Positions 1-64,000 of a stretch of 64,000 nt of DNA are shown here, in pieces; positions within the stretch are counted from its first letter, which is position 1; each line of letters starts with the position of its first letter. The DNA comes from a virus. The notes below the pieces were generated by a model. It did not search any database, had not been told where the DNA came from, and was given only the letters and a program-made list of their open reading frames with translations. The translations under genes were made by a program, and so were the position numbers. The DNA lies in the IMG/VR virus record IMGVR_UViG_3300014502_000004, positions 13,564 to 77,563 of that record. One strand, written 5' to 3'.

Positions 1-237
1 CATCCTGTTCCAGAACCTGTAATAGCTACTGTAATAGCTCCTGTGAGGCGACCTGTAGGTCGAACGGCTATCACTAGAACACCAGTGACAGCAAAGGTTC
101 CAACTCCTGAAAGTCAGTTGTCAGTTCTAGAACCACCTGTTGTTCGCACGCCAGTTAAGCGAACGCCAGTGGTGAAAGAAGTTGATCCAATTGAGGCAAT
201 GAGACAGAAGTTGAGTATGATTTGGAAGACGAAGTAG
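1..237 (+). CDS. C-terminal part of upstream protein (Pro/Val-rich tail with RTPV repeats), 5' truncated
   Basis: Frame of ORF 43..237 appears open from the window edge; stop at 235-237. Confidence 0.6.
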   Translation, partial: HPVPEPVIATVIAPVRRPVGRTAITRTPVTAKVPTPESQLSVLEPPVVRTPVKRTPVVKEVDPIEAMRQKLSMIWKTK

Positions 238-247
238 ATTCATAAAG

Positions 248-398
248 ATGAGATCATCTGCACTACATAGTCGAGGAGGTGCGGTGTCCAAGACCACGCT
301 GAATCGATTAGAGCAGATGGGGTAGAAGGAGCAGCCCTTTAGGCTAAGCACCTTTATGTGCAGCGTAACCCTCATGTCCCTCACGTAGGAGATCTCAT
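248..398 (+). ncRNA. Candidate structured RNA
   Basis: Nested inverted repeats ATGAGATC(248)/GATCTCAT(391) and CATCTGC/GCAGATG in an intergenic gap, followed by a terminator. Confidence 0.35.
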
Positions 399-399
399 T

Positions 400-434
400 G
401 GCCACCTGGGCTTCGGCTCATGGTGGCCTTTTTT
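400..434 (+). terminator. Rho-independent terminator
   Basis: GGCCACC-TGGGC-TTCG-GCTCA-T-GGTGGCC hairpin with cUUCGg loop followed by T6. Confidence 0.85.
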
Positions 435-474
435 CATGTCTGATCCGTCTTTGATACCCTTTGGGAGGCCCGCT

Positions 475-747
475 ATGCCGCATAAGCTAGTAGATCTTGA
501 ATGTCAGTCCTGTGGTCACAAGTGGGAAGACCTTGTGATGCCTGGGGAGTCTAGAGAGGACTTGCATGGATGTCCTGAATGTGGTTCAACCAAGGTCGTC
601 CTGCTGCCTGGTGGAGTCGCTACAAAACTGCATGACCCTGCTGTGAGAGATGAAGCTCTCAAGAAGCGTAGCATTGATCACTCCAACAAGCATGCAAAGG
701 AGAATCTAGAAAAGTTGCAGCACAAGGGTGTGCTCAGGATGAAGTAG
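475..747 (+). CDS. FmdB-like zinc-ribbon protein
   Basis: GGGAGG RBS then ATG 475; CxxC(GHKWE)...CPECGS. Confidence 0.7.
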   Translation: MPHKLVDLECQSCGHKWEDLVMPGESREDLHGCPECGSTKVVLLPGGVATKLHDPAVRDEALKKRSIDHSNKHAKENLEKLQHKGVLRMK

Positions 748-787
748 TTGCATTACCAAGACCTGCTTAGCAGGCACAAGGACAAGC

Positions 788-2848
788 ATGCAAAGACCAT
801 CAATGTGGCCAGCTCCACTGAAAGCAAGAGTCTGGGATGGAGTAGCTGGGGGAAAGTATCGACTGATAAATACTCTGCCGCTCTGGCAAGAGTTCTTCCC
901 GAGACTGAATGAAAAGATGCTGGTAGGTTGTGATACTGAATCTACCAGTCTGTCCTATCTTGAGGGTCACATCATTGGGTTGAGTTTTAGCTGGGGAGCA
1001 GCCGACTCTTACTACATACCTATTCGGCATGAGACCACTGAGAAGCAGATTGACATAGAGAAGATCAGACCAGACCTGCAAGAGTTCTACTATCATCCCA
1101 AACGAGTGACCACCTGGCATAACTACAAGCATGATGGTCACTTTCTCAGAGAAGAGAAACTAGAGCCACGAGGGATCAAGCACGACACCCGCCTGATGCA
1201 ATCCCTCATTGATGAAACCAGTCTCACAGCTCTCAAGAAGCTCGCCTGCAAAGAAATCCATCCTGATGCTGCCAAGTGGGAGAAAGCTGTTGACGAGTGG
1301 AGGACTCTTTACGCTCGCAAGAACAAGATGCACAAGAACGATGTGCATTACGGTTTGATCCCGCTCGATATCATGACCCCATACGCCAGCAGCGATGCTC
1401 ACTACGAGTGGACACTCTATAAGAAGAAGCTTCCTCTCATCGTTAATGATCCTTATCTATTGGAACTGTACCTTGTCGAGATCAGACTCATGGAAGTGCT
1501 TCTCGACATCGAGCATCGTGGGGTGTTCATCAACAAGAAGTATCTAGAATCTGCTGGCCCAGAGCTGGAGGCAGAAGCCAACAAGTTGAAGCAACAGATC
1601 ATCAAGCAGCTGGGGAAGGTGAACGTGGGCAGCAATGCTCAGGTCATCCCAGCTATGGAGAGGATTGGAGTCGAGTTCAAGAAGAAGACCAAGAGCGGTG
1701 AGAAGTTCTCCCTGGACCACGAGGTGCTGGAAGCCCTTGCATCACGGTACCAGGTCTGTGAGGATTTGCTGGAGTATCGTAGTGCCACTAAGATCAAGAC
1801 CACCTATGTTGATTCAATACTTGAGAAGCTGATACAAGACCAAGAGCTTCACTGTACTTACAACCAGAATGTCTCTACTGGTAGAATGAGTAGCAAGAAG
1901 CCCAACCTTACCAATATACCTGCTAAAGATAAAACCATCCGTAGATCATTTGTTCCTCCAAAAGAAGTGGCTTGTACTTCATGTGGATATTTAGGTAAAC
2001 TGTACATTGTCCCTTCTGTGTGTCCAAAGTGTGGTGGTCAGGTTGTCTCTAGTGATTCATACGTTATGACTTTCTTTGATTATTCTCAAATGGAGGTGAG
2101 GTGTACTGCACATTATTCAGAAGACCCTGTTCTCCTGGATGTGTACAATGTCACTGGTGAGGATGTTCACCTCAGAACAATGTGTGAGGTGTTTGGCTAC
2201 GACTACAATGAGTCACTAAAGATACTGGCTGATGAGAAGCATCCTGAGTACGCTGAGCTTTCGTTTATGCGGAAGGTCGCCAAGATGACCAACTTCTTGA
2301 TCATCTATGGTGGCTCAGGCAAAACTCTTGCTGTCAGAATCAGCACCCCTAAGAAGCAATATACAGAGAAGCAATGCAACAAGTTCATTGATCAATACTT
2401 CGCCAAACTGAAGGGTGTGAAGCGATGGATCAATGAAACCAAGATGTCTTTGCGTCAGATGCATGAAGTGCAGAACTTCTTTGGTCGATACCGTAGGTTT
2501 CCTGAGCTGACACAGCTCATGAGAAGTATCACTAGTGGTTTTGGTGGAACCAAGTGGAAGATTGAGCGGTGCGAGCGGCAAGCGGTCAACTTTCTGATCC
2601 AAGGTACTTGTGCCGATCTGTTCAAAATCTCTATGGTTCGGGTTGGTGACATCATCGCAGGAAAGAGATCAGTCATGGTCATGCCCATCCATGATGAACT
2701 GATCTTCTACATACACAAAGATGAGTTTGATCTCTTGCCTACAATCAAGAGTGAGATGGAACGCTTCAACTTCAAGGTGCCAATGACGGTGGATATTTCT
2801 GTTAGTACCACCAATTGGGCAGATAAAAAGGCACTACACAACGTGTAA
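788..2848 (+). CDS. polA: DNA polymerase family A (3'-5' exonuclease + polymerase) with zinc-ribbon insert
   Basis: ExoI DTE, ExoII HNYKHD, TGRMSS, motif A DYSQME, motif B RKVAKMTNF..YG, motif C IHDE. Confidence 0.97.
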   Translation: MQRPSMWPAPLKARVWDGVAGGKYRLINTLPLWQEFFPRLNEKMLVGCDTESTSLSYLEGHIIGLSFSWGAADSYYIPIRHETTEKQIDIEKIRPDLQEFYYHPKRVTTWHNYKHDGHFLREEKLEPRGIKHDTRLMQSLIDETSLTALKKLACKEIHPDAAKWEKAVDEWRTLYARKNKMHKNDVHYGLIPLDIMTPYASSDAHYEWTLYKKKLPLIVNDPYLLELYLVEIRLMEVLLDIEHRGVFINKKYLESAGPELEAEANKLKQQIIKQLGKVNVGSNAQVIPAMERIGVEFKKKTKSGEKFSLDHEVLEALASRYQVCEDLLEYRSATKIKTTYVDSILEKLIQDQELHCTYNQNVSTGRMSSKKPNLTNIPAKDKTIRRSFVPPKEVACTSCGYLGKLYIVPSVCPKCGGQVVSSDSYVMTFFDYSQMEVRCTAHYSEDPVLLDVYNVTGEDVHLRTMCEVFGYDYNESLKILADEKHPEYAELSFMRKVAKMTNFLIIYGGSGKTLAVRISTPKKQYTEKQCNKFIDQYFAKLKGVKRWINETKMSLRQMHEVQNFFGRYRRFPELTQLMRSITSGFGGTKWKIERCERQAVNFLIQGTCADLFKISMVRVGDIIAGKRSVMVMPIHDELIFYIHKDEFDLLPTIKSEMERFNFKVPMTVDISVSTTNWADKKALHNV

Positions 2849-2874
2849 AACCGATAGCTCACTTGTACTATAGG
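2844..2874 (+). promoter_or_regulatory. Conserved phage promoter-like motif, copy 1
   Basis: TGTAAAA-N12-TTGTACTATAGG; identical boxes and spacing at 23547 and 31334. Confidence 0.8.
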
Positions 2875-2908
2875 GGCAACGGGTTAGAGCATACAGACGG
2901 GGAAACAT

Positions 2909-3556
2909 ATGACTCGAAATTTCAAGGGCTTAGACGTTTCAGTGACTTTCAACGGGATCACTTATCAGTCAAGCCTTGAAGAAGACATCACAATTAACCC
3001 AGTTGATCTTGATGTTGAATTTGTTGAACAATCTCGGAAGTATGCGTGGTGGGCCATTCTAACTGAGGTGGCCAAAGACCTGGTGGGTCAGAAGAAGTAC
3101 CAGGTGGAGTTGCTCTATGCCAAGCTGGACCATGAGAAGCGCACAGCAGCTCTGGTCAACAAGGTCAAACTCACTGAAAAGATGGTGGAAAACGAGGTCA
3201 TCACTGATCCTCGATATCAGAAAACCATGACAGAATACCTCTCAATTAAGAAGGATCACGGTATGCTGCAGGCTGGAAGAGAGGCATTCACACAGCGAAA
3301 GGAGATGTTGATCTCATTGGGGGCTAACTACAGGGCCGAAGGAAATGCAGATCCTGTCATCCTCCAGGAGGTCGCCAAGCAGAAAGCCGTGGCCATGGCG
3401 CGAGCCAGAGCCCAACAGAAGGTTACAAGCTTCGTCAAAGAGGAAGATGACGTTAGAGCCCAGCAGAAGACTCTAGAACCAGTTCGGAGTTCGGCAGCAC
3501 GGACTCCGGCAAAGACAGGCAAGCAGCCGGTCAAGGCTGCCCCCAAGGAGGCTTGA
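2909..3556 (+). CDS. UvsY-like recombination mediator
   Basis: Helical protein with LYAKLD..KLTEKMVENEV.TDPRY pattern; lies between pol and SSB/recA. Confidence 0.6.
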   Translation: MTRNFKGLDVSVTFNGITYQSSLEEDITINPVDLDVEFVEQSRKYAWWAILTEVAKDLVGQKKYQVELLYAKLDHEKRTAALVNKVKLTEKMVENEVITDPRYQKTMTEYLSIKKDHGMLQAGREAFTQRKEMLISLGANYRAEGNADPVILQEVAKQKAVAMARARAQQKVTSFVKEEDDVRAQQKTLEPVRSSAARTPAKTGKQPVKAAPKEA

Positions 3557-3558
3557 AG

Positions 3559-4701
3559 ATGGCTTTGAAGGTTGACATGAAGAAGGCGAAGAAGAAGGCT
3601 GCTGAGGAGGCAACCAAGGCCGCCTCGCGTGGCAGCGGTCGGTTCAGCTACTGGAAGCCAGCACAGGGGAAGAGTCGCATCAGGATTCTGCCGCCATGGT
3701 CTGAGAAGGGACCCAACGCGCTCCAGTTCTGGCGCGAGGTGTTCGTTCACTGGGGTGTGGGACCGGATGAGGAAAACCAGGTTCACCTCCCTTGCCCTAG
3801 ACTCTCACAGGATGGTCCCAAGGGGAAGTGTCCAGTCTGTGAGGAGGTCGAGCGGCTCAAGGCAACCAAGGACCCCTCCAATCTGGAGTTGTCCAAGAGC
3901 ATCAGGGCGAAGCAGCGGGCCTACTCCAACATCATCGATCTGGAAGACCCGATCTGGAAGCAGGAAGACATCGATGAGCAGGTTGCTGCTGGTGCTGATG
4001 CAACCACGCTTCCCAAGGTTGGGACCCCCAAGATTCAGGTCTTCTCCTACGGTCCCAAGATCATGAAGCAGCTCCTCGACTTCTACACAGAGGAGATCGA
4101 TTTCACTGATCTAGAAGCTGGTCACGATGTGGTCATCACTCGTGAGGGTCAGGGGCTTCAGACCGACTATCGAGTGATCCTCAACACCAAGCAGACCAAG
4201 GCTCCCATCAAGGGTGAGCCAACACTGCATGACCTGGACAAGATTCTCCCCTTCCGCGAGCCCTACGAGATGAAGGCTCTCCTGGAAGGTCTGGACCCGA
4301 GTGAGGTCAAGGCTCTGGAGGAGGGCACCGAGGCAAGCACGGAAGAGCCCGCCGAAGAGGAGACTGCTGCTGAGGAGGAGGCTGAGGAGAGCGGTGGGAA
4401 CGGGGAGAGCGAGGTTCCCGAGGAGGAGATCGAGGCAGCGGCTGAGGTTCAGTACCCACCGTGCTTTGGCACCGAGTGTGACCCCAAGGATTCGGTGTGC
4501 AACACGGACTGTCAGCTGTTCCCTGAGTGCAAGACCAAGTGTGGCATCGTGGATGAGCCGCCCAAGCCCAAGAGGCAAGCGGCAAAGTCTGCAGCTCCAG
4601 CTGGGAAGCCTGCGGCAAAGGCATCTCCCGCAGCAGGAAAGGCTGTTGCTGGAGCTGATGATCTGATCGCTCAAATGAAGGCAGCGGTCGAAGGAAAGTA
4701 G
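3559..4701 (+). CDS. Single-stranded DNA-binding protein (T4 gp32-like)
   Basis: IRILPP, HW, CPVCE zinc site, GHDVVITREG, acidic C-terminal region; AGGAGG RBS. Confidence 0.85.
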   Translation: MALKVDMKKAKKKAAEEATKAASRGSGRFSYWKPAQGKSRIRILPPWSEKGPNALQFWREVFVHWGVGPDEENQVHLPCPRLSQDGPKGKCPVCEEVERLKATKDPSNLELSKSIRAKQRAYSNIIDLEDPIWKQEDIDEQVAAGADATTLPKVGTPKIQVFSYGPKIMKQLLDFYTEEIDFTDLEAGHDVVITREGQGLQTDYRVILNTKQTKAPIKGEPTLHDLDKILPFREPYEMKALLEGLDPSEVKALEEGTEASTEEPAEEETAAEEEAEESGGNGESEVPEEEIEAAAEVQYPPCFGTECDPKDSVCNTDCQLFPECKTKCGIVDEPPKPKRQAAKSAAPAGKPAAKASPAAGKAVAGADDLIAQMKAAVEGK

Positions 4702-4715
4702 AGAGGAGAACGGAA

Positions 4716-5021
4716 ATGGGAGCAAAGGAAGAGAAAGAGAAGCAGGAGAAGGTCAACGCGCTCGTGGCTCGTTACCAGGAGAGGCTGGAGAAGCGAGTGG
4801 CTTCGGGCAAGGATCTGCCTGAGCCCGGCAATCGCCGTGGTCGACTTCCCACGGGTGTGGCAGAGAAGGACATGGAGCGGTACGTCGCTCTGCGTGAGCA
4901 GCTGGGGCAGCTGAAGGATCTGCGCCGGAATTCGGTCGACAAGCTTCGTGAGATCAAGAAGCAGATGGATGATCTTCGCGGTGGGTCCAAGCCCACCAAG
5001 AAGAAGGCAGCGAAGAAGTAA
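4716..5021 (+). CDS. Basic coiled-coil hypothetical protein
   Basis: GAGGAG RBS, codon usage like neighbouring genes. Confidence 0.7.
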   Translation: MGAKEEKEKQEKVNALVARYQERLEKRVASGKDLPEPGNRRGRLPTGVAEKDMERYVALREQLGQLKDLRRNSVDKLREIKKQMDDLRGGSKPTKKKAAKK

Positions 5022-5029
5022 GATCAACG

Positions 5030-5155
5030 AAATCCGGTGGAACGCCGCTTCGGTTGGACAGTCGGAGGATTGTCCAAAAGGGTAACTCAGCTCAACTAGG
5101 CGTGACAGCTCGGAGAGACGGCATTAACCAACGCCCGTGCGGGGGAATGTCGGGC
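5030..5155 (+). ncRNA. Candidate multi-hairpin RNA or leader
   Basis: 10-bp hairpin TTGGACAGTC-GGAG-GATTGTCCAA (5054-5077); GCCCG..CGGGC hairpin abutting the next RBS. Confidence 0.35.
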
Positions 5156-5162
5156 AAAGGAG

Positions 5163-5360
5163 ATGAGGATGAGTTCTACTCAGGAGAAGATGAACACTCT
5201 GGCCTGCTACGCAGAGATGCTTCGGCGAAATATCGAAATCGCCAGGCATATCAACAACCACCCGGAAAAGTCTGCGCCGTTAGTAATCGACAGCGCCGAG
5301 AAGTTGGTGGAGGCCAACTCGCTAGGCAAAAAGATCATCATCGCTGAGTTTAACGTCTGA
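5163..5360 (+). CDS. Hypothetical protein
   Basis: AAGGAG RBS, 65 aa. Confidence 0.55.
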   Translation: MRMSSTQEKMNTLACYAEMLRRNIEIARHINNHPEKSAPLVIDSAEKLVEANSLGKKIIIAEFNV

Positions 5361-5481
5361 GTTAAGCATTTGACTCATTGTTTGCAAAGCAGAGTAGTCG
5401 CCACGCCGGTCAATGGCACCTGGAGTCTCCAGGGGAGCAAGTGAGCAAAAGAGTTGTAAGTAGAATTCTGCATGGGGATAC

Positions 5482-6039
5482 TTGATGATCGAAAGATTAT
5501 GCCAGAAGTGTGGTAGATCATTTAAAGTATCCCCATGCATAATTCGTTCTGGCCATGGCATTTTTTGTAGTAAAAGTTGTTCTGCAAAGTCAAGAAAGAA
5601 TCCTGCTGGACCACAGAATGGTCCTAACAATCATAACTGGAAGGGAGGAGTGATTCTTTCTACCAAGGGATACTGGTATGTCTGGAGACCCGATCATGTT
5701 AGGGCAGATAAGAAAGGTTATGTAAAACGAGCTGATTTGATTATGGAAGAAGTGTTAGGTAGATCGCTAGAGAGTGATGAGGTTGTACATCACGGTCCTG
5801 GTGGTAAGGAAGATGATTCTCCAGGTAATTTAAGTGTAATGATCTCTAAGGACCATTCTAGTTATCATTGTAAGAATAATCAAAGATTGAAAAGATATAA
5901 ATGGCCCTCTGATGAGCAATTGTTAGAATTCAGAAAGAAATTGTCATTTCGAGAATTGGCTAAAATTGTTGGCTGTAGTGACAGTACAGTACGCCAACAT
6001 ATTAAGCGAATTCTTGAATCTCGGAGGATCAATGGCTAG
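5482..6039 (+). CDS. Free-standing HNH homing endonuclease (N-terminal Cys zinc finger, C-terminal HTH)
   Basis: CxxC..FCSKSC, NHNWKGG, EVVHH..DDSPGNL..H..YH; AT-richer than flanks. Confidence 0.85.
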   Translation: MMIERLCQKCGRSFKVSPCIIRSGHGIFCSKSCSAKSRKNPAGPQNGPNNHNWKGGVILSTKGYWYVWRPDHVRADKKGYVKRADLIMEEVLGRSLESDEVVHHGPGGKEDDSPGNLSVMISKDHSSYHCKNNQRLKRYKWPSDEQLLEFRKKLSFRELAKIVGCSDSTVRQHIKRILESRRING

Positions 6040-7243
6040 GCAAGCAGTCTCGAAGAAACCAGATAACTCCTCTCTCAGAGAGCTAGAAGCAGAACTGAAA
6101 GCGATGGGTGTGGTGGGTGAGGAAGCTGAAGCTCTCCTCAATCAAGCTCAGGGTGGGAAGATTCCAACTTCTCTGAAACCACGACCATCAGATCCTGCAC
6201 GGGAGAAGGATGCTGCATTCATTACTAGCGTGGTCAAAAGGATGGAGAAACAGTTCGGCGAGGGAGCAGCTCTTACTCCAACGTCTGAGACTGTACTTTG
6301 TAAAGTAGAACACTGGGTCTCCACACGCAACTTCCTGATTGACTCAGCGATTGCTGGTGGCCTGCCAATGCCTCGTCCATTGGTCCCGTTTGGTCGCATG
6401 ACGGAGATCTCTGGATTGAACACCACAGGCAAGACAACGTTGATGGGCATGATCATCGCTGAGACTCAGGCGACAGGTGGCATTGCTGCTGTTTCTGATA
6501 CAGAGGAAGCTCTTGATCTAGCCTACTGGGAGCAGATTGGTGTGGACCTGTCTCGCCTCATCATCATACCTGCGCTCACGATTGAAGAGGTGTTCACCAA
6601 GGTCGAGTCCATGGTGGATGTCATTCGAGAGATGGGTGACGAACGCCTCATCTGCATTGGATGGGATTCTCTTGGTGGTACTCCAACCAAAGAACAAGAA
6701 GCTGCAGCAGCTGATGATAAGTTCTACGCTTCAGCTGCAAAGGTGGTTGGACAGAACCTTCAACGCATCATTGGCAAGATCAGCAAGAAGCGCATTGCCT
6801 TGGTGATCAACAATCACCTCTACCGCAAGATGGATGTGAAGTACGGTGACCCTTGGGAGACCTATGGTGGCGAGAAGATGAAGTTCTTCGCTACACTTCG
6901 CATTCGTTTGCAACAGATTGGCCAGATCAATGAAGGTTCTGATGAAGAGAAGCAGACCATTGGTCATTTGGTCAAGGTCAAGATCATCAAGAACAAGATG
7001 GCTCCAATCCTTCGCTCTGTTGAAGTGCCCTGCATTGGTGGCTATGGTTTCAGCCTTGACTACTCCGTGTACGAGCACGCGCAGAAGCAAGGTCTCATCA
7101 CAGGGAAGCAATGGAAAGAGTGGAATGGGACCAAGTTCCAGGGATGGCGTGGATTCCGAGATAAGATCATGACGCTTAGTGACTACCCAGAGTTGGTTCA
7201 GAAAGTGATCAACAACTACCACACCAAGATGACTGTAAAATAG
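6032..7243 (+). CDS. recA: RecA/UvsX recombinase
   Basis: Walker A GLNTTGKT, DTEEALD, WDSLG, TYGGEKMKFFATLRI, KNKM. Confidence 0.95.
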   Translation: MARQAVSKKPDNSSLRELEAELKAMGVVGEEAEALLNQAQGGKIPTSLKPRPSDPAREKDAAFITSVVKRMEKQFGEGAALTPTSETVLCKVEHWVSTRNFLIDSAIAGGLPMPRPLVPFGRMTEISGLNTTGKTTLMGMIIAETQATGGIAAVSDTEEALDLAYWEQIGVDLSRLIIIPALTIEEVFTKVESMVDVIREMGDERLICIGWDSLGGTPTKEQEAAAADDKFYASAAKVVGQNLQRIIGKISKKRIALVINNHLYRKMDVKYGDPWETYGGEKMKFFATLRIRLQQIGQINEGSDEEKQTIGHLVKVKIIKNKMAPILRSVEVPCIGGYGFSLDYSVYEHAQKQGLITGKQWKEWNGTKFQGWRGFRDKIMTLSDYPELVQKVINNYHTKMTVK

Positions 7244-7249
7244 AAGGGA

Positions 7250-7454
7250 TTTCCTACTGGCCAGGCAAGGGCCAGTGAAAGCGGGGATAACGACAGTTAC
7301 CTGTGGTGTGATGCATAAGCACCTATCCATAGGGAACCGCTGGCGAAGGCACCCGACGTAGGAAAAGACGATAACGAAACCGGGACCAGATCAAGAGCCA
7401 TGGCAACTCTTGGGTCTGGTGGCTGTGGAGCGACAAGGCAGGGGCGACCACAGC
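7250..7454 (+). ncRNA. Candidate structured ncRNA (~200 nt)
   Basis: TTTCCTAC/GTAGGAAA closes a multi-stem domain; long hairpin 7385-7420; GCTGTGG/CCACAGC hairpin. Confidence 0.5.
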
Positions 7455-7473
7455 ATTTCATGGAGTGGATGCC

Positions 7474-8583
7474 ATGCGAGTTCTTCTCTTCTCAGATCTA
7501 CACGCACATCAATTCAAGCCATACTCCACAGTTCTGTCAAACGGGCTCAACTCTAGGTTCCAGGATGTCCTGAACATACTGGACCAGATTAGAGTCATTG
7601 CTGGGGCAGAGAAGGTTGGTCTGATTCTGTTCGGTGGTGACTTGTTCCATGTGCGTCGGGTCATCAATGTTCAGACCTTCAACTTCGTGTTTGAAGCCAT
7701 CGCACGATTGAAACTGGCTCGCAAAGGCTCACCAGGTTGTCAATTGGGACTTCTGGTGGGTAACCACGATCAGACCGACAGGTCTGGTGGCATTCATAGC
7801 ATCTACGCATTTGGTGCTATGGTTGAAGTCATGGATAGGATCAAATGGCATACCTTTGCCGTGGGTCAGGATCGGTTGAATGTGCTAGCTGTCCCTTACT
7901 TTGGGAACAAGCAGGAGGCATTGAAACAGATCAACGAAGCCGTACAATCCGCACAGCTCCAGGGTCCATCGATTCTCCTTGGCCATTTTGGTATCAGTGG
8001 GGCTTTGGCTGGATCAAACTTTGTGTTAGTGGACAAGGAACTCATGGAGCTTGAGGACATCAAACCAGATCAATTCGATCAGGTGTTCCTTGGCCACTAC
8101 CATGAGTCACAGCAGCTGGCCCCCAACGTCCGCTACATTGGGGCTCCCATGCATCACAACTGGGGAGACTTTGGCCAGGAGCGAGGCTGTTTGATCTGGG
8201 ATACGGATTCCAACAGGGTCGACTTCATCCCGCTGCTATACCCATCGTTTGTGAAGATGAGCCTGGATGAGCTGCAGCATCTCCCTAATGTAAAAGTACA
8301 AGGGGACTTCATTAGGGTGTTTTGCCTACACGGGGTAAGACCTCAAGGAGAAGAGAAGGTTAAGGACGATCTGGTAAATCAGCTGGGTGCAAGGTCAGTG
8401 GAATTCATCGATGAGGCTGTAGAAAACCAGAAACTTGCTGAGGCTGGTCCATACCAACCAGGCACAGACATTGAGACTATGATCCAGCACTTTGTTTCTA
8501 GCAACGACGGTGACCTGGACCCTGAGATGCTAATCGAAGCTGGACTGGACCTCTACCGTGCTGCTGTGTCAAAGGAGAAGTGA
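7474..8583 (+). CDS. SbcD/Mre11-like (gp47-like) nuclease
   Basis: Metallophosphoesterase motifs DLH, GDLFH, GNHD, LGHYH. Confidence 0.92.
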   Translation: MRVLLFSDLHAHQFKPYSTVLSNGLNSRFQDVLNILDQIRVIAGAEKVGLILFGGDLFHVRRVINVQTFNFVFEAIARLKLARKGSPGCQLGLLVGNHDQTDRSGGIHSIYAFGAMVEVMDRIKWHTFAVGQDRLNVLAVPYFGNKQEALKQINEAVQSAQLQGPSILLGHFGISGALAGSNFVLVDKELMELEDIKPDQFDQVFLGHYHESQQLAPNVRYIGAPMHHNWGDFGQERGCLIWDTDSNRVDFIPLLYPSFVKMSLDELQHLPNVKVQGDFIRVFCLHGVRPQGEEKVKDDLVNQLGARSVEFIDEAVENQKLAEAGPYQPGTDIETMIQHFVSSNDGDLDPEMLIEAGLDLYRAAVSKEK

Positions 8584-9029
8584 TGAATTCGGTACTACAA
8601 GATTGGGTGATGGAGCTGCCACGTCGTGAGCAGGGTACGCTGCTGACAGGGATTCGGGGCTGTGACCTTGCTCCGAAACGATCAGGAGAAGAGTCCTCTG
8701 AACGACGGCTAGTCGCCTTCCTTCGTTACTGTGTGATGAACCCTGCAGATTCTAGGGAGGTGGATATTCCCCAGGCGTTCTTTCAGTCTACTCCACCCAG
8801 TAGCTGGAAGCCGTCTGAGTTTGGTCACTACCCTCAGCACTGGTACGCGCATCTGATGCATTGCTTCGAGGTTGTTGGTTATCGTCACCCATATCATCCG
8901 CTCGCGCATGCAGCTAATGAGATTTATTTGCGGCTCGTCAAGAATCTTCATCTCAATCCTGAAAGCAAAAAGGAGATGGTCGCTATGTTGTCGTTAGATC
9001 GAATCGCTAACGGAACAGTGGTGTCATGA
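8580..9029 (+). CDS. Hypothetical phage protein
   Basis: Translationally coupled to both neighbours. Confidence 0.7.
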   Translation: MMNSVLQDWVMELPRREQGTLLTGIRGCDLAPKRSGEESSERRLVAFLRYCVMNPADSREVDIPQAFFQSTPPSSWKPSEFGHYPQHWYAHLMHCFEVVGYRHPYHPLAHAANEIYLRLVKNLHLNPESKKEMVAMLSLDRIANGTVVS

Positions 9030-9583
9030 AACGATTGATTATTGCTTTTGGTCATCGTCGGGAGAGAGGCAAGAACACAGCATCGTTGACAACCAAACAG
9101 TTCCTCAAAGATCGATATGTCCGAGAGGACTCATTTGCACGCTCACTCAAAGAGACTTGCAAGGCTGTCTTTAGCTTCAGTGAGGAGCAGGTAAACGGCA
9201 AGCTGAAGGGTGTTACTGACGAGTATTGGGGCTTCACTCCTCGGTGGGCACTTCAGACTGTAGGGACTGAGTTGTTTCGTCAGCATATAGATCCAGCTAT
9301 CTGGGCCAAGTCTCTAGTGCGACGCATTATGCTGCATCCAGAACATCATTTCTTGATCACAGACTTACGATTCACCAATGAGGCTGAGGCTATCAAAGCA
9401 TGTGGTGGCTTTGTGGTCCGTTGTGATCGAGACATACCTTTTGATCCAGAGATAGATTCTCATCAATCAGAAATTGATCTTCTTAACTATACAAACTGGG
9501 ATTTCATCATTGACAATAATGGTAGCTTTGAAGATCTGTCTAAACAGATCAAGACCATGATCAAGACCATGCTATACCTCTGA
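9026..9583 (+). CDS. Deoxynucleoside monophosphate kinase (T4 gp1-like)
   Basis: GHRRERGKNT P-loop variant, SFARSLK, TPRWALQTVGTE, ITDLRF.NE, H.SE. Confidence 0.88.
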   Translation: MKRLIIAFGHRRERGKNTASLTTKQFLKDRYVREDSFARSLKETCKAVFSFSEEQVNGKLKGVTDEYWGFTPRWALQTVGTELFRQHIDPAIWAKSLVRRIMLHPEHHFLITDLRFTNEAEAIKACGGFVVRCDRDIPFDPEIDSHQSEIDLLNYTNWDFIIDNNGSFEDLSKQIKTMIKTMLYL

Positions 9584-9596
9584 TCAGGGCAGATAA

Positions 9597-11510
9597 ATGA
9601 TCTTTGAATTCATTGAGATTGAGAACTTCTTTCGCATTCGAGAGAAGGTGGTCATACCTCTCTGTGATCAAGGACTGGTGCTTATCACAGGAGAGAATGG
9701 CAACGGCAAGAGCACCATCTTTGAAGCTCTGGTGTGGTGTCTCTTTGGTGAGACAGTCAGGGGATACAAAGCTGATCAGGTCGTCAACAGGGATGTGGGG
9801 GAAGGATGTGCTGTCACTGTCAAGATGTCTACTGGAGTGATTTCTTACCGAGTCACTAGATGTCGCAAACACAAGACAGGCAAGAACAAGCTTGAGTTAT
9901 TCTCATATGATCATCTTACGCCCGGTGCAGTGGAAGTTGATCTGACTCAACAGACCAACGATGATACTCAGCACAAGCTGCAAGAGATCATGGGTATTGA
10001 CTTCGATACCTTCATCAACGGCCCCATGATGCCTCAGGGTAGCTTCAAACGCTTCAGTGAGATGACAGACTCCGAGATCAAGGATATCTTGGAGAAGGCA
10101 GTACAGATCGAAGTCATTGCTAAGGCTCAGAACATAACAAAGCAGAATCTGGCAATCGTTGAGTTGAAGCTACGTCAATTTGATTACGACTTCAACAGGT
10201 ACGGTCAAGAATTTGATGAGAAGCAGTCTCAGTTAGAAGACTTTGAGCGTGAGCATTTAGACTGGGATAACCAGAAGAAGGCTGAGATTGATCGTACAAC
10301 TTCTCGTGTACAGGAGTTTGAAGATCGTCTGACTCGACTGCGGGTCGGCTGTGCAGACCCCAAGGAGCTGTTCAACCAGCTTGTTGAAGCGAAGCAGGCA
10401 CACAGCAAGATCAGTGAGATTTACGAAGATTCTAGAAAAGATTGGGAGAAGAAGGAAGATGAAGCTCGCTCTGATGAAGCTCATGCAGTAACACAGCACA
10501 TGCTGTTATCCAAAGAGTGTGAACGACTCAAAGATACTAGAGACAAGATCAAAAGTCTGACAGGTACTTGCCCTAAGTGTGGTCAGGACATTCCTGCATC
10601 TCATGTGGAGAAACTGTTTGCTGAGGCAGACAATCAGTTCCAGGAAGCCAATACAGAGCTGAAGACTAAGCTTGTCCCTGCGGTCAAGGTTGCTCAGGAT
10701 GTTGTGCAACAGGTGAAACTGGACAGGGACAAGGCTCTGGAGCGTGCTAAGGAGATCTGGCTGGTGTCCCTTGGCAAGCTACATGAGCTTGAGAAGGAAC
10801 TTGAGATCAATACAAATCAGATCTCTGTCATTCAGCAGTGTCAGTCTGACATCAAGAGAGCACAAGAGAGTCTAGATATTGCTGTGAAAGTTACCTCACC
10901 ATTTGAGTCAATGATCAAAAACAACAAGGAAGCACAAGAAGAGATCAAGAAGGACATCAAACGAATTCTTCCTAAGCTGAAGTCCTGTGGCATCGAAGCA
11001 GAGCATTTTCGGTTCTGGGTGGACGGCTTCAGCAATCGAGGTCTCAAGAGTTTTGTCCTGGGTTCTGTGGTGCCATACATGAACTCCAAGGCTGCAGAGT
11101 ACAGCCAGGTGCTCACAGATGGGGAGCTGGAGATCCGCTTCCATACGCAGACGACTCTGAAGAGCGGTGAGACTCGTGAGAAGTTCTACGTTGAGGTGTC
11201 CAACAAAGCCGGTGCTGAGGATTACATTGGAAGTTCTGGCGGCGAGCGCAGGAGGGCTGATCTCGCTATCAGCTTTACTCTGTCTGATCTATTCTCGTCG
11301 CGTTCCAAGAAAGCATTTCCTCAGCGTTGGTTTGATGAGCCTTTCGAGAATCTTGACGAAGCTGGAGTCGAGGCTGTCATGCAGTTACTCCGAAGCATGG
11401 AAGCGCAGTCTGGGTCCATTTTCGTAGTGACTCACCAAGATCACCTCAAGTCCATGTTCAACAAAGTGATCCAGGTTGAAAAGATCAACGGTGAGACAAG
11501 GATAAGCTAA
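9597..11510 (+). CDS. SbcC/Rad50-like (gp46-like) ATPase
   Basis: GENGNGKST, coiled coil, CPKC zinc hook, SGGE signature, DEPFENLD, VTH. Confidence 0.95.
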   Translation: MIFEFIEIENFFRIREKVVIPLCDQGLVLITGENGNGKSTIFEALVWCLFGETVRGYKADQVVNRDVGEGCAVTVKMSTGVISYRVTRCRKHKTGKNKLELFSYDHLTPGAVEVDLTQQTNDDTQHKLQEIMGIDFDTFINGPMMPQGSFKRFSEMTDSEIKDILEKAVQIEVIAKAQNITKQNLAIVELKLRQFDYDFNRYGQEFDEKQSQLEDFEREHLDWDNQKKAEIDRTTSRVQEFEDRLTRLRVGCADPKELFNQLVEAKQAHSKISEIYEDSRKDWEKKEDEARSDEAHAVTQHMLLSKECERLKDTRDKIKSLTGTCPKCGQDIPASHVEKLFAEADNQFQEANTELKTKLVPAVKVAQDVVQQVKLDRDKALERAKEIWLVSLGKLHELEKELEINTNQISVIQQCQSDIKRAQESLDIAVKVTSPFESMIKNNKEAQEEIKKDIKRILPKLKSCGIEAEHFRFWVDGFSNRGLKSFVLGSVVPYMNSKAAEYSQVLTDGELEIRFHTQTTLKSGETREKFYVEVSNKAGAEDYIGSSGGERRRADLAISFTLSDLFSSRSKKAFPQRWFDEPFENLDEAGVEAVMQLLRSMEAQSGSIFVVTHQDHLKSMFNKVIQVEKINGETRIS

Positions 11511-11761
11511 TGCCAGGACCAGTATCTTCAAGCTATGATCCAGAGTTTGGCACAGGTGAACGTGCAAGCATTGTCTGTGAGGCAGTGACCAAAATGCGGG
11601 ATAAAGTTAGTAGGGTCCTAGGCAAGGCTAATGCAGAGCTGCTACCTATTGTGGATGTGTGTGAAGGTAGAAACAAGTTGCCTAAGAGAGGGTTGATTCT
11701 CTGTGAGCGAGAGTTAAGGATACTTAGGTTTGCTTTGAACAGAGCTTTGGAGTCGTTGTGA
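11510..11761 (+). CDS. Hypothetical protein
   Basis: Coupled to the sbcC stop. Confidence 0.55.
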   Translation: MPGPVSSSYDPEFGTGERASIVCEAVTKMRDKVSRVLGKANAELLPIVDVCEGRNKLPKRGLILCERELRILRFALNRALESL

Positions 11762-11768
11762 TCAAGTT

Positions 11769-11840
11769 GCCCGCATAGCTCAGTGGCAGAGCAATGGTTT
11801 TGTAAACCATAGGTCTGGGGTTCGATCCCCCAAGCGGGCT
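11769..11840 (+). tRNA. tRNA-Thr(TGT)
   Basis: Cloverleaf: GCCCGCA acceptor, TAGCTCAGTGGCAGAGC D-arm, ATGGT-TTTGTAA-ACCAT anticodon arm, TGGGG-TTCGATC-CCCCA T-arm; no encoded CCA. Confidence 0.92.
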
Positions 11841-11860
11841 CCGAAAGGTGAGTCATTGTA

Positions 11861-12061
11861 ATGCCTGATCCTGCAAAGTTTCCAAATTCCAAAGTAATCA
11901 GAGACACTGGTAAGGCTCTGCTGGTAGAGATCGAGGGGGAAGAGCATTGGATACCTCACTCTCAGATCCACGATGACTCTGAAGTTTTTGATGCAGAGGA
12001 CAACAGCGAGGGCATGCTGGTGGTTCAGTTCTGGTTTGCAGACAAGGAAGGGTTGATCTAA
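11861..12061 (+). CDS. Small acidic phage protein
   Basis: TGKALLV..WIPHSQI pattern; coupled to thyX. Confidence 0.7.
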   Translation: MPDPAKFPNSKVIRDTGKALLVEIEGEEHWIPHSQIHDDSEVFDAEDNSEGMLVVQFWFADKEGLI

Positions 12062-12726
12062 TGAAGATCGTTCCGCAGAGTGTGCAGTTAGAGTTCATCA
12101 CCCCTAATGCAGCTAAGTTAATTGAGAGAGCTGGTCGATGTTGCTATAAGAGTGAGGACAAGATCACAGATGAGAGCGCAGTCGAGTTTATTAAGATGCT
12201 TCTCACCAGAGAGCACCACTCTGTGATCGAGCATGCCCATGCAACCTTCAGAGTGGTGTGTGATCGAGGAGTCAGTCACGAGTTTGTTCGTCATCGGCTG
12301 ATGAGCTACAGCCAAGAGAGCACCAGATATTGCAACTACTCCAAGGAGAAGTACGGGAACGAGATCACTGTCATCGAACCTCCAGGGTTGGAAGGTAACG
12401 ACCGATTGTGCTGGACCAACGCCATTGAGGTGGCCGAGATGCAATACATGAGCTTGATCAAATATGGGATCAAGCCAGAGATTGCTCGCTCGGTGCTGCC
12501 GACATGCCTCAAGACTGAGCTGGTAGCAACAGCCAACTTCCGCGAGTGGATGCACTTCCTCAAGATGAGGACCAGTTCCAAGGCTCATCCTCAGATGCGT
12601 GAGGTGGCCATGATGATTGGTCTCAGTTTGGTCAATGAGTGTCAGCCTCTGTACGGTCCATACATGGACTTTCTGCTTCGTGGTGGTGACTTAAAGGATT
12701 ACCTCATCCAAGGAGGATCGAAATGA
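12061..12726 (+). CDS. thyX: FAD-dependent thymidylate synthase
   Basis: HHSVIEH, RHRLMSYSQESTRY signature, NFREW.HF..R. Confidence 0.96.
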   Translation: MKIVPQSVQLEFITPNAAKLIERAGRCCYKSEDKITDESAVEFIKMLLTREHHSVIEHAHATFRVVCDRGVSHEFVRHRLMSYSQESTRYCNYSKEKYGNEITVIEPPGLEGNDRLCWTNAIEVAEMQYMSLIKYGIKPEIARSVLPTCLKTELVATANFREWMHFLKMRTSSKAHPQMREVAMMIGLSLVNECQPLYGPYMDFLLRGGDLKDYLIQGGSK

Positions 12727-13124
12727 GCGACAAAGTTGGATCACCACTTACCCTTGTCGGCTATGAAGACGACATGGATCTAAGAAGCATCTCCTGGAAC
12801 CAGGATTTGCTAGAACAGGAGGCCAGGGAGTACAAGCTCAAGCATGGTGAAGCTGTTGTCTACAGCAACGTGGCTCAAACCAAGGTCAGGCTCATCGCTG
12901 TGTTTTATGGGATGGCTGTGCTCATCCTCCCTCCTATTGATCCAGCAGACAAGATTAGTCTGTACCTTAAGGTCAATCAGTTCCTGCGACTGTTCAAGGA
13001 TGGAACAGCAGGAGTGATGATAGGTCACCTTGATAAAGAGATCGCTGGAGCACAGGAGCGACTGGAGAGGATCAAGAAGCGAAAGGCATTGGCTGCACAG
13101 GCTGCTAAGAGGAGAAGCAAATGA
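12723..13124 (+). CDS. Hypothetical protein
   Basis: Coupled ORF with GGAGG RBS. Confidence 0.65.
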   Translation: MSDKVGSPLTLVGYEDDMDLRSISWNQDLLEQEAREYKLKHGEAVVYSNVAQTKVRLIAVFYGMAVLILPPIDPADKISLYLKVNQFLRLFKDGTAGVMIGHLDKEIAGAQERLERIKKRKALAAQAAKRRSK

Positions 13125-13459
13125 AGAAGAGAACACGATGCATGTACACCAAAGAGAAAGCCATCAAGATCTGGCAGCTCTGCAACTTCGATAAGATGAC
13201 ACAGGCTCAAGCCTCCAAGATCGTTGGATGCAACAAGGGTGCTGCAAATCGTTGGTTCAATCTTGTTAAAGACACTCCCGCCTTATTGGCGGAAGCAAAG
13301 AAGGGTGGGAAGGGGAAGAGTCGTAAAATCAAGGATGAAGCTCCTATCAAGAAGATCAATGAGCTGGATTCTTTGCGTGATGAAAACGAGTTTCTGCAGT
13401 GGTGGAACAAGGGTGAGCGTCAAGGCTGGGTGGATCTGCTATTGAAGAGAATGGAATAG
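13121..13459 (+). CDS. Putative HTH DNA-binding protein
   Basis: MTQAQASKIVGCNKGAANRW. Confidence 0.6.
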   Translation: MKKRTRCMYTKEKAIKIWQLCNFDKMTQAQASKIVGCNKGAANRWFNLVKDTPALLAEAKKGGKGKSRKIKDEAPIKKINELDSLRDENEFLQWWNKGERQGWVDLLLKRME

Positions 13460-13488
13460 TTGACTCTAGAATCTGCCAGGCGTAGGAT
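13460..13488 (+). promoter_or_regulatory. sigma70-type promoter
   Basis: TTGACT-N17-TAGGAT in an intergenic gap. Confidence 0.65.
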
Positions 13489-13516
13489 TCATCCGTGATC
13501 TTATTAGGAGAAACTC

Positions 13517-14104
13517 ATGGCCCATTGGCTATCAGTTGGGATCGACGGTGGACTACATGGGGCTGTAGTAGGAATCAACGACAGCCTTGAGGTAGTTGGC
13601 TTTTTCGATACACCCATCATAGATCTCGGCAAGAAGACCAAGAGTGGCAAGGTGGGCACCAACAACGCCTTCCTGGAAGCCGAAATGGTGTCTCGGTTTC
13701 AATTTCTCATTGAAGGCTGGCCCAAGCTCACCAATCAGCCTCACATCTTCCTGGAGAAGGCTCAGAGCATGCCCAAGCAGGGCGTTGCCTCTGTTTTCAA
13801 GACAGGGGAAGGCTTTGGACTGTGGAAGGGCATCCTGGCTGCTCTGAAGCTTCCCTACAGCATCGTGGCGGTCCAGACGTGGCAGAAGAAGGTGATGGTT
13901 GGTGTGACTGGGCTCGACCCTAAAGCCAAGTCCATCGCTCGCTGTCAGCGTCTATTCCCTACGTTGTCGTTGACTCTTCCCAATGGGAAGAAGGCATCTC
14001 TGGATGGAAGATCAGATGCAGCCTTGATCGCTTACTACGGTTTGCTGGAGAATGGCTGTGTCCAGGATCGACGTCCTAAGCGCACACCGTTCAAAATGAA
14101 GTGA
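13517..14104 (+). CDS. RuvC-like Holliday junction resolvase
   Basis: VGIDGG, FLEKAQ, F..G..FG.W, V..WQK, DGRSDAALIA. Confidence 0.85.
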   Translation: MAHWLSVGIDGGLHGAVVGINDSLEVVGFFDTPIIDLGKKTKSGKVGTNNAFLEAEMVSRFQFLIEGWPKLTNQPHIFLEKAQSMPKQGVASVFKTGEGFGLWKGILAALKLPYSIVAVQTWQKKVMVGVTGLDPKAKSIARCQRLFPTLSLTLPNGKKASLDGRSDAALIAYYGLLENGCVQDRRPKRTPFKMK

Positions 14105-14111
14105 GGATCAG

Positions 14112-14261
14112 ATGGACGATAAAGACAAAACACCAGTGCTGGCACCTAAGCCAAGGCTAGAACCGACCAAGCCAGTCACCATTCCGATCTGCCCTACCTG
14201 CAAGAAGCCCCTTACTCAATGTGCCTGCACTCACAATGACCTTTCAAAAGGTAAGAAGTGA
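14112..14261 (+). CDS. Small Cys-containing protein (49 aa, below ORF-track cutoff)
   Basis: GAGG RBS; MDDKDK...CPTCKK..QCACTHNDLSKGKK; fills the gap and overlaps the next start. Confidence 0.55.
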   Translation: MDDKDKTPVLAPKPRLEPTKPVTIPICPTCKKPLTQCACTHNDLSKGKK

Positions 14262-14818
14262 GTGAGATAGCTGAAAAGGTTTACGTTGCTGTAGATGTGA
14301 ACAATCTATGGCACAGTTGTCGAGACATCTTTGGTTCGACAACAAGGGTGAACTATGACCAGCTCTTGAAGAAGATCAGAACTGGTGGTTACAGGGGTGT
14401 GCCCAGAGAAGTCACTGCAGTCGCCTACACCATCACATCCCCTCATCGTCGCACCTCTGAGACTGGCCGCACACGAGAAGAGCCCTCACGCAACTCACGC
14501 TTTCTAGAATCTCTCCAGAAGTTTGGCTACCAGGTGAAGACTAGGCAGATGAGATACGAGAAGGGTGTGGACAAACCATTCCACACTGACTGGGATGTGG
14601 GCATCTCAGTTGATGCAATCACTGATCAAGATCAGTTTGATACTTTCATCATGGTTAGTGGTGATGGTGATTTCATTCCATTGATTAAGAGGTTGCAGGA
14701 CAAAGATAAGAGAGTAGAAATCTATACTTTTGAGAGAACAGCTTCACAGAACTTATACTCTGTGGCTGACAACATCGTGTTTCTTACTGTAGAAGATACC
14801 TATCAAGAAAAGATATGA
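14258..14818 (+). CDS. NYN/LabA (PIN-like) domain protein
   Basis: VAVDVNN, DWDVGI.VD, SGDGDF.P, S..L...AD. Confidence 0.88.
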   Translation: MSEIAEKVYVAVDVNNLWHSCRDIFGSTTRVNYDQLLKKIRTGGYRGVPREVTAVAYTITSPHRRTSETGRTREEPSRNSRFLESLQKFGYQVKTRQMRYEKGVDKPFHTDWDVGISVDAITDQDQFDTFIMVSGDGDFIPLIKRLQDKDKRVEIYTFERTASQNLYSVADNIVFLTVEDTYQEKI

Positions 14819-17715
14819 GTCCACCAACTCCCAAGAGGACGCCTTACAAGCCCATTCAACAGGTGTCTCGGACACCTGTGCAGATACCTCAGACTGAGAG
14901 TGAGATCACCAAGCTCTTCTCTAACATCGCACCAGGTGGATTGAACCTCTCAGCTCTTGGGAATGTGCCTCAGTCAATCTCCGAAGAGGATGTCAAAGCT
15001 CTCACCAATGCCAACTTCGCTCTGTGGGCATCCACGAGTGGCATCAAAGTTGATCACAGACCATTTGATTTTGGACTCCATCGATATCTGTTGCCTCTAT
15101 ACTTAGATCAAGCTCAAGAGATCATCATGATGAAGGCAGCTCAGATGGGTGCAACCATCTGGGTGCTGCTGCGTTTGCTTCACTTCTGCATGAATAATGA
15201 TGCCAAGGCATGCCTGTTCTTCCCTACACAAGATGGTGTCACTCTATTATCTAAAGACCGCATGACACCACTAATTGATTCCAATGCTCAATTGAAAGAA
15301 GCTGTGAAGGACTCTGATACATTGGGTTACAAGCAGGTGGGAGCAAACAGTGCGCTCTACCTACGACACCTTGGTGGCATCGCATCAAAAGATTCTACAC
15401 CATTCGACATGCTGGCCTTTGATGAGGTGAGGCTTCTGAATGCAGCTGATATTGATCAGGCTCGTGAACGTGTTAGTCACAGTTCATTCAAGAACATTCT
15501 ACAGGTCAGCACTGCTGGCTACCCAAACTGTCTTCATGGTGATACTAAAGTCGTAGTTCGTAAGAAGTCTAACCGTCAGATTCTTCCAATGTCTATCGCT
15601 GATCTTCTTGTAACATATGATCAATATGAGGCCCTGTCTTACAATAGAAGGGGTGGTAATAGGCCACGATGGAGGTCAATTACTGGAGCAATATGCCGTG
15701 GTAAAAGATCCATGGTAAGAGTTGGACTATGGGGTGGGCATGAGATTCGTTGTACTGCTGATCATTGCTTCGCAACAGAGTGCTCTGTTCCTCGTGGTTT
15801 TGGAATCGATTGGTCTCCTATCTCTGAAGTGGAATTGGTTCCTAATAGATTTGGTGGTTATGTTGGACCAAGTAATGGAGTTCTAGTAGTAAACTCGATA
15901 CAAGACTATGAAAACAACCGATGGAATGAATTTGTAGTAGCCGCTCCTTATGACAAACTTACTCTGGCCATGGTGGGAGCTTTTGTGGCTGAGGGGACTC
16001 TGGGGCAGAGTGGAGAAGTACAGATCTGGCAGGCTTCACACAATTTGCCAATCAGAAATCTAGTAAAAGAGTGGGCTGATTGTCAGGGACTAACTTACCG
16101 TGGGAATGCTGAGGGAGTTTTTGTTCAGGCAAGGACAAGACCTGATCTTGTAGCTTTGTTTAGATCTTGTGGTGAAAATGCTTTGACAAAAGTTATTCCA
16201 GAGTCTGTTTTATCTGGAACCCCAGATCAGTTAGATATAGTTTTGAACTGGATTATAGAAGGTGATGGTCATAGACGATGTGAGAGAAAGAACTCTCATG
16301 AAAGTTGTCGTAAATGGGATATTTATACCTCTAGTGAGAGGCTTGCTTCACAGCTTAGGTTCATAGGTTTAAGAACCAATAAACCACACTCAATATCTAT
16401 TAGAGATCGTGACGGAGTACAAAGACAGTTTGTGTTGTCGTACAATCCGTCTGCGTTTAGAATGCAAGAGGTCTTGCCAGCTCTTGGTCGTCTCGCAGTA
16501 GGTGAACGAGTCCCTTGCGAAGATGACTACGCTTTTGATCTTGAGATTGAGGAGACCCCATGGTTTGTGCTAGCTGAGAGTGGATGTCTTGTTCATAACA
16601 GTGACATACATAAACAATTCCTAAGGGGTACGCAAAACTATTTCCACTCAAAATGCAATTGCCCAGACGGAATTGTGTTATCAGATGTATTCCCTGATTG
16701 CATCGCTACATCACCAAAGAAGGAAGTCTATTATCGATGTCCACGATGCAAGATGAAGATTGTTGATCCACAGAATGGTCGTTACATAGAGCATAACCCT
16801 GGTGCGCGAGTACAGAGCTATCACATCCATCAGATGTTGTCGAAGTTCATCTCTGCTGCCGAGATCTGGGAGGCTTATCAGATCACACAGAACGTCAAGG
16901 AGTTCTTCAACGCGAAGCTTGGCAAGCCTTACGTAGATGAGGACAACGTTCCTGTCACTGATGATGATCTTTTAGCATGTGAGAACACTGATCTGATGTG
17001 GGACCATGGCAAGACTCACACAGCCATGGGTGTAGATCAGATGAGTGGTCTTCTCTACATAACCATCTGTCAGCGATTTGGAAACAAGAAGAGAATTGTC
17101 CACTATGAGATTGTGGACGATATGAATCATATCTATTTTGAAGCTGGCAAGAGGCAGCCATCTTTCAAACGTCTCTATCAGCTCATGAAAGAGTTTGACG
17201 TAGATCTGTGCATCATTGATGCAATGCCTAACGCTAACGAAGCTATGGAGTTCGCACGAGCATTTCCCAAGCGTGTGTTCGTGGCCTGGTACCTTGAGCA
17301 ACAGCGTGAGGTAGCCCAGTGGGGCGACAGGCCCAAGCCCAAGGTGGCTGTGAGAAAAGGTGGACCCAAGATCAAATTCAAGCACAGCGTTCTGCTCAGT
17401 CGCTACCTCAGCATCGAAATGGCCATGAAAGAGATCGCTGACCGCAACGTGGAGTGGCCAAATCCCCGAGCCCTTGTGCAGATCTGTCGGAATCAAAAGA
17501 CAGGACACTTTGAGCCACTACACATCTTTGAGACTCACTTCTATCTACATTGCAAGTCCATTGTGAAACAGAAGACTATACTTGATGATGAGACTGGTCG
17601 ATTCAAGATGGAGTGGGTAAACCTTGGATTAGATCCCCATTCAGTGCATTCCTGGAATTACTGTAATATTGCTATGGAAAGGCTAAGAAGACAGCCAATC
17701 TTTACGATGGTGTAG
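14815..17715 (+). CDS. terL: Terminase large subunit (lambda gpA-like) containing an intein
   Basis: MKAAQMGAT Walker A, FDE Walker B, VST motif III, Cys cluster, FFNAKLGKPY, GVD nuclease. Confidence 0.9.
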   Translation: MSPPTPKRTPYKPIQQVSRTPVQIPQTESEITKLFSNIAPGGLNLSALGNVPQSISEEDVKALTNANFALWASTSGIKVDHRPFDFGLHRYLLPLYLDQAQEIIMMKAAQMGATIWVLLRLLHFCMNNDAKACLFFPTQDGVTLLSKDRMTPLIDSNAQLKEAVKDSDTLGYKQVGANSALYLRHLGGIASKDSTPFDMLAFDEVRLLNAADIDQARERVSHSSFKNILQVSTAGYPNCLHGDTKVVVRKKSNRQILPMSIADLLVTYDQYEALSYNRRGGNRPRWRSITGAICRGKRSMVRVGLWGGHEIRCTADHCFATECSVPRGFGIDWSPISEVELVPNRFGGYVGPSNGVLVVNSIQDYENNRWNEFVVAAPYDKLTLAMVGAFVAEGTLGQSGEVQIWQASHNLPIRNLVKEWADCQGLTYRGNAEGVFVQARTRPDLVALFRSCGENALTKVIPESVLSGTPDQLDIVLNWIIEGDGHRRCERKNSHESCRKWDIYTSSERLASQLRFIGLRTNKPHSISIRDRDGVQRQFVLSYNPSAFRMQEVLPALGRLAVGERVPCEDDYAFDLEIEETPWFVLAESGCLVHNSDIHKQFLRGTQNYFHSKCNCPDGIVLSDVFPDCIATSPKKEVYYRCPRCKMKIVDPQNGRYIEHNPGARVQSYHIHQMLSKFISAAEIWEAYQITQNVKEFFNAKLGKPYVDEDNVPVTDDDLLACENTDLMWDHGKTHTAMGVDQMSGLLYITICQRFGNKKRIVHYEIVDDMNHIYFEAGKRQPSFKRLYQLMKEFDVDLCIIDAMPNANEAMEFARAFPKRVFVAWYLEQQREVAQWGDRPKPKVAVRKGGPKIKFKHSVLLSRYLSIEMAMKEIADRNVEWPNPRALVQICRNQKTGHFEPLHIFETHFYLHCKSIVKQKTILDDETGRFKMEWVNLGLDPHSVHSWNYCNIAMERLRRQPIFTMV
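15529..16599 (+). mobile_element. Intein (357 aa) with LAGLIDADG homing endonuclease
   Basis: N-terminal C(LHGDT), block B CTADHCF, LAGLIDADG-like GAFVAEG and WIIEGDG, C-terminal LVHN followed by Ser+1. Confidence 0.93.
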
Positions 17716-17728
17716 AAGGAGATGACAG

Positions 17729-18199
17729 ATGTTAGGTGATACAATGGGACTTCCAAATCAACCAGATGCAGAAATAGACAAGAAGGAGAACAAGATGTCA
17801 TACGACTTCAAGAATGTTCCCATTGCGGAGTGTTTCAAGCTGGAGTTCTTCGCAATGATTTGCAAGAGATGTGGAGCAACACATCCATTCTATGTCAATC
17901 ACAAGGGACAGCCTGTGTTTCCTTGGGGCTTGCCTGATTCTGCTGTGGCCAAATTCTGTCAGGATAATGATCTGACCCTACAGGACATAATTCAGAACAA
18001 CTGTTTCGTGTGCAGCTGTGGCTTCCCCATTCGCTTCCCTGGTGTGGACGAGAAGGAGAGGAAGGCTGACAACAAGGAGAAGGCAGCCAAGCTCAAGCGT
18101 CGGGGCTCAGGCAGGCGAGTCATCTCCCCAAAGCTATCTGTGGTCACTGAGGCTCAAGCCAAGAAGATTCTTGAGGCAGGCGAGAAGGCTACTAAATGA
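17729..18199 (+). CDS. Zinc-binding hypothetical protein
   Basis: CKRC...CSC; AGGAG RBS. Confidence 0.6.
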   Translation: MLGDTMGLPNQPDAEIDKKENKMSYDFKNVPIAECFKLEFFAMICKRCGATHPFYVNHKGQPVFPWGLPDSAVAKFCQDNDLTLQDIIQNNCFVCSCGFPIRFPGVDEKERKADNKEKAAKLKRRGSGRRVISPKLSVVTEAQAKKILEAGEKATK

Positions 18200-18408
18200 A
18201 CATCTCTTATGAGACTTTGAAGAGGATCGAGGCACAACTAGATCGTCTAGAGGGGCTTATACCCAATGCTGGCCACAAAGATTGTCAACACAGGGAAGCA
18301 TGGCTTTTGGCAGGTTGGAGACCAAATGACATTGGGGACAATTGGATCAATCTCCATGGTGATGAGATTACTTATGCAACAGTTTTAGCCACAATGCCAA
18401 AGCATTGA
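18196..18408 (+). CDS. Hypothetical protein
   Basis: Coupled ORF. Confidence 0.5.
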   Translation: MNISYETLKRIEAQLDRLEGLIPNAGHKDCQHREAWLLAGWRPNDIGDNWINLHGDEITYATVLATMPKH

Positions 18409-18417
18409 TTATTGGTC

Positions 18418-18921
18418 ATGTATATCATAAATACAGATGCAAGTATTGAGCCCTGCAATCCAGGTGGAGTAATGGCATGGGCTTTCATCGTTCGCAGTAT
18501 TGGTAAAGAGAAAGGTGAGATCTATAGGGCTTCAGGTATTTCAGGGAGAGGACCAGAGACAACTAATAATATATCAGAGTACCTTGCAGTGATTGCTGCT
18601 ATTCTGTGGCTACTTAAGATGCCAGAGGAGAAACGTCAACCTGTGATCATACAGTCTGACTCACAGCTCATCGTGAAACAATGCTCTGGTGTGTGGGATT
18701 GCAAGGATGAGGAGCTTCGCAAACTACACAAGCTGGTCTTGGCTGGTGTGAACAGGTTTGGCAAGTCAATTACATTCAAATGGATACCACGAGACAAGAA
18801 CGCTGAGGCCGACGAGCTATCACGTAATCCATACAACAATAATGAAGTACAAGAAGAGATTAAAGCAATACACGAGCATAAGTTTGAAGAGAACTATAAA
18901 GACGACGATCTGTCCTGGTGA
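18418..18921 (+). CDS. rnhA: Ribonuclease HI
   Basis: TDAS..NPG, TNNISEY, SDSQLIV.Q, WIPRDKNAEADELS. Confidence 0.93.
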   Translation: MYIINTDASIEPCNPGGVMAWAFIVRSIGKEKGEIYRASGISGRGPETTNNISEYLAVIAAILWLLKMPEEKRQPVIIQSDSQLIVKQCSGVWDCKDEELRKLHKLVLAGVNRFGKSITFKWIPRDKNAEADELSRNPYNNNEVQEEIKAIHEHKFEENYKDDDLSW

Positions 18922-18924
18922 TTT

Positions 18925-19185
18925 GTGCCTAAAGAACCATGCCACAAGCCTAAGCCTTTTGAATATGGTTCAGTTAATGATTCGCGTGGCAAGTTCATGC
19001 GGAAACTTGAGAAGGTCAAGAAGGCTATCATACGGGCAGCCAAAGGCAGAGTGTGTGGGGACTGCAAGTTTTACTTCAGATTTGGATGCTCCAAGTTCAG
19101 TAGTGAGATGACAGGATCAGACCTGGAGTGCCATGAGACCAGCGTGGCCTGCAAGAGCTTTGAGGTACACGACAGTACCCCTTGA
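18925..19185 (+). CDS. Cys-rich hypothetical protein
   Basis: CGDCKFY..C..C..C. Confidence 0.5.
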   Translation: MPKEPCHKPKPFEYGSVNDSRGKFMRKLEKVKKAIIRAAKGRVCGDCKFYFRFGCSKFSSEMTGSDLECHETSVACKSFEVHDSTP

Positions 19186-19232
19186 CTTCCTACTTATCTA
19201 ATGTTACACCTGTTACATAGGGTGCAACGTAA

Positions 19233-19937
19233 ATGTCCAGAACTCCAGTCAAATCCAAGCCCATTGCATCTCGCTCCATAGCTGGTCCACAGCTGGTCAA
19301 CATACCCAAAAAGAAGCCCTCTGGGATCAAACCAGCCAAGGCTTCTAGAGAAGAGATTGAAGATCGCAGAAAGCAAGTTGGCCGATTGAGAATGCGTGGT
19401 CTAGGCTATCGCTCCATTGCTAAGCTTCTAGGTGTTGGTTTCATGACCGTGAAGCGTGACCTTGAAGCCATACGTGAGGATAACAAGAAACGAGTTAGTG
19501 CTTTTGAACAAGAGCAACATTTAGGTGAGAGTCTTTCGGTGTTTGAAGAGTGTGAACTAAGAGCTTGGCAGGATTACCACGAGGCTGGAGCCGGGACCAT
19601 ACAACGCAAACACTTCCTCGACACTATACAGGATGCTAGAAACAATCAGATCAAACTACTGACTGATGTTGGGCTCATTAGCAAAGAGCCTGCAAAGGTC
19701 GATGTGAGAGTTAGATCTGAATTGATACAGCATTGGTCGCCAGAGGCACAGGCTTTAGTTGCTATGGCGATCCTCAAGTCCAAACTACCAGCTGCAGCAG
19801 AACCGATACCAGATAGAAATTTGATTGAAGCTCACTCAAACAATGTAATTGATATAGAGGAAGAATCAGATGCCACCGAAGAGCCAGTCATTCCAGCAAC
19901 CCAAGCTGCCCCTGCTGCTGGCTCACCTCACGAGTGA
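19233..19937 (+). CDS. HTH protein, candidate terminase small subunit
   Basis: RLRMRGLGYRSIAKLLGVGFMTVKRDL HTH followed by helical region; near terL. Confidence 0.55.
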   Translation: MSRTPVKSKPIASRSIAGPQLVNIPKKKPSGIKPAKASREEIEDRRKQVGRLRMRGLGYRSIAKLLGVGFMTVKRDLEAIREDNKKRVSAFEQEQHLGESLSVFEECELRAWQDYHEAGAGTIQRKHFLDTIQDARNNQIKLLTDVGLISKEPAKVDVRVRSELIQHWSPEAQALVAMAILKSKLPAAAEPIPDRNLIEAHSNNVIDIEEESDATEEPVIPATQAAPAAGSPHE

Positions 19938-20472
19938 GCTGAAGAAGTCTGGCATTCATGTTACCAATCTGACTCTGGATAGCACCAGAGATCCCCATAC
20001 CCATGTTGCTAAGAATACTCTACACCTAGAGCTTGTGCTGATCAAACTCGATCCGTTAGCACCTACGTACATTTCTCACAACTATCGTTGTCAAATGAAT
20101 GTTGATCTAGTCAAGTACGAAATACCACAACAATCAATGTCACTCGTACCACTTGTGTCGATTCCTCTCATGAAGCCAGGCGAAATGGTTGATCGAGTAG
20201 TCGACCCAAACAAGTTGGCTGGTTGGATGCCACCAAAGATCGACATGAAAGGAAAGCCTCTCACAGAAGAGGACATGGAAGAGGCAATCCGATTGGCGGC
20301 TGGACAGGAGCCATATTCAGACCCACGCTATAGTAGCTACATACCAGCCAAATCTACACATCACTGTGATGGTACTAATGTGAAAGCAAAGCCTAAGAAG
20401 AAGCCACCTAAGCGTACTGATACATACTGGAACATACGTGGCAAACCAAAGACCACAAAGCCAGCAAAGTAA
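19870..20472 (+). CDS. Hypothetical protein
   Basis: 200-aa ORF, start uncertain. Confidence 0.45.
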   Translation: MPPKSQSFQQPKLPLLLAHLTSELKKSGIHVTNLTLDSTRDPHTHVAKNTLHLELVLIKLDPLAPTYISHNYRCQMNVDLVKYEIPQQSMSLVPLVSIPLMKPGEMVDRVVDPNKLAGWMPPKIDMKGKPLTEEDMEEAIRLAAGQEPYSDPRYSSYIPAKSTHHCDGTNVKAKPKKKPPKRTDTYWNIRGKPKTTKPAK

Positions 20473-20476
20473 ACCA

Positions 20477-21040
20477 ATGCGTGGCTTCAAACGTGGTGAT
20501 CGTGTGCAGGTGCGCGGAGGCAGCGTGCTGCTTGGGGCATACGGTACAGTCGTGTCGGATGCAGGTCGAGGCTATGGCAAGGTGGACGTGATATTCCATG
20601 GTCATCCCAGACCACGATTGATGGATGCTTCACGATTGGTGGTGACTGAGGAATCAACACCAACTAGAGAAGATGAAATGAAGGCATTACTGGCCAATCT
20701 ACCACAGCCAGTGAAGCCTGTGAGCATACTATCTCCGCTCAACAGTGGTCCAACTCCACAACCAACAAAGCCATACACAGTAGCACCTAAGACACAATGG
20801 CAAATAGACAACGAGAATAGAGAACGCGAGCAAGCAAAAGTAACTCGTGAAGCAAGAGAGAAGCAGGTAGCTACATACAAGCAAGCCAAGGTCAAAGCCA
20901 AGGAAGTGCTGGCACGATTGAAGGAAGCATACCCCACACAAGCTGACTTAGATCGTGAGGAAGCATTCATACACATGAACTATGAAGTGTGGAAACGAAA
21001 GAACAAAGAACGATTGCAGCACGCCTATTGGAGCAAATGA
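20477..21040 (+). CDS. KOW/SH3-like domain protein
   Basis: FKRGDRVQV..G.VV..V.V.F pattern. Confidence 0.5.
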   Translation: MRGFKRGDRVQVRGGSVLLGAYGTVVSDAGRGYGKVDVIFHGHPRPRLMDASRLVVTEESTPTREDEMKALLANLPQPVKPVSILSPLNSGPTPQPTKPYTVAPKTQWQIDNENREREQAKVTREAREKQVATYKQAKVKAKEVLARLKEAYPTQADLDREEAFIHMNYEVWKRKNKERLQHAYWSK

Positions 21041-22704
21041 ACATGAAAGTTATCTACATTGCAGGTCCATTCCGAGACAAGCAAGGATTGATCGTACAAT
21101 GCAATCAGCAATGGCTGCGACAGAGGAAATGGCTAACAGAGCGACAAAGTTGCGAGGGTGATTCATGTCATACAAGATAGGTAAATTGCCACTAATACAA
21201 GTCAAGACAGAGTTTGAAGAGCACAACACTACACTGAAGGACACAATAAACAAAGCCATACATGCAGCGATGCTCAAAGGGTATCAGCCAACTATTCCGG
21301 CTCCCCAAAGGGTATCAACGCCTCCTAACTATCCAAATCCACCACTACATACAACTCAATTAGAGGTGGGCAGAGTAGTGATATACAAGCCATACCCAAA
21401 CAGTGTTGAAGAGCATACAGCAACGATTGTTGCAGGCCCATTTGATACACCATATGGTAAGTCTGACCCGGGATGGCAGATTAGACCAAACCATGGTGGC
21501 TCACCATACACGGTCCCACAAAGCAAGCTAATACTAACACCAACACCATACATACAAGCTTCAACACCACGAACGCCAGAGCAGCAAGACAAGATAACAC
21601 AAATCATACAGTTAATGCAGAACGGTCTCATTACAAAGGAGAAGGCAACAGAGCTTCTAAAGCCGCTTGGCTATTTCTTCACTCTGCCGCCTGCCATACC
21701 AGCCGAACCAGCTCCACAAGCCACCATACAAGCCCCCCAGAAGCCCCCACAAGCCACGCAAGCCATACATACAAGCCCGCTCACCGCTCGGGTGAAGCAA
21801 AGGGCTTTGAGAGCCTTTTGGGGCGCCGCAGAGGTTTCTAGAAACAAAGGCATACATACACAAGCCGCTTTAAAAGCCACATCTGAATGCCCCGGCTTAG
21901 ACCATTTAAAAGCCGCCATACAAGCCACGAAAGCTCCACATACAACTAACTCACAGGACATACGCAATCTAATAGCCCAATACCATGACCATACACTAAA
22001 CACTTACCCGTTCCCATGTGGGTCAATCATACAAGTCGCACTCGATGCTTTGAATCCAGCTCAGCTTAATATCGAGGCCCGTGTGCTATTCGATTACCTG
22101 CAACGGATATCTTGCCAACTAGGTTACTACATACATACTTCATTTGAGGAAACATCTAAGATTGGTGCCGAGGAATTGATTCGAAGGATAGAAGATTACC
22201 TCACACCATACATCCAAAATTGTCTATGTGGCCCACTTTACGGCATACCAATTGAGATAACCATACAATGGCACCTTCACGTTTTCGATCATGCAAGCGA
22301 AGTTCTGCAGGTCAAGCTATCGACGAACCACTAGAAGATCATCTGTCGTCTTACCACATACACTCACATACACGCTCTGCCATCACATACAAGCACCACT
22401 ACAATCGAGCAGTACAAGCCGTCAATTACCTTCACCATACAAGGTCTCTGTCGCTAGCTTGTCGAACCGGGTTTCAAGCTCCGGCCCTTCTCATACAAGG
22501 TCATACAATAGAATCTAGAATCTTCACTGATCTTGAAGATCTTAATCATCTTCCATACATACATAATCGTCACTCTCACTACGAACGATAAAAGCCACAA
22601 GCTAGTTCACCATACAAGCCGTCAAAGCATCGGCACCATACATACACTAGTCGTTTCAAGCTTGAACTGTTACTTTGCTTCACTCGATACACCATACATA
22701 CAAG
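20874..22704 (+). repeat. Dispersed co-oriented CATACAAG octamer (12 exact copies)
   Basis: Copies at 20874, 21169, 21551, 21725, 21768, 21917, 22028, 22386, 22436, 22492, 22611, 22697, plus many CATAC/CATACA. Confidence 0.85.
21165..22334 (+). CDS. Hypothetical protein with SH3-like domain
   Basis: IVAGPFD..YG...W...VP..L segment resembles the one in ORF 25083. Confidence 0.5.
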   Translation: MSYKIGKLPLIQVKTEFEEHNTTLKDTINKAIHAAMLKGYQPTIPAPQRVSTPPNYPNPPLHTTQLEVGRVVIYKPYPNSVEEHTATIVAGPFDTPYGKSDPGWQIRPNHGGSPYTVPQSKLILTPTPYIQASTPRTPEQQDKITQIIQLMQNGLITKEKATELLKPLGYFFTLPPAIPAEPAPQATIQAPQKPPQATQAIHTSPLTARVKQRALRAFWGAAEVSRNKGIHTQAALKATSECPGLDHLKAAIQATKAPHTTNSQDIRNLIAQYHDHTLNTYPFPCGSIIQVALDALNPAQLNIEARVLFDYLQRISCQLGYYIHTSFEETSKIGAEELIRRIEDYLTPYIQNCLCGPLYGIPIEITIQWHLHVFDHASEVLQVKLSTNH

Positions 22705-22754
22705 TCCAATCATACAGTAAGACAAAGCGAAGTAAATCCCCCATCATACATACA

Positions 22755-22870
22755 TGCATTCGCATTGCATAACGAATTGCATACGACATTGCAAAGCATC
22801 GCATTAGAGCACATTACAGAGCAAGCTCTTTCACAAGTCAAAAGCATCGCATTAGGTCGCATTGCATTGC
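22755..22870 (+). repeat. GCAT(T/C)-rich repeat block
   Basis: AAAGCATCGCATTAG direct repeat at 22793 and 22841, plus multiple GCATT. Confidence 0.7.
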
Positions 22871-22879
22871 CAGTCTAAG

Positions 22880-23070
22880 GGGCTACCTCAGGAGACAAGG
22901 ACAGAACAGAGTCAAAGGAGAGACAAGCTCCACACCAGTCAAGGGAAGAAGAGCAGAGACAAGGGAGCGAAGGACACAAGCCTACCAGGGCAAGCTCCAC
23001 AAGCAAGGAAGCAAGGCAAGCCTTCCTCCATGAGAGACAAGACAAGGAAGGCCACTAGAAGGCAAGCCAG
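22880..23070 (+). repeat. T-poor, purine-rich tract with GAGACAAG / CAAGCTCCACA repeats
   Basis: CAAGCTCCACA at 22924 and 22991; several GAGACAAG copies. Confidence 0.6.
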
Positions 23071-23546
23071 GGTTATTGAGAGCCCATTCTATTCGGTCCA
23101 GAGCTATCCTCTAGACTATCCTCCTCAATTGGCCCCAAGAGCCAGAGCGATTCACCCTCTCACGCGAGGGTGGGGGTCTGATAAGCACGTCAGGCCCTAG
23201 ACCACCCTTAGCCACAGGACTTCCCAAGAGATGGTGGTTTTTAATAGGTTTACCCTGTTGGCCAGACCAGGATGACCCTTTAAATGCAGCTCCTGGTAAC
23301 CCACTTTAAATGCCCCTACCCACGAATTCCCTAAAAGCACCCTTTCGTTTGGGCCAGAAAATATAATGTAGATTTTATTGTGATTTTGTTCTGCTAATAA
23401 AGATGGTTTTAATATGATATTCTAGAATCGTCATGTGCAGAAGGAATGCACATCTAGAATCTTGATGAGTTATTTAAATAGCGATGCCCAGGAACTTGAA
23501 TAAGCGATATCGGTTCTTAAAGGTAGGTCACCCCCAGAGGAAATGC

Positions 23547-23577
23547 TGTAAAACGATGGGTTGGGTTGTACTATAGG
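23547..23577 (+). promoter_or_regulatory. Conserved phage promoter-like motif, copy 2
   Basis: TGTAAAA-N12-TTGTACTATAGG at the head of the accessory gene array. Confidence 0.8.
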
Positions 23578-23592
23578 GTCTGGAGAGTAGAC

Positions 23593-24006
23593 ATGACTAG
23601 GAATACGAAGATACTAGGGATTTCAGTGAGCCGGTTGAGGAGGGTTCGATGCTACCTGACCCTGAAGGGAGCCCACAGGCTAAGTGCCTGCTCGCCTGCC
23701 ATGAAGCAGTGGAAGAGAGAGGGGTGGGGGAAGATAGAGGCAGGATGGATTCTGGAGAGGTTCATCAAACACTGCCCATGGTGTTTTGCCACGAACGCTC
23801 ATGATTTACTGAATAGATGTAGATGGGGTAACGGGGGTAGAGATTATAGATGGCTTGAAGGTACTGACCTATGCACCTGCGAAAACTGGGGTAACAGGAA
23901 CATGGTTGAGAGAGCCAGCAAAGCTGAGAAAGAGAAGCTCACTTTGCTATTGAGAGCTGTCATTATCAGGGCAAGTGAGAGTCTTGTAGATGAGCCGGAC
24001 CTGTGA
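23593..24006 (+). CDS. Hypothetical protein
   Basis: GGAG RBS, ATG 23593, first gene after promoter copy 2. Confidence 0.55.
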   Translation: MTRNTKILGISVSRLRRVRCYLTLKGAHRLSACSPAMKQWKREGWGKIEAGWILERFIKHCPWCFATNAHDLLNRCRWGNGGRDYRWLEGTDLCTCENWGNRNMVERASKAEKEKLTLLLRAVIIRASESLVDEPDL

Positions 24007-24335
24007 GGATGAGACAGATGAAGATCTACAAGTACGAATTGAAGAGAGACTATGGGAAACAGATCATCATCATGCCGGCTACTTCTATTCCTTTCAGTTT
24101 TGGCCATGACCCAACAGGTCAGATTTGTGTCTGGGCTCATGTTGAAGAACCTAACTTCAAAAATGGTGATGCCCCTCAGATGGAGCATGTCTTCTTTGTG
24201 GGTCTGACAGGACAGGATGGACCTGAGCTTCCAGGGGATATTCTGCGGCGATCCCTGGTGAATCTTGGAACCGTGAACGATGGTGGTTTCATGCTTCATT
24301 GTTTCTACCTTGGACGAAGAGAGAAACAGGGATGA
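24003..24335 (+). CDS. Conserved small phage protein
   Basis: KIYKYEL...ICVWAHV...GTV....HCF pattern common in phages. Confidence 0.7.
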   Translation: MRMRQMKIYKYELKRDYGKQIIIMPATSIPFSFGHDPTGQICVWAHVEEPNFKNGDAPQMEHVFFVGLTGQDGPELPGDILRRSLVNLGTVNDGGFMLHCFYLGRREKQG

Positions 24336-24610
24336 GAAGCTTGGTTTTGATGCTACTCGTCACTCAACCCGTGATCAAAGAGTACGATTGCGGGAAGCCC
24401 ATCTATGACGAAGATGCTACCTGCGTGAAGATCTGCATGAACCAACTCAAGAAGAAGGTTTATGCCGTGAAGCCTTTGTCCTGGCCAGTCACAGATGCAG
24501 AGAAAGAAGCTGTTCCTCAAGGCAGGGTCTGCGCCTGCTACACGGAGCGAGTGCTGATTGTCGATGGAATTGTGCCAACGTCTGAGATGCCACCAGAGGT
24601 GATCAAATGA
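24332..24610 (+). CDS. Putative secreted or membrane Cys-rich protein
   Basis: Hydrophobic N-terminus, several Cys. Confidence 0.55.
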   Translation: MRSLVLMLLVTQPVIKEYDCGKPIYDEDATCVKICMNQLKKKVYAVKPLSWPVTDAEKEAVPQGRVCACYTERVLIVDGIVPTSEMPPEVIK

Positions 24611-24716
24611 GAGCCTGCGAGAAGTGCCATGGTCCAGGCCCCTGTCTCTGGTCCAATGACCACCAAGACTACGGAGAGAGAGATGAAGTGCCACGCTGGG
24701 ATGGAGACCCCAAGAA

Positions 24717-24920
24717 ATGAAGTCCCTGGAAGAGATAGCCAGGGAGGCAGTCTGGCAAGTTCCAGCCTTCCGGAGCGCGGTCCGGGACCGTATTTTCCAG
24801 CTCTGGAAGCTAGGGTCTGAGGCCAGAAAACAGGGTCAAATTGAGCAGGCTGACGACCTGTTCAGGGAGGCAGCCGAGCTGACGGCTGCCTGGCAGATCT
24901 ACAGCCCGGAGGAGCTGTGA
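24717..24920 (+). CDS. Hypothetical protein
   Basis: Coupled ORF. Confidence 0.55.
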   Translation: MKSLEEIAREAVWQVPAFRSAVRDRIFQLWKLGSEARKQGQIEQADDLFREAAELTAAWQIYSPEEL

Positions 24921-25105
24921 TGGACACCAGATACGGGGTGATGAAGACCGAGTGCTGGCCCTGTGAGTGGTACGGAGGTCCGATCTTCAACGGGCAGAAG
25001 GTCAGCAACTGGACCTGCTACTACTGGCGAACCTGGAACGAGGCTCAGAGCTACTGTGACAAGATGAACAAGAGGCTGGACAATGATCATAGATCAGAAG
25101 TCTGA
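24917..25105 (+). CDS. Hypothetical protein (Trp/Cys-rich)
   Basis: GGAGG RBS, coupled. Confidence 0.55.
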   Translation: MMDTRYGVMKTECWPCEWYGGPIFNGQKVSNWTCYYWRTWNEAQSYCDKMNKRLDNDHRSEV

Positions 25106-25523
25106 TCTCAAGCTTCTCCGCAAGGCCATCAACTCCAGTCTTCGGATGGGTTGCATCGTCAACATGCCAGATGAGGACGAAGCTCGTCTGATTCGGATTC
25201 TGGTGGACATCGAAGATGAGCTGACAGGTCACAAGGAACCAAAGTTCAAGATCGGTAGCAGAGTGAGTCATGGACCACCTCACAGCAAAGGACCAAGAAG
25301 GTTTGGTGGGATCGTGGAAGGACCATTTGATAACGGTCCTTATGGTCCGTCATGGAAAGTGGAGCTGCTACCTGACGATGATCATCCCAGAGAGATCATC
25401 AACGTACCTGAAGAACACTTGCAGCAGAGATGCAACTGCTGTGAGAGAGGCGATGAGTACAACGGATTTCACACAGGGCCTCATCTTTTCGAGTGCCCCA
25501 AACAATGTGCCTGTCACGACTAG
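25083..25523 (+). CDS. SH3-like domain protein with C-terminal Cys cluster
   Basis: FKIGSRV..IVEGPFD..W.V; CNCC...CPKQCAC. Confidence 0.6.
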   Translation: MIIDQKSDLKLLRKAINSSLRMGCIVNMPDEDEARLIRILVDIEDELTGHKEPKFKIGSRVSHGPPHSKGPRRFGGIVEGPFDNGPYGPSWKVELLPDDDHPREIINVPEEHLQQRCNCCERGDEYNGFHTGPHLFECPKQCACHD

Positions 25524-25529
25524 GAGATC

Positions 25530-25859
25530 ATGATGAAGATGCTTGACCCTGAGAACTTCGACCCAGCTACCAGAGCCTACCCCTTCCCTGATGGAGAGGT
25601 CTCTCCTGGGATCAGTGTCACCACGGACATTGTTGCCTTCCGTGGCCAGCGTGGACCCATCAAAGAGGTGGGTGCCAACGGGTGTCAGATCGATGACATG
25701 ATCAAGTTCGCCCGTATGACCATCGAGGTCTTCAACAAGAAGTTCCCCTGTCGTGAGAATGCTCTGGCCATCACCAAGCTGGAGGAAGCCGAGATGTGGC
25801 TCCAGCGCAGGACAGAGAATCGGACGGCTCGAGGGGTCGAGGGTAGGAACGAGAAATGA
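25530..25859 (+). CDS. tad1: Tad1-like anti-Thoeris/anti-CBASS nucleotide sponge
   Basis: QRGPIKE.G.NG...F....PCRENALAITKLEEAEMWLQRR.ENR.ARGVEG matches the recalled Tad1 C-terminal signature. Confidence 0.8.
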   Translation: MMKMLDPENFDPATRAYPFPDGEVSPGISVTTDIVAFRGQRGPIKEVGANGCQIDDMIKFARMTIEVFNKKFPCRENALAITKLEEAEMWLQRRTENRTARGVEGRNEK

Positions 25860-26257
25860 CGACCAAGAAGGTTGTTCCCATGAATGATGAGCTGAAGAAG
25901 CAGTTGCCCAAGGAGAAGCTGACTGAACCTTGTCCAGTCAAGCTCTTCAACAACGTCGTGGATGCGGTGGCCACAGCAGCTCTGAGTCGCAGACCCCAGC
26001 TGATGGCAGCAGCCCTGAGTCAGATCACAGACCCCAACATGCATTTGACTCATGAAGAGTCAGTGGCTGTTCTCAAGATCACCCAGGAGCTGATTGTTCA
26101 GTTGGAGGAGAAAGAGAACCAGAACCAGCTGCGGGCCATGAACGAGAGGATCTTGACTCTGATGGAGAAGTATCGGAGTCTGGTGCCTGGCATGATCACC
26201 AACGCCTTCGATGAGATCACGGAGAAGCTCTGCGAGCCACTGCCAAAGGGGGTGTGA
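25856..26257 (+). CDS. Hypothetical protein
   Basis: Coupled ORF. Confidence 0.6.
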   Translation: MTTKKVVPMNDELKKQLPKEKLTEPCPVKLFNNVVDAVATAALSRRPQLMAAALSQITDPNMHLTHEESVAVLKITQELIVQLEEKENQNQLRAMNERILTLMEKYRSLVPGMITNAFDEITEKLCEPLPKGV

Positions 26258-26517
26258 AGATGTGGTGGCTGTCTTTTGCTGATCCCGACAGACCTGAAGG
26301 CACCCAGTTCTTGGGTGCAGCCATCGTCAGAGCGATGAGTTTCCTGGAGGCAGTCCAGGTAGCCCATCATTTGGGGATCAACTCAGGTGGTGAGGTTCAG
26401 TCTCTGCAGATTCCTCCAGAGATGAAGATTCCTGAGAAGTGGATCGAACGCCTGCTCACCAAGGCAGAGTGCGAGGAGTTCGACACGGAGATGTTGAGTG
26501 CCCAAGTCCAACTGTGA
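26254..26517 (+). CDS. Conserved small phage protein
   Basis: WWLSFADP..FLGAAIV...GIN.GGEV. Confidence 0.65.
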   Translation: MKMWWLSFADPDRPEGTQFLGAAIVRAMSFLEAVQVAHHLGINSGGEVQSLQIPPEMKIPEKWIERLLTKAECEEFDTEMLSAQVQL

Positions 26518-26719
26518 CTGTGACGGACGCTGCCCCCGCTGCTGCCATGCCCGTGGGGAGGAGATGGCAGCGTCTGATCTTGATGATCTGAAGAGGATGA
26601 CTTGTTTGGTTTGTGAAACCAAATTGACGATGCCTGGGGGCTACTACGGGACAGGAATGTGTGGCCCTTGCTGCACAGGAGAGTCTGCGACCCTTCAGGA
26701 GAAAGGGATCAATTGGTGA
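26498..26719 (+). CDS. Cys-rich small protein
   Basis: Multiple CxxC; TGMCGPCCTGE. Confidence 0.55.
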   Translation: MPKSNCDCDGRCPRCCHARGEEMAASDLDDLKRMTCLVCETKLTMPGGYYGTGMCGPCCTGESATLQEKGINW

Positions 26720-26991
26720 TGGAGAAACATCTGGGAAGGAGCCAGCAAGCGGTCTTGGACTTTGTTCTGGCTCAGGACCATCCTGTTGACGCTGTGGAGG
26801 TTGGGTTGTCTCTCTATGAGAAGACGAGCAACGGTGCTCATCTCAGAACGTTCTGGTCCAAAGATCACAACTCTCGGTGTTGGGCTGGGAAGGTTCTGAA
26901 TCTGTTGGTGCGGAGGGGCTACCTGCAGCGATGTGAGAAGAAAGGGTATTATGAGCCAGTTCCTCCTGCTGAGTGGTCACCTCATAAATAG
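26719..26991 (+). CDS. Putative winged-HTH protein
   Basis: LGRSQQAVLDFV...VLNLLVRRGYLQR..KGYY. Confidence 0.55.
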   Translation: MEKHLGRSQQAVLDFVLAQDHPVDAVEVGLSLYEKTSNGAHLRTFWSKDHNSRCWAGKVLNLLVRRGYLQRCEKKGYYEPVPPAEWSPHK

Positions 26992-27001
26992 GAGAAGGTT
27001 G

Positions 27002-27430
27002 ATGCCAGATGAATTGAAGTGGGGTTGGATGTACATCGATGCTGAAGCGGCTCATGGTGAGTTTGATACTAGAGAAGAAGCAATCAAAGATGCGATGAAT
27101 GACAAAGATGAGAATGGTGTTGTAACTGATGATTCTTTTGAGCTTGTAGTTGGCAGGTGTGTGTATCCTGATCCAACCAATTATCTCGATGATGATCTAG
27201 ATGATCTTCTAGAAAGAATGGATCAGAGAGCTTGTGATGGTGATTTTGGTTTCTGGGAGGACGAGATCTTTACTGTTGCCGATCCTAAAGCTGCCCAAGA
27301 AGACCTGACCAAAGCTCTTGCAGAGTGGGCCAAGAAGCATATCCGGAAGCCAGATTGTTGGACGTTGGAGTCCACTGAGAAAGTGATTATTGGAAAAGTA
27401 GATGACAGATCAATTGAAGAGAAAGTATGA
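27002..27430 (+). CDS. Acidic hypothetical protein
   Basis: AGGAG RBS; GEFDTREEAI motif. Confidence 0.65.
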   Translation: MPDELKWGWMYIDAEAAHGEFDTREEAIKDAMNDKDENGVVTDDSFELVVGRCVYPDPTNYLDDDLDDLLERMDQRACDGDFGFWEDEIFTVADPKAAQEDLTKALAEWAKKHIRKPDCWTLESTEKVIIGKVDDRSIEEKV

Positions 27431-28058
27431 TGAGATTGCAGCTTACATCTATTCATTCTGTAAAAAGATGGGTTGTACTCCTAATGGAAAGTTGACAGGT
27501 CTTTGCTGCGATCATTTTACTTGTGATCTTATGCAAGAACAAGCTGGTCAGAAGTTCGAGATTGAGCTTGATTTTGAGAAGATGAATACGTTTGTCAATA
27601 GCGGTCATTGTATTGTCCCACCACATCTCAGACCACTGTGCTCTGTTCACGCATGTGAGAGACTGCAGTTGTGGGCTCCAGGTTTCTTTGATAAGTGGAT
27701 GAGAATGCGTGAAGTTATTGAAGAGATGGAATACAGGGAGAGAAAGAAAATGAGTAAGAAGGTTAAGAGAGAAACGTTCAAGGTGGGTGACAAGGTTTGC
27801 TGGAGCAGTCAGGCAGGTAGCTACTGGAAAAAGAAGGAAGGGGTGGTCATCAGGGTTGTTGGAGCGGGTGAGCCATGTAACTGTACTGGTGATGAGATGG
27901 CTGAGTTCGATACTACGGCTGTGGGTTGCTTCTCTCGTGATCATGAGAGCTACGTGGTTTCAGTAACGAGTAACAAGGCAGGTAGGATCCCCAAGCTGTA
28001 TCGTCCTGTGGTGGGCAGGCTCAAGCTTGTGGAGAGTGTAGGATCTGCGAATGAGTGA
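27402..28058 (+). CDS. Hypothetical protein (Cys cluster + SH3-like; possible internal start at 27750)
   Basis: 218-aa ORF; FKVGDKVCWSS. Confidence 0.55.
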   Translation: MTDQLKRKYDEIAAYIYSFCKKMGCTPNGKLTGLCCDHFTCDLMQEQAGQKFEIELDFEKMNTFVNSGHCIVPPHLRPLCSVHACERLQLWAPGFFDKWMRMREVIEEMEYRERKKMSKKVKRETFKVGDKVCWSSQAGSYWKKKEGVVIRVVGAGEPCNCTGDEMAEFDTTAVGCFSRDHESYVVSVTSNKAGRIPKLYRPVVGRLKLVESVGSANE

Positions 28059-28254
28059 GTTGGAGCAGACGGAGAAGATGCTGCTTCACGCAGATATCAA
28101 ATACATCAAGACAGAAGGAGTAGACAAGGATTGGTCAGTGACCCATGGTGTCTGGTGGCTTCGGATTCCAACAAGTCGTGAAGTAGTGGTCTACACGTTC
28201 AATAAAGGTGATGGTAGACTTGTGCAACTCACGGTGGAGAACGATGACGACTGA
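28051..28254 (+). CDS. Hypothetical protein
   Basis: Coupled ORF. Confidence 0.5.
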   Translation: MSELEQTEKMLLHADIKYIKTEGVDKDWSVTHGVWWLRIPTSREVVVYTFNKGDGRLVQLTVENDDD

Positions 28255-28423
28255 AGAGAAGAAGGTTATTGATAAGATTCATGATATGTTTGGCTACACC
28301 TGGTTTACATCCAGGATGGTGAAGGTGAAGCTGGATGTATTGGGGCAGATGGAGAAGAAGAATCTGTTGGAGTCTGGTAGGGCTGTGGCAGGTGGTGCTA
28401 CTATATTCCGTATCAAACCATAA
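28244..28423 (+). CDS. Small winged-helix-like protein
   Basis: GGAG RBS; LGQMEKKNLLES. Confidence 0.45.
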   Translation: MTTEEKKVIDKIHDMFGYTWFTSRMVKVKLDVLGQMEKKNLLESGRAVAGGATIFRIKP

Positions 28424-28525
28424 TGTAGTTAGTGTGATCCTATGTAGTATCCCCAATAAAAAGATGGTGTTGTGAGTCAAATTGCTAAGGCTGCAATTAA
28501 ATCAACATCGTAGTGGAGATTATAA

Positions 28526-28972
28526 ATGGATGTCACTGTGGAATGTACTGGACAGGAAGTAGTCAATGCTGGCAAAGGTGAAGATACTGTCAAGGAGGCA
28601 AGTGAGGTCTGCTACAGAGAATGGCTATCTAGCATGCCATTCTGCACATCTTTTGTTAGTTCCAGTGCTGGTTGGGTTAGTACAGATGATAATTATCAGA
28701 ATGATGTGTTTGAGATCTCGTTCATCATGTTTGACGGTGAAAATCAATTCAACATCGATCATAAGATCCACGAACGTGAAGATGCTTATGAAGCACTAGA
28801 AGCTATGGATCGTATTCGACGGGCTCTGGATTTTCTGGAGCGACGAATGAAGGAGTCTGGTTTTGGAAGAGAAGAAAATACAGCAGATGAGCCTCCCGCT
28901 GGTACCAAAGAACCCGGAGGAGGTACGAAGGGCAGCCCTTCTGGCGAATCAGTTTCTAAAGTTTCTGGATAA
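28526..28972 (+). CDS. Hypothetical protein
   Basis: GGAG RBS. Confidence 0.55.
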   Translation: MDVTVECTGQEVVNAGKGEDTVKEASEVCYREWLSSMPFCTSFVSSSAGWVSTDDNYQNDVFEISFIMFDGENQFNIDHKIHEREDAYEALEAMDRIRRALDFLERRMKESGFGREENTADEPPAGTKEPGGGTKGSPSGESVSKVSG

Positions 28973-29081
28973 TGAGGGGTATAGGATTGAGCTTCTTCAA
29001 ACGGAGGAGTTTCTTAGACTGACGGGGTGTCACGAGGGTGAGTTATACTTTGCGATGCGTTGCAAGGTGTTCAAGAAGTAG
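28887..29081 (+). CDS. Hypothetical protein
   Basis: Overlaps the previous ORF and fills the gap. Confidence 0.4.
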   Translation: MSLPLVPKNPEEVRRAALLANQFLKFLDNEGYRIELLQTEEFLRLTGCHEGELYFAMRCKVFKK

Positions 29082-29084
29082 GAG

Positions 29085-29288
29085 ATGACGATGCAAACTA
29101 TTATTGTTGATTCGGACAAGCATGATCCCGACAGAATCATGATCACTATAAGAGAAGCCAGTGGTTTTGGTCACACTGTCAGAGTCGAGAAGATACTTAT
29201 ACCACAGTTGATTATTGATCTAGAACATCAACTTCCAGAAGAGTCAATAGTGGTTGACGACGAAGTAGGAGATGACGATGCAGGTTAG
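29085..29288 (+). CDS. Hypothetical protein
   Basis: AGGAG RBS. Confidence 0.55.
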   Translation: MTMQTIIVDSDKHDPDRIMITIREASGFGHTVRVEKILIPQLIIDLEHQLPEESIVVDDEVGDDDAG

Positions 29289-29724
29289 ACTTTCGCCAGG
29301 TGAGTCCGTGTTTGTGACTTTTGATGATGCTGACGGGTCAGACGACGGGATCAGAATCGAGTACGATGTCAATAGAAGCAACAAGTTGGTGTTAACAGCC
29401 AGCTACGAGGACGATGACGGTAGACACGGAGAGATCTACTGTGCTACCTTCGACGACGATCCCAAAATGAACCTTGGAAAGAAGATCACTTCTGTTGCAG
29501 ATGACCGGGATGAAGTCCTCAAGGTCATCATCTGCACCAGCTGCGGGGGCAAGTTTGACTTCACCAAAGGTGAAGAGCGTTTCATGAGGACGGTTTTCAA
29601 GGACAATTATCACGATCCAGTTCGCTGCCATCGTTGCCGAAAGATTCGGATGAGCCGTCGGCAGGAGGCAGAAAAGAAAGTCGATAATGATGAAGATCAA
29701 AAAGTGCCCGGTGACGATAATTGA
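29272..29724 (+). CDS. Protein with C-terminal CxxC...CxxC zinc ribbon (zf-trcl-like)
   Basis: CTSCGGKFDFTKGEERF...PVRCHRCR. Confidence 0.7.
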   Translation: MTMQVRLSPGESVFVTFDDADGSDDGIRIEYDVNRSNKLVLTASYEDDDGRHGEIYCATFDDDPKMNLGKKITSVADDRDEVLKVIICTSCGGKFDFTKGEERFMRTVFKDNYHDPVRCHRCRKIRMSRRQEAEKKVDNDEDQKVPGDDN

Positions 29725-30400
29725 AGGATTGATTGGGTCTGGTAAATCGACGTTGGCTAATGAACTTGGTGATGCTCTAGGACCAACAACTTTGGTTCTG
29801 AAGGAGCCTGACGAGAAGGGAGCAGCCAATCCCTACCTGGCTGACTACTACAAAGACTCCAAGAGATGGTCTCTGACCATGCAGCTTCATTTGTTGGGCA
29901 AGCGTTTCAGTATGCATCAGGATGCTCAGTGGCATGCTTTGAACGGCAGAGGCCCAGCTGTTCTTGATCGAAGCTATTATGGGGACACTTCTTTTGCTCG
30001 TGTTCAGAGATCAATGGGTTTGATGTCAGAGAGGGAGTTCGAGACATACCAGGTGCTCTACCATGAGATGACAGCCTTCGTTCTCTACCCAACATTCTGT
30101 GTCAGAATACTTGTTGATCCTGAAGTATGTAACCAAAGGATTCAAAACAGGATGGAGAAGGAGCAGGGAAGGAAGTGTGAGCAGGCGATTGACCTGGACT
30201 ACCTAAGAAATCTGGACAGAGAAATAGGTCATGTGGTATCAGTATTGAGGAGTCAGGGTGTGATCATCATCGATATGCCTTGGGACACAGACAGAGAAAC
30301 CAAAGAACAGCGTGAACGTTCAGTACAAAGCTTAGCGTCTAGAATCATGTCTGTTGATCCTCCAGATATGTTCCTGGACCTTCACCGAAGGACACTTTGA
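29687..30400 (+). CDS. Deoxynucleoside kinase
   Basis: IEGLIGSGKST, EP, NPYL..YY, DRSYYGD..F, RIQNR..R..E. Confidence 0.92.
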   Translation: MMKIKKCPVTIIEGLIGSGKSTLANELGDALGPTTLVLKEPDEKGAANPYLADYYKDSKRWSLTMQLHLLGKRFSMHQDAQWHALNGRGPAVLDRSYYGDTSFARVQRSMGLMSEREFETYQVLYHEMTAFVLYPTFCVRILVDPEVCNQRIQNRMEKEQGRKCEQAIDLDYLRNLDREIGHVVSVLRSQGVIIIDMPWDTDRETKEQRERSVQSLASRIMSVDPPDMFLDLHRRTL

Positions 30401-30813
30401 TGAATCAGTACGAGACAGTTGAGATTCTTGAGAAGATCGAGGGGTTAGTTAACAACCGACCTGTTTCCTTGGCTCTTGAGCTTCAATCGAAGATCAATGA
30501 GGATGGCAGGAAGGGTAATCCCTATCCGATTTTGAAGGTGAACATCAACGGGAGAGAGCAGTTCTACTTCATCGACATTGCTGAAAAGGTCCATGAGATG
30601 CTTGGGCAGCTTCTCCCCAAGGCGCTACAGATCAAGTCTGAGCACGACGCAGCTTTCAAGTCTCGCCGGGAAGCATGGGAGAAGCGTCAGCAGAGCAACC
30701 CCAATATTGGTCAGGGACGTATTGTGGTTCCTCCCCCAGTCGAAGAGGAGCCTGCCAAGCCTCCTCGTCGGAATGGGAAGGATAGAAGGGATAGGGACGA
30801 GCAGGACGATTGA
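30397..30813 (+). CDS. Hypothetical protein
   Basis: Coupled ORF. Confidence 0.6.
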   Translation: MMNQYETVEILEKIEGLVNNRPVSLALELQSKINEDGRKGNPYPILKVNINGREQFYFIDIAEKVHEMLGQLLPKALQIKSEHDAAFKSRREAWEKRQQSNPNIGQGRIVVPPPVEEEPAKPPRRNGKDRRDRDEQDD

Positions 30814-31124
30814 TGCTTCGCCATAGTTATCGTCGCCGCCCTGGGGTGACACATGACGACAGGATAAAGGCAGCCTGGCTCCAGGCCAAGTTTTCATCTT
30901 GGCCTCCTCACATTGGAACGAAGGTAAAGATGTGGTGGCCCGAGCTACGAGGGAAGGTAGCCCTTGTAGTGGCTACGGAGCAGTACATCAAGCTGGGGTT
31001 CAAGAGCGTTCGGGTTGGCACCAACAAGGTGCGAATTCAATGTGGGGCTTTGGTGGCTCTTGTGCGAGATGTTGATGTCTTTCCTCCTGAGTTCTCCGTC
31101 AAAGACATCTTGAAGATTCTCTAG
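30810..31124 (+). CDS. Hypothetical protein
   Basis: Coupled ORF. Confidence 0.55.
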   Translation: MMLRHSYRRRPGVTHDDRIKAAWLQAKFSSWPPHIGTKVKMWWPELRGKVALVVATEQYIKLGFKSVRVGTNKVRIQCGALVALVRDVDVFPPEFSVKDILKIL

Positions 31125-31216
31125 AACCGTATTCCATACTCCATCAGCTCAATCCTCGGTGTTGTAGGCCGGCTCGTTGATCATTCTAGGTTTCTAGAAA
31201 CTGTGGCGGTCAGTGG

Positions 31217-31232
31217 ACTACGCATGCGTAGT
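31217..31232. promoter_or_regulatory. Perfect 16-bp palindrome (candidate operator)
   Basis: ACTACGCATGCGTAGT in the intergenic region upstream of the histone promoter. Confidence 0.4.
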
Positions 31233-31333
31233 TAGGGACTTACCTTAACTACTGTTGGATAACTATTTGAAGTTATTGGGATATCTTCTGTAACCTCCGT
31301 AAAATGCCTCTTTAAAAGTAGAAAGAAAGGGGC

Positions 31334-31364
31334 TGTAAAATGCCTCTCTCGTTTGTACTATAGG
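31334..31364 (+). promoter_or_regulatory. Conserved phage promoter-like motif, copy 3
   Basis: TGTAAAA-N12-TTGTACTATAGG directly upstream of GGAGG RBS and the histone gene. Confidence 0.8.
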
Positions 31365-31382
31365 ATTACAGGAGGTTGACCC

Positions 31383-31559
31383 ATGATTCTTGTTGTGGTT
31401 TCCAAGCTTAAGGCGCTTGTTAAGGCTGGAGGTCTCAGAACTTCTGCTGAATTCGTAGAAGCTCTCAACTCCAAGGTGGCAGAAATTGTGATCCAAGCTG
31501 CCCAGAATTGCAAAGAAGACGGAGATCGAAAGACGCTGAAACCAAAAGATCTGGCTTGA
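31383..31559 (+). CDS. Bacterial-type histone-fold protein (Bd0055/HBb-like), 58 aa, not in ORF track
   Basis: MILVVVSKLKALVKAGGLRTSAEFVEALNSKVAEIVIQAAQNCKEDGDRKTLKPKDLA; LVV.SK.K, TSAE and RKT...D clamp; AGGAGG RBS. Confidence 0.88.
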   Translation: MILVVVSKLKALVKAGGLRTSAEFVEALNSKVAEIVIQAAQNCKEDGDRKTLKPKDLA

Positions 31560-31568
31560 GTTTTCTAG

Positions 31569-31597
31569 TTGACACTGGAGATGGTGTTAGCTAGGGT
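31569..31597 (+). promoter_or_regulatory. sigma70-type promoter
   Basis: TTGACA-N17-TAGGGT. Confidence 0.65.
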
Positions 31598-31603
31598 GGA
31601 GTT

Positions 31604-31795
31604 TCATGGCTGCTTGGTTTGATAGCACTTTGTTCTTTCCGCTGGTGCTAGTCACCAACCTGAGGATCAATAGTGTCAGTCGGAATCAAGTTTGTTGGTA
31701 TGAGCTGTGAAGAGTTACCTAGCCCGTAGCCCTCCCACAGCTCGCCAGCAGTAGGACGGGGAGGCACACCTGGCCAAATGGTGTCTCATTTTCTT
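31604..31795 (+). ncRNA. Candidate structured sRNA or leader (~190 nt)
   Basis: Two long hairpins (GCTTGGTTT/GAATCAAGT; TGTTGGT..GAGCTGTG/CACAGCTC-GCCAGCA) plus ACACC/GGTGT stem, after its own promoter. Confidence 0.45.
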
Positions 31796-31815
31796 CTTAC
31801 TATCTGGTGAAATTG

Positions 31816-32043
31816 ATGAATCCATATGGAACATCAGAGTGGACTGATGTTGATACATCTTCTCTCATCACTGGTCTTGGCATCATCGAAGATGATCTTG
31901 TGGTCAGATTCAAAAATGGTGATGCGTATTTATATCCAGGTCTTGCATCGGATTACAAAGCTCTACTCGAAGCGTCTTCCGCCGGAGGATATTTCCATCA
32001 GTGGGTCAGAAAACAACGATGTCAAAAGTTACCTAGAGAGTGA
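31816..32043 (+). CDS. KTSC domain protein
   Basis: SSLITGLG....L.VRFKNG..Y.Y...Y.ALL.ASS.G.YF...VR. Confidence 0.85.
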   Translation: MNPYGTSEWTDVDTSSLITGLGIIEDDLVVRFKNGDAYLYPGLASDYKALLEASSAGGYFHQWVRKQRCQKLPRE

Positions 32044-32050
32044 GGAATGC

Positions 32051-32266
32051 ATGGAAGTGATTGATCTTGTCAAGAGGAGGAAGGAAGATTTGTTTTTGCT
32101 AGGGTGTGCCAGGAAGTTGTTTCCGTGTGCAGAGGTGATTATTCCTGTTCCAGATCTACCCTCTATGATCATTTCGAGAGAAGGCGGGCTTATTGCCTAC
32201 GGTTGGGTCAACGAAAAGGGGCACGCTGAGTTCAAGTTGGCGGTCCCTCACGCGGAGCTGAGCTGA
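32051..32266 (+). CDS. Hypothetical protein
   Basis: GAGG RBS, ATG 32051. Confidence 0.5.
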   Translation: MEVIDLVKRRKEDLFLLGCARKLFPCAEVIIPVPDLPSMIISREGGLIAYGWVNEKGHAEFKLAVPHAELS

Positions 32267-32556
32267 TGCTGCTGGAAGATTGTCCTCTGTGCAAGCTGAT
32301 TGCAGAAAATCGATCTTTGCAGAAGGGGAATTACTGCTGCAAGATCGATAAGGACGGTAACACTCTTGTAGTGGGTTCTGATCACAAAGCCCATGCGGGT
32401 TTCCAGGGGTATTTAGAAGCTTGTGATCTCTTGCTTGGGGATGGAAAGTCTCCAGCCAATGGCATCATCAAAGAGGTCATGGATTGGCCTGGCCATTGGG
32501 CTGTGGAGCTGAAGATCCTCAGCGAGGGTGCTGGAAAATCTATCGCAAATTCTTGA
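32266..32556 (+). CDS. Hypothetical protein (CPLC)
   Basis: Coupled ORF. Confidence 0.55.
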   Translation: MLLEDCPLCKLIAENRSLQKGNYCCKIDKDGNTLVVGSDHKAHAGFQGYLEACDLLLGDGKSPANGIIKEVMDWPGHWAVELKILSEGAGKSIANS

Positions 32557-32582
32557 CAACTTCCTAGAAACTGGCGTAAGGT
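32553..32582 (+). promoter_or_regulatory. sigma70-type promoter
   Basis: TTGACA-N18-TAAGGT. Confidence 0.5.
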
Positions 32583-32614
32583 GATCTCTCTTGGGCTAGG
32601 TAAGCGAGATCTCC

Positions 32615-32842
32615 TTGTCACTATTCGACCAAACCACCTTTCCTGTTCCATTCGTCTGTCCACATTGCAACAAGAGTCTGTGGGAAGAGAACGGGGCTGT
32701 TCCTGTTTGTGGATGCCCAGAGTCTCAGGCTGCTGAAGTGAAGTTCCGTGAGGCCAGTAAGGCTCTAGCTCGACAGAGGCAGGAACAGGAGCCCTCATTC
32801 TTTGAGATCAGAATGATGAGAAAGTTGAGGACCAGACGATGA
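32615..32842 (+). CDS. Small zinc-ribbon protein
   Basis: CPHC...CGC. Confidence 0.5.
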   Translation: MSLFDQTTFPVPFVCPHCNKSLWEENGAVPVCGCPESQAAEVKFREASKALARQRQEQEPSFFEIRMMRKLRTRR

Positions 32843-33081
32843 TGTCCATGGTGCGCTGGTTTCTGATCCTTGTCGTGTTGAGTGGTTGTGGTTCACCTTG
32901 TCCGCAAATCAAAGACACTCGCTGTTCTGGGAGTGTTGTGCAGGTTTGTGGTTCCAACAAGAAGTGGCAGCGTGTTATGGACTGCTCACAGATCAAGGTG
33001 ATCAAAGCTGGTGTGCCACAGATATGGAACTGTTCTGAGGCGCCGGGCAAAGGTTGCACCTGTGTTCCGGGAGGTAAGTGA
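32839..33081 (+). CDS. Cys-rich lipoprotein
   Basis: Signal peptide with lipobox LSG-C; 8 further Cys. Confidence 0.7.
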   Translation: MMSMVRWFLILVVLSGCGSPCPQIKDTRCSGSVVQVCGSNKKWQRVMDCSQIKVIKAGVPQIWNCSEAPGKGCTCVPGGK

Positions 33082-33671
33082 TGCTTACTCAACAGAAGGT
33101 GGAAGATTTCTGGACTTTTATGCTGGGTAAGTTTGGAAGTTCAGTTGAGCAGAAGAACGATGCTTTAGTTATGCAGGTAGCTGCGGAACTTCTCAATGCT
33201 CTGAAGATTCAGGATAAGGATCAGTTCCTGAAGGATTTCGTAACCACTCTTTTCAATACGATATACATCCCATTCATAATTGGAGTTGAGGACAGTCGTT
33301 GGTCTCTTTGGGGTCAGGTACGGGTTTGTGTTCACGAGCATCAACACGTCATTCAAGGTGGAAGGGATGGATGGGCTCAATTTAGTTCGAAGTATCTTAC
33401 TTCATCATCATTTCGAGCAGGGTGCGAGGGAGAAGCTTTTGGGTGTGATCTAGAGATGGAGTTCTGGAGAACTGGTCAGATCCTGAATATTGATCAGAGG
33501 GCTTCTGTTTTGAAGGGGTATGGGTGCAGTGATGAGGACATTGAGATGGTGAAGCAGATGTTGAACATCAGAGCTGATGTAGTGAGACAGGGTGTGATTG
33601 AAACTGAATCAGCTAAGGTTGCCATTGATTGGTTAGAGGCTCATGTAGATGGGCTACGAGAGCTTCGGTAG
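33078..33671 (+). CDS. Putative zinc metallopeptidase-like protein
   Basis: HEHQH motif plus downstream E.EA. Confidence 0.55.
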   Translation: MMLTQQKVEDFWTFMLGKFGSSVEQKNDALVMQVAAELLNALKIQDKDQFLKDFVTTLFNTIYIPFIIGVEDSRWSLWGQVRVCVHEHQHVIQGGRDGWAQFSSKYLTSSSFRAGCEGEAFGCDLEMEFWRTGQILNIDQRASVLKGYGCSDEDIEMVKQMLNIRADVVRQGVIETESAKVAIDWLEAHVDGLRELR

Positions 33672-33695
33672 ATAAACTCAGATCGGAGGAAGACC

Positions 33696-34553
33696 ATGAA
33701 GATCAAGATCCAAGGTGAAATTCCGCAGCACATCATGGAAGAGGTGGAGAAGTTGAAGCCATCCTCCGATCCTGCATATTGGGCCAAGAAGGGATGCAAG
33801 GATTGCAATGGACGGGGGGTCATTGGAACCCAGACAACCACATTGAAGGGAAACAATAAGATCACCAACAGTCTTCTCTGTGTTTGCACCAGGAAGCGAT
33901 ACAAGGTGTGGGTCGAGAAGACGGCTGCAGAGGTGAAGGCGAAGCTCAGTTCCAATAGTGAGGAGAAGATCCAGAATGAGACTGTTCCTTCCAATGGGAA
34001 TGGGAAGAAGGAAGACGGTGAGAAGGCTCTACGGATTCGTCTGGAAAGCCTTGAGGATGCCATCAGCAGTGCCCGTGTTGAGATCACTCGTGAGGATAAG
34101 GAGATCAATTCCTATCCTCACCACAAGATTCTGGAGGAGATCGGTACTCGTCAGAAGGTTGCCAATGAAGATTACCAGAAAGCAGTAGGTCAAATAGAGG
34201 GGCTAGACAAGAAGGCTACTGATCTTCTGGAGCGTTCACAGCGTCTGCTGACAGCTGCCAAGAGCCTTGCTCGTGATGCAGACATTGTGCGTCAGGAGAA
34301 GGATGCTCTCTCCAGGACCACGGTGTCTGAGTGCAGAGTGACGCTGGAAACCATCCAGGCCGAGTACCGTGGTGTAGAGAAGGATCTGAATGAAAAGACG
34401 CACAAGGCTAAGCGTCGTCGACGTATCATTCTGGACAAGTTGGACAAGTTTCTGGATAGGCGTTGCAAGGTTATCCGAGAGGCTGGTTTCGATCCCACTA
34501 CTTTCGTTGAATCCATTGCTCTTGAGACTGATGAGTCAACTTCAGATTCCTAA
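33696..34553 (+). CDS. Zinc-finger + coiled-coil protein
   Basis: CKDCNGRG...CVC, long heptad region. Confidence 0.65.
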   Translation: MKIKIQGEIPQHIMEEVEKLKPSSDPAYWAKKGCKDCNGRGVIGTQTTTLKGNNKITNSLLCVCTRKRYKVWVEKTAAEVKAKLSSNSEEKIQNETVPSNGNGKKEDGEKALRIRLESLEDAISSARVEITREDKEINSYPHHKILEEIGTRQKVANEDYQKAVGQIEGLDKKATDLLERSQRLLTAAKSLARDADIVRQEKDALSRTTVSECRVTLETIQAEYRGVEKDLNEKTHKAKRRRRIILDKLDKFLDRRCKVIREAGFDPTTFVESIALETDESTSDS

Positions 34554-34630
34554 GTGTAGTTGACAAGTTAGACTTTCACTGCAATCCTGAAACCGGATAA
34601 ATCACACCTGGTGGACAGACAGGAGGTCCT

Positions 34631-35317
34631 ATGTCGTCGTTCAACCCCAATCCCCGTGCAGGTAGTAGTCGCAGAGTCAGAGTACAGGACCCACACGGTG
34701 GGCGGAAGCACAGTCAGATCGTGGGTAGGACAGGTCCACGAGCTACTTCACTGGTGGATCTGTCAAATAAGGAAATCACTCCAGATGGTTGGAGAATTCC
34801 CATTTTTAGCGGTTCCGATTTTGATGTCAGCTACCGCTACCTCTGTGCCAGGAATAGCTCAGGTCAGGTCAAGCACGAGACGAAGGATCGAGTGGTACGT
34901 GTACTCGCTGGTCGTCTGTTCGTCATGGTCGACGGTGAGACCCAGGAGCTGAATGCCAACCAAAGCATCGCTCTTGAACGTGGTGTAGTGCATGAGATAG
35001 CTACGTCTGGTACTGAGGATGCCGAGTTGATTCTCTGCCAGAGCCATGACTACGAGAAGGATCTGCAGCAGATTGTTTCATCTAGTGCTGTGACTTCAGC
35101 AAAGATGTCACCTGTTCCAACTGCAGCTCCCCAGATATCTAGAAGATCAGAGTCGAAGGCTCTAGAACAAGCGGCTCAGTTAGGGGCGGTTCGTGAAGTG
35201 AATCGAAAGGCAGCCAGAACTCCATTCCAGGGTCGGGCTCCTCTTGCAGGTCAGCAAGTGTCTGGGCTGAATCCACGTCCTGCTGGTCCTGGTGGGTTTG
35301 GCGGTCCGGAGGATTGA
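34631..35317 (+). CDS. Cupin-domain protein
   Basis: KHE.KD....VLAG.L....G....L.......HEI; AGGAGG RBS. Confidence 0.65.
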   Translation: MSSFNPNPRAGSSRRVRVQDPHGGRKHSQIVGRTGPRATSLVDLSNKEITPDGWRIPIFSGSDFDVSYRYLCARNSSGQVKHETKDRVVRVLAGRLFVMVDGETQELNANQSIALERGVVHEIATSGTEDAELILCQSHDYEKDLQQIVSSSAVTSAKMSPVPTAAPQISRRSESKALEQAAQLGAVREVNRKAARTPFQGRAPLAGQQVSGLNPRPAGPGGFGGPED

Positions 35318-35320
35318 TCC

Positions 35321-36301
35321 ATGTACGTTCCACTGCTGCACTACATTGCGGTAGAGGGGATCGAGAAATCGTATCAAGATCCATTCACCGTGCTGATGAA
35401 GGCAGCGGTGGATCTATCCAAAGCTGATGCGAAGGCAGTGCAAAGAACGGTTGAGAGAGTAAGTGCTCAGCCTGGATTCCGAGGTAGAGTAGGATCAAGA
35501 ACTCGATCTGCTTCTTCATCGAAACCACCTGCAGATATGCCATCTGGGTTTCGTGGTAGAGTCGAAACCTCCTCAAAACCAGCAAGTATAAGTGGTGAGG
35601 CAAAGAAGCCTGCTACCATGGCTTCGCCGATAGTAATGGCAAGTGCTGCTGGTCATATTGCTAAACCAGGAGCACAGGTTGTTTCTCCCTCACGAGCTTT
35701 AGTGAGTCCTACCGGGCAGTCTGTTTCATCAAAGCAGCCGATAGAGATTCCTTCTGGTCATCGTGGTGCGGTTGATATCACACCAAAGAAACCAGTTAGT
35801 GCAATTTCAACTTCAGAGACTCCATCTTCGAGGCGCAGTGCAGAAGAAGTTCGTGCTGCACCAGTGCAGCAGAAGATGGAAGGTTTCAGATCAAAGCAAG
35901 CAGCTGTTCAAGCAGCAAGACCAAAAGCAGCTGCAGCCCAGACACCGAGTATTGCAAGTCCACCAACAAGTTCTCCTGCAGAAGCTGGTGCTGAAGAAGC
36001 AGCAAAGCCTCCTGCAAAAGTCAAAGAGAAGAAGCCTTCGCTGTTCTTTCGGCCTGAAGGTGAAGAGGCCAAGCCAACAGCTAAGAAGCGGGGCTATGCC
36101 AACATCATGGGTGCTTACTCCACTGGAGTTTCAATGTCTCCTGGTGGAGCTGGTGCAGGTGCCAGAGTTCTGAGTGTTGCTGGTTGGAAGACAGCTCTTC
36201 GTGCTCATCGGTTGTTGAATGCCCGTAGTGGAGGTGGTGGAGGAATGCGTCAGATCACCACCCAGATGGGACCACGAATTCGAACGGGATCTATGCGATG
36301 A
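35321..36301 (+). CDS. Low-complexity basic protein, putative head cargo
   Basis: N-terminal IEKS/LMKA/DLSKA motifs; GFRGRV repeats. Confidence 0.6.
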   Translation: MYVPLLHYIAVEGIEKSYQDPFTVLMKAAVDLSKADAKAVQRTVERVSAQPGFRGRVGSRTRSASSSKPPADMPSGFRGRVETSSKPASISGEAKKPATMASPIVMASAAGHIAKPGAQVVSPSRALVSPTGQSVSSKQPIEIPSGHRGAVDITPKKPVSAISTSETPSSRRSAEEVRAAPVQQKMEGFRSKQAAVQAARPKAAAAQTPSIASPPTSSPAEAGAEEAAKPPAKVKEKKPSLFFRPEGEEAKPTAKKRGYANIMGAYSTGVSMSPGGAGAGARVLSVAGWKTALRAHRLLNARSGGGGGMRQITTQMGPRIRTGSMR

Positions 36302-36927
36302 AATCAAATCCGAGATTGTATCTATTGGTGAAGGCAGGAGCAGATCAGGAATCTGGTGGCCGCACTACGATGCCTTCTGGGGGTCAGGCCAAGCGTGAAG
36401 ATGAGCACAGCTACTCTCGGCAGCCTGAAGGGGAGAGTGGTGATCCTACCGCAGACACTGCCGAGGAACGATGGCATGGTTCTGGAACCGAGACTGATGA
36501 GGATGACCCTCACAAAGATGACAATGAGCAGACTGGTGAGGAGCGGGATGTTCAGAAGGTGTGGTCCAATCCTCAGGTTCCTTTCCAGCAGAAGGATGTA
36601 GCTGAGGCTCCTGCGGAGGCACCCGGGGATGCACCTGGGGCAGCCCCCGGAGTCATTCCTGGGCAGCAGCAGGCCCCTCCAGGAGAGCAAGCTTCTGTCG
36701 TGAAGAGCCTGATGGCTCAAGCCATGAAGGCATTTGCTGGGGCTCCTCGTTTTGCTCAGGGTCCATTGGTTCCTCCTCGTGAGAAAGAGTGGCTCAAGAC
36801 TCAGGGGTATTCCCCCGATGAGATCGATTCAGGTCAGGTTCAAATCACTTCTCGAATGAGGGGTGAGTTCAATCGTTGGCTTCAAGGAACCATCAGGAAG
36901 TCTCTTGGTGGTTTGATGAGGGGATAA
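36298..36927 (+). CDS. Putative head cargo protein
   Basis: PRLYLLVKA, VVKSL and IRKSL motifs. Confidence 0.6.
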   Translation: MKSNPRLYLLVKAGADQESGGRTTMPSGGQAKREDEHSYSRQPEGESGDPTADTAEERWHGSGTETDEDDPHKDDNEQTGEERDVQKVWSNPQVPFQQKDVAEAPAEAPGDAPGAAPGVIPGQQQAPPGEQASVVKSLMAQAMKAFAGAPRFAQGPLVPPREKEWLKTQGYSPDEIDSGQVQITSRMRGEFNRWLQGTIRKSLGGLMRG

Positions 36928-36929
36928 CG

Positions 36930-38846
36930 ATGATTGCTCCCCCTGTGGACTACACTGAGATTCAGAAGTCGATCTCAGCTCAAGAGATGCAAGAAGCCTA
37001 TCAGGAAGTGGGACGGTTAAGAAATGTCACTTCCCACATTCCTGTTGCTGCTAGAAAAGAGCCAGGGGCTCTTCAGAAGGCATATCGTGGTCTTTCAGAT
37101 ATGGGTCCTAATCGTGGTCCCAAGTCTGCCTTCTTCGATCCTCTCTCACTTCAGTATGCGATGGGGTACAAGGACCGTCGCTATTCTCTGACCTATGATG
37201 TTCTCAAGCGATGTGCAACTCAGCTCTCAATTGTTGCTGCTATTGTCAATACTCGAATTGCTCAGATTGCATCGTTTGCTGCTCCGTATCGAACCACGAA
37301 GTCTCTGGGGTACATGGTCAAGCACAAAGACCCAGAGCACATGACAACTCGTGCTGAGCGTGAGTTCATCAAACAGCTTGAAGCATTCGTTGCTAACTGT
37401 GGTGAGCCTGGAAAGAAGAATATCTACAGTAGAACTTCAAGGGATGATTTTGAGTCATTCTTGAAGAAGGTTGTTAGAGACACATTGGTCTATGATCAGC
37501 TTTGTTTCGAGATCGTTCCTAGAAACAATAGAATCCCATTTGAGTTTCTAGCAATTGATGCAGCCACGATCAGAATTGCATCTACAGATCGCGATGCTGG
37601 TATTGGTTTTAGCTACCATGCTCGAAATCCTGTGGCCCCTCTTGGTGGTCGTTTCGCTGCCCTCTATGAGAACAAGCAGTATGGGGCATTGACAGGAAGC
37701 GGCTACGGTGGATTCTCTGATCCTGTCACCGATCAAGATGTGCAGTTTGTTCAGATCATCAATGGTCAGATCGAGAACGTCTACAGTGAGAGCGAGCTGG
37801 CTTTTGGTGTTCGGAATCCTCGTACTGACATCTACATTCAGCAGTACGGTTATGGTGAGATTGAACAGCTCATCACCATCGTGACTTCTCTCCTCTTCTC
37901 TGAGGAATACAACCGTCGATATTTCACCCAAGGTTCTCACCCCAAGGGTTTGCTTAACTTCAAGGGTGATAACTGGACACCAGATCAGCTTGAGGCATTC
38001 CGTCGGCAGTGGGTTGCTACTGTGGCGGGTGTTGAGAATGCATGGAAGACTCCAATCACTCAGTCTGAAGGAATTGAGTGGATCAACCTTCAGATGACCA
38101 ACAAGGATATGGAGTTCTCCACCTGGATTGAGTATCTAATCAAGATCATTTGTGGTGTGTACCTGATTGACCCAGCAGAAATCAACTTCGACCTTCATGG
38201 TGGTGTGCAGCAGACGCCACTTTTTGAATCAAGTCAGGAGTGGAAGCTCAAGGCATCTCGTGATCGTGGTCTGAAGCCGCTCCTTAGGTTCATTGCCAAG
38301 CTTATCAACAAGCATGTCATTGACAAGATCGATGATCATTTCGTGTTCGAGTTCGTTGGGCTTGATGAGCTGACGGAACAAGAAAAGCACGAGATGATCA
38401 AGGAGCAGATCGCAAGCTACATGACTCTTAATGAAGCTCGTCGGTCTCTCGATCTTCCTGACATTCCGCTGGGTGATGTTCCACAGAATCCTACCTATGT
38501 TCAACTGTTGCAGATCTACAACCAGAACATTCAGCAGCAGCAAGCTCAGCAGCAGCAACAGCAGCAGATGGAACAGCAGCAAGCGATGGCAGCTCAGCAG
38601 GGTCAACTTCCTCCTGGGGCCGAGCAGCAGGGTCAGCTTCCTCCTGGTGCTGAGTCCCCCCAGGGTGGACAGGTTGTGAGGGCTCCCGGTCAGCCCGGTG
38701 AGGGAGGCATTCCTGCTGGTCAAGGTCCAGTTCCAGGCGAGAGGCCAGGAGCCACACCTAAGTACACAGCCAATTTCGGTAAGTCGATGAAAGAAATCGT
38801 TGTGACTTTCGACGATTGGATTGATCAAAAGAGGAGTGACAAATGA
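36930..38846 (+). CDS. Portal protein with Gln/Gly/Pro-rich C-terminal tail
   Basis: AIVNTR..Q, D.LVYD, IDAATIR, NPRTD..YGY.EIE, YFTQGSHPKGLL, DMEF..W, DPAEINF, GLKPLL. Confidence 0.92.
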   Translation: MIAPPVDYTEIQKSISAQEMQEAYQEVGRLRNVTSHIPVAARKEPGALQKAYRGLSDMGPNRGPKSAFFDPLSLQYAMGYKDRRYSLTYDVLKRCATQLSIVAAIVNTRIAQIASFAAPYRTTKSLGYMVKHKDPEHMTTRAEREFIKQLEAFVANCGEPGKKNIYSRTSRDDFESFLKKVVRDTLVYDQLCFEIVPRNNRIPFEFLAIDAATIRIASTDRDAGIGFSYHARNPVAPLGGRFAALYENKQYGALTGSGYGGFSDPVTDQDVQFVQIINGQIENVYSESELAFGVRNPRTDIYIQQYGYGEIEQLITIVTSLLFSEEYNRRYFTQGSHPKGLLNFKGDNWTPDQLEAFRRQWVATVAGVENAWKTPITQSEGIEWINLQMTNKDMEFSTWIEYLIKIICGVYLIDPAEINFDLHGGVQQTPLFESSQEWKLKASRDRGLKPLLRFIAKLINKHVIDKIDDHFVFEFVGLDELTEQEKHEMIKEQIASYMTLNEARRSLDLPDIPLGDVPQNPTYVQLLQIYNQNIQQQQAQQQQQQQMEQQQAMAAQQGQLPPGAEQQGQLPPGAESPQGGQVVRAPGQPGEGGIPAGQGPVPGERPGATPKYTANFGKSMKEIVVTFDDWIDQKRSDK

Positions 38847-40108
38847 GCAGACTCAATATGATCAAGTCGAAGAAGAAGCACACTCCTCTTAATCTAGACG
38901 AAAAGAAGAGTGCTCGTTTGGTTCCAGAAGCTGGTGCTCAGATCATGAAAGACTTTGAGCACATGGCTGGAGAGTACAAGAAGATCGATGCAGCAGGTCC
39001 GTCAGCCAAACCCCAGCATGTGATGGAAACAGCTCAGATGCATGGTTGGTCTACCCCGGCCATGGGTCAGGTCGGCGAAGAGAAGAAGCAGGCTTTAGGT
39101 ATTCGAACCGGATCAAAACAAACTACTCCCAGGATGGCTGGAGCTTCTGGTGCCCACACTGTGTCTCATGGTGGTGATGTGATCTCTTCTGCACCAGCAG
39201 AGACAAAGACCAAGCCTTATACAAAGCCGTTGAAGCCAGGATCAACTTTTACAATGCAGTCAGTAGCTAAGCCGGAGAGTGAGAAGAAGGTTGCCTCTAT
39301 GAGCGGACCTCCTGAGGGTACGCTTCAGGCCGCCTCAGCAAAGGCTTTCAAGGCTCTGAAGAAGGCTGCCGAGGATCAGGAAAAGCATTATGGGATCCAC
39401 TATGGGACGAAAGACCCCAAGGGCTCTTTGTCTAGAATCAAGAAGTACAAGACCAAACGTGGGAAGATCAAGAATCCGCCCAAGAGTGCAGAGGGTAAGA
39501 ATGACATGGCTTCTGAGATGATTGCTCACCACATGCATCATCTTGGTCGTCATCCAGGTGGTCAGAAGCAAGCAATCGCTATTGGCTTGAATCAGGCCGG
39601 TGAGAGCAGAAATGACAAGTCCATGGTCCAGGGCAGTCCTCAGTATGCCCCCCTTCGACCTAGCCACAAAATGGGTATAGGAGAAAAGTCGATGGAGTCC
39701 ACCAAGAAGTCGTTTGATGAGTTGATGGATCTGAGCAAGGCTGTCACGGCGAGGTCGCTGCCTCGTATCCCCCGTGCCCTGCAGCCGCAGAAGGACATCT
39801 TCCGTTCTGCCATGGACATCCCCACTAACAAGGATTCTAGGCTCGCCAAGGACATCCCTTCGATGCACGCTGGGTATCTGAAACCTGATGTGCTAGCTCA
39901 GGTTCGTCGGGATGAGGAAGAGCGGACTCACCGTGAGGTGAACAAGAGCGGTGAACTGCAGGATTGTGATGTCTGTGGTCGTGTGTTCTCCAAGAGCTTC
40001 GATGCTTGTCCAACCTGTCAGATTAGCAAGGCGGCCATGTGCAAGGCATGTGGGCATCAGATGGTGAAGGGACGAGACGGCGAGCTTCATTGCTCCATCT
40101 GCGGGTGA
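38843..40108 (+). CDS. Putative head cargo protein with C-terminal zinc ribbons
   Basis: QKQAIAIGLNQA motif; many hydrophobic-x-K[SA] sites; three CxxC pairs. Confidence 0.65.
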   Translation: MSRLNMIKSKKKHTPLNLDEKKSARLVPEAGAQIMKDFEHMAGEYKKIDAAGPSAKPQHVMETAQMHGWSTPAMGQVGEEKKQALGIRTGSKQTTPRMAGASGAHTVSHGGDVISSAPAETKTKPYTKPLKPGSTFTMQSVAKPESEKKVASMSGPPEGTLQAASAKAFKALKKAAEDQEKHYGIHYGTKDPKGSLSRIKKYKTKRGKIKNPPKSAEGKNDMASEMIAHHMHHLGRHPGGQKQAIAIGLNQAGESRNDKSMVQGSPQYAPLRPSHKMGIGEKSMESTKKSFDELMDLSKAVTARSLPRIPRALQPQKDIFRSAMDIPTNKDSRLAKDIPSMHAGYLKPDVLAQVRRDEEERTHREVNKSGELQDCDVCGRVFSKSFDACPTCQISKAAMCKACGHQMVKGRDGELHCSICG

Positions 40109-40112
40109 GGTC

Positions 40113-41396
40113 ATGCTCCTGACTGCGACTCAGCTTTTCGATCTGGCGAGTGACTTGCTCAAGTCTAAGCAGCATCCGACTCAGACGGGGCCACGGGGAG
40201 GTAAGTTCTACCTCACGCAGTCAGGGGAGAAGATCTATGTTGAGGAAGGTGTGGTTGGAAAGAAGATCAAGGGTGAGACAGAGCCTCCTCAGCTTCTTCT
40301 TCACACTACGAGTGCTCCTCATCTTGTTGAGTCCAAGAAGGATGTTGAGGTTAAGATCGTACCTGGGAAGAAGGAGCTTCCAGCTAGATTCCAATCCAAG
40401 ATGAAGGTTGGCCATCCTAAGCGAAGCTACATTCGAGCCCAGGAAAGCAGCAACTGGCCAGCCTATTTTTGTCGAAACTGTAATTCAGCAATCGTCCCTA
40501 ATCATGATCACCCTGTGACAGTTCAGAGGGTAATTAGGAATCCACGAACGAATCAGGTTGAAGGTCGTGTTGGGGAGACTGTAGGTAATACAACTGATGT
40601 GACACAGATCAATCCCAAAACTGGAGAGAAGAAGTACATCGATCCTCCAGATCCTGCTGCTGTGGCTCAGAAACTCTGCCCCACTTGTTTCAAGCAGCAT
40701 GCGGTCCAGAGTCGTGAGGTCACAGGTCGTGTTCCAGCTCTTAAGCTGACTGTAGCGAGCCGGACCAAGATGAAGGAAGTCAAGGCTGCTGCCAAGCTTC
40801 TTGAGGGAGCACTGAAGAAGCTTCCGATCAAACGGTCTAAGGAGGAGCAGAGGTCAATTAGGGAGCATGAGGCTACCCAGGCTACTCAGGCCAGAGCAGA
40901 AGCCAAAAGGCTCAAAGCTGCTGGTCTTCCAACGACTGTGCGTCGTGAGCGAGAAGCAGCTGCAATGAATAGGGAAGAGACAGAGGCTCAGGCAAAGATC
41001 AGAACTAGGTTCAAGAATCATCTCATCAGACAGGGGACGGATGAGGCTACGGCTAGTGAGTCAGCCAACAAGATGACCCCTGTTGAGATTCGACAGTTCC
41101 GTGATCAGTCTGCTCATGAAGAGTCAGTTAGAGGTGAGGAGACACGGCAGAGGTTAGGGAAGGAGCTGGAAGGAAAGAAGCTAGTCCGTGTTGTAGGAAT
41201 GAGCCAGCTCATGGATTTGATGGAACGTCGCAAGCATGGTGTTCCTGGAAGTGAAGAGGAGCATGGTGCTACATTCGAGGGGTTGAACCCAACCAAGGCT
41301 CGTCAGGATGAAGCGACACGGACAGAGAAGTTACGAGATCGTCAAGAGAAGGAATCCAAGATCAAGAAGAGTGTTGGTCTTTGGATGTCCGTATAG
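40113..41396 (+). CDS. Putative head cargo protein
   Basis: LLKS then TGPRGGKFY motif; CRNC/CPTC; C-terminal IKKSVGLWMSV. Confidence 0.65.
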   Translation: MLLTATQLFDLASDLLKSKQHPTQTGPRGGKFYLTQSGEKIYVEEGVVGKKIKGETEPPQLLLHTTSAPHLVESKKDVEVKIVPGKKELPARFQSKMKVGHPKRSYIRAQESSNWPAYFCRNCNSAIVPNHDHPVTVQRVIRNPRTNQVEGRVGETVGNTTDVTQINPKTGEKKYIDPPDPAAVAQKLCPTCFKQHAVQSREVTGRVPALKLTVASRTKMKEVKAAAKLLEGALKKLPIKRSKEEQRSIREHEATQATQARAEAKRLKAAGLPTTVRREREAAAMNREETEAQAKIRTRFKNHLIRQGTDEATASESANKMTPVEIRQFRDQSAHEESVRGEETRQRLGKELEGKKLVRVVGMSQLMDLMERRKHGVPGSEEEHGATFEGLNPTKARQDEATRTEKLRDRQEKESKIKKSVGLWMSV

Positions 41397-41406
41397 GAGA
41401 AGATAG

Positions 41407-41874
41407 ATGCCTCACAACCCGTATGCAGGCCACATTCCCCTCAATCTCCGCAACAGCAAGACTGATGAGGAGCTGAGCAAGTCCACGAGCTATCGAGAGG
41501 GGATCACGCACCCAACTGAGTACCGCACACCCCAGCAGGACCCTTCTCTGCTGAGGAACGAAGGCTGCACTCCTCTTCGTCGCTACCCTGATGGCAGGCT
41601 CGACACCGAGTTTGTGGCCAGCCAGGTTATCGACATGATCCACAAGGCTGAGAGTGGTGGCAACCTGACTAGCTTTGAGCAGTCCATTCTCACTCTGATC
41701 CTCCCTCAGAAGTTCCAGCTGGTGAATCCCAAGATTGCTGGAACCATGGCCAGGATGACAGAGGAGGAGCGGGGTCTGGTTTCTCTTCGTGTGCTTCGAC
41801 ATATGAATGAGGAGCTGAACTGGAACACCGGCAGGGGCGGTTCGGTGCCGTTCCACCATGTCACAAAGAGTTAG
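41407..41874 (+). CDS. Hypothetical virion protein
   Basis: AGGAG RBS; ELSKS, IHKA. Confidence 0.65.
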   Translation: MPHNPYAGHIPLNLRNSKTDEELSKSTSYREGITHPTEYRTPQQDPSLLRNEGCTPLRRYPDGRLDTEFVASQVIDMIHKAESGGNLTSFEQSILTLILPQKFQLVNPKIAGTMARMTEEERGLVSLRVLRHMNEELNWNTGRGGSVPFHHVTKS

Positions 41875-42094
41875 GCTTCAGGTTCCTGAGGACTTGAGCA
41901 CCGATGATGTGATCAAGTCTTTGGAGGCAACCATCGAGACGCTGAGGAAGGGTGGTCCAGATCCCGACCTCAGTGTTTTGTTATCTGGAGAGAACCCTGC
42001 AGCGTCTCATCTGGTGAAGTTTGTAGATGATTCATTTGATATCATGATGAATAGTCTGGCCAAGGAAATATCCAAGGTACTTAGCTCAAAATGA
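41858..42094 (+). CDS. Hypothetical protein
   Basis: VIKSL; coupled. Confidence 0.55.
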   Translation: MSQRVRLQVPEDLSTDDVIKSLEATIETLRKGGPDPDLSVLLSGENPAASHLVKFVDDSFDIMMNSLAKEISKVLSSK

Positions 42095-42267
42095 AGTCTA
42101 CTATTTCTCAGAGACTTACTGTAAAGAAATCACTGTCTACAGATGGTGATCGTATTTTGAAACTTCTGGTTAATGAGTATCATATGCAGCACATGGATGC
42201 AGTTAAGTTGATGATGGACGGTGGACCGATGTTAGCTGTGGCGTTGATTAAACTTACACAGGGGTAG
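42091..42267 (+). CDS. Small protein (58 aa, not in ORF track)
   Basis: ATGA overlap with previous stop; MKSTISQRLTVKKSLS... Confidence 0.5.
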   Translation: MKSTISQRLTVKKSLSTDGDRILKLLVNEYHMQHMDAVKLMMDGGPMLAVALIKLTQG

Positions 42268-42270
42268 AGC

Positions 42271-43611
42271 ATGCTCATCTATCTTGATGAGGGTCTGTTT
42301 AAGATTTCAGACAAATTGTGGAAAGCTCTACCTAAGGGTAAAGAGGCATTTGGTAGTCGTCTGTCCAGATACGATGAGCCGGCTACACCAAAGGTGGCGA
42401 AACCTGCTGTTGCTGCAGTTCCAAAACCTACTACTCCTGCTCCCGTGCGTGGGCCAGACGTTTCGTCTCCAGGTCATCAGCTGGCCACACACGAAGCAGC
42501 TGCTGGTCATGCCCAACATGGGTACATGATGCACATGCTGAATAATGAACCAGAACATGCCAGAAAAATGTTGGGCATGTATCAGACTCACACTGCTCGT
42601 GCTGGTATTCTGAAGCAGCAGGGAGCTGTGACTACTCCACAACATCACGAAGATTTAGCTGTTCATTATCACTTGAATCGAGATCAGTATTCTGGGAGTA
42701 AGACTCCTGTTTATTCTAGAATCAAAGCTCATCTTCAGCACGCTGGTCATCCTCCTGGGACTGACATCAATGATGTAGCGGAAGCTCATGCTACCAAGAC
42801 CAAAGAATCTGCAGAAGGGGGGTATGGTCCGTATAGTTCCAGCAACAATAAGATGGGGACAGCGGCTCCTTATGCAGATAAGCCGATTGGTGCTGAGGAA
42901 GGGACTTCAGTTAGGCGTCGGGTAGCGAAGTCTTTGATTGATTGGGATTGTGATCTCATCAAAGCTAAGGTTGGTAGACATATTGATCTTTCCAAGGATG
43001 CTTTGCAGAGGAAGCTCAACGGTGGTCACTATTCTTTGGTGTCAGCTGGCAGGAACATAGAAGACCCAGAAGAGAAGGATCTGCCAGAGAATCATCCCAA
43101 GTTCTTAGCCAGGCATGAGAAGCTTAGAAGTGATCTAATCAACCATGGATTAGATCACACTGAGGTTGAAGGTCATTGGGGTGGTAAAGAGAAGTCATTT
43201 CTAGTTCATCATGTACCAAAGGCTAAGGTTGCCACTCCTAGGAATGTGATGACAAAGACATTCATGGTTCATCACAATGATCCTAGTGAGCATAGCACTG
43301 TCAGAGATCTGGCTAAGAAGTACAATCAGAATAGTGTCATCCACTCAAAAGGTGGATATCATGAGTGCCATTATGTAACTGGTGCAGATGCAGGAACCCA
43401 TAACAAAGGCGCAGGTCATACTCTGAAGCCTGAAGCTACAGACTTGTACACTGAAGTTCCTCATCCCAACAAGACATCAACCAAGTTTGAGCTGAAGTTG
43501 GATTGGAATAACAAGCATCCTGCAAAGACTGCTGTACTGAAATCACTGACAAGACTGTACATCAACAAGACGAGTCTGAAGAAGGCGTTTCCTCTCTTCA
43601 TTCGTCTGTAG
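42271..43611 (+). CDS. His-rich head cargo protein with DUF3293-like domain
   Basis: SLVSAGRN...L.SDL...G......G.WG..E.SFLV...LAKKYNQNSVI. Confidence 0.6.
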   Translation: MLIYLDEGLFKISDKLWKALPKGKEAFGSRLSRYDEPATPKVAKPAVAAVPKPTTPAPVRGPDVSSPGHQLATHEAAAGHAQHGYMMHMLNNEPEHARKMLGMYQTHTARAGILKQQGAVTTPQHHEDLAVHYHLNRDQYSGSKTPVYSRIKAHLQHAGHPPGTDINDVAEAHATKTKESAEGGYGPYSSSNNKMGTAAPYADKPIGAEEGTSVRRRVAKSLIDWDCDLIKAKVGRHIDLSKDALQRKLNGGHYSLVSAGRNIEDPEEKDLPENHPKFLARHEKLRSDLINHGLDHTEVEGHWGGKEKSFLVHHVPKAKVATPRNVMTKTFMVHHNDPSEHSTVRDLAKKYNQNSVIHSKGGYHECHYVTGADAGTHNKGAGHTLKPEATDLYTEVPHPNKTSTKFELKLDWNNKHPAKTAVLKSLTRLYINKTSLKKAFPLFIRL

Positions 43612-43620
43612 GAGAAGACC

Positions 43621-44238
43621 ATGCGTAGCGACATGATTGGCCCCCGAAGGCTTCAGCCTGCCAAGACGGAAGACACATGCAATCCTATTTTCGTTCTTGT
43701 GAACGAAGATCCTCATCGTGTGCTCAAGTCTCAGGTGATGCCTGGTGTCACTGAGGGGCAGATGAATGGGGCGTTGCCTCGGATTCCAAGTACCCGTCCT
43801 GGGCTGTATCTGGAGGAGAAGGTTGAGAAGGCTCAGGTAGTGGAGAAGGACTTTGACAGTGGCGAATCTCAGGAGGTCGAAGCTGCGTTGCGGAGCAAGC
43901 CTGTTGGTATTCCTCATCTTGGTATTGATCGTCCTGGGACTCGTGCGGAGGCTGAAAAGAAGAAGAAGCGTATGCTAGTTGGTCCAGTTATAAAGAAGGC
44001 CAAGATACATTCAGCTCATTCATCATTGACGGAAGCTGAGTTGGAAAAGCATCCAATTGGTACGGTGTTAAGGATTCATCGTCCTGGTAGGCGACCTCAG
44101 ACACTAACTAGGGAAGACTATCAGCATCATATGACTGGTAAGACTCATTGGCGACATAACTCTGGTGATAGAATGTCACACATGGGTGTTGAAAGGCAAC
44201 TGGGTGAAATGGGATATAAGGTGATTGGTAAGGACTAA
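43621..44238 (+). CDS. Putative head cargo protein
   Basis: VLKS, VEKA, IKKA motifs. Confidence 0.6.
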   Translation: MRSDMIGPRRLQPAKTEDTCNPIFVLVNEDPHRVLKSQVMPGVTEGQMNGALPRIPSTRPGLYLEEKVEKAQVVEKDFDSGESQEVEAALRSKPVGIPHLGIDRPGTRAEAEKKKKRMLVGPVIKKAKIHSAHSSLTEAELEKHPIGTVLRIHRPGRRPQTLTREDYQHHMTGKTHWRHNSGDRMSHMGVERQLGEMGYKVIGKD

Positions 44239-44243
44239 GGTGA

Positions 44244-45647
44244 ATGGTTCTTACCAGAGCCCAGATCGAGAAGCTTGCTGAGATCATCCGTCAACATGCT
44301 ACCTGGTTTGCTTGGCGGGTTTTCGGAGAGCAAGAGATCTCAGACAAGGATTTGCAGCAGCTCAAGTCGAGCGGCAAGCTGCCAATGGATGTCCATGCCC
44401 AGTCGATCAAGTATGCCTATGTCCTGGGTAAGCTAGAGTCTGTCCTCAAGGAAGGTGAGTACAAGAATCTGAGCTGGACCCAGCTGCAGGAGGCTGCAGA
44501 GGGCAGGTACACGACGGTCGACAAGCTGGCCATTGATGCTGCTGAGCTGTCTGCTCACACGAGGTTCAGGAACCTCATTGATGATATGAGGAATGGTCTG
44601 TACCAGAAACTGTCCCAGGCCACCAACCAGACCATTTCAGAAGCCAGCATCAAAGAGACCATCGCTGATAAGATCAGAACTGGTGTAGATCTGAGCCAAG
44701 CCTACACCAAGGTTGCTAATGAGCTGGTAGATGCTCTGCAGGAAACCAAGAGGAATTGGTCACGAGTAGCAGCCACAGAGATGCACTCAGCCCGTCAACG
44801 TGGGATTGCTGCTGCCATCATTCAGAAGGAAGACATCTACAAGTATTCTGACGGTATTGATAGCAATGTAGCTGTGGTCCATGACTACGATATGTGTGAT
44901 GACTGCAGGCGTTTGTACTATGATCCTAAGACAGGTAATCCAAAGATCTTCAAGCTGAAGGAGCTGCTTGATAACGAGGGTTCAAATTATCGTAGACCAT
45001 GGCGACAGAATGCTAAACCTGTACTCCCACCAGCTCACCCCCACTGTTATGGAAGACTTCATTATGTTCCTGCTGGATGGGGATGGGATGACCAGCATGA
45101 GTTCACTCTTCTAGATCCAGCTGAAGCCTATCCTGAAGTGGTGAAGGGCAAGATTCTAGACGTTCCCAGCTACAGGCAGAAAGAGAAGTACACCTGTGGC
45201 CCATCTGCATTTCTTGCTGTGCTTGAGTATTACAAGTTCAAGGATGTTCCTGATGAGAAGAAGCTAGCTGAAGCCCTTGGATCAACTGAAGAGGGTGGAA
45301 CAAGACCAGAGGATATCGAGAAGCTGGCGAACAAGTGTGGTCTCAAGGCTTCGATTCAAGAACCAATGGAGATTGATGATCTTGAGAAGCTGACTGATGA
45401 TGGTGTGCCGGTCATTGTTGCTATGCAGGCATGGCGGGACACGAAGGCTACACCTTGGGCGAGTGATTGGGATGATGGTCACTACGAAGTGGTGATCGGT
45501 GTGGACAAAGATGAGATCCATTTCGAGGACCCATCTGTGTCGAAGAAGAGAGCGTTCATCCACAGAGATGAGTTTTTGAAACGTTGGCATGATGTTGATC
45601 GAGATGGAAAGAAACGAATCCATCTTGGGATAGTGATACGACCATGA
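44244..45647 (+). CDS. MuF (Mu gpF-like) minor head protein fused to a C39-like cysteine peptidase
   Basis: RVAATE, CDDC, PPAHPHC (MuF); Q....CGPSA, GHYEVVIG, EDPS (papain-like C39). Confidence 0.85.
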   Translation: MVLTRAQIEKLAEIIRQHATWFAWRVFGEQEISDKDLQQLKSSGKLPMDVHAQSIKYAYVLGKLESVLKEGEYKNLSWTQLQEAAEGRYTTVDKLAIDAAELSAHTRFRNLIDDMRNGLYQKLSQATNQTISEASIKETIADKIRTGVDLSQAYTKVANELVDALQETKRNWSRVAATEMHSARQRGIAAAIIQKEDIYKYSDGIDSNVAVVHDYDMCDDCRRLYYDPKTGNPKIFKLKELLDNEGSNYRRPWRQNAKPVLPPAHPHCYGRLHYVPAGWGWDDQHEFTLLDPAEAYPEVVKGKILDVPSYRQKEKYTCGPSAFLAVLEYYKFKDVPDEKKLAEALGSTEEGGTRPEDIEKLANKCGLKASIQEPMEIDDLEKLTDDGVPVIVAMQAWRDTKATPWASDWDDGHYEVVIGVDKDEIHFEDPSVSKKRAFIHRDEFLKRWHDVDRDGKKRIHLGIVIRP

Positions 45648-46750
45648 ATCCATTCGATGAGCTTGAGATGATCTCCAAGGGTGAGTTGATTCCTGGTGGC
45701 AAGGCTTCAGGAAAGCCAAAGCCCCAGGATGATCATGAGTCCAAGAAGACTGGTCGTGAGATTGAAATGGAGCATGTGGAAGGCGGTCCTTTGCCCAAGA
45801 AGGTGAAGGAAGCTGTAGCTGATGAGATCCACGATGATCACGTCGAAGAACATCCTGGTTACTATGATGACAAGATTGGTCTTCCAGCCATGGAGCGCCA
45901 ATTGGACAAGGTGGGGAAGTCTGATTCAGGCTCGTTCCGTGGTGGTGATCCTGAGCTGGCTCAGCAGAAGCAGCAGGAAGCCAAGGATGAGGCTGCAGAT
46001 CAAGATATGGGTGGGGATGATGCTGGGGATGATGCTGGGGATGCAGCTGAGCCAGATGAGGATGCTGAGATCGCTCAGCAGGACAAAGATGATACGAAGT
46101 CTGACAAGATGGCGAGCCTGACGAAGGCTGGTGGATTCCCATCTATTCCAATGGGCAGTCAGGAAGTTTCGCCTGTCAACACGGATGAGGACTACTTTGA
46201 TGACAGAGATCCCAAGCGGAACGTCAACAATTACTATCTTCAGTTCCGTGGTCGTCAAGCCCCATTCAAAGAGCCTTGTCCGTTGGATCGCCGTGAACAC
46301 CAACATGAGGTCTGGTCAGAGGCTCTGGGTTACCGAATCCCCCTTGAGGGGAACCCCGCTATGTATCTCCGTAGGTTCAATTTAGCTGGGGACAAGGAAG
46401 GATATGAGCAGGCTTTGAAGGAGGTTTTTAAATCAGACCAGGATGAACAAGAACCAGATCAGAATCCTGAGCAAGATTCTGAGCAGGGTGAGTCTAATGA
46501 AGAGGAGCCACCTGGCCCCAAGATGTTGCTTCAGCATCTAAATGAATTTAGCAAAGATCAATTGATTCAGATTTCCAAGAAGATCTGGGGTGACGACTAC
46601 AATTATCAGGATTGGATGGATGACGATTATATTAGAAATGATATTGCTGGTTCACTGATGGATCTACTGGAAGGTGATGGAGATAATCCATTTGAGGATG
46701 GAATGGATCAGCAGCCTGAGGAATCGGAAAGTGCTTCCTCTGCTGATTGA
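45644..46750 (+). CDS. Acidic head cargo protein (DUF5661-like G..IEMEH...DH..E...YY)
   Basis: GREIEMEH..A.EI..DHVEEHPGYY; ISKG, VGKS, LTKA, VFKS. Confidence 0.6.
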   Translation: MNPFDELEMISKGELIPGGKASGKPKPQDDHESKKTGREIEMEHVEGGPLPKKVKEAVADEIHDDHVEEHPGYYDDKIGLPAMERQLDKVGKSDSGSFRGGDPELAQQKQQEAKDEAADQDMGGDDAGDDAGDAAEPDEDAEIAQQDKDDTKSDKMASLTKAGGFPSIPMGSQEVSPVNTDEDYFDDRDPKRNVNNYYLQFRGRQAPFKEPCPLDRREHQHEVWSEALGYRIPLEGNPAMYLRRFNLAGDKEGYEQALKEVFKSDQDEQEPDQNPEQDSEQGESNEEEPPGPKMLLQHLNEFSKDQLIQISKKIWGDDYNYQDWMDDDYIRNDIAGSLMDLLEGDGDNPFEDGMDQQPEESESASSAD

Positions 46751-49700
46751 CATAACCAAGGCTCGCAAGGGTGAGCATGTTGGTGGCAAGTACATTCTTC
46801 GTTGGTGGAAGAGTGAACGCTGGAACTATAAGTATTCAGATCTACAGAATCCGAATCATGGTCCAGCCAGTACAGCTACTGAGAAGCACACCATTGATGT
46901 ACATCCTCAATCACTGAGGTCCGAGCATTCCCCTGAGCAGGCGTTTCACTATGCCAGGCATCAAGCTCTGAGAGGAACAAAAGAGCACACTGCAGTTATT
47001 CTGTCCAAGAAGGGGGCTCCAAAGTACAAGGTCCTGGTTCGCCCATCCTCTGTCAGACCGATCATCATTCTGCCTCCAAACTCAAACCAAGCTCAGGATG
47101 CTATCACTACCCTTCCAAACTTTGCATCGTTGGATAACTGGGCTCATCGGAGAAGGACAACTAGAACTGTCCGTGACGCTCAAGGGAAGCCTTGGTTTGA
47201 GTTGAGGGACCGTGGACCTACCAGGGACAATCCCAGTGGCAAGATGAGTGTCAGGTACTGCGCTAGCAGTCCTCACAATCCCTTCCCTGGTGAGCCTCCT
47301 CAGTGGGCTGCCAGCCCATTCACGAAGGAGACGGCCAAGGAGTGGATAAAGGAGCAGCGGAGGCAGCAGAGAGCCTCTGGGCAGCGTGTGAAGCCTGCCA
47401 AGAGGTTTCCTATCGATAGGGATAGGCCAGCCACTACAGCTCTTGAGCAAGGTCGAATCACTTGGACCAGAGTTCGTAAGCCGTACTCCATTGTGTTCCA
47501 TGAGAGGACTGGCAAGACCACACAGCGTCGTGGGACTAGACCCATAAGACATGCTCAGTTCAAATCTGATGAAGATCGAAAGAACTTCTATGCCAAGGTT
47601 GTGAAGGAGCATTTTGGTCAGATAGTGCTGTACGCAGAACGTCAATTGAAGATGTACAATATATTTGATGTAGAGCAAATGGCTAGACTTCTTGGCTACT
47701 ACGGTGGTCCTGGTCGTTCTTCCAATATCCAGATTGAACCAGAGTCACCTACCATGACTGCTGTTGAGAGAGCAGTCAATTCTTATGATCCTGAGAAGGG
47801 TTGGAAGTTCAATACCTATCTTGGTCATTGCCTGTGGTGGGAAAACTTCAAAGAGACAAAGAAGATACTTGGTGAATTAAAGGAACGGCAGAAGATGGTC
47901 ACGACGTTGGACCACAGTGGTCACACCCATGATGTGATCACGAATCTTCAACGCAAGGATATGCATCCTGACCATGAGGCAATTGTCAGTGTAGGGGCAC
48001 ACACAGGTGAGCCAGATGTGAACCTGCTGGCGAAGCAGGAGAAGCTGAAGGATTGGTCCACCAGGCAAGAGGACAAGATTGCTCGCTTCACAGCAGCAGC
48101 TGGTGATGACCACGAGAGGCAGGTAACATCCTTTCTTGCTGCCACTGATCTACATGAGATCAAATCTCCTGAGCAGGCTCAGGCATTCATTGCTCACTGG
48201 CAGTCTGATGGTGGGGACGAGTTCGTGGAGCCCTATGAGGCTGAGGAAGTATCTAGACCCAAGGTCAAGATTCCTGCCAGCGAGAAGAAGTCCTGGGTGA
48301 CCATGGTGACAGAGCATCCTCTGCTTTCTTCGGCTGAGAAGGCGGCTCTACTGACCTTTGCTCCTAAAGGTGATCTTCAGAACATTCGACCGTTCACAGA
48401 GGTGTCGCTGGAGTTGGCGAAGAAGCATTCGAAAGAGTTTTCTCGTCCACCGTCTGAGCATCAATTGGTTGACATCTTTCTGAGTGCCCACCAGAAGCTG
48501 GCCGGTCTACCGGAGTTTGAGGCAATGCAAGCAAAGCTCTCTCCAGTGATGAAGGCGATCAATCTCATTCGAAAGCTTCAGCTCGACAAGATCTCCCAGG
48601 CTTCAGATATTCTTAGGAAGGCCAAGAAGGGGGAGAAGGTTCAAGGCTACAAGTATTGGAAGCGGGAGGGGGTTCCTGGTCACTACAAGTATTACTATCA
48701 TGATGCAAAGGGAAACATCATTGAAGGGACTAATGCTCCGGAGGATCATAAGCATCATCAGCCGTCATTAGGTTCTCCTCAGGTGGCCAAGAACGAGCCA
48801 ACTCAGAAGGAAAACCCTGAGTATTTTGATGCCAAGGGTCGGAAGATGAATCGGGCAGTTCCAGATCATGCTGAGTGGAATCCTGAGTATGACAAGGATA
48901 CTCACAGCAAGAGATGGGCAGCTCGTTGGCCTAAGGAAGATGGGTCTGACTACGAGTACGGTTATCCTGATTCTGATGTTCAGGAGAACAAGGAACTCTC
49001 AATCAATACCAGCAACAAGCATCTGGATGAGCAGCTGCCAAAGGTTCGCAAGGCTTACAAGTCACTGATGGGTTCTGATGCTCTTTCAGATCGTGCTCTT
49101 GGTTTGATGGTTGCTTTGCTTGACCAGGCTTTCATGAGAGTAGGTAAAAAGGCTCATGAGCAAGCAACAGGTCATGTGGCTTTGGTTTCTCTCAAGAAGT
49201 CCAATGTCAGTGTGAAGGGTAATGTTGTTTCGTTCTCTTATATTGGTAAGCGTGGAATGGAACAGAATCAGAATGTGGTTCTTGATTCTAAAGCCATGGG
49301 GATTGTCAAAGATCTCCTGACTGCACCCGGAAAGAAGGACAAGGATTACTTCTTCTCTGTGCCAGTAAAGCGTGGTGGTAGGACCAAGTACCAGGAGATC
49401 GGCTACAACAAGCTCGTGAGAAACCTGCAGAGCCTTGGTGTTCAGGCAAAGCAGTTTCGTTCTTATCATGGCACCAGGCTCTACTCAGAGTATTTCGAGG
49501 AACTGGCTGAGAAGATCAAGGGTAAGCCAACAGGACAGATGCTGGACAAGATCTCTGAAGCCGCAGCTATGAAGGTAGCCGCAGCTCTGGGTCACTTCAA
49601 GAAGGAAGGCGAAGATCAGAAGACTCACACAGCTAATGCCTTCAGTAGCTACATCGATCCTGTTGTGGTGAAGACTCTCTATCTCAATTCGCTGCATCCT

Positions 49701-50171
49701 GATTTCAACAAGTCGATTGAGGAAGTTGAGAAATCTCATCCTGTCGAAGAGAAGGTTTCATATGATGGGGTGAAGATCGATATAGAGAACAAGAAGGGGA
49801 GCACCAGGAACTGGTACGATCCGAATGAGGACAAAGAGGGCAAGACCAGGATGAACTACGACTATGGGTTCATTCCTCACACGGAGGGTGTGGATGGGGA
49901 TGGGGTTGATGTGTATATTGGTCCAAGCAAAGATTCGGCTCGTGTGTTTGTGATCCGCCAGATGAAGGGGCCTGACTTCAAGAAGTATGATGAAGACAAG
50001 GTGATGATGGGGTTCAGCTCACCTGAGGAAGCCAAAGCAGCCTACATGAAGCAGTATGATGACCCCAAGTTCTTTGGTGACATGAAAGAGATGACCATTC
50101 CGGAGTTGAAAGAGAAGATCAAGGATAAGAAGTACGAAGGCAAGATGCTCAAGTGCGTTAGTCTGGGGTGA
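46731..50171 (+). CDS. Polyvalent polyprotein: sigma70-like regions 2/4 + type IB topoisomerase + inorganic pyrophosphatase
   Basis: AV..YDPEKGWKFNTY; MRVG/IGK/FRSYHG/LGH/SYIDP; IENKKGS.R..DYG.I..T.G.DGD.VDVY. Start uncertain (frame open from 46674). Confidence 0.85.
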   Translation: MLPLLIDITKARKGEHVGGKYILRWWKSERWNYKYSDLQNPNHGPASTATEKHTIDVHPQSLRSEHSPEQAFHYARHQALRGTKEHTAVILSKKGAPKYKVLVRPSSVRPIIILPPNSNQAQDAITTLPNFASLDNWAHRRRTTRTVRDAQGKPWFELRDRGPTRDNPSGKMSVRYCASSPHNPFPGEPPQWAASPFTKETAKEWIKEQRRQQRASGQRVKPAKRFPIDRDRPATTALEQGRITWTRVRKPYSIVFHERTGKTTQRRGTRPIRHAQFKSDEDRKNFYAKVVKEHFGQIVLYAERQLKMYNIFDVEQMARLLGYYGGPGRSSNIQIEPESPTMTAVERAVNSYDPEKGWKFNTYLGHCLWWENFKETKKILGELKERQKMVTTLDHSGHTHDVITNLQRKDMHPDHEAIVSVGAHTGEPDVNLLAKQEKLKDWSTRQEDKIARFTAAAGDDHERQVTSFLAATDLHEIKSPEQAQAFIAHWQSDGGDEFVEPYEAEEVSRPKVKIPASEKKSWVTMVTEHPLLSSAEKAALLTFAPKGDLQNIRPFTEVSLELAKKHSKEFSRPPSEHQLVDIFLSAHQKLAGLPEFEAMQAKLSPVMKAINLIRKLQLDKISQASDILRKAKKGEKVQGYKYWKREGVPGHYKYYYHDAKGNIIEGTNAPEDHKHHQPSLGSPQVAKNEPTQKENPEYFDAKGRKMNRAVPDHAEWNPEYDKDTHSKRWAARWPKEDGSDYEYGYPDSDVQENKELSINTSNKHLDEQLPKVRKAYKSLMGSDALSDRALGLMVALLDQAFMRVGKKAHEQATGHVALVSLKKSNVSVKGNVVSFSYIGKRGMEQNQNVVLDSKAMGIVKDLLTAPGKKDKDYFFSVPVKRGGRTKYQEIGYNKLVRNLQSLGVQAKQFRSYHGTRLYSEYFEELAEKIKGKPTGQMLDKISEAAAMKVAAALGHFKKEGEDQKTHTANAFSSYIDPVVVKTLYLNSLHPDFNKSIEEVEKSHPVEEKVSYDGVKIDIENKKGSTRNWYDPNEDKEGKTRMNYDYGFIPHTEGVDGDGVDVYIGPSKDSARVFVIRQMKGPDFKKYDEDKVMMGFSSPEEAKAAYMKQYDDPKFFGDMKEMTIPELKEKIKDKKYEGKMLKCVSLG

Positions 50172-50174
50172 CCT

Positions 50175-51653
50175 ATGGACCTCTTCATTGATCTTATGAA
50201 GGCAGCAAGAGCCAGGGCAACTGGGGCAACTCAGCATACTTCTGGTGGTGATTTTGTCTGGAACGATTCTGTTGGGGCTTGGACCAGAAAAACACCACAG
50301 GGTGGTACACGCCCTCTTGAGAAGGTTAGTGATGCTAAAAAGCCAGTATCGTCACCAGAACCTTCTGAGAAGCCGCAGGGTGGTCATCAGCTAGAGCCAT
50401 GTCAATTTGGTGGAGGCATGGAATGTATCAAACATGGTGGTGATGGAGCAAAGAATCACTTCCAGGGTTATCGTCACCCCAAGATGAATAACCCACGCAG
50501 TATCCATGAAGTTGCATCACATGAGAATAGATCTTGGTCTGGTGTTGGTAGTGGGCACAGTCTTATTGATGCAACAGATGAGGAAGTGGAGAAACCTTTT
50601 ACTGTCGCTAAGGGTGTACTGCAGCATATGAATCAGTGGAAAGAAAAGGATTTCAAAGCTGTTAACCAATTGGATCAACTGGCAGAGATACATACAGTAC
50701 ACAATAGTCTTAGTCTATTGAATAGGTTGGTATCATATGAAAAGATTTCTGATCAGAAGGCAAGACCTATTCTTAATGGTCTTGAGGAGATTGGTAGGCG
50801 TCTATCTGTTTATGCTGCTGAATCTATCTTAGATAAGAAGCCACCTGGCAATAAAGGTGTTGTCAAGAGATTGAAGCAAAAGGCGTTTCAAGCTAGTATT
50901 TCTGCAAGGGTTCAGATTGGTCCGTACAATGTTGATATTCATGATGATGATAAGATTGAGAAGATGATTACTGATGCTGTTGGTGATGTTGATGTTGGGA
51001 AGTTTGTAGATGCCTGGTCTGTAAATGATAAGAATTTTATGTCAATAGTTACTGGAATTTCGATTGTTGACAATAGAATAATGTTTGATGGTCAAGTGTT
51101 GTCTTCTGCAGGTGACCATGTTGGAGTTTTTGACAGGAATATCAGCAAAGACAAGGAAGGTAATATAGTCGTTCGTCATGGTCTCCTGGATCTTGAAGAG
51201 GAGTATCAGGGCGGTTCAGAATCAAAATATGATTGGAAGATTGGGACAAAGATGACTCGTCAGGCTGTTAAACAATACATGAAGCTTGGCGTTAATGAGA
51301 TTACTACTCATCCAGCCTGGATTGGAAAGTATGTTTGGGCTCGCATGGGGTTCGATTATATTAATCCAGAAGTTGGAATTTCTTTTGTAAAGGAGCATCT
51401 ACCAAAATTCATTGCAAAGGAAGAGAAGATGTCTCTTCCTGCAGCGAAGAAACTTGTTGATCAGGTCGCAGCAAGACCATGGGATGTGGCGTGCCTGACT
51501 CATAAGGGACGACAGATTGGCAAGGACTTTCTCCTGAGTGAGAAGTATGAAGGTGGTGGTGGTCTGTGGTCAGAGACAGAAGCTCACGTCATATTTGACA
51601 AAAGCAATCCAGGGTTTGTTCACATGCTCAAGTATCTAGGGATCAAGGGGTAA
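50175..51653 (+). CDS. Head cargo protein with C-terminal GNAT-like domain
   Basis: MDLFIDLMKA leader; H.LL.L.EEYQG..IG......LG..EI.....IGKYVWARMGF. Confidence 0.6.
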   Translation: MDLFIDLMKAARARATGATQHTSGGDFVWNDSVGAWTRKTPQGGTRPLEKVSDAKKPVSSPEPSEKPQGGHQLEPCQFGGGMECIKHGGDGAKNHFQGYRHPKMNNPRSIHEVASHENRSWSGVGSGHSLIDATDEEVEKPFTVAKGVLQHMNQWKEKDFKAVNQLDQLAEIHTVHNSLSLLNRLVSYEKISDQKARPILNGLEEIGRRLSVYAAESILDKKPPGNKGVVKRLKQKAFQASISARVQIGPYNVDIHDDDKIEKMITDAVGDVDVGKFVDAWSVNDKNFMSIVTGISIVDNRIMFDGQVLSSAGDHVGVFDRNISKDKEGNIVVRHGLLDLEEEYQGGSESKYDWKIGTKMTRQAVKQYMKLGVNEITTHPAWIGKYVWARMGFDYINPEVGISFVKEHLPKFIAKEEKMSLPAAKKLVDQVAARPWDVACLTHKGRQIGKDFLLSEKYEGGGGLWSETEAHVIFDKSNPGFVHMLKYLGIKG

Positions 51654-51657
51654 TCAA

Positions 51658-52158
51658 ATGGCAAAAGTAGATTGGGCATCAACTCAGGAAGCTGTGGATC
51701 TGGTTGAGGCTCCTGGTGATGAGATTGAGTTTGACGATGATGGAAACATCATTCGCAACACTTTCACCGAGCAAAAGGAAGCTCAGCCCCAGCAAGGAGC
51801 TGAGGAGCCTGATGAGGACGAAGATAATACTGGTGAGGATCAGGACGAGCCCATGACGGCTCAGGTTTCTTCCAATCCTCCTGATAGGACCGACAGTGAA
51901 CAGGGTTTCAGTGAGTGGCTTCATTCGCATCCTGTTCATGAGACTGATGATGAGTGGGATCAATTGACGTTGGGTCAGGGCAAGATGCACACTCCTAAGT
52001 CTGAGGATGATGGAGAAGAGGTCGAGAATGCGGACGCCAAATCTACTGATTCGGGACAGCAGAATCCTGGGTCTGATCAATCAGGTGGAGAAGAGTCTCA
52101 AGACGGAAATGAGGACTATTCCTACCTCGACGAGTGGGGAAGGGGAAAGAAGGAATAA
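51658..52158 (+). CDS. Highly acidic disordered protein
   Basis: D/E-rich, 166 aa. Confidence 0.6.
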   Translation: MAKVDWASTQEAVDLVEAPGDEIEFDDDGNIIRNTFTEQKEAQPQQGAEEPDEDEDNTGEDQDEPMTAQVSSNPPDRTDSEQGFSEWLHSHPVHETDDEWDQLTLGQGKMHTPKSEDDGEEVENADAKSTDSGQQNPGSDQSGGEESQDGNEDYSYLDEWGRGKKE

Positions 52159-55100
52159 GGTTGTCCTAGGATTTGATGCACCGATTCCGTTTGAAGATCT
52201 CTCCAAGGCAGGTCGGCATTCTGCAACCAAACAGAGAGCTTGGCAGAAGCTTACCCAAGCTGTTGCAGGAACCAAAGGCGCACCCAACATCAAGAGACTG
52301 AATGCAGGTGAAGGTGGGTCAATTGATCTTGGTGAGCTGGGAGCTGGTGAAGCTGCCTGGGTGACACCACAGCGTGGTCCTGCTGCTGGTCGCCATGTGT
52401 TGGTGGCCAAACGTCCAGATGGTGATTTTGCTCTCATTGGTGGTATGCATACCCCTAATACCAGAATCGACTCAAAGACGGATGAGGAGTACCTAGTTGA
52501 TGACCAAGGGAAAGATCTGTCTGATGAGTCTGGCAAGCCTCGTAAAGTGACCCCAGAGGATTATCTGACTCACATCTCCCATCGGCATTTTGCTTTCAAG
52601 CAGCGTCAGAAGCCGACAACAGAATCAGAGGAAGAGAAGACTAGACGAGCTGAGCATGCTGTTCATGCTGAGAAGAGACGAAAGGCACAAGTAGAATATC
52701 GTGGAGCCCGTATGACGGCTCGTAAGCTGGTCAAGACCCATGAGACCAGTCTTCGGGAGACTCTTGGTTTGGCTGAGGGCACTACGTTGACGCCAGAGGC
52801 ACACGAGAAGATTGCTGCGACCTTTGAGAAGTCAGCTCTCGACTTTATGAAGAAGAAGAACATTCCGCTTGATGCTGATACCAAGCAGTTTGCGGCTGAG
52901 TTTGCCAAGAGAGCCACGAAATGTTTCAGAAGAGAGAGACTGAAGAAGATCGAGAAGATTCAGGAAGTATTGCTTAGTGCAGCGAAGAAAGGTCGTGATG
53001 GTAAGAGCACAGCAAGTGAGATGAAGCAACTGAAGCAGATGGCCACCAAGATCAAGGCCAGCACGGATCCTATTGATGAAACGTTGATGCAGAGTCTGCA
53101 AGATCTAAAAGACGGAAACATGTTTGATGCAGACAACAACATGGATCTTGCTGCAGACCAGATGGTTACCTCTGCATTTGATCATGCTGCACAGCTAGCA
53201 GCAGAAGAGACTTCGCAGCCAGAAGAAGATGAGGATTCAGGTAACCTCAACCAGGTCAAACCTGACAATCAGAATCTATTGGATCTGATCGAAGCCGATA
53301 AGAAGGCCGCAACGGTCGACACTGGGCTAAACCTGTCTTCGGCAATTTCACGATTCAAGACTGCAGAGAAGGTTAAGAAGGAAAAGAAGATCAAAGAGAA
53401 GGTGATGGTGCCCCAGTATGCTCAGGTGGATGCAGAGCCTGAGTTTGAGAATGAGGCTCAGCAGAGGGTCTTCTTTGACAAGGTGGGTGAGGACCAGACC
53501 AAGTTTGCTGCATCTCGTGTGGCTGCTGATAGAGCCTGGGCTGAGATTCGACGCATTTCTGAGGAGGCTGCTGCTCAGGGTATAGAGGAGCGTCCTCGCA
53601 CTGCTGTGTCACCAGAGGAGTTGGCTACTTCATTTGAGAGTGTTGAGAGCGCGATGGCAAAAACGGGTGTCACCAAGGACGACATCCGTAAGGAGATGAA
53701 GCTTCTAGAGACTGCTCAGAATGCAACATCTCCAACAGGTCCTGGGATGTACACCGTCATCAATGAATTCTGGAATGACAAGTCAGGCAACCTTCTCGAC
53801 TCTCATATGAGGAGAGGATCAGAGTATGCTTTGTCTGGGATGTTGTCGGAACATCTTCCACCAGAAATTCTGGCCACTGAAGAGATTCAAGGACTGTTGG
53901 GCCGGATGTCTACCAGGGTAAAGTTCAACGAAAAGTCGCAGCGGTTTGAAATGGTAATGGGTAAGGGGATGCAGTCTCAATATGGTGGTTTGGTCCATCG
54001 AACGTCTGCATCTGTGGCTCCGGTTATTGTGGCCCATAGGTTGTCTCAACTAGCCCAGCGTGGGGAAGCTGAAAGAGTGCGAGTTCGTGAACTGGAGAGG
54101 ACGATCAAAGATCCAGAATCTCAGCTAAAACGACGTGAGAAGTCTGAGATGGGGAAAGAGATCGAAAAGCTGAAGGAGAGTCCATTCTTCCAGCATTTCG
54201 GTCAAAAAGATTTTGATCACATGATTCAGTCTGTTGATGGCTGGAACAAGAAGAAGATTCTCCAGGTCGAAGACAAGGCTATGGATGAGGATCGGGCTCT
54301 TCGGACGAGAATCGAAGAAGAGGAGAAGCAGTTAGCAACGGGTGAGATTATCCGTCCCGAGGATAAGGTAGGAGTTGATGAGATCAATCCTCGCAGTCGT
54401 CTGGCTTCTATGCTCCAGAAAACCGAGAGTCTTGAAGCTCTTCGCCGTCGTCGACAGGAGAATCTTGGTTTGGCTTTGGGTTCTCTTGAAACTGTAGCTG
54501 CTCTGAATGTGGCTTTGCGAGAGTCAAGTGCCAAGGGTCAGTTGCGAGCAGCTGGTATCTCCAAGATTCCAGAAGAGGGAGAAGTAGGAGAGAAGCTGAA
54601 GTATGTGACCTCACCAAACATCTCTGAAAGAAACGATGTCAGGATCGATGTACCAGGTCCAGTTGAACATGAGGATCCTGACCAAAGAGATCTGTTGAGG
54701 CACACAGCGAAGCTTGCTGCTTATGACTATGCTAGGAACCAACTTGGGTTGTCTGACAACGAGATCCATGAGGTTGATGGAACTGCCATGGCAGTTCCTA
54801 GAGGAAAGTTGGCTGTCATTGGTGTTGACAAGAATGGTGCTCACGTTCGTGTGAAGCTTGGTGGTCCAGTAACACAAGCAGAGATAGAGGCTCAGGCATC
54901 TGGGAAGAAGACGAGGGCTCGTGGGTTGCTGGACAAGATTCCTCGTATGTCATCTCAACAATCTGTTGAAGATCGAAATGTTGACATCAAAAACAATCAG
55001 ACGTTGCCAACTCGTGCAGATCATCCTCCCCTTATCAGGGAGACAATGAGGTCAAACCCTGATCTTCCTATGGAGATGAAGCTAGCTCAATACAACGCTT

Positions 55101-57406
55101 ATAGGTTCATGAAGGAGCCTAAGCTACTGGATGAGAGTGGAAAGCCTATCCGTGGTTCAGAGGGTGGGTTGAATACTATGGTTACAGGTGGTGGTAAAAC
55201 TCTTGCTTCCCTTGCATCAATTGCTGGTAATCATCAAGCTCATAAGCATATGAACTATGTTGTTTCTGTTCCTCCTGGAATGGTTCAGCAGTGGGTCAAT
55301 GAAGCTAATGAGATGACCAACTTTCACACAGTTGGTCTTTTGAAGAAGGAAGAGGGCAAGACCAAACGTGAGGCTAGTAAGAATGAATTCACTGAAGGTT
55401 TTGAAGCCGCTTTGGTTGCACAGTCTGGCGAGAAGCATCCGACTCCGATTGTGGTTGGTGTACCAAATGGACCAGAGACAGCCAAGGGATATGGGATTAA
55501 AGGTTGGGGAAAAGAGCAGCAACACGAGTTCTTTAAGAAGATTCATGATTTGATCAGCAAGAATGGAAGTGTTGCTAGAAGGAACATAGTTTTTGTAATG
55601 CAACACGATGTTGATAGTAATATTCACTCTAGATTGACTAAGACTCAATTGGGTTGGGGTAGTAAATACGCCCAAGAATATCTTGGTGGGAAGAAGGCCA
55701 AGGAGGGTGATGTCATCGATCACTTCTCCAGACTTGGCGTCCGTGGTCGAATTGTAGACGAACCCCAGAAGCTTCTCTCTTCTGGTGAGACTAGCAACCG
55801 TTCCGCTGCCGGGCAGAGGATCTTTTCAAGCAAGCATCCGATGGAGTATCGGATGTTGTTGACAGCTACTCCTGCTAGGCGACAGCTCTCTGAAGCCTAC
55901 GATGCAGTCAAGTGGGTTGCCAAGACTCCGGTGATGTCTGGTGATGAGTTTGCTAGGGATGATAAAGGCAAGGTTCAATACCACGTAGTTCCAGGTCTGC
56001 CTGGTAGTGGTGATGCCTTCATGTCCAAGATGGGTGGTCTTGGCAGAGGTACATTCACCCATGATCATATCATGCAGAAGCAAGCTCAACAGATGTTCGC
56101 CAACTGGAACATTGGTGACGAACAGCGGGAGAGGCATTATCGCCAGACCACGCACAATCACGAAGTGACTAGGACTGATGCTCAGAGAATGCGTCAGATT
56201 GAAATCGAGAAAGACTCAAAGGGTATCATTCAGAAGGAACGTGAGGGTGAAGCCAAGAAACTTAAGATGTCTGTTCCTGATCTAATGAAGAAACAGAAGA
56301 TCATTGATGCCAATGCGGTGCAGCGAGGTTTGCAGTATTCCAAGGCTGAGCATCGTCAGAATATTACGGGTGCCGGTGTAGTTCGTGAGGATAGAGGGAT
56401 TGCACGTCGTACCAAGGGGGCGGCTCAGCTTCCTCGAACGGATGTCAAGAATTGGAGGCACAATTCAAAGATTAATGCTCTCATTGATCAAGTGAAGAAG
56501 CTGGTTGATGCAAATCCAGAACACAAGATTGTAGTTGTTGCAGACAATCCTGATCAGGTTGCTGCTATCAAGACTGCTCTTGAAGAGACTGTGTACAAGC
56601 CTACGGTGGCTCCTGAAGATGCTGAGAAGAAGGGTGGCTTCAAGAAGAAGATCTCTTACGTCAGCACTCTTGGCAAAATCATGAGAGGAGAGACACAGCA
56701 AGAGGCTGAGACTCCCAAACCTGAGGAGATGGAACAGCGAAAGGCTGACTTCAGAGAAGGTAAGCTCAAGGCTCTCATCATTGATGCAGATAGTGCTGCT
56801 GGTCACAATCTACAGACTGCTAACAGTATGCACATGATGAGCTACCTGGGGGATGCAGCCACACTAATGCAAGCTCAAGGTAGAGCTGATCGTCCAGGTC
56901 GTCCAGTACGTCAAGACAGAGAAGTAACCAAGGAGATCTTAGGTGTCGTCAAGCATGAGGGTACTCCTTCTCTTCTGGCTCGAAAAGCTATCTGGGATGC
57001 GATGAATGAGGCTCATGAAGAGAACCCTGACAAGTTTCCACAGAACCTTGATGTGAAGAAACTTTCTGACGGGGAAGTTGGTCGTTTGCTGGCTGATTAT
57101 CGGAAGTACAATAGTAACAAGTGGCAAGCATTGGCTCTGAAGATTGGAGTCTTCACTGAGTCTCCGCTTGAGGTTCATGCCTACCACATGATGGATGCCC
57201 CACAGGAGTTGCAGGAGTACGATCTTATCCGACGTGGAATGAAGAACAATGAGGTGACGACTCCTGCTCTGATGACAGAGCCACATGGCAAAGAGCTAGT
57301 TAGGCATACTCCTACTGGCAAGGAAATTGAGAGAGTGAAAATCAAGAGCTTGTACCTTCGTCACGATCTCATGAAGGGCAATCCTTCATTGATTGTGAGG
57401 AACTAA
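52007..57406 (+). CDS. Large polyvalent protein with SF2 (SNF2-like) helicase
   Basis: TGGGKT, IVDEPQ, LLTATP, AGHNLQ, QAQGRADR; start may be ATG 52028. Confidence 0.8.
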   Translation: MMEKRSRMRTPNLLIRDSRILGLINQVEKSLKTEMRTIPTSTSGEGERRNKVVLGFDAPIPFEDLSKAGRHSATKQRAWQKLTQAVAGTKGAPNIKRLNAGEGGSIDLGELGAGEAAWVTPQRGPAAGRHVLVAKRPDGDFALIGGMHTPNTRIDSKTDEEYLVDDQGKDLSDESGKPRKVTPEDYLTHISHRHFAFKQRQKPTTESEEEKTRRAEHAVHAEKRRKAQVEYRGARMTARKLVKTHETSLRETLGLAEGTTLTPEAHEKIAATFEKSALDFMKKKNIPLDADTKQFAAEFAKRATKCFRRERLKKIEKIQEVLLSAAKKGRDGKSTASEMKQLKQMATKIKASTDPIDETLMQSLQDLKDGNMFDADNNMDLAADQMVTSAFDHAAQLAAEETSQPEEDEDSGNLNQVKPDNQNLLDLIEADKKAATVDTGLNLSSAISRFKTAEKVKKEKKIKEKVMVPQYAQVDAEPEFENEAQQRVFFDKVGEDQTKFAASRVAADRAWAEIRRISEEAAAQGIEERPRTAVSPEELATSFESVESAMAKTGVTKDDIRKEMKLLETAQNATSPTGPGMYTVINEFWNDKSGNLLDSHMRRGSEYALSGMLSEHLPPEILATEEIQGLLGRMSTRVKFNEKSQRFEMVMGKGMQSQYGGLVHRTSASVAPVIVAHRLSQLAQRGEAERVRVRELERTIKDPESQLKRREKSEMGKEIEKLKESPFFQHFGQKDFDHMIQSVDGWNKKKILQVEDKAMDEDRALRTRIEEEEKQLATGEIIRPEDKVGVDEINPRSRLASMLQKTESLEALRRRRQENLGLALGSLETVAALNVALRESSAKGQLRAAGISKIPEEGEVGEKLKYVTSPNISERNDVRIDVPGPVEHEDPDQRDLLRHTAKLAAYDYARNQLGLSDNEIHEVDGTAMAVPRGKLAVIGVDKNGAHVRVKLGGPVTQAEIEAQASGKKTRARGLLDKIPRMSSQQSVEDRNVDIKNNQTLPTRADHPPLIRETMRSNPDLPMEMKLAQYNAYRFMKEPKLLDESGKPIRGSEGGLNTMVTGGGKTLASLASIAGNHQAHKHMNYVVSVPPGMVQQWVNEANEMTNFHTVGLLKKEEGKTKREASKNEFTEGFEAALVAQSGEKHPTPIVVGVPNGPETAKGYGIKGWGKEQQHEFFKKIHDLISKNGSVARRNIVFVMQHDVDSNIHSRLTKTQLGWGSKYAQEYLGGKKAKEGDVIDHFSRLGVRGRIVDEPQKLLSSGETSNRSAAGQRIFSSKHPMEYRMLLTATPARRQLSEAYDAVKWVAKTPVMSGDEFARDDKGKVQYHVVPGLPGSGDAFMSKMGGLGRGTFTHDHIMQKQAQQMFANWNIGDEQRERHYRQTTHNHEVTRTDAQRMRQIEIEKDSKGIIQKEREGEAKKLKMSVPDLMKKQKIIDANAVQRGLQYSKAEHRQNITGAGVVREDRGIARRTKGAAQLPRTDVKNWRHNSKINALIDQVKKLVDANPEHKIVVVADNPDQVAAIKTALEETVYKPTVAPEDAEKKGGFKKKISYVSTLGKIMRGETQQEAETPKPEEMEQRKADFREGKLKALIIDADSAAGHNLQTANSMHMMSYLGDAATLMQAQGRADRPGRPVRQDREVTKEILGVVKHEGTPSLLARKAIWDAMNEAHEENPDKFPQNLDVKKLSDGEVGRLLADYRKYNSNKWQALALKIGVFTESPLEVHAYHMMDAPQELQEYDLIRRGMKNNEVTTPALMTEPHGKELVRHTPTGKEIERVKIKSLYLRHDLMKGNPSLIVRN

Positions 57407-57663
57407 TGTCATCCAGGATCAAAGCAGTATTGGCCGAGAACACAGCCCACATGAAGGTTCTGGCTGATCGCTATGTTCAGATTCTGGTGCGTGCCCAACG
57501 TGAGATTGAGGCGGAACGACAGAAGCCTTCTCCCTCAGCATGGAAGATCACAGCTTTAGAAAACATCAGGAGTCGAGCAGAGGAGAACATAGCACGGTTC
57601 AAGAGCGGTCACGACAACATGGAGGAGTGGTTGGCTAATGCTGATCGAGACCCGATTCAATGA
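57406..57663 (+). CDS. Hypothetical protein
   Basis: GAGG RBS, coupled. Confidence 0.6.
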   Translation: MSSRIKAVLAENTAHMKVLADRYVQILVRAQREIEAERQKPSPSAWKITALENIRSRAEENIARFKSGHDNMEEWLANADRDPIQ

Positions 57664-57884
57664 TTGATCATCTCTTAGTTTGCTCTTGCGGCGAGGTCTT
57701 GGTGAAATCCCAGGAGGACACCATCAAGCTGCGCTCCAAGATTCTTATCTTCCGTGATGGGAAAGCGTTCGCTGTCTGCAAGGGCTGTAACAAGGAGTAT
57801 CCTGTCCCCGTTCAGATCGACCAGCTGTTGATGAAGTCATTGGTCGATTCCCGCCCTCATCTTTTCATCAAAAGATCCCACTAA
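57660..57884 (+). CDS. Small zinc-ribbon protein
   Basis: CSCG...CKGC; LMKSL..PHLFI tail. Confidence 0.65.
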   Translation: MIDHLLVCSCGEVLVKSQEDTIKLRSKILIFRDGKAFAVCKGCNKEYPVPVQIDQLLMKSLVDSRPHLFIKRSH

Positions 57885-57917
57885 TTTCGAGATTGATCAG
57901 GGATACTGCGAATATTC

Positions 57918-57946
57918 TTGACGGCTTTTTCTTCGATCTGTAGGTT
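57918..57946 (+). promoter_or_regulatory. sigma70-type promoter of the protease/capsid operon
   Basis: TTGACG-N17-TAGGTT. Confidence 0.6.
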
Positions 57947-57993
57947 CGATAGTCGAAGAAAGACGTAGCCTTAAAACACAAGAGGGTCTCCAG

Positions 57994-58029
57994 AAAGGGA
58001 GACGGGTCAAGAACCCGATCTCCCTTTTT
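57994..58029 (+). terminator. Terminator/attenuator hairpin
   Basis: AAAGGGAGA-CGGGT-CAAGA-ACCCG-A-TCTCCCTTTTT. Confidence 0.7.
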
Positions 58030-58045
58030 GCATTCCAGAGTCAAG

Positions 58046-58963
58046 ATGATTGATCTCATCAAGAGCGACGAATTCGACTTCTTCCTCCCCTTGGAGATCA
58101 ATCTCGCCAAGGCTGCTCAGTTCAACATTCCAGAGGTCAAGAAAACCAACGGGCGAAGTAGGATCATATTTGGAATCTCTTCCACAGAGGACATTGATCT
58201 CCAAGACGAGACAGTGTTTCAGCGTGGGATCGATTTCAGCTACTTCCTCTCTCATGGTTACTACAACAACGATCACAAGCCAGGATTCGAGAACAAGGTG
58301 GGTCAGCCTCTGGAGGCCAAGATCACTTCAGAGGGTCTGTGGACCAGGGGCTACCTTTGGGAGCCTGGGGTTCATAAGGTTGCTGATGCGATCTGGGAGC
58401 TAGCGAATGCGCTGCTCTCTTCCAACTCAGATCGCCAGCTGGGGTTCTCGATTCAGGGCAAGGTCGTGCGGCGTGAAGGCAAGCGGATCCTGAAGTGTTG
58501 GGTTCAGGACATTGCCATTACTGCTGCCCCAATCAACACCAACACCTGGCTTGATGTTGTGAAGTCTCTCTCTGAGGTTCCTGCAGAGATGTGGTGTGAA
58601 CATGAGTCGGGACTTCTCATGCCAGAACAAACCATGAAGTCGATTCCTTGTGCTTGCAAGAAGCCGTGTGGCATGTGCAAGAAGTCGATGGATGACAAAG
58701 ATACTGATCTCAAAAAGAAGAAGGAGGAAGAAGAGAAATCTCTTAATGCTGTGTCTGAGTCTGGTCGTGCTTTGACCCCACAGAGTCTAGAAGAAGGTCT
58801 CTCCGATCAGCGATGGGGTCATGTTGAAGATTCACCTAAGGATGTCAGCAAAGGTTTGTCCTTTGATGACTGTGTAGATCTGCTTCAGAAAGTACGTGGA
58901 CTTTCAAGAGTTGAGTCCATGGTCCTGACCGAAGCAGTCTTTTCGATGAACCGAGCCAACTGA
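58046..58963 (+). CDS. Prohead protease
   Basis: GISSTEDIDLQDE.V.Q.GID...F...GY.N.DH, LGFSIQG, AIT..P.N. Confidence 0.88.
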   Translation: MIDLIKSDEFDFFLPLEINLAKAAQFNIPEVKKTNGRSRIIFGISSTEDIDLQDETVFQRGIDFSYFLSHGYYNNDHKPGFENKVGQPLEAKITSEGLWTRGYLWEPGVHKVADAIWELANALLSSNSDRQLGFSIQGKVVRREGKRILKCWVQDIAITAAPINTNTWLDVVKSLSEVPAEMWCEHESGLLMPEQTMKSIPCACKKPCGMCKKSMDDKDTDLKKKKEEEEKSLNAVSESGRALTPQSLEEGLSDQRWGHVEDSPKDVSKGLSFDDCVDLLQKVRGLSRVESMVLTEAVFSMNRAN

Positions 58964-58974
58964 GGAGATTGAAG

Positions 58975-60033
58975 ATGAGCGAGAAGATCACGCAGCAGGA
59001 CTTCTTCAAGTCTCTGGAACGGCTGGAGGCACTCGCCAACGGTTCGGGTCAGGAGCAGATCGACAAGTCGCAGATCTGCACTGGTCCCAACAGCGAGGTC
59101 ACCGACTGGGCCGGCGGCAAGAAGAACGAGATCGGCAACAACTGGAATGACAGCATGACGGGTGGTGGCACTGACTATAACGGTGGTGCCAAGACGCTCA
59201 AGAAGGCCCGCAAGGAGATCGCCAAGAAGATTCGGAAGGGCACTCCCCTTGACCCGAATGAGGTGGCTCTCCTGAAGAGCGACTATGAGGCCAAGTCTAT
59301 GGGCCAGCCCCCTATGGGCTTCAAGAAGGCCGATGATGAGGGTCAGTCGTCCCTGGCTGGGCTGTTCGGCAAGAAGGACGACAAGGATGATGACAAGAAG
59401 CCCTTCCCGCCCAAGAAGGACGACGACAAGAAGGACGATGACAAGAAGAAGCCCTTCCCGCCCAAGAAGGATGACGATGAGGACGAGGATGATGAGGACG
59501 AGCCTGTGATGGGCAAGTCCCTGGCGGGTGCGGTGTCTGAGAACGAGACTCTGCGTAAGGGGATTGAGGTCAGCGAGTTCCTCGCTGAGTTCGCCAAGTC
59601 CTTCGCTATTGGTCTCCAGGGCACTGAGGCCAGGATCACGCGAAACGTGATCGGCCAGGTGCTGGGTGCTTTGAATGAGTTCACCGGGAGCCAGGCCAAT
59701 TTCAACAAGTCGCTGGCTGAGGCAGTGGTGAGTATTGGTCACGGGATCAACGGCACCATTCAGCAGGCCGAGCAGGTGGCTCAGGCCCCGGCTGGTCCGC
59801 CGAAGTCTCAGCTCCGTGCCATGCCCCAGCAGCAGCCGGGCAACGTGAACGTGCTTCAGAAGGGTCAGCAGCAGGGCAACCAGCTGAGCAAGGCTCAGAT
59901 CCTTGACCAGATGTCCGATCTGGTCGTGAAGGGCAAGCTGAACTCGCTGGAGGTCATCAAGTACGAGAGCACGAACCAGATGTCTCCGGCAACGGAGGAT
60001 ATGGTCATGAAGAGTTTCGGACAGGCGGGCTAA
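58975..60033 (+). CDS. Capsid scaffold/core protein
   Basis: Between protease and MCP; many K-S sites; KKPFPPKKDDD repeats. Confidence 0.7.
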   Translation: MSEKITQQDFFKSLERLEALANGSGQEQIDKSQICTGPNSEVTDWAGGKKNEIGNNWNDSMTGGGTDYNGGAKTLKKARKEIAKKIRKGTPLDPNEVALLKSDYEAKSMGQPPMGFKKADDEGQSSLAGLFGKKDDKDDDKKPFPPKKDDDKKDDDKKKPFPPKKDDDEDEDDEDEPVMGKSLAGAVSENETLRKGIEVSEFLAEFAKSFAIGLQGTEARITRNVIGQVLGALNEFTGSQANFNKSLAEAVVSIGHGINGTIQQAEQVAQAPAGPPKSQLRAMPQQQPGNVNVLQKGQQQGNQLSKAQILDQMSDLVVKGKLNSLEVIKYESTNQMSPATEDMVMKSFGQAG

Positions 60034-60091
60034 GCCGCCAATCAACTGACGCAGGATTAGTTTGCAAAAGCTAATCTAAGGAGGATCGAAC

Positions 60092-61546
60092 ATGTACGGT
60101 CAGATTTCACTGCGTCACTACGAAGGGCTGAACGGCTTTGGCACCGCTCCTGCGATGGACGTTGCCGAGCTGCAGAAGGCTCTTGAGGCTGGCTACCAAG
60201 TCGTCAACCAGACGGGCGGTTCCGCTCTTAGGGTTGAATCGCTTGAGGCAAGCCTTAAGGTGGTGACATTCACAAATCATCACATCAAGTTTTGGAAGAA
60301 GATTCCCAAGTCGCCTGCATACTCGACGGTTGAAGAGTACAATCAGCTGATCGATTACGGTCCTAGCTCGTTCGCGTTCACGATGGAAGGAGAACTCCCT
60401 CCCTCGACAGACACGAACTATGCGAGGCGCACCCAGCTCGTGAAATTTATGGGCACTACTCGCGAGGTTACCCACCCCGCGACGTTGATCCATCCTGCTC
60501 ACGGGGATGTGATTGCGCTCGAAAACCAGAACGGCATTCTCTGGCTGCTGGAGCGGACTGAGAACGCTCTCTTCCAGGCGGACAGCTCGCTGGCTTTCGA
60601 TGGTGAGGCTGAGCAGTGGGATGGTCTGGATGCTCTGATCGACGCTACCTCTTTCGTGGATCTGGAAGGCCAGCCCATGCAGGAGGCTGATGTCGAGGAG
60701 GCCAGCAACCTGATCATCGAGAACTTTGGTTACCCGACGGACATGTTCCTGGGTACCCGACCCATGAGTGATCTCGTCAAGACGATGTATCCTCGTGAGC
60801 GTGTGAACCTGCCGGCTCCGACCAATGGGGTCATCGGTCAGGCAGTGACTTCGATGGCTACCCAGGCGGGCACCATCGAGTTCAACCCGAGTGTGTTCCT
60901 TCGTCGGCTTCCTGTGCCGCCGACCTCCCCGACCTCTGCCAACGCTCCTGCGATCCCGGCTATGGTTGCTGCTGTGGCTACGGTTCCCGGTGCTGGTGGC
61001 ACTGGTGACTTCAACAAAGCTGCCCCTGCTGGCGACCTGAACTACTATTCCTACGTCGTGACGGCATGCAACCGTTTTGGTGAGTCCGGGATGTCCCCGC
61101 TCATGGCCAACGGTGTCCAGATGACGCAGGCTTTCAAGGATGCCTTCCGGTATATGGCTCTGGCGTGGAACAACGCTGCGGTCATTGGGGCATTCCCTCC
61201 GGAGTATTTCCGAATCTATCGGAGCACTCCTCAGACCACCAATGCTCAGGTCACGGGCGCGGCGAACTACAGTCTGATCATGCAGGTTCCTGCCATCACA
61301 CAGGTGGCTGGAGCTGCTGGCAACATCGCGAGTGACGTGAACTTCCTTCTGCCGTTCACGTACCTGGCTTATCTGGGCGAGCTGACTCCGAATGTCATCA
61401 CGTTCCGTCAGCTGGCTCCGATGATGAGGCTTGATCTTGCGGTGCTGGCTCCTGCGTACCGCTGGATGATCCTTCTGTACGGCACGCCGATCCTTTTCGC
61501 GCCGAAGAAGTGGCTCCGCATGATCAACATTGGTCAGGTGGTGTAG
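60092..61546 (+). CDS. Major capsid protein (SPO1/Twort-like)
   Basis: ELQKAL.AGY..GGSALRVESLE.SLK..TF, AYSTVEEY, EG.LP, QWDGL..LI, PMMRLDLA...ILLYG. Confidence 0.92.
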   Translation: MYGQISLRHYEGLNGFGTAPAMDVAELQKALEAGYQVVNQTGGSALRVESLEASLKVVTFTNHHIKFWKKIPKSPAYSTVEEYNQLIDYGPSSFAFTMEGELPPSTDTNYARRTQLVKFMGTTREVTHPATLIHPAHGDVIALENQNGILWLLERTENALFQADSSLAFDGEAEQWDGLDALIDATSFVDLEGQPMQEADVEEASNLIIENFGYPTDMFLGTRPMSDLVKTMYPRERVNLPAPTNGVIGQAVTSMATQAGTIEFNPSVFLRRLPVPPTSPTSANAPAIPAMVAAVATVPGAGGTGDFNKAAPAGDLNYYSYVVTACNRFGESGMSPLMANGVQMTQAFKDAFRYMALAWNNAAVIGAFPPEYFRIYRSTPQTTNAQVTGAANYSLIMQVPAITQVAGAAGNIASDVNFLLPFTYLAYLGELTPNVITFRQLAPMMRLDLAVLAPAYRWMILLYGTPILFAPKKWLRMINIGQVV

Positions 61547-61556
61547 TCGAGTTTCA

Positions 61557-61592
61557 CCCAGAGGGAGGTAATTCTCCCTCCCTCTGGGATTT
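61557..61592 (+). terminator. Terminator after MCP
   Basis: CCCAGAGGGAG...CTCCCTCTGGG hairpin followed by ATTT. Confidence 0.7.
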
Positions 61593-61599
61593 ATAGATC

Positions 61600-62223
61600 A
61601 TGCTCTGCATCATTTGCGGGAAAGAAGTTCGACCTGGAGCTAATGTTTGTAGCTCCGCTTGTGCAATAAAGGCAGTTCCACCAAAAGAGAGTGATGATAA
61701 GGAAGAGAATCAAAAGACTAAGGTTCCAAGGACAACAGTTCCGTCTTTGGTCCGTGTACTGCAAGAATCAATAAATCGTGAGAGTTTCAAGCTTCAGGAG
61801 GTTCCAATGATTCTTGTTCAGCATCGATGGATGAAGAATAGAAATCTTCTCAGCAACAGAACAGTTCTGTCGTTTAACGACAAGGGTATTGCCAGAGTGA
61901 AAGAGTTGGGGAACGTGAAGGAGGACATTGCAGCAATTATGAGGCAGCATCCTGGTCAGATGGTGATTGTAGAGAAGAACGAAGTAGTGGAGCCAACCAA
62001 GTATTCAGAGACTATAAAGAATCCAGAGCCTCCAAAGAATCCAGAGCCTCCCAAGCAGCTTGAGGTTGTACCTGTGTTTGAGGTTCTGAAGGAGAAGCTG
62101 GACCCAACCGTGATCGAGAAGCCAATCGTGGCAGAGAAGAAACTGGAACCAGTTGCTGCTCCATCGGAAGCTCCCAAGAAGAAGAAGCAGCCGATGGTGA
62201 AGCCCAAGGCAGAAGAGGAATAG
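61600..62223 (+). CDS. Hypothetical protein
   Basis: CxxC..CSSAC N-terminus; KNPEPP repeat. Confidence 0.55.
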   Translation: MLCIICGKEVRPGANVCSSACAIKAVPPKESDDKEENQKTKVPRTTVPSLVRVLQESINRESFKLQEVPMILVQHRWMKNRNLLSNRTVLSFNDKGIARVKELGNVKEDIAAIMRQHPGQMVIVEKNEVVEPTKYSETIKNPEPPKNPEPPKQLEVVPVFEVLKEKLDPTVIEKPIVAEKKLEPVAAPSEAPKKKKQPMVKPKAEEE

Positions 62224-62232
62224 GAGAAGACG

Positions 62233-62481
62233 ATGGCGAACGTGAAGACTCTCCCCGTCATTGGGGATACTGGATCACAGGATGTGGCTCAGCTTGTCAA
62301 GAACTTCAACGCTCTGGTTGATGTGCTGGGGACTATGATCACCAGCATGAAGTCATCGGCAGGTTTCGTTGCTGACCTGCAGACGATTGCTACCACAGCC
62401 GAGACAGCTCTTGTGGCTACTGTTGATAAGCTCAAGTTGCAGCCCAACACTCCGCTTGCTCCGGGAATGAAGGCTGTCTAG
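62233..62481 (+). CDS. Small virion protein
   Basis: AGGAG RBS; codon bias of structural genes. Confidence 0.6.
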   Translation: MANVKTLPVIGDTGSQDVAQLVKNFNALVDVLGTMITSMKSSAGFVADLQTIATTAETALVATVDKLKLQPNTPLAPGMKAV

Positions 62482-62596
62482 AAACTTGCTCATCTGCTTC
62501 CTATCTTGATACTCCAACACCCTTTGGGTGTTCGGCATTGAAGAAGTCCTCTTTGTGACCCCACCTTGTTGGGGCTTTTGAAAATCGGAGGAACAA

Positions 62597-62914
62597 ATGA
62601 AGCCTGGCATAGCGGTCCACCCTAAGCTCAATGGCTTTGGGGCGGCTCCAGATGCAGCTAGCACTCCAGAAGGTGTGGAGGTTAGCTTTGATCTTGGGGT
62701 GAACCGAAATCGTCAATCAACAAGCCAAGTCATTGTCACAAACAGGGAAGCCTTGGCAGGGAACACCTTGGAGGTGAGCTTTGCTGAGGGACGTTTGTGG
62801 TTCGCCATTGCTCCTAGAACCACGATTGCCTTCCCTGTGATGACACACAGAATGAGGCTTCGCGGAACGACAGGAGCTACTGCGCTCTATTCGGTTATGG
62901 GCATCATAACGTAG
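62597..62914 (+). CDS. Small beta-rich virion protein
   Basis: GGAGG RBS. Confidence 0.6.
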
Positions 62915-62927
62915 TGCCGAGGCAGCT

Positions 62928-64000
<1,073 letters not shown>

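Follow-up and report, generated by a model that had tools for sequence, protein, structure and literature searches.

A 58-residue histone-fold protein of the HBb/Bd0055 type encoded by an uncultured SPO1-like phage

Histone-like proteins of the Bd0055 type can be encoded by tailed phages, and a very short ORF found in a viral contig from the IMG/VR collection raises the question of whether its product is one of them, to which kind it belongs and what use a phage could make of it. To our knowledge, bacterial histones have been recognised only in 2023-2025, bench work has been carried out on two of them (HBb and HLp), and phage copies come from computer surveys only. The ORF is located at 31383-31559 of a stretch of 64,000 nucleotides of the record IMGVR_UViG_3300014502_000004, called here the window. 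A preliminary description of the window had assigned to it a phage-encoded bacterial histone of the Bd0055/HBb type. The assignment is supported by the sequence, by the profile search, by the predicted fold and dimer and by the conserved DNA-contact residues, and phage hallmark genes are found on both sides of the ORF. The further ideas of that description, namely that the histone chromatinises or coats the phage genome, shields it from nucleases or interferes with host chromatin, did not gain support.

The record, a virus contig of IMG/VR, measures 77,563 bp and is about 53% complete according to CheckV. All genes lie on one strand, and encode among others a DNA polymerase A, a SbcC-like nuclease, the large terminase (TerL), a portal protein, a deoxynucleoside kinase and a KTSC protein. 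The presence in a virus contig of DNA polymerase, SbcC, large terminase and portal genes assigns the histone gene to a member of the Caudoviricetes. The portal is about 40% identical to portals of SPO1-group Herelleviridae, and the record is a fragment of the genome of a distant SPO1-like myovirus, large, tailed and uncultured. No DNA-level similarity was found in GenBank phages; 29 IMG/VR contigs encode portals 51-75% identical to that of the record. The histone gene is found 5.3 kb upstream of the portal gene, at the edge of the head module, in the variable region bordered by this and the DNA-metabolism module. In both G+C and GC3 the gene matches the phage genes around it (46-49% G+C in the phage). 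It is the sole histone-fold ORF in the record; as about half of the genome is missing, the missing part might encode a further histone or some other nucleoid protein.

Some other features of the window deserve mention. The large terminase ORF (14815-17715) encodes 966 aa, and PHROG terminase matches are confined to residues 98-238 and 593-959, a pattern that suggests either an insertion (an intein or a homing element?) or an extra domain between the matched parts. The interval 20001-24000 is the only stretch with negative GC skew, features an AT skew up to 0.30, and is located just before the motif copy at 23547 described below; the change in skew may mark a genome end or an origin. No Rfam families were detected in the window beyond one tRNA:

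11769-11842, tRNA-Thr with anticodon TGT, sole tRNA of the window

The histone ORF stands alone between non-coding gaps of 258 nt upstream and 247 nt downstream. The elements identified in and around it are the following:

31228..31252, + strand, 10-bp stem-loop in the 258-nt gap 5' of the histone gene; an inverted repeat, also present in the MFE fold
31299..31311, + strand, additional exact copy of the 13-nt box GTAAAATGCCTCT, 36 nt 5' of the box included in the bipartite motif
31334..31364, + strand, bipartite promoter-like motif TGTAAAA-N12-TTGTACTATAGG, one of 3 copies in the record; includes the second copy of GTAAAATGCCTCT
31370-31375, + strand, Shine-Dalgarno sequence AGGAGG, 7 nt 5' of the ATG
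31383..31559, + strand, histone ORF, ATG start, 58 codons (58 aa); alpha3-truncated histone-fold protein of the HBb/Bd0055 type
31563..31597, + strand, 14-bp hairpin directly 3' of the histone stop codon; overlaps a TTGACA-N18-TAGGGT site at 31569-31597

The AGGAGG ribosome binding site reported in the preliminary description was found by direct reading of the sequence. In the same description the gene was defined as hidden. This is correct as far as the ORF falls under a 60-aa cut-off, and not in a wider sense, the exact protein being already public, with no name attached, in 5 contigs of the NCBI, JGI/IMG, ENA and Logan collections. The upstream stem-loop possibly corresponds to the end of the preceding transcription unit, as a putative terminator; no run of T residues follows it. 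Folding of the upstream intergenic RNA is modest (z -2.5). The hairpin adjoining the stop codon is a candidate 3' stabiliser, terminator or promoter of the next unit. The gap from the histone to the KTSC gene (31560-31806, 247 nt) can form several long hairpins, at a z score of -1.6 versus shuffles, which is not significant.

The histone gene had also been credited with its own copy of a phage promoter. The motif is real, and its activity as a promoter, as well as the timing of that activity, are inferred from sequence alone. The 31-nt motif TGTAAAA-N12-TTGTACTATAGG has three copies in the 77,563-bp record as a whole, each on the + strand and shortly before a gene start. Their coordinates in the window are as follows:

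2844-2874, + strand, copy preceding a unit that includes genes for SSB (phrog_1192) and a UvsX-like recombinase (phrog_97)
23547-23577, + strand, copy of the motif
31334-31364, + strand, copy preceding the histone gene

Three matches to the 16-mer core of the motif were obtained in none of 100 shuffles. Both this and the location of all copies before gene starts mark the motif as a real, non-random feature. The 13-nt box GTAAAATGCCTCT is found as exact copy only twice in the window (31299 and 31335), both times 5' of the histone gene. The motif reads as a sigma-70-like pair, with TGTAAA and TACTAT set apart by a 16-nt spacer, and is not present in the relative G001 described below. The involvement of a T7-like RNA polymerase was considered for a motif ending in ACTATAGG; PF00940 had no match in the record, nor did it have matches in the control genomes, and the negative result therefore carries little weight. 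A 175-aa ORF located 5' of the window (G000:C1:7807-8334) features a weak Sigma70_r2-like match (E 1.3e-5; 21.6 bits, under the 24-bit Pfam cut-off), and is a candidate for a phage-encoded sigma factor, such as those of SPO1-like phages. A second class of promoter-like sites, fitting TTGAC-N18-TAGGNT, was found at 13460-13488, 31569-31597 and 57918-57946 of the window. All three sites are on the + strand and none on the - strand, versus 0.28 sites expected from shuffles. The site at 31569-31597 begins 10 nt past the histone stop codon.

Contigs from four RNA libraries map to the region 29000-34000. One of these, 446 nt long and derived from a peat library, spans 31339-31784 at 100% identity, and takes in the whole histone ORF plus sequences of the downstream gap. 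Metatranscriptome contigs convey no strand, ends or level, may result from DNA carry-over, and gaps in their upstream cover are uninformative; the contig is therefore compatible with transcription of the gene and is not counted as proof of it.

The encoded protein has a mass of 6.2 kDa, a pI of 9.3 and a net charge of +3. When all PDB chains were searched by phmmer, the first match was HBb/Bd0055 (8fvx, 8cmp; E 3.1e-6), residues 2-57 of the query aligning to residues 4-59 of HBb. The second was HLp of Leptospira perolatii (9qt0; E 1.5e-5). The end-to-end likeness to HBb, and the motifs LVV.SK.K, TSAE and DG-RKT...D listed in the preliminary description, are all visible in the HMMER alignment. 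When 1.84 billion representative proteins were scanned in full with HMMER, 90 relatives were obtained at E<=1e-3, the closest being 60% identical. They comprise singlets (58-111 aa) and, among the more distant matches, doublets of two folds (118-279 aa). The profile derived from 49 singlets recognizes HLp (4e-20, 74.9 bits), HBb (1e-19, 73.4 bits) and HTkC (3e-18), and more weakly HmvA, the Methanopyrus histone, HMfA/B and NF-YB. Eleven of the relatives match the Pfam family CBFD_NFYB_HMF and three match DUF1931; the 58-aa protein itself has a sub-threshold match to PF00125 only (E 0.016).

Other searches were less rewarding. PHROGs includes no family for the protein, no match was obtained by tblastn in 50,697 GenBank phage records at E<=1, and a word-indexed protein search retrieved nothing besides the protein itself. 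Scans for related loci with the single protein as query were similarly negative, and relatives were found using a 3-sequence alignment. Matches in the ESM Atlas are to unnamed clusters only, in which a few members are labelled Spirochaetota or Krumholzibacteriota, a lead and nothing more. Uncharacterised proteins of "uncultured Caudovirales" in BFVD share the fold (TM 0.81-0.86).

The fold and dimer check by AlphaFold suggested in the preliminary description gave a positive outcome. The AlphaFold2 model based on the family alignment has a pLDDT of 95, and features helices at residues 6-15, 22-45 (24 aa) and 54-57 (4 aa, a single turn). The model has thus the alpha1-L1-alpha2-L2-alpha3 layout, with short alpha3 and alpha2, of alpha3-truncated histones. 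In these, according to Schwab et al. 2024, alpha3 is cut to 3-4 residues, and alpha2 is 4-5 residues shorter than in nucleosomal histones (PMC11390915). Top Foldseek matches in the PDB are histones throughout, all of the alpha3 type; HLp is listed first (TM 0.84), HBb has a TM of 0.91 and an rmsd of 1.0 A, and HTkC a TM of 0.85. A homodimer is predicted with an ipSAE of 0.88 in all three runs, versus 0.10 for the best of three controls; this mark was attained by 20 of the 30 proteins known as one-chain pairs from solved structures, and by 1 of the 23 known as single chains. The partner chain has a pLDDT of at least 93, and contacts are 100% concordant between runs. They join L1 (residues 18-21) with L2 (49-54), and the two chains also meet at residue 32 of each, as in a histone handshake. 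Since HBb dimers are already solved, the prediction is to be taken as likeness and not as independent proof. The 58-aa protein very probably forms a dimer and bends DNA.

Histones with truncated alpha3 come in different kinds. [quoted passage not shown] In the protein described here, K8, K10 and K14 on alpha1 align to K10, K12 and K16 of HBb, and R49-K50-T51...D56 aligns to R51-K52-T53...D58, so that the RD clamp is kept. The auxiliary clamp residue D49 of HBb is retained as D46. The positions of the FtF Arg and Asn are occupied by N42 and G47, as shown by alignment to HLp (9qt0). The chain ends one residue past alpha3 and includes no extra domain, and is a single fold of 58 aa, not the pair of folds per chain of DUF1931/pseudodimeric histones. 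Alpha1 lysines, RKT...D, N42/G47 and the lack of sequences after alpha3 place the protein with HBb and not with the Schwab "phage histones". The margin of the assignment to the HBb type is small, HBb and HLp being scored nearly equal by the family profile.

Ten main DNA-contact residues have been singled out in HBb by Hu et al., N22, R57, S9, T53, T8, S24, K10, K12, K52 and K16 (PMC11317129). Seven are identical in the phage protein (S9, T53, S24, K10, K12, K52 and K16), two are replaced by basic residues (N22 by R19, R57 by K55), and the tenth, T8, has become V6. Of the most conserved columns of the family (S7, K8, L28 and T51), all except L28 are contact residues. HBb contacts the DNA backbone only and has no sequence preference, and in later work bending by dimers is preferred to coating (PMC11317129), a bending reported to be "similar to HU/IHF" (PMC11390915).

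Compared in more general terms to HBb of Bdellovibrio bacteriovorus (PDB 8fvx, 8fw7, 8cmp, 9ezz, 9f0e; PMC11317129), the protein is about 35% identical end to end. Shared features include the shortened alpha2, the one-turn alpha3, the RKT...D clamp with the extra Asp, Ser and Lys residues of alpha1, Thr-Ser of L1 and the homodimer, here predicted. The phage-encoded protein differs because no residues follow alpha3 in its 58 aa, while HBb runs about 5 residues further, L1 is one residue shorter and L2 one residue longer (D48), and Val and Arg replace T8 and N22. The same truncated fold, with TM values of 0.84-0.85 and comparable profile scores, is found in HLp (PDB 9qt0-2) and in HTkC of Thermococcus kodakarensis (PDB 9f2c). 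In contrast to the phage protein with its N42 and G47, both form stable, DNA-wrapping tetramers through the interface Arg and Asn. The Schwab "phage histones" (PMC11390915) are similar in that they have an alpha3-type fold and are encoded by tailed-phage contigs, and differ for the C-terminal tetramerisation domain, missing here, and the lack of RxTxxxD, present here as RKT...D.

The closest known set is made of Bd0055-like histone-fold proteins of Caudoviricetes ("BBVHFP"; 84 bacterial-like proteins), described in hLife in 2025 from IMG/VR 4 by structure prediction only (PMC13681535). The 58-aa protein belongs to the same class, being encoded by an IMG/VR tailed-phage contig, resembling Bd0055 in sequence and fold, and being a predicted dimer. 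For the class no confident higher oligomer was obtained; modelling of the 58-aa protein covered the dimer. In proteins of the set the flexible loop of Bd0055 is replaced by a helix at the C-terminus, while the 58-aa protein stops after alpha3. Phage Bd0055-like histone genes were already catalogued computationally in 2024-2025, and the present gene is a further example and not a new kind. No bench study of any phage copy was found in the literature.

Homologues are also encoded by two close relatives of the phage. In G001 (115 kb, portal 71% identical) a 68-aa homologue, 48% identical and carrying an acidic tail, is found in a syntenic neighbourhood, where KTSC and five more genes are shared. 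In G005 (76 kb) a 69-aa homologue is encoded on the opposite strand, and the clamp reads M..H, not R..D. Three relatives that are more distant, with near-complete genomes (94-98%, 162-171 kb), were found to have no histone homologue, which indicates that the histone is an accessory gene of one sub-lineage, dispensable for this type of phage. A short acidic C-terminal tail, missing in the 58-aa protein, is present in several of the closest relatives (examined were L002:7992-8198, L038:1495-1704, P0002, P0003, P0007 and P0014), including the G001 copy. The replacement of the clamp Arg and Asp by Met and His was noted, besides G005, in the metagenomic proteins P0014, P0016 and P0039. The KTSC-domain gene found downstream of the histone gene (window 31807-32043; Pfam E 2.8e-6) has a counterpart in G001 (L002:9618-9860, 46% identical). 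Another KTSC homologue, 53% identical, is present in L015, a contig that begins too near to it to reveal an upstream histone gene.

The 5-kb stretch around the histone gene is present in peat and permafrost metagenomes from 17 studies. In a pattern-limited scan of GTDB genomes, relatives were found only in three Elusimicrobia MAGs, 49-53% identical. These are the only named bacterial relatives found, and have a G+C content of 68-69%, versus 46-49% in the phage. Among the 54 family members placed in a maximum-likelihood tree, neither the two phage relatives nor those of the Elusimicrobia clade group with the query. Only 4 of 51 branches are well supported, and consequently the tree does not point to any donor or host, and speaks neither for nor against the histone-bearing host hinted at in the preliminary description.

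As to function, the protein probably works as an HBb-type homodimer which binds the DNA backbone non-specifically, bends DNA, and is nucleoid-associated on the intracellular pool of phage DNA. According to this model, two chains would clasp in a histone handshake, alpha2 helices crossing each other and L1 of one chain pairing with L2 of the other. The dimer would show to the DNA backbone the N-terminus of alpha1 (S7, K8, K10 and K14), L1 (R19, T20 and S21) and the KT of L2 (K50 and T51), held in place by the R49-D56 clamp. As conserved residues would be those presented to the backbone, binding without sequence preference and bending are expected as in HBb. Within the phage the gene would work as a stand-alone cassette, made up of hairpin, promoter-like motif, strong ribosome binding site, ORF and hairpin. 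An abundant nucleoid-associated protein may be produced in this way along with the products of DNA-metabolism genes, the motif being common to the SSB/UvsX-like unit, and could organise or compact phage DNA undergoing replication and recombination.

The same dimer might be directed to the host, either to help shut off its nucleoid or to poison its chromatin by the formation of mixed dimers, provided that an HBb-like histone is present in the host. Dimerisation is obligate for histone folds, and heterodimers can form between close paralogues. HBb is essential in Bdellovibrio (PMC12701072), and the histone gene is accessory in the phage group, as host-directed genes often are. Yet there is no sign that the host carries a histone, non-specific backbone contacts cannot distinguish host from phage DNA, and no host-takeover genes were found adjacent. 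Action on the host looks unlikely on the whole. Less likely still is that the protein forms FtF tetramers wrapping about 60 bp of DNA, as Leptospira HLp or archaeal HTkC. The order of matches by profile, in which HLp is placed marginally over HBb, and by Foldseek would fit this arrangement, but N42 and G47 are found where tetramers have R48 and N52 (PMC11390915), the best match of the single sequence is HBb, and L2 reads DG-D-RKT, similar to DG-RKT of HBb.

A role in the virion and a role in transcription have also been weighed, and are both very improbable. Location near the portal gene, small size and basic charge are what could be expected of an internal protein packaged to condense DNA, or injected to protect it, in the style of Marseilleviridae, which package their own histones. 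Arguing against packaging, the upstream motif is shared with DNA-metabolism genes and not with structural ones, the protein has no signal, propeptide or extra domain, and relatives with the same head genes lack the histone. Slightly lower in rank comes the selective regulation of transcription of the phage programme. SPO1 encodes the DNA-bending protein TF1, of the HU type, and the SPO1-like portal makes the analogy attractive. TF1 and phage proteins of the HU/IHF type (PF00216) are small, basic and dimeric DNA benders of large myoviruses, and HBb bends DNA much as HU/IHF do (PMC11390915); the analogy is functional only, fold and sequence being unrelated. No PF00216 gene was found in the record or in five relatives, which counts in favour of such a role. 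The pattern of a histone replacing HU/TF1 was nevertheless rejected, because PF00216 is absent with or without the histone, and relatives lacking the histone lack HU as well, so that there is no either/or distribution. In addition, the backbone-only contacts and missing sequence preference of HBb (PMC11317129) do not suit a selective regulator. A nucleoid-associated homodimer on phage DNA is the preferred reading.

The gene leaves existing knowledge of phage Bd0055-like histones unchanged. A bolder extension of the preferred reading, speculative and with little probability assigned to it, is a phage chromatin programme, in which a phage-specific class of promoters would induce together histone, SSB and UvsX-like recombinase, and the histone would coat or shape replicating phage DNA. 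If true, this could keep host nucleases away from the DNA, or guide packaging and recombination-dependent replication, and the phage would be the first bacteriophage to put a true histone to use on its own genome. The 58-aa copy is near to the lower size limit of the family, is easily synthesised and has retained nearly every DNA-contact residue. It is encoded in a clean expression cassette, under an upstream motif in common with recombination genes, by a phage recurrent in peat metagenomes of many studies. Small size, kept contacts, clean cassette and recurrent phage make it a convenient test case for what use a histone is to a phage.

What the first reader, a model, noticed from the sequence alone, without database searches (positions are those of the whole stretch)
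46731..50171. Virion-module polyprotein carrying a sigma factor, topoisomerase IB and pyrophosphatase, separated by protease-type sites
Seen: one ORF between portal and prohead protease holds three domains. A sigma70 region-2-like segment (AVERAVNSYDPEKGWKFNTY, ~47760-47820) is followed by a region-4-like segment (LSSAEKAALL...FTEVSLEL...QLVDIFLSAHQKL). A topoisomerase IB domain retains R(MRVG), K(IGK), R(FRSY), H(LGH) and Y(SYIDP). A C-terminal PPase domain carries DYG...DGD.VDV. The linkers contain VMKA/ILRKA (~48550-48620) and FNKS/VEKS (~49705-49735), the same motif as the MCP propeptide ELQKA. Known: polyvalent phage proteins with PPase or MuF domains are thought to be injected, and SPO1/Twort-type capsid proteins are cleaved at K-S/K-A-type sites. 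Inference: the phage packages, cleaves and injects its own sigma factor, topoisomerase and PPase as a transcription start-up kit that redirects host core RNAP without prior phage gene expression.
Basis: partly seen in the sequence, partly recalled or inferred. Interest (0 to 1): 0.92.

Follow-up and report, generated by a model that had tools for sequence, protein, structure and literature searches.

The report
Phage head-cargo protein with sigma-like module
An uncultured SPO1-like phage encodes, among its head genes, one 1146-residue protein that joins a diverged sigma-factor-like module, a type IB topoisomerase and a pyrophosphatase, separated by conserved protease-type sites; if it is packaged and injected (not shown), it would be the first virion-delivered sigma factor.

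Summary
ORF 46731-50171 (1146 aa) lies in a 19-kb block between portal and prohead protease. It carries a Topo IB domain (Pfam E 1e-22, R803/K840/R910/H955/Y974 invariant) and an InPase domain (E 2e-34).

The sigma claim is supported for region 2.
- A profile of aa 283-612 hits only sigma factors in the PDB (best E 0.015).
- It finds a true 209-aa phage sigma, P0020, at E 4.8e-4 among 1.84 billion proteins. hhalign gives 97% probability.
- The predicted fold matches sigma domain 2 (Z 8-9.3, rmsd 2.1-2.5 A).
- It aligns collinearly with sigma70 residues 372-613.

Region 4 has no sequence support.

Three K-[A/S] sites are conserved in all homologues and sit in low-confidence stretches at the N-terminus or between domains: K10|A11, K608|A609 and K1001|S1002. 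The motif hydrophobic-x-K-[A/S] is enriched at the N-termini of head-block ORFs (12/15 against 8/54). FNKS is not conserved.

Packaging, cleavage, injection and RNA polymerase binding remain inferences. The family is very rare (about a dozen metagenomic proteins) and absent from 50,697 phage genome records. I class it as a new variant of the polyvalent, ejected-protein theme, with high interest. First readers of this scan had already noted the same stretch in this genome.

The parts
46731..50171 (+). ORF of 1146 aa (130.8 kDa, pI 9.3): the polyvalent protein
46731..46760 (+). Candidate N-terminal propeptide, aa 1-10, ending in ITK|A. K10 and A11 are conserved in 11/11 homologues that have an N-terminus
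46740..46844 (+). 35-aa unit header, copy 1 (aa 4-38): hydrophobic-D-hydrophobic-x-KA-[RK]KGE, then a predicted beta-hairpin ending W-x-YKY
   Evidence: The HMM of both copies finds exactly two matches in the window (i-E 2.5e-17 and 2e-18); hairpin in the model
46905..47567 (+). N-terminal alpha/beta domain, aa 59-279 (pLDDT 73-87), no known family
47577..47885 (+). Sigma domain-2-like helical domain, aa 283-385. Its core motif at aa 344-373 (nt 47760-47849) has 16 of 30 columns invariant
48027..48230 (+). Three-helix segment, aa 433-500. It lies where sigma region 3 lies in collinear alignments; W442, R445, Q446, E447 are invariant
48276..48530 (+). C-terminal helical domain of the sigma-like module, aa 516-600. 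It lies where sigma region 4 lies in collinear alignments and has no sequence support
   Evidence: (9m7y_F Z 6.1)
48546..48557 (+). VMK|A, aa 606-609: candidate protease site. K and A are conserved 12/12, in a low-pLDDT stretch (aa 603-652) that the model draws as a helix, directly after the end of the sigma-like module
48597..48704 (+). 35-aa unit header, copy 2 (aa 623-658), including ILRK|A (conserved 8/12) and the second hairpin. It marks the start of a second fused unit
48831..49700 (+). Type IB topoisomerase, aa about 701-990 (Pfam match 762-962), with catalytic R803, K840, R910, H955, Y974
49725..49736 (+). VEK|S, aa 999-1002: candidate protease site. K1001 is the only invariant column in the 18-residue linker; the next residue is A or S in 12/12
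49749..50123 (+). InPase (polyvalent-protein type family I pyrophosphatase), aa 1007-1131, with the DGDxVDV and DEDK motifs kept
58028..58963 (+). Prohead (head maturation) protease gene, the presumed processing enzyme
   Evidence: phrog_1028 E 2.8e-41
60092..61546 (+). Major capsid protein. ELQK|A is at aa 25-30 and is conserved with SPO1-type MCP
36876..38846 (+). Portal protein, the upstream border of the 19-kb cargo block

Best explanation
The ORF encodes a phage polyvalent head-cargo protein made of two fused units. Each unit starts with the same 35-residue header.
- Unit 1 is aa 11 to about 608. It holds an unknown alpha/beta domain plus a diverged sigma70-family module. Sigma domain 2 is clear, and the regions that would be 3 and 4 are only collinear.
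- Unit 2 is aa 630-1146. It holds a type IB topoisomerase followed by an InPase pyrophosphatase.

Shown here:
- the domain identities and their intact catalytic residues;
- the conserved K-[A/S] positions in low-confidence stretches between domains;
- the conserved position of the gene inside a block of enzyme-bearing ORFs between portal and prohead protease, in a clade of uncultured SPO1-like phages.

Inferred:
- The precursor is built into the procapsid.
- The prohead protease cuts after Lys at hydrophobic-x-K|[A/S].
- This gives pieces of about 69 kDa (N-domain plus sigma-like), 42-44 kDa (Topo IB) and 17 kDa (InPase).
- The pieces leave the head with the DNA.

Inside the cell, the sigma-like piece would then engage host core RNA polymerase. 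The topoisomerase would relax the entering DNA, and the pyrophosphatase would remove PPi. Together these would favour the first round of phage transcription.
For: Domains:
- Topo IB gives PF01028 E 1.1e-22 and InPase gives PF18823 E 2.2e-34.
- PDB and Foldseek matches agree: 3m4a_A at 3.5e-10, variola 2h7f at 1.3e-9, and PPase 4z70.
- The catalytic residues are invariant.

Sigma module:
- A profile of aa 283-612 hits 12 PDB sequences at E<=10, and all 12 are sigma factors aligned at region 2.1-2.3.
- Among 1.84e9 representatives it finds P0020 at E 4.8e-4. P0020 carries Sigma70_r2 at 43 bits.
- hhalign to P0020 gives 97% probability, E 8e-11 over 94 columns. hhalign to the phage CP-51 sigma gp12 gives 86%.
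- VIA-align matches: sigma28 9wsf_A Z 9.3, rmsd 2.2 A, 78 aligned; 1sig_A Z 8.4, rmsd 2.1 A; SigE-N Z 8.1-8.6.
- Collinear alignments run from the model start to sigma70 372-613.
- 49 of 50 second-look rows are sigma factors.

Processing:
- K10/A11, K608/A609 and K1001/[AS] are conserved, and the last two lie in low-pLDDT stretches between domains.
- The motif occurs in the first 40 aa of 12/15 head-block ORFs against 8/54 others (Fisher p 4e-6).
- Its density is 7.1 against 2.2 per 1000 aa, and the scaffold has 10 copies.
- The 35-aa header recurs exactly at the internal junction.

Packaging context:
- Synteny is conserved in five related contigs, with modules shuffled or fused between neighbours.
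- SPO1 has only about 90 nt between portal and protease.
- InPase domains are known on virion proteins, for example the portal 9b41_L and the polyvalent proteins of PMC5512222.
Against: - No experiment or proteome exists for this uncultured phage, so packaging, cleavage and ejection are all inferred.
- The sigma-like segment fails Pfam's curated cut-off (12 bits against 24).
- The own-genome scan with PF04542 did not report it.
- Regions 3 and 4 have no sequence support.
- VIA Z values of 8-9 are in the range that helical models can reach by chance, according to the tool's own note.
- The motif enrichment test was defined after seeing the data.
- Four homologues lack the internal K629|A630 site.
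- The phage has a separate small sigma-like ORF that could account for the phage-specific promoter motif on its own.
- The cleavage specificity of SPO1-type proteases could not be confirmed from the papers held.
Confidence: 0.5

Rival explanations
1. The protein is packaged and ejected, but the sigma-like module is not an initiation factor. It would bind host RNA polymerase, or compete with host sigma at the clamp helices, as a decoy or inhibitor that shuts off host transcription. Alternatively it would tether the topoisomerase and pyrophosphatase to the transcription machinery.
For: - Only domain 2 is demonstrably sigma-like.
- Region 4, which is needed for -35 recognition, is unproven.
- The module is embedded in a 69-kDa piece with an unknown domain.
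- A separate small sigma-like ORF exists for promoter recognition.
Against: - The melting and -10-type aromatic positions are invariant (W358, F360, T362, Y363, W369, W370). A pure decoy would not need them.
- The collinear alignment covers sigma70 residues 372-613 to the very end.
Confidence: 0.2
2. The protein is not a virion cargo. It would be a late-expressed cytoplasmic multi-enzyme, for example one acting on DNA topology during replication or packaging. The conserved K-[A/S] dipeptides would then be linker features unrelated to the prohead protease.
For: - There is no proteome.
- Stand-alone phage Topo I genes exist, in PaBG and Motura.
- Gene position alone does not prove packaging.
Against: - The same motif sits at the N-termini of capsid, protease and scaffold proteins.
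- K1001 is the only invariant residue in its linker.
- The header with the site recurs at the fusion junction.
- InPase is a hallmark of virion and polyvalent proteins.
- Topo IB is fused to a head-type protein in unrelated phage contigs L006 and L009.
Confidence: 0.15
3. The sigma-like module works without RNA polymerase, as a DNA-binding or strand-opening domain. It would target the adjacent topoisomerase, or protect DNA ends, on the phage genome.
For: - Sigma domain 2 binds single-stranded -10 DNA on its own in solved structures (3ugo_A was matched at Z 7.6).
- The module sits in the same polypeptide as a DNA enzyme.
Against: - A conserved cleavage-type site separates it from the topoisomerase.
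- No precedent is known to me.
Confidence: 0.1

Closest known systems
Polyvalent proteins of phages and conjugative elements (Iyer, Burroughs, Anand, de Souza, Aravind 2017; PMC5512222)
   Same: - Many effector domains sit in one polypeptide.
- The gene lies in a head-gene neighbourhood.
- An InPase domain lacking the beta-hairpin insert is present.
- Release by proteolysis and delivery with the DNA are proposed.
   Different: - That paper does not mention sigma as a polyvalent-protein domain, and its one 'topoisomerase' occurrence is a reference title.
- No MPTase self-processing domain was found here, so processing would fall to the prohead protease.
T4 internal proteins and Alt (capsid-targeting sequence removed by gp21; Alt ADP-ribosylates host RNA polymerase). 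This comparison rests on my own knowledge.
   Same: - A short N-terminal propeptide is followed by a protease site that is shared with the capsid protein.
- The cargo is ejected with the DNA.
- One cargo acts on host RNA polymerase.
   Different: - The site type differs: hydrophobic-x-K|[A/S] here against L/I-x-E| in T4.
- The cargo here is a sigma-like module, not a modifying enzyme.
- Nothing has been shown experimentally here.
Virion RNA polymerases of N4 (PMC4496689), phiKZ-like and crAss-like phages
   Same: The idea that the first phage transcription is made possible by proteins carried in the particle.
   Different: - Those phages carry whole polymerases.
- Here only a sigma-like specificity subunit would be carried, to be used with host core enzyme.
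- No phage polymerase was found in the 77.5 kb available, but the record is only about 53% complete.
Phage sigma factors of SPO1-like and other large phages (CP-51 gp12, Shanette, Rhizobium phage RHEph10; P0020)
   Same: - They share the region 2.2-2.3 motif NSYDP-x-KG-x-x-F-x-x-Y ... W-x-E-F.
- hhalign gives 97% probability to P0020 and 86% to CP-51 gp12.
   Different: - Those are free-standing proteins of 200-270 aa in early or middle gene regions.
- Here the module is internal to a 1146-aa head-block protein.
- Region 4 is unrecognisable by sequence.
Poxvirus type IB topoisomerase (packaged in the virion core and reported to aid early transcription; my own knowledge) and bacterial Topo IB (D. 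radiodurans, 2f4q/3m4a)
   Same: - The fold is the same and the R-K-R-H-Y pentad is complete.
- A virus-particle setting is proposed for both.
   Different: - This is a phage protein.
- The topoisomerase is fused to other modules.
- Neither activity nor packaging has been shown.

Membership tests
Sigma70 family | Region 2 scores over Pfam's curated cut-off for PF04542 | tested here: not met
   12 bits, E 0.18, against a cut-off of 24. The own-genome scan did not report the ORF.
Sigma70 family | Homology of region 2 to genuine sigma factors by profile methods | tested here: met
   The profile search of the PDB gave only sigma factors, best E 0.015. P0020 (Sigma70_r2 at 43 bits) was found at E 4.8e-4 library-wide. 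hhalign gave 97% to P0020 and 86% to CP-51 gp12.
Sigma70 family | Sigma domain 2 fold | tested here: met
   9wsf_A Z 9.3, rmsd 2.2 A, 78 aligned. 1sig_A Z 8.4, rmsd 2.1 A, 70 aligned. 8b3z Z 8.1-8.6. The top nine rows of the wide search are all sigma factors. This is a predicted model with pLDDT about 80 in this domain.
Sigma70 family | Region 4 helix-turn-helix (PF04545 / PF08281) | tested here: inconclusive
   There is no Pfam or PDB-profile hit and no hhalign match to P0020. There are collinear structural alignments to the C-terminus of sigma70, sigma28 and SigB, and 9m7y_F at Z 6.1.
Sigma70 family | Binds core RNA polymerase and directs promoter-specific initiation | not testable with these tools
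   This needs biochemistry with the unknown host's enzyme.
Type IB topoisomerase | Catalytic core domain over Pfam's cut-off, and the fold | tested here: met
   PF01028 at 81 bits against a cut-off of 23.7. Foldseek 3m4a_A at 3.5e-10 and 2h7f_X at 1.3e-9.
Type IB topoisomerase | Catalytic pentad Arg-Lys-Arg-His-Tyr | tested here: met
   R803, K840, R910, H955 and Y974 are invariant in 12 homologues. The first four are aligned to 6z01_A. Tyr sits in the S-x-Y-I-D-P motif.
InPase (PF18823, polyvalent-protein type family I pyrophosphatase) | Domain over the cut-off, with the acidic metal-binding residues | tested here: met
   118.7 bits against a cut-off of 26.8. D1055, D1060, D1087, E1088, D1089 and K1090 are invariant and D1057 is nearly so. 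The domain matches the portal 9b41_L C-terminal domain at E 1.1e-14.
Phage polyvalent (ejected) proteins | Two or more unrelated effector domains in one polypeptide, encoded next to head genes | tested here: met
Phage polyvalent (ejected) proteins | Presence in the virion and delivery into the host | not testable with these tools
   The phage is uncultured and no proteome exists.

The most novel reading that the evidence does not exclude
A clade of uncultured SPO1-like phages packages a sigma factor in the capsid, releases it from a polyprotein with the prohead protease, and injects it with a topoisomerase IB and a pyrophosphatase. Host core RNA polymerase would then be reprogrammed onto phage promoters before any phage gene is expressed. 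This would be the first virion-delivered sigma factor, and a third route to early takeover beside virion RNA polymerases and polymerase-modifying enzymes.
Probability: 0.3. Interest if true: 0.88.

Novelty: new variant of a known kind. Interest (0 to 1): 0.72.

Why it matters
Phages are known to start infection in three ways. They use host sigma, they inject a whole RNA polymerase (N4, phiKZ, crAss-like), or they inject enzymes that modify the host polymerase (T4 Alt). An injected sigma factor has not been described in the papers I could search. It would be a cheap way to seize the host enzyme at time zero.

The grouping of sigma-like, Topo IB and PPase modules behind protease-type sites points to one coordinated task on the entering DNA.

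The block also offers a readable rule for predicting head cargo in this phage group: a short N-terminal tag ending in hydrophobic-x-K|[A/S].

It adds sigma-like and Topo IB domains to the catalogue of polyvalent-protein modules.

Tried and rejected
- **Complex prediction.** I tested the sigma2-like domain (A4) against E. coli beta' residues 230-340. The result was no verdict, score 0.00. It is neither evidence for nor against binding. The host is unknown and a stand-in was used.
- **The look-up of encoding contigs.** Homologue DNA came from the search for related loci instead.
- **Region 4 by sequence.** Pfam at E<=10, a profile of aa 510-606 against the PDB and hhalign against P0020 all found nothing.
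- **N-terminal domain aa 59-279.** Pfam, a PDB profile (only noise at E>0.28) and the ESM Atlas gave nothing usable.
- **tblastn of the sigma-like module** against 50,697 phage genome records gave no match at E<=1.
- **Papers.** I found no statement of the cleavage specificity of SPO1/Twort/A511-type prohead proteases in the library. PMC2666789 is not held. My recollection that A511 and Twort-type capsid proteins are cut after a Lys is therefore unverified.
- **The small sigma-like ORF upstream** (L001) is not a close relative of the module (hhalign 2%).
- **Phage RNA polymerase.** PF00623 and PF00940 gave no match in the 77.5-kb record. The PF00940 control rang nowhere and the record is about 53% complete, so absence is not shown.
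- **Header module in other ORFs.** I considered that the 35-aa header might be shared by other cargo ORFs. An HMM search found it only twice, both in this ORF.

Full report
**What is there**

The window is part of a 77.5-kb IMG/VR virus record judged about 53% complete. Its major capsid protein is 40-43% identical to those of SPO1/CP-51-type Herelleviridae.

All genes run on the + strand. The portal is at 36876-38846, the head maturation protease at 58028-58963, the scaffold at 58969-60033 and the capsid protein at 60092-61546.

In SPO1-like phages the portal and protease genes are about 90 nt apart. Here they are 19 kb apart. The gap holds 11 ORFs, several with enzyme domains:
- an S-adenosylmethionine lyase domain (42271-43611);
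- a C39-type cysteine peptidase (44244-45647);
- a 1799-aa SNF2-type helicase (52007-57406);
- the ORF in question.

**The ORF**

The frame runs from GTG at 46731 to a stop at 50171, giving 1146 aa, 130.8 kDa and pI 9.3. An identical protein is on record, and eleven homologues of 44-67% identity were found among 5.8 billion clusters. All are unnamed and from metagenomes.

The AlphaFold2 model (pLDDT 65.7) divides the protein as follows.

| Residues | Feature |
|---|---|
| 1-58 | low-confidence start with a beta-hairpin |
| 59-279 | alpha/beta domain |
| 283-385, 433-500, 516-600 | helical segments |
| 603-761 | long low-confidence stretch with a second hairpin |
| 762-990 | Topo IB |
| 990-1008 | short low-confidence linker |
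| 1009-1131 | InPase |

**Topoisomerase and pyrophosphatase**

Pfam gives Topoisom_I at E 1.1e-22 and InPase at E 2.2e-34. PDB sequence hits include Topo IB entries 6z01 and 2f4q. They also include the InPase-type C-terminal domain of a phage portal, 9b41_L at E 1.1e-14.

Foldseek on the model finds bacterial, human and variola Topo IB at E about 1e-9 to 1e-10, and family I pyrophosphatases. Among viral models it finds phage InPase proteins and phage topoisomerases from PaBG and Motura.

R803, K840, R910, H955 and Y974 are invariant in the 12-sequence alignment, as are the acidic residues of the pyrophosphatase site. Both enzymes look active.

**The sigma-like module**

A single-sequence Pfam search gives only a sub-threshold Sigma70_r2 hit (12 bits, E 0.18). 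On its own that would not count. I therefore built a 9-sequence profile of aa 283-612 from the window and eight related contigs.

- Against all PDB sequences, every one of the 12 hits at E<=10 is an RNA polymerase sigma factor (SigE-N, RpoS, SigA, WhiG; best E 0.015). All align at regions 2.1-2.3.
- Against 1.84 billion representative proteins, only seven pass E 0.001. Five are family members or fragments of them.
- The sixth, P0018, is a 1638-aa protein that also carries Topo IB and InPase.
- The seventh, P0020 (E 4.8e-4), is a free-standing 209-aa protein. It carries a genuine Sigma70_r2 domain at 43 bits, above the cut-off.
- hhalign of the profile against P0020 gives 97% probability, E 8e-11, 94 columns and 32% identity.
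- P0020's relatives in the phage collection are annotated phage sigma factors from Rhizobium phage RHEph10 and Bacillus phages CP-51 and Shanette. CP-51 gp12 itself aligns at 86% probability.

A separate model of aa 283-612 (pLDDT 71) was searched three ways.
- Foldseek gave no E<=0.001 hit, but most of its top 50 are sigma chains.
- The Foldseek-independent search of 48,161 chains put sigma factors in the first nine places. These include SigB at Z 8.6, sigma70 fragment 1sig_A at Z 8.4 (rmsd 2.1 A, 70 aligned), SigE-N at Z 8.1 and sigma28 at Z 7.9.
- The second look gave sigma28 9wsf_A at Z 9.3 (rmsd 2.2 A, 78 aligned, 22% identity). In that list 49 of 50 rows are sigma factors.

The long alignments are collinear. 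Model residues 1 to about 322 match E. coli sigma70 372-613, that is from region 2.1 to the C-terminus. The tool warns that Z of 8-9 can arise by chance for helical models. Here it agrees with independent sequence evidence at the same residues.

The motif at aa 344-373 is the best conserved stretch of the N-terminal 740 residues, with 16 of 30 columns invariant. It keeps the aromatic positions that in sigma70 act in strand opening: W358, F360, T362, Y363, W369, W370. It has a three-residue insertion that P0020 shares.

I conclude that a sigma-family domain 2 is present. The segments in the places of regions 3 and 4 have the right order and size. They have no sequence support, so a full sigma is likely but not shown.

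**Processing sites**

The query has eight hydrophobic-x-K-[A/S] tetrapeptides. Their conservation across the homologues is as follows.

| Site | Residues | Conserved as K-[A/S] |
|---|---|---|
| ITKA | 8-11 | 11/11 |
| VMKA | 606-609 | 12/12 |
| VEKS | 999-1002 | 12/12 |
| LRKA | 628-631 | 8/12 |

The conserved ones lie in low-pLDDT stretches, at the N-terminus or between domains. K1001 is the only invariant column of its 18-residue linker. VMK|A follows directly on the end of the sigma-like module.

A 35-residue header occurs exactly twice in the window, at aa 4-38 and aa 623-658 of this ORF. It consists of hydrophobic-D-hydrophobic-x-K-A-[RK]-K-G-E followed by a hairpin ending Y-K-Y. So the protein looks like two fused units, each starting with the same tag and site.

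Across the window the tetrapeptide lies in the first 40 residues of 12 of 15 ORFs from portal to capsid protein, against 8 of 54 elsewhere (Fisher p 4e-6). Its density is 7.1 against 2.2 per 1000 aa, and the scaffold has ten copies. This test was framed after seeing the pattern, so the p-value is only indicative.

The capsid protein's L-x-K-A-L-E-A-G is shared with SPO1-type capsid proteins. I could not confirm from the papers held where those proteins are cut.

**Context in relatives**

Five related contigs keep the same gene order: portal, several ORFs, SAM lyase, C39 peptidase, a 368-aa ORF, this protein, an SNF2 helicase, protease, scaffold, capsid.

Modules move between neighbours.
- The SAM lyase domain is fused to the C-terminus in P0005 and P0013.
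- In L005 one 1723-aa ORF joins the upstream 368-aa ORF, this protein and extra C-terminal parts. Protease-type sites sit at the junctions.

In unrelated contigs (L006, L009) a Topo IB domain sits inside a 692-aa protein whose ends look like head proteins. This behaviour is that of polyvalent proteins (PMC5512222). That paper includes InPase but not sigma or Topo IB.

**How it probably works**

The most economical reading is a head cargo. It would be made late, taken into the procapsid, cut by the prohead protease after Lys into pieces of about 69, 42-44 and 17 kDa, and expelled with the DNA.

The three activities fit one task at the start of infection.
- A sigma-like piece would capture host core polymerase.
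- A swivelase would relax the incoming linear DNA.
- A pyrophosphatase would pull nucleotide-adding reactions forward.

No phage RNA polymerase was found in the available half-genome, so host enzyme is the likely partner.

The genome has a phage-specific promoter-like motif, TGTAAAA-N12-TTGTACTATAGG. It occurs in three exact copies where none is expected by chance, and each copy lies shortly upstream of a start codon. The phage also has a separate small sigma-like ORF. Which factor reads which promoter is open.

Everything after 'made late' is inference. I give the whole chain about 0.5, and a true promoter-specific sigma role about 0.3.

**Verdict**

The thing is a new variant of the polyvalent, ejected-protein theme with an unprecedented sigma-like module. 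It is rare, found only in metagenomes, and worth experimental follow-up.

Noticed in passing
window 2844-2874, 23547-23577, 31334-31364: There are three exact + strand copies of TGTAAAA-N12-TTGTACTATAGG, each shortly upstream of a start codon, where none is expected by chance. This is a phage-specific promoter-like motif, distinct from the TTGAC-N17-TAGGNT sites (for example 13460, 31569, 32553, 57918).
   Followed up: partly
L001:1495-2016 (G000:C1 about 7810-8331, upstream of the window): A free-standing 174-aa ORF has a sub-threshold Sigma70_r2 match (20-22 bits). It is a candidate phage sigma factor and is not closely related to the module in the polyprotein (hhalign 2%).
   Followed up: partly
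window 5482-6039: The 185-aa ORF has a Sigma70_r4-type helix-turn-helix match (PF04545, 22.9 bits, E 5e-6, below the cut-off). It may be a second small sigma-like or HTH regulator.
   Followed up: no
window 42271-43611: A 446-aa head-block ORF has an S-adenosylmethionine lyase domain (PF23780, E 4.9e-7) and an N-terminal LWK|A site. The same domain is fused to the C-terminus of the polyprotein in homologues P0005 and P0013. It is a candidate packaged anti-restriction module.
   Followed up: partly
window 44244-45647: A 467-aa ORF has a C-terminal C39/papain-like cysteine peptidase domain (PF13529, E 5.6e-13). It is conserved in all related contigs. It could be a second processing enzyme or an effector.
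   Followed up: no
window 52007-57406: A 1799-aa ORF with SNF2/ResIII helicase motifs lies directly before the prohead protease and is conserved in relatives. It recalls large packaged anti-restriction proteins such as P1 DarB.
   Followed up: no
L005:6495-11666 (= L019): In a distant relative, one 1723-aa ORF joins the equivalents of window ORF 45644-46750 (SFRGGDP repeats), the polyprotein and further C-terminal modules. These include the F-x-x-W-[LI]-H-x-H-P-x-H-E motif of window ORF 51658-52158. K-[A/S] sites sit at most junctions, and its sigma-like motif is much diverged.
   Followed up: partly
L006:6174-8249 and L009:9614-11689: In unrelated viral contigs, a Topo IB domain (PF01028, E 2.4e-34) sits inside a 692-aa protein with an HWVTIDG-type N-terminus and a scaffold-like C-terminal part. 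This suggests Topo IB has been recruited to head proteins more than once.
   Followed up: partly
window 58969-60033: The scaffold protein has ten hydrophobic-x-K-[A/S] tetrapeptides (28 per 1000 aa) and a long acidic and basic KDDD repeat stretch. This fits complete degradation by the prohead protease.
   Followed up: no
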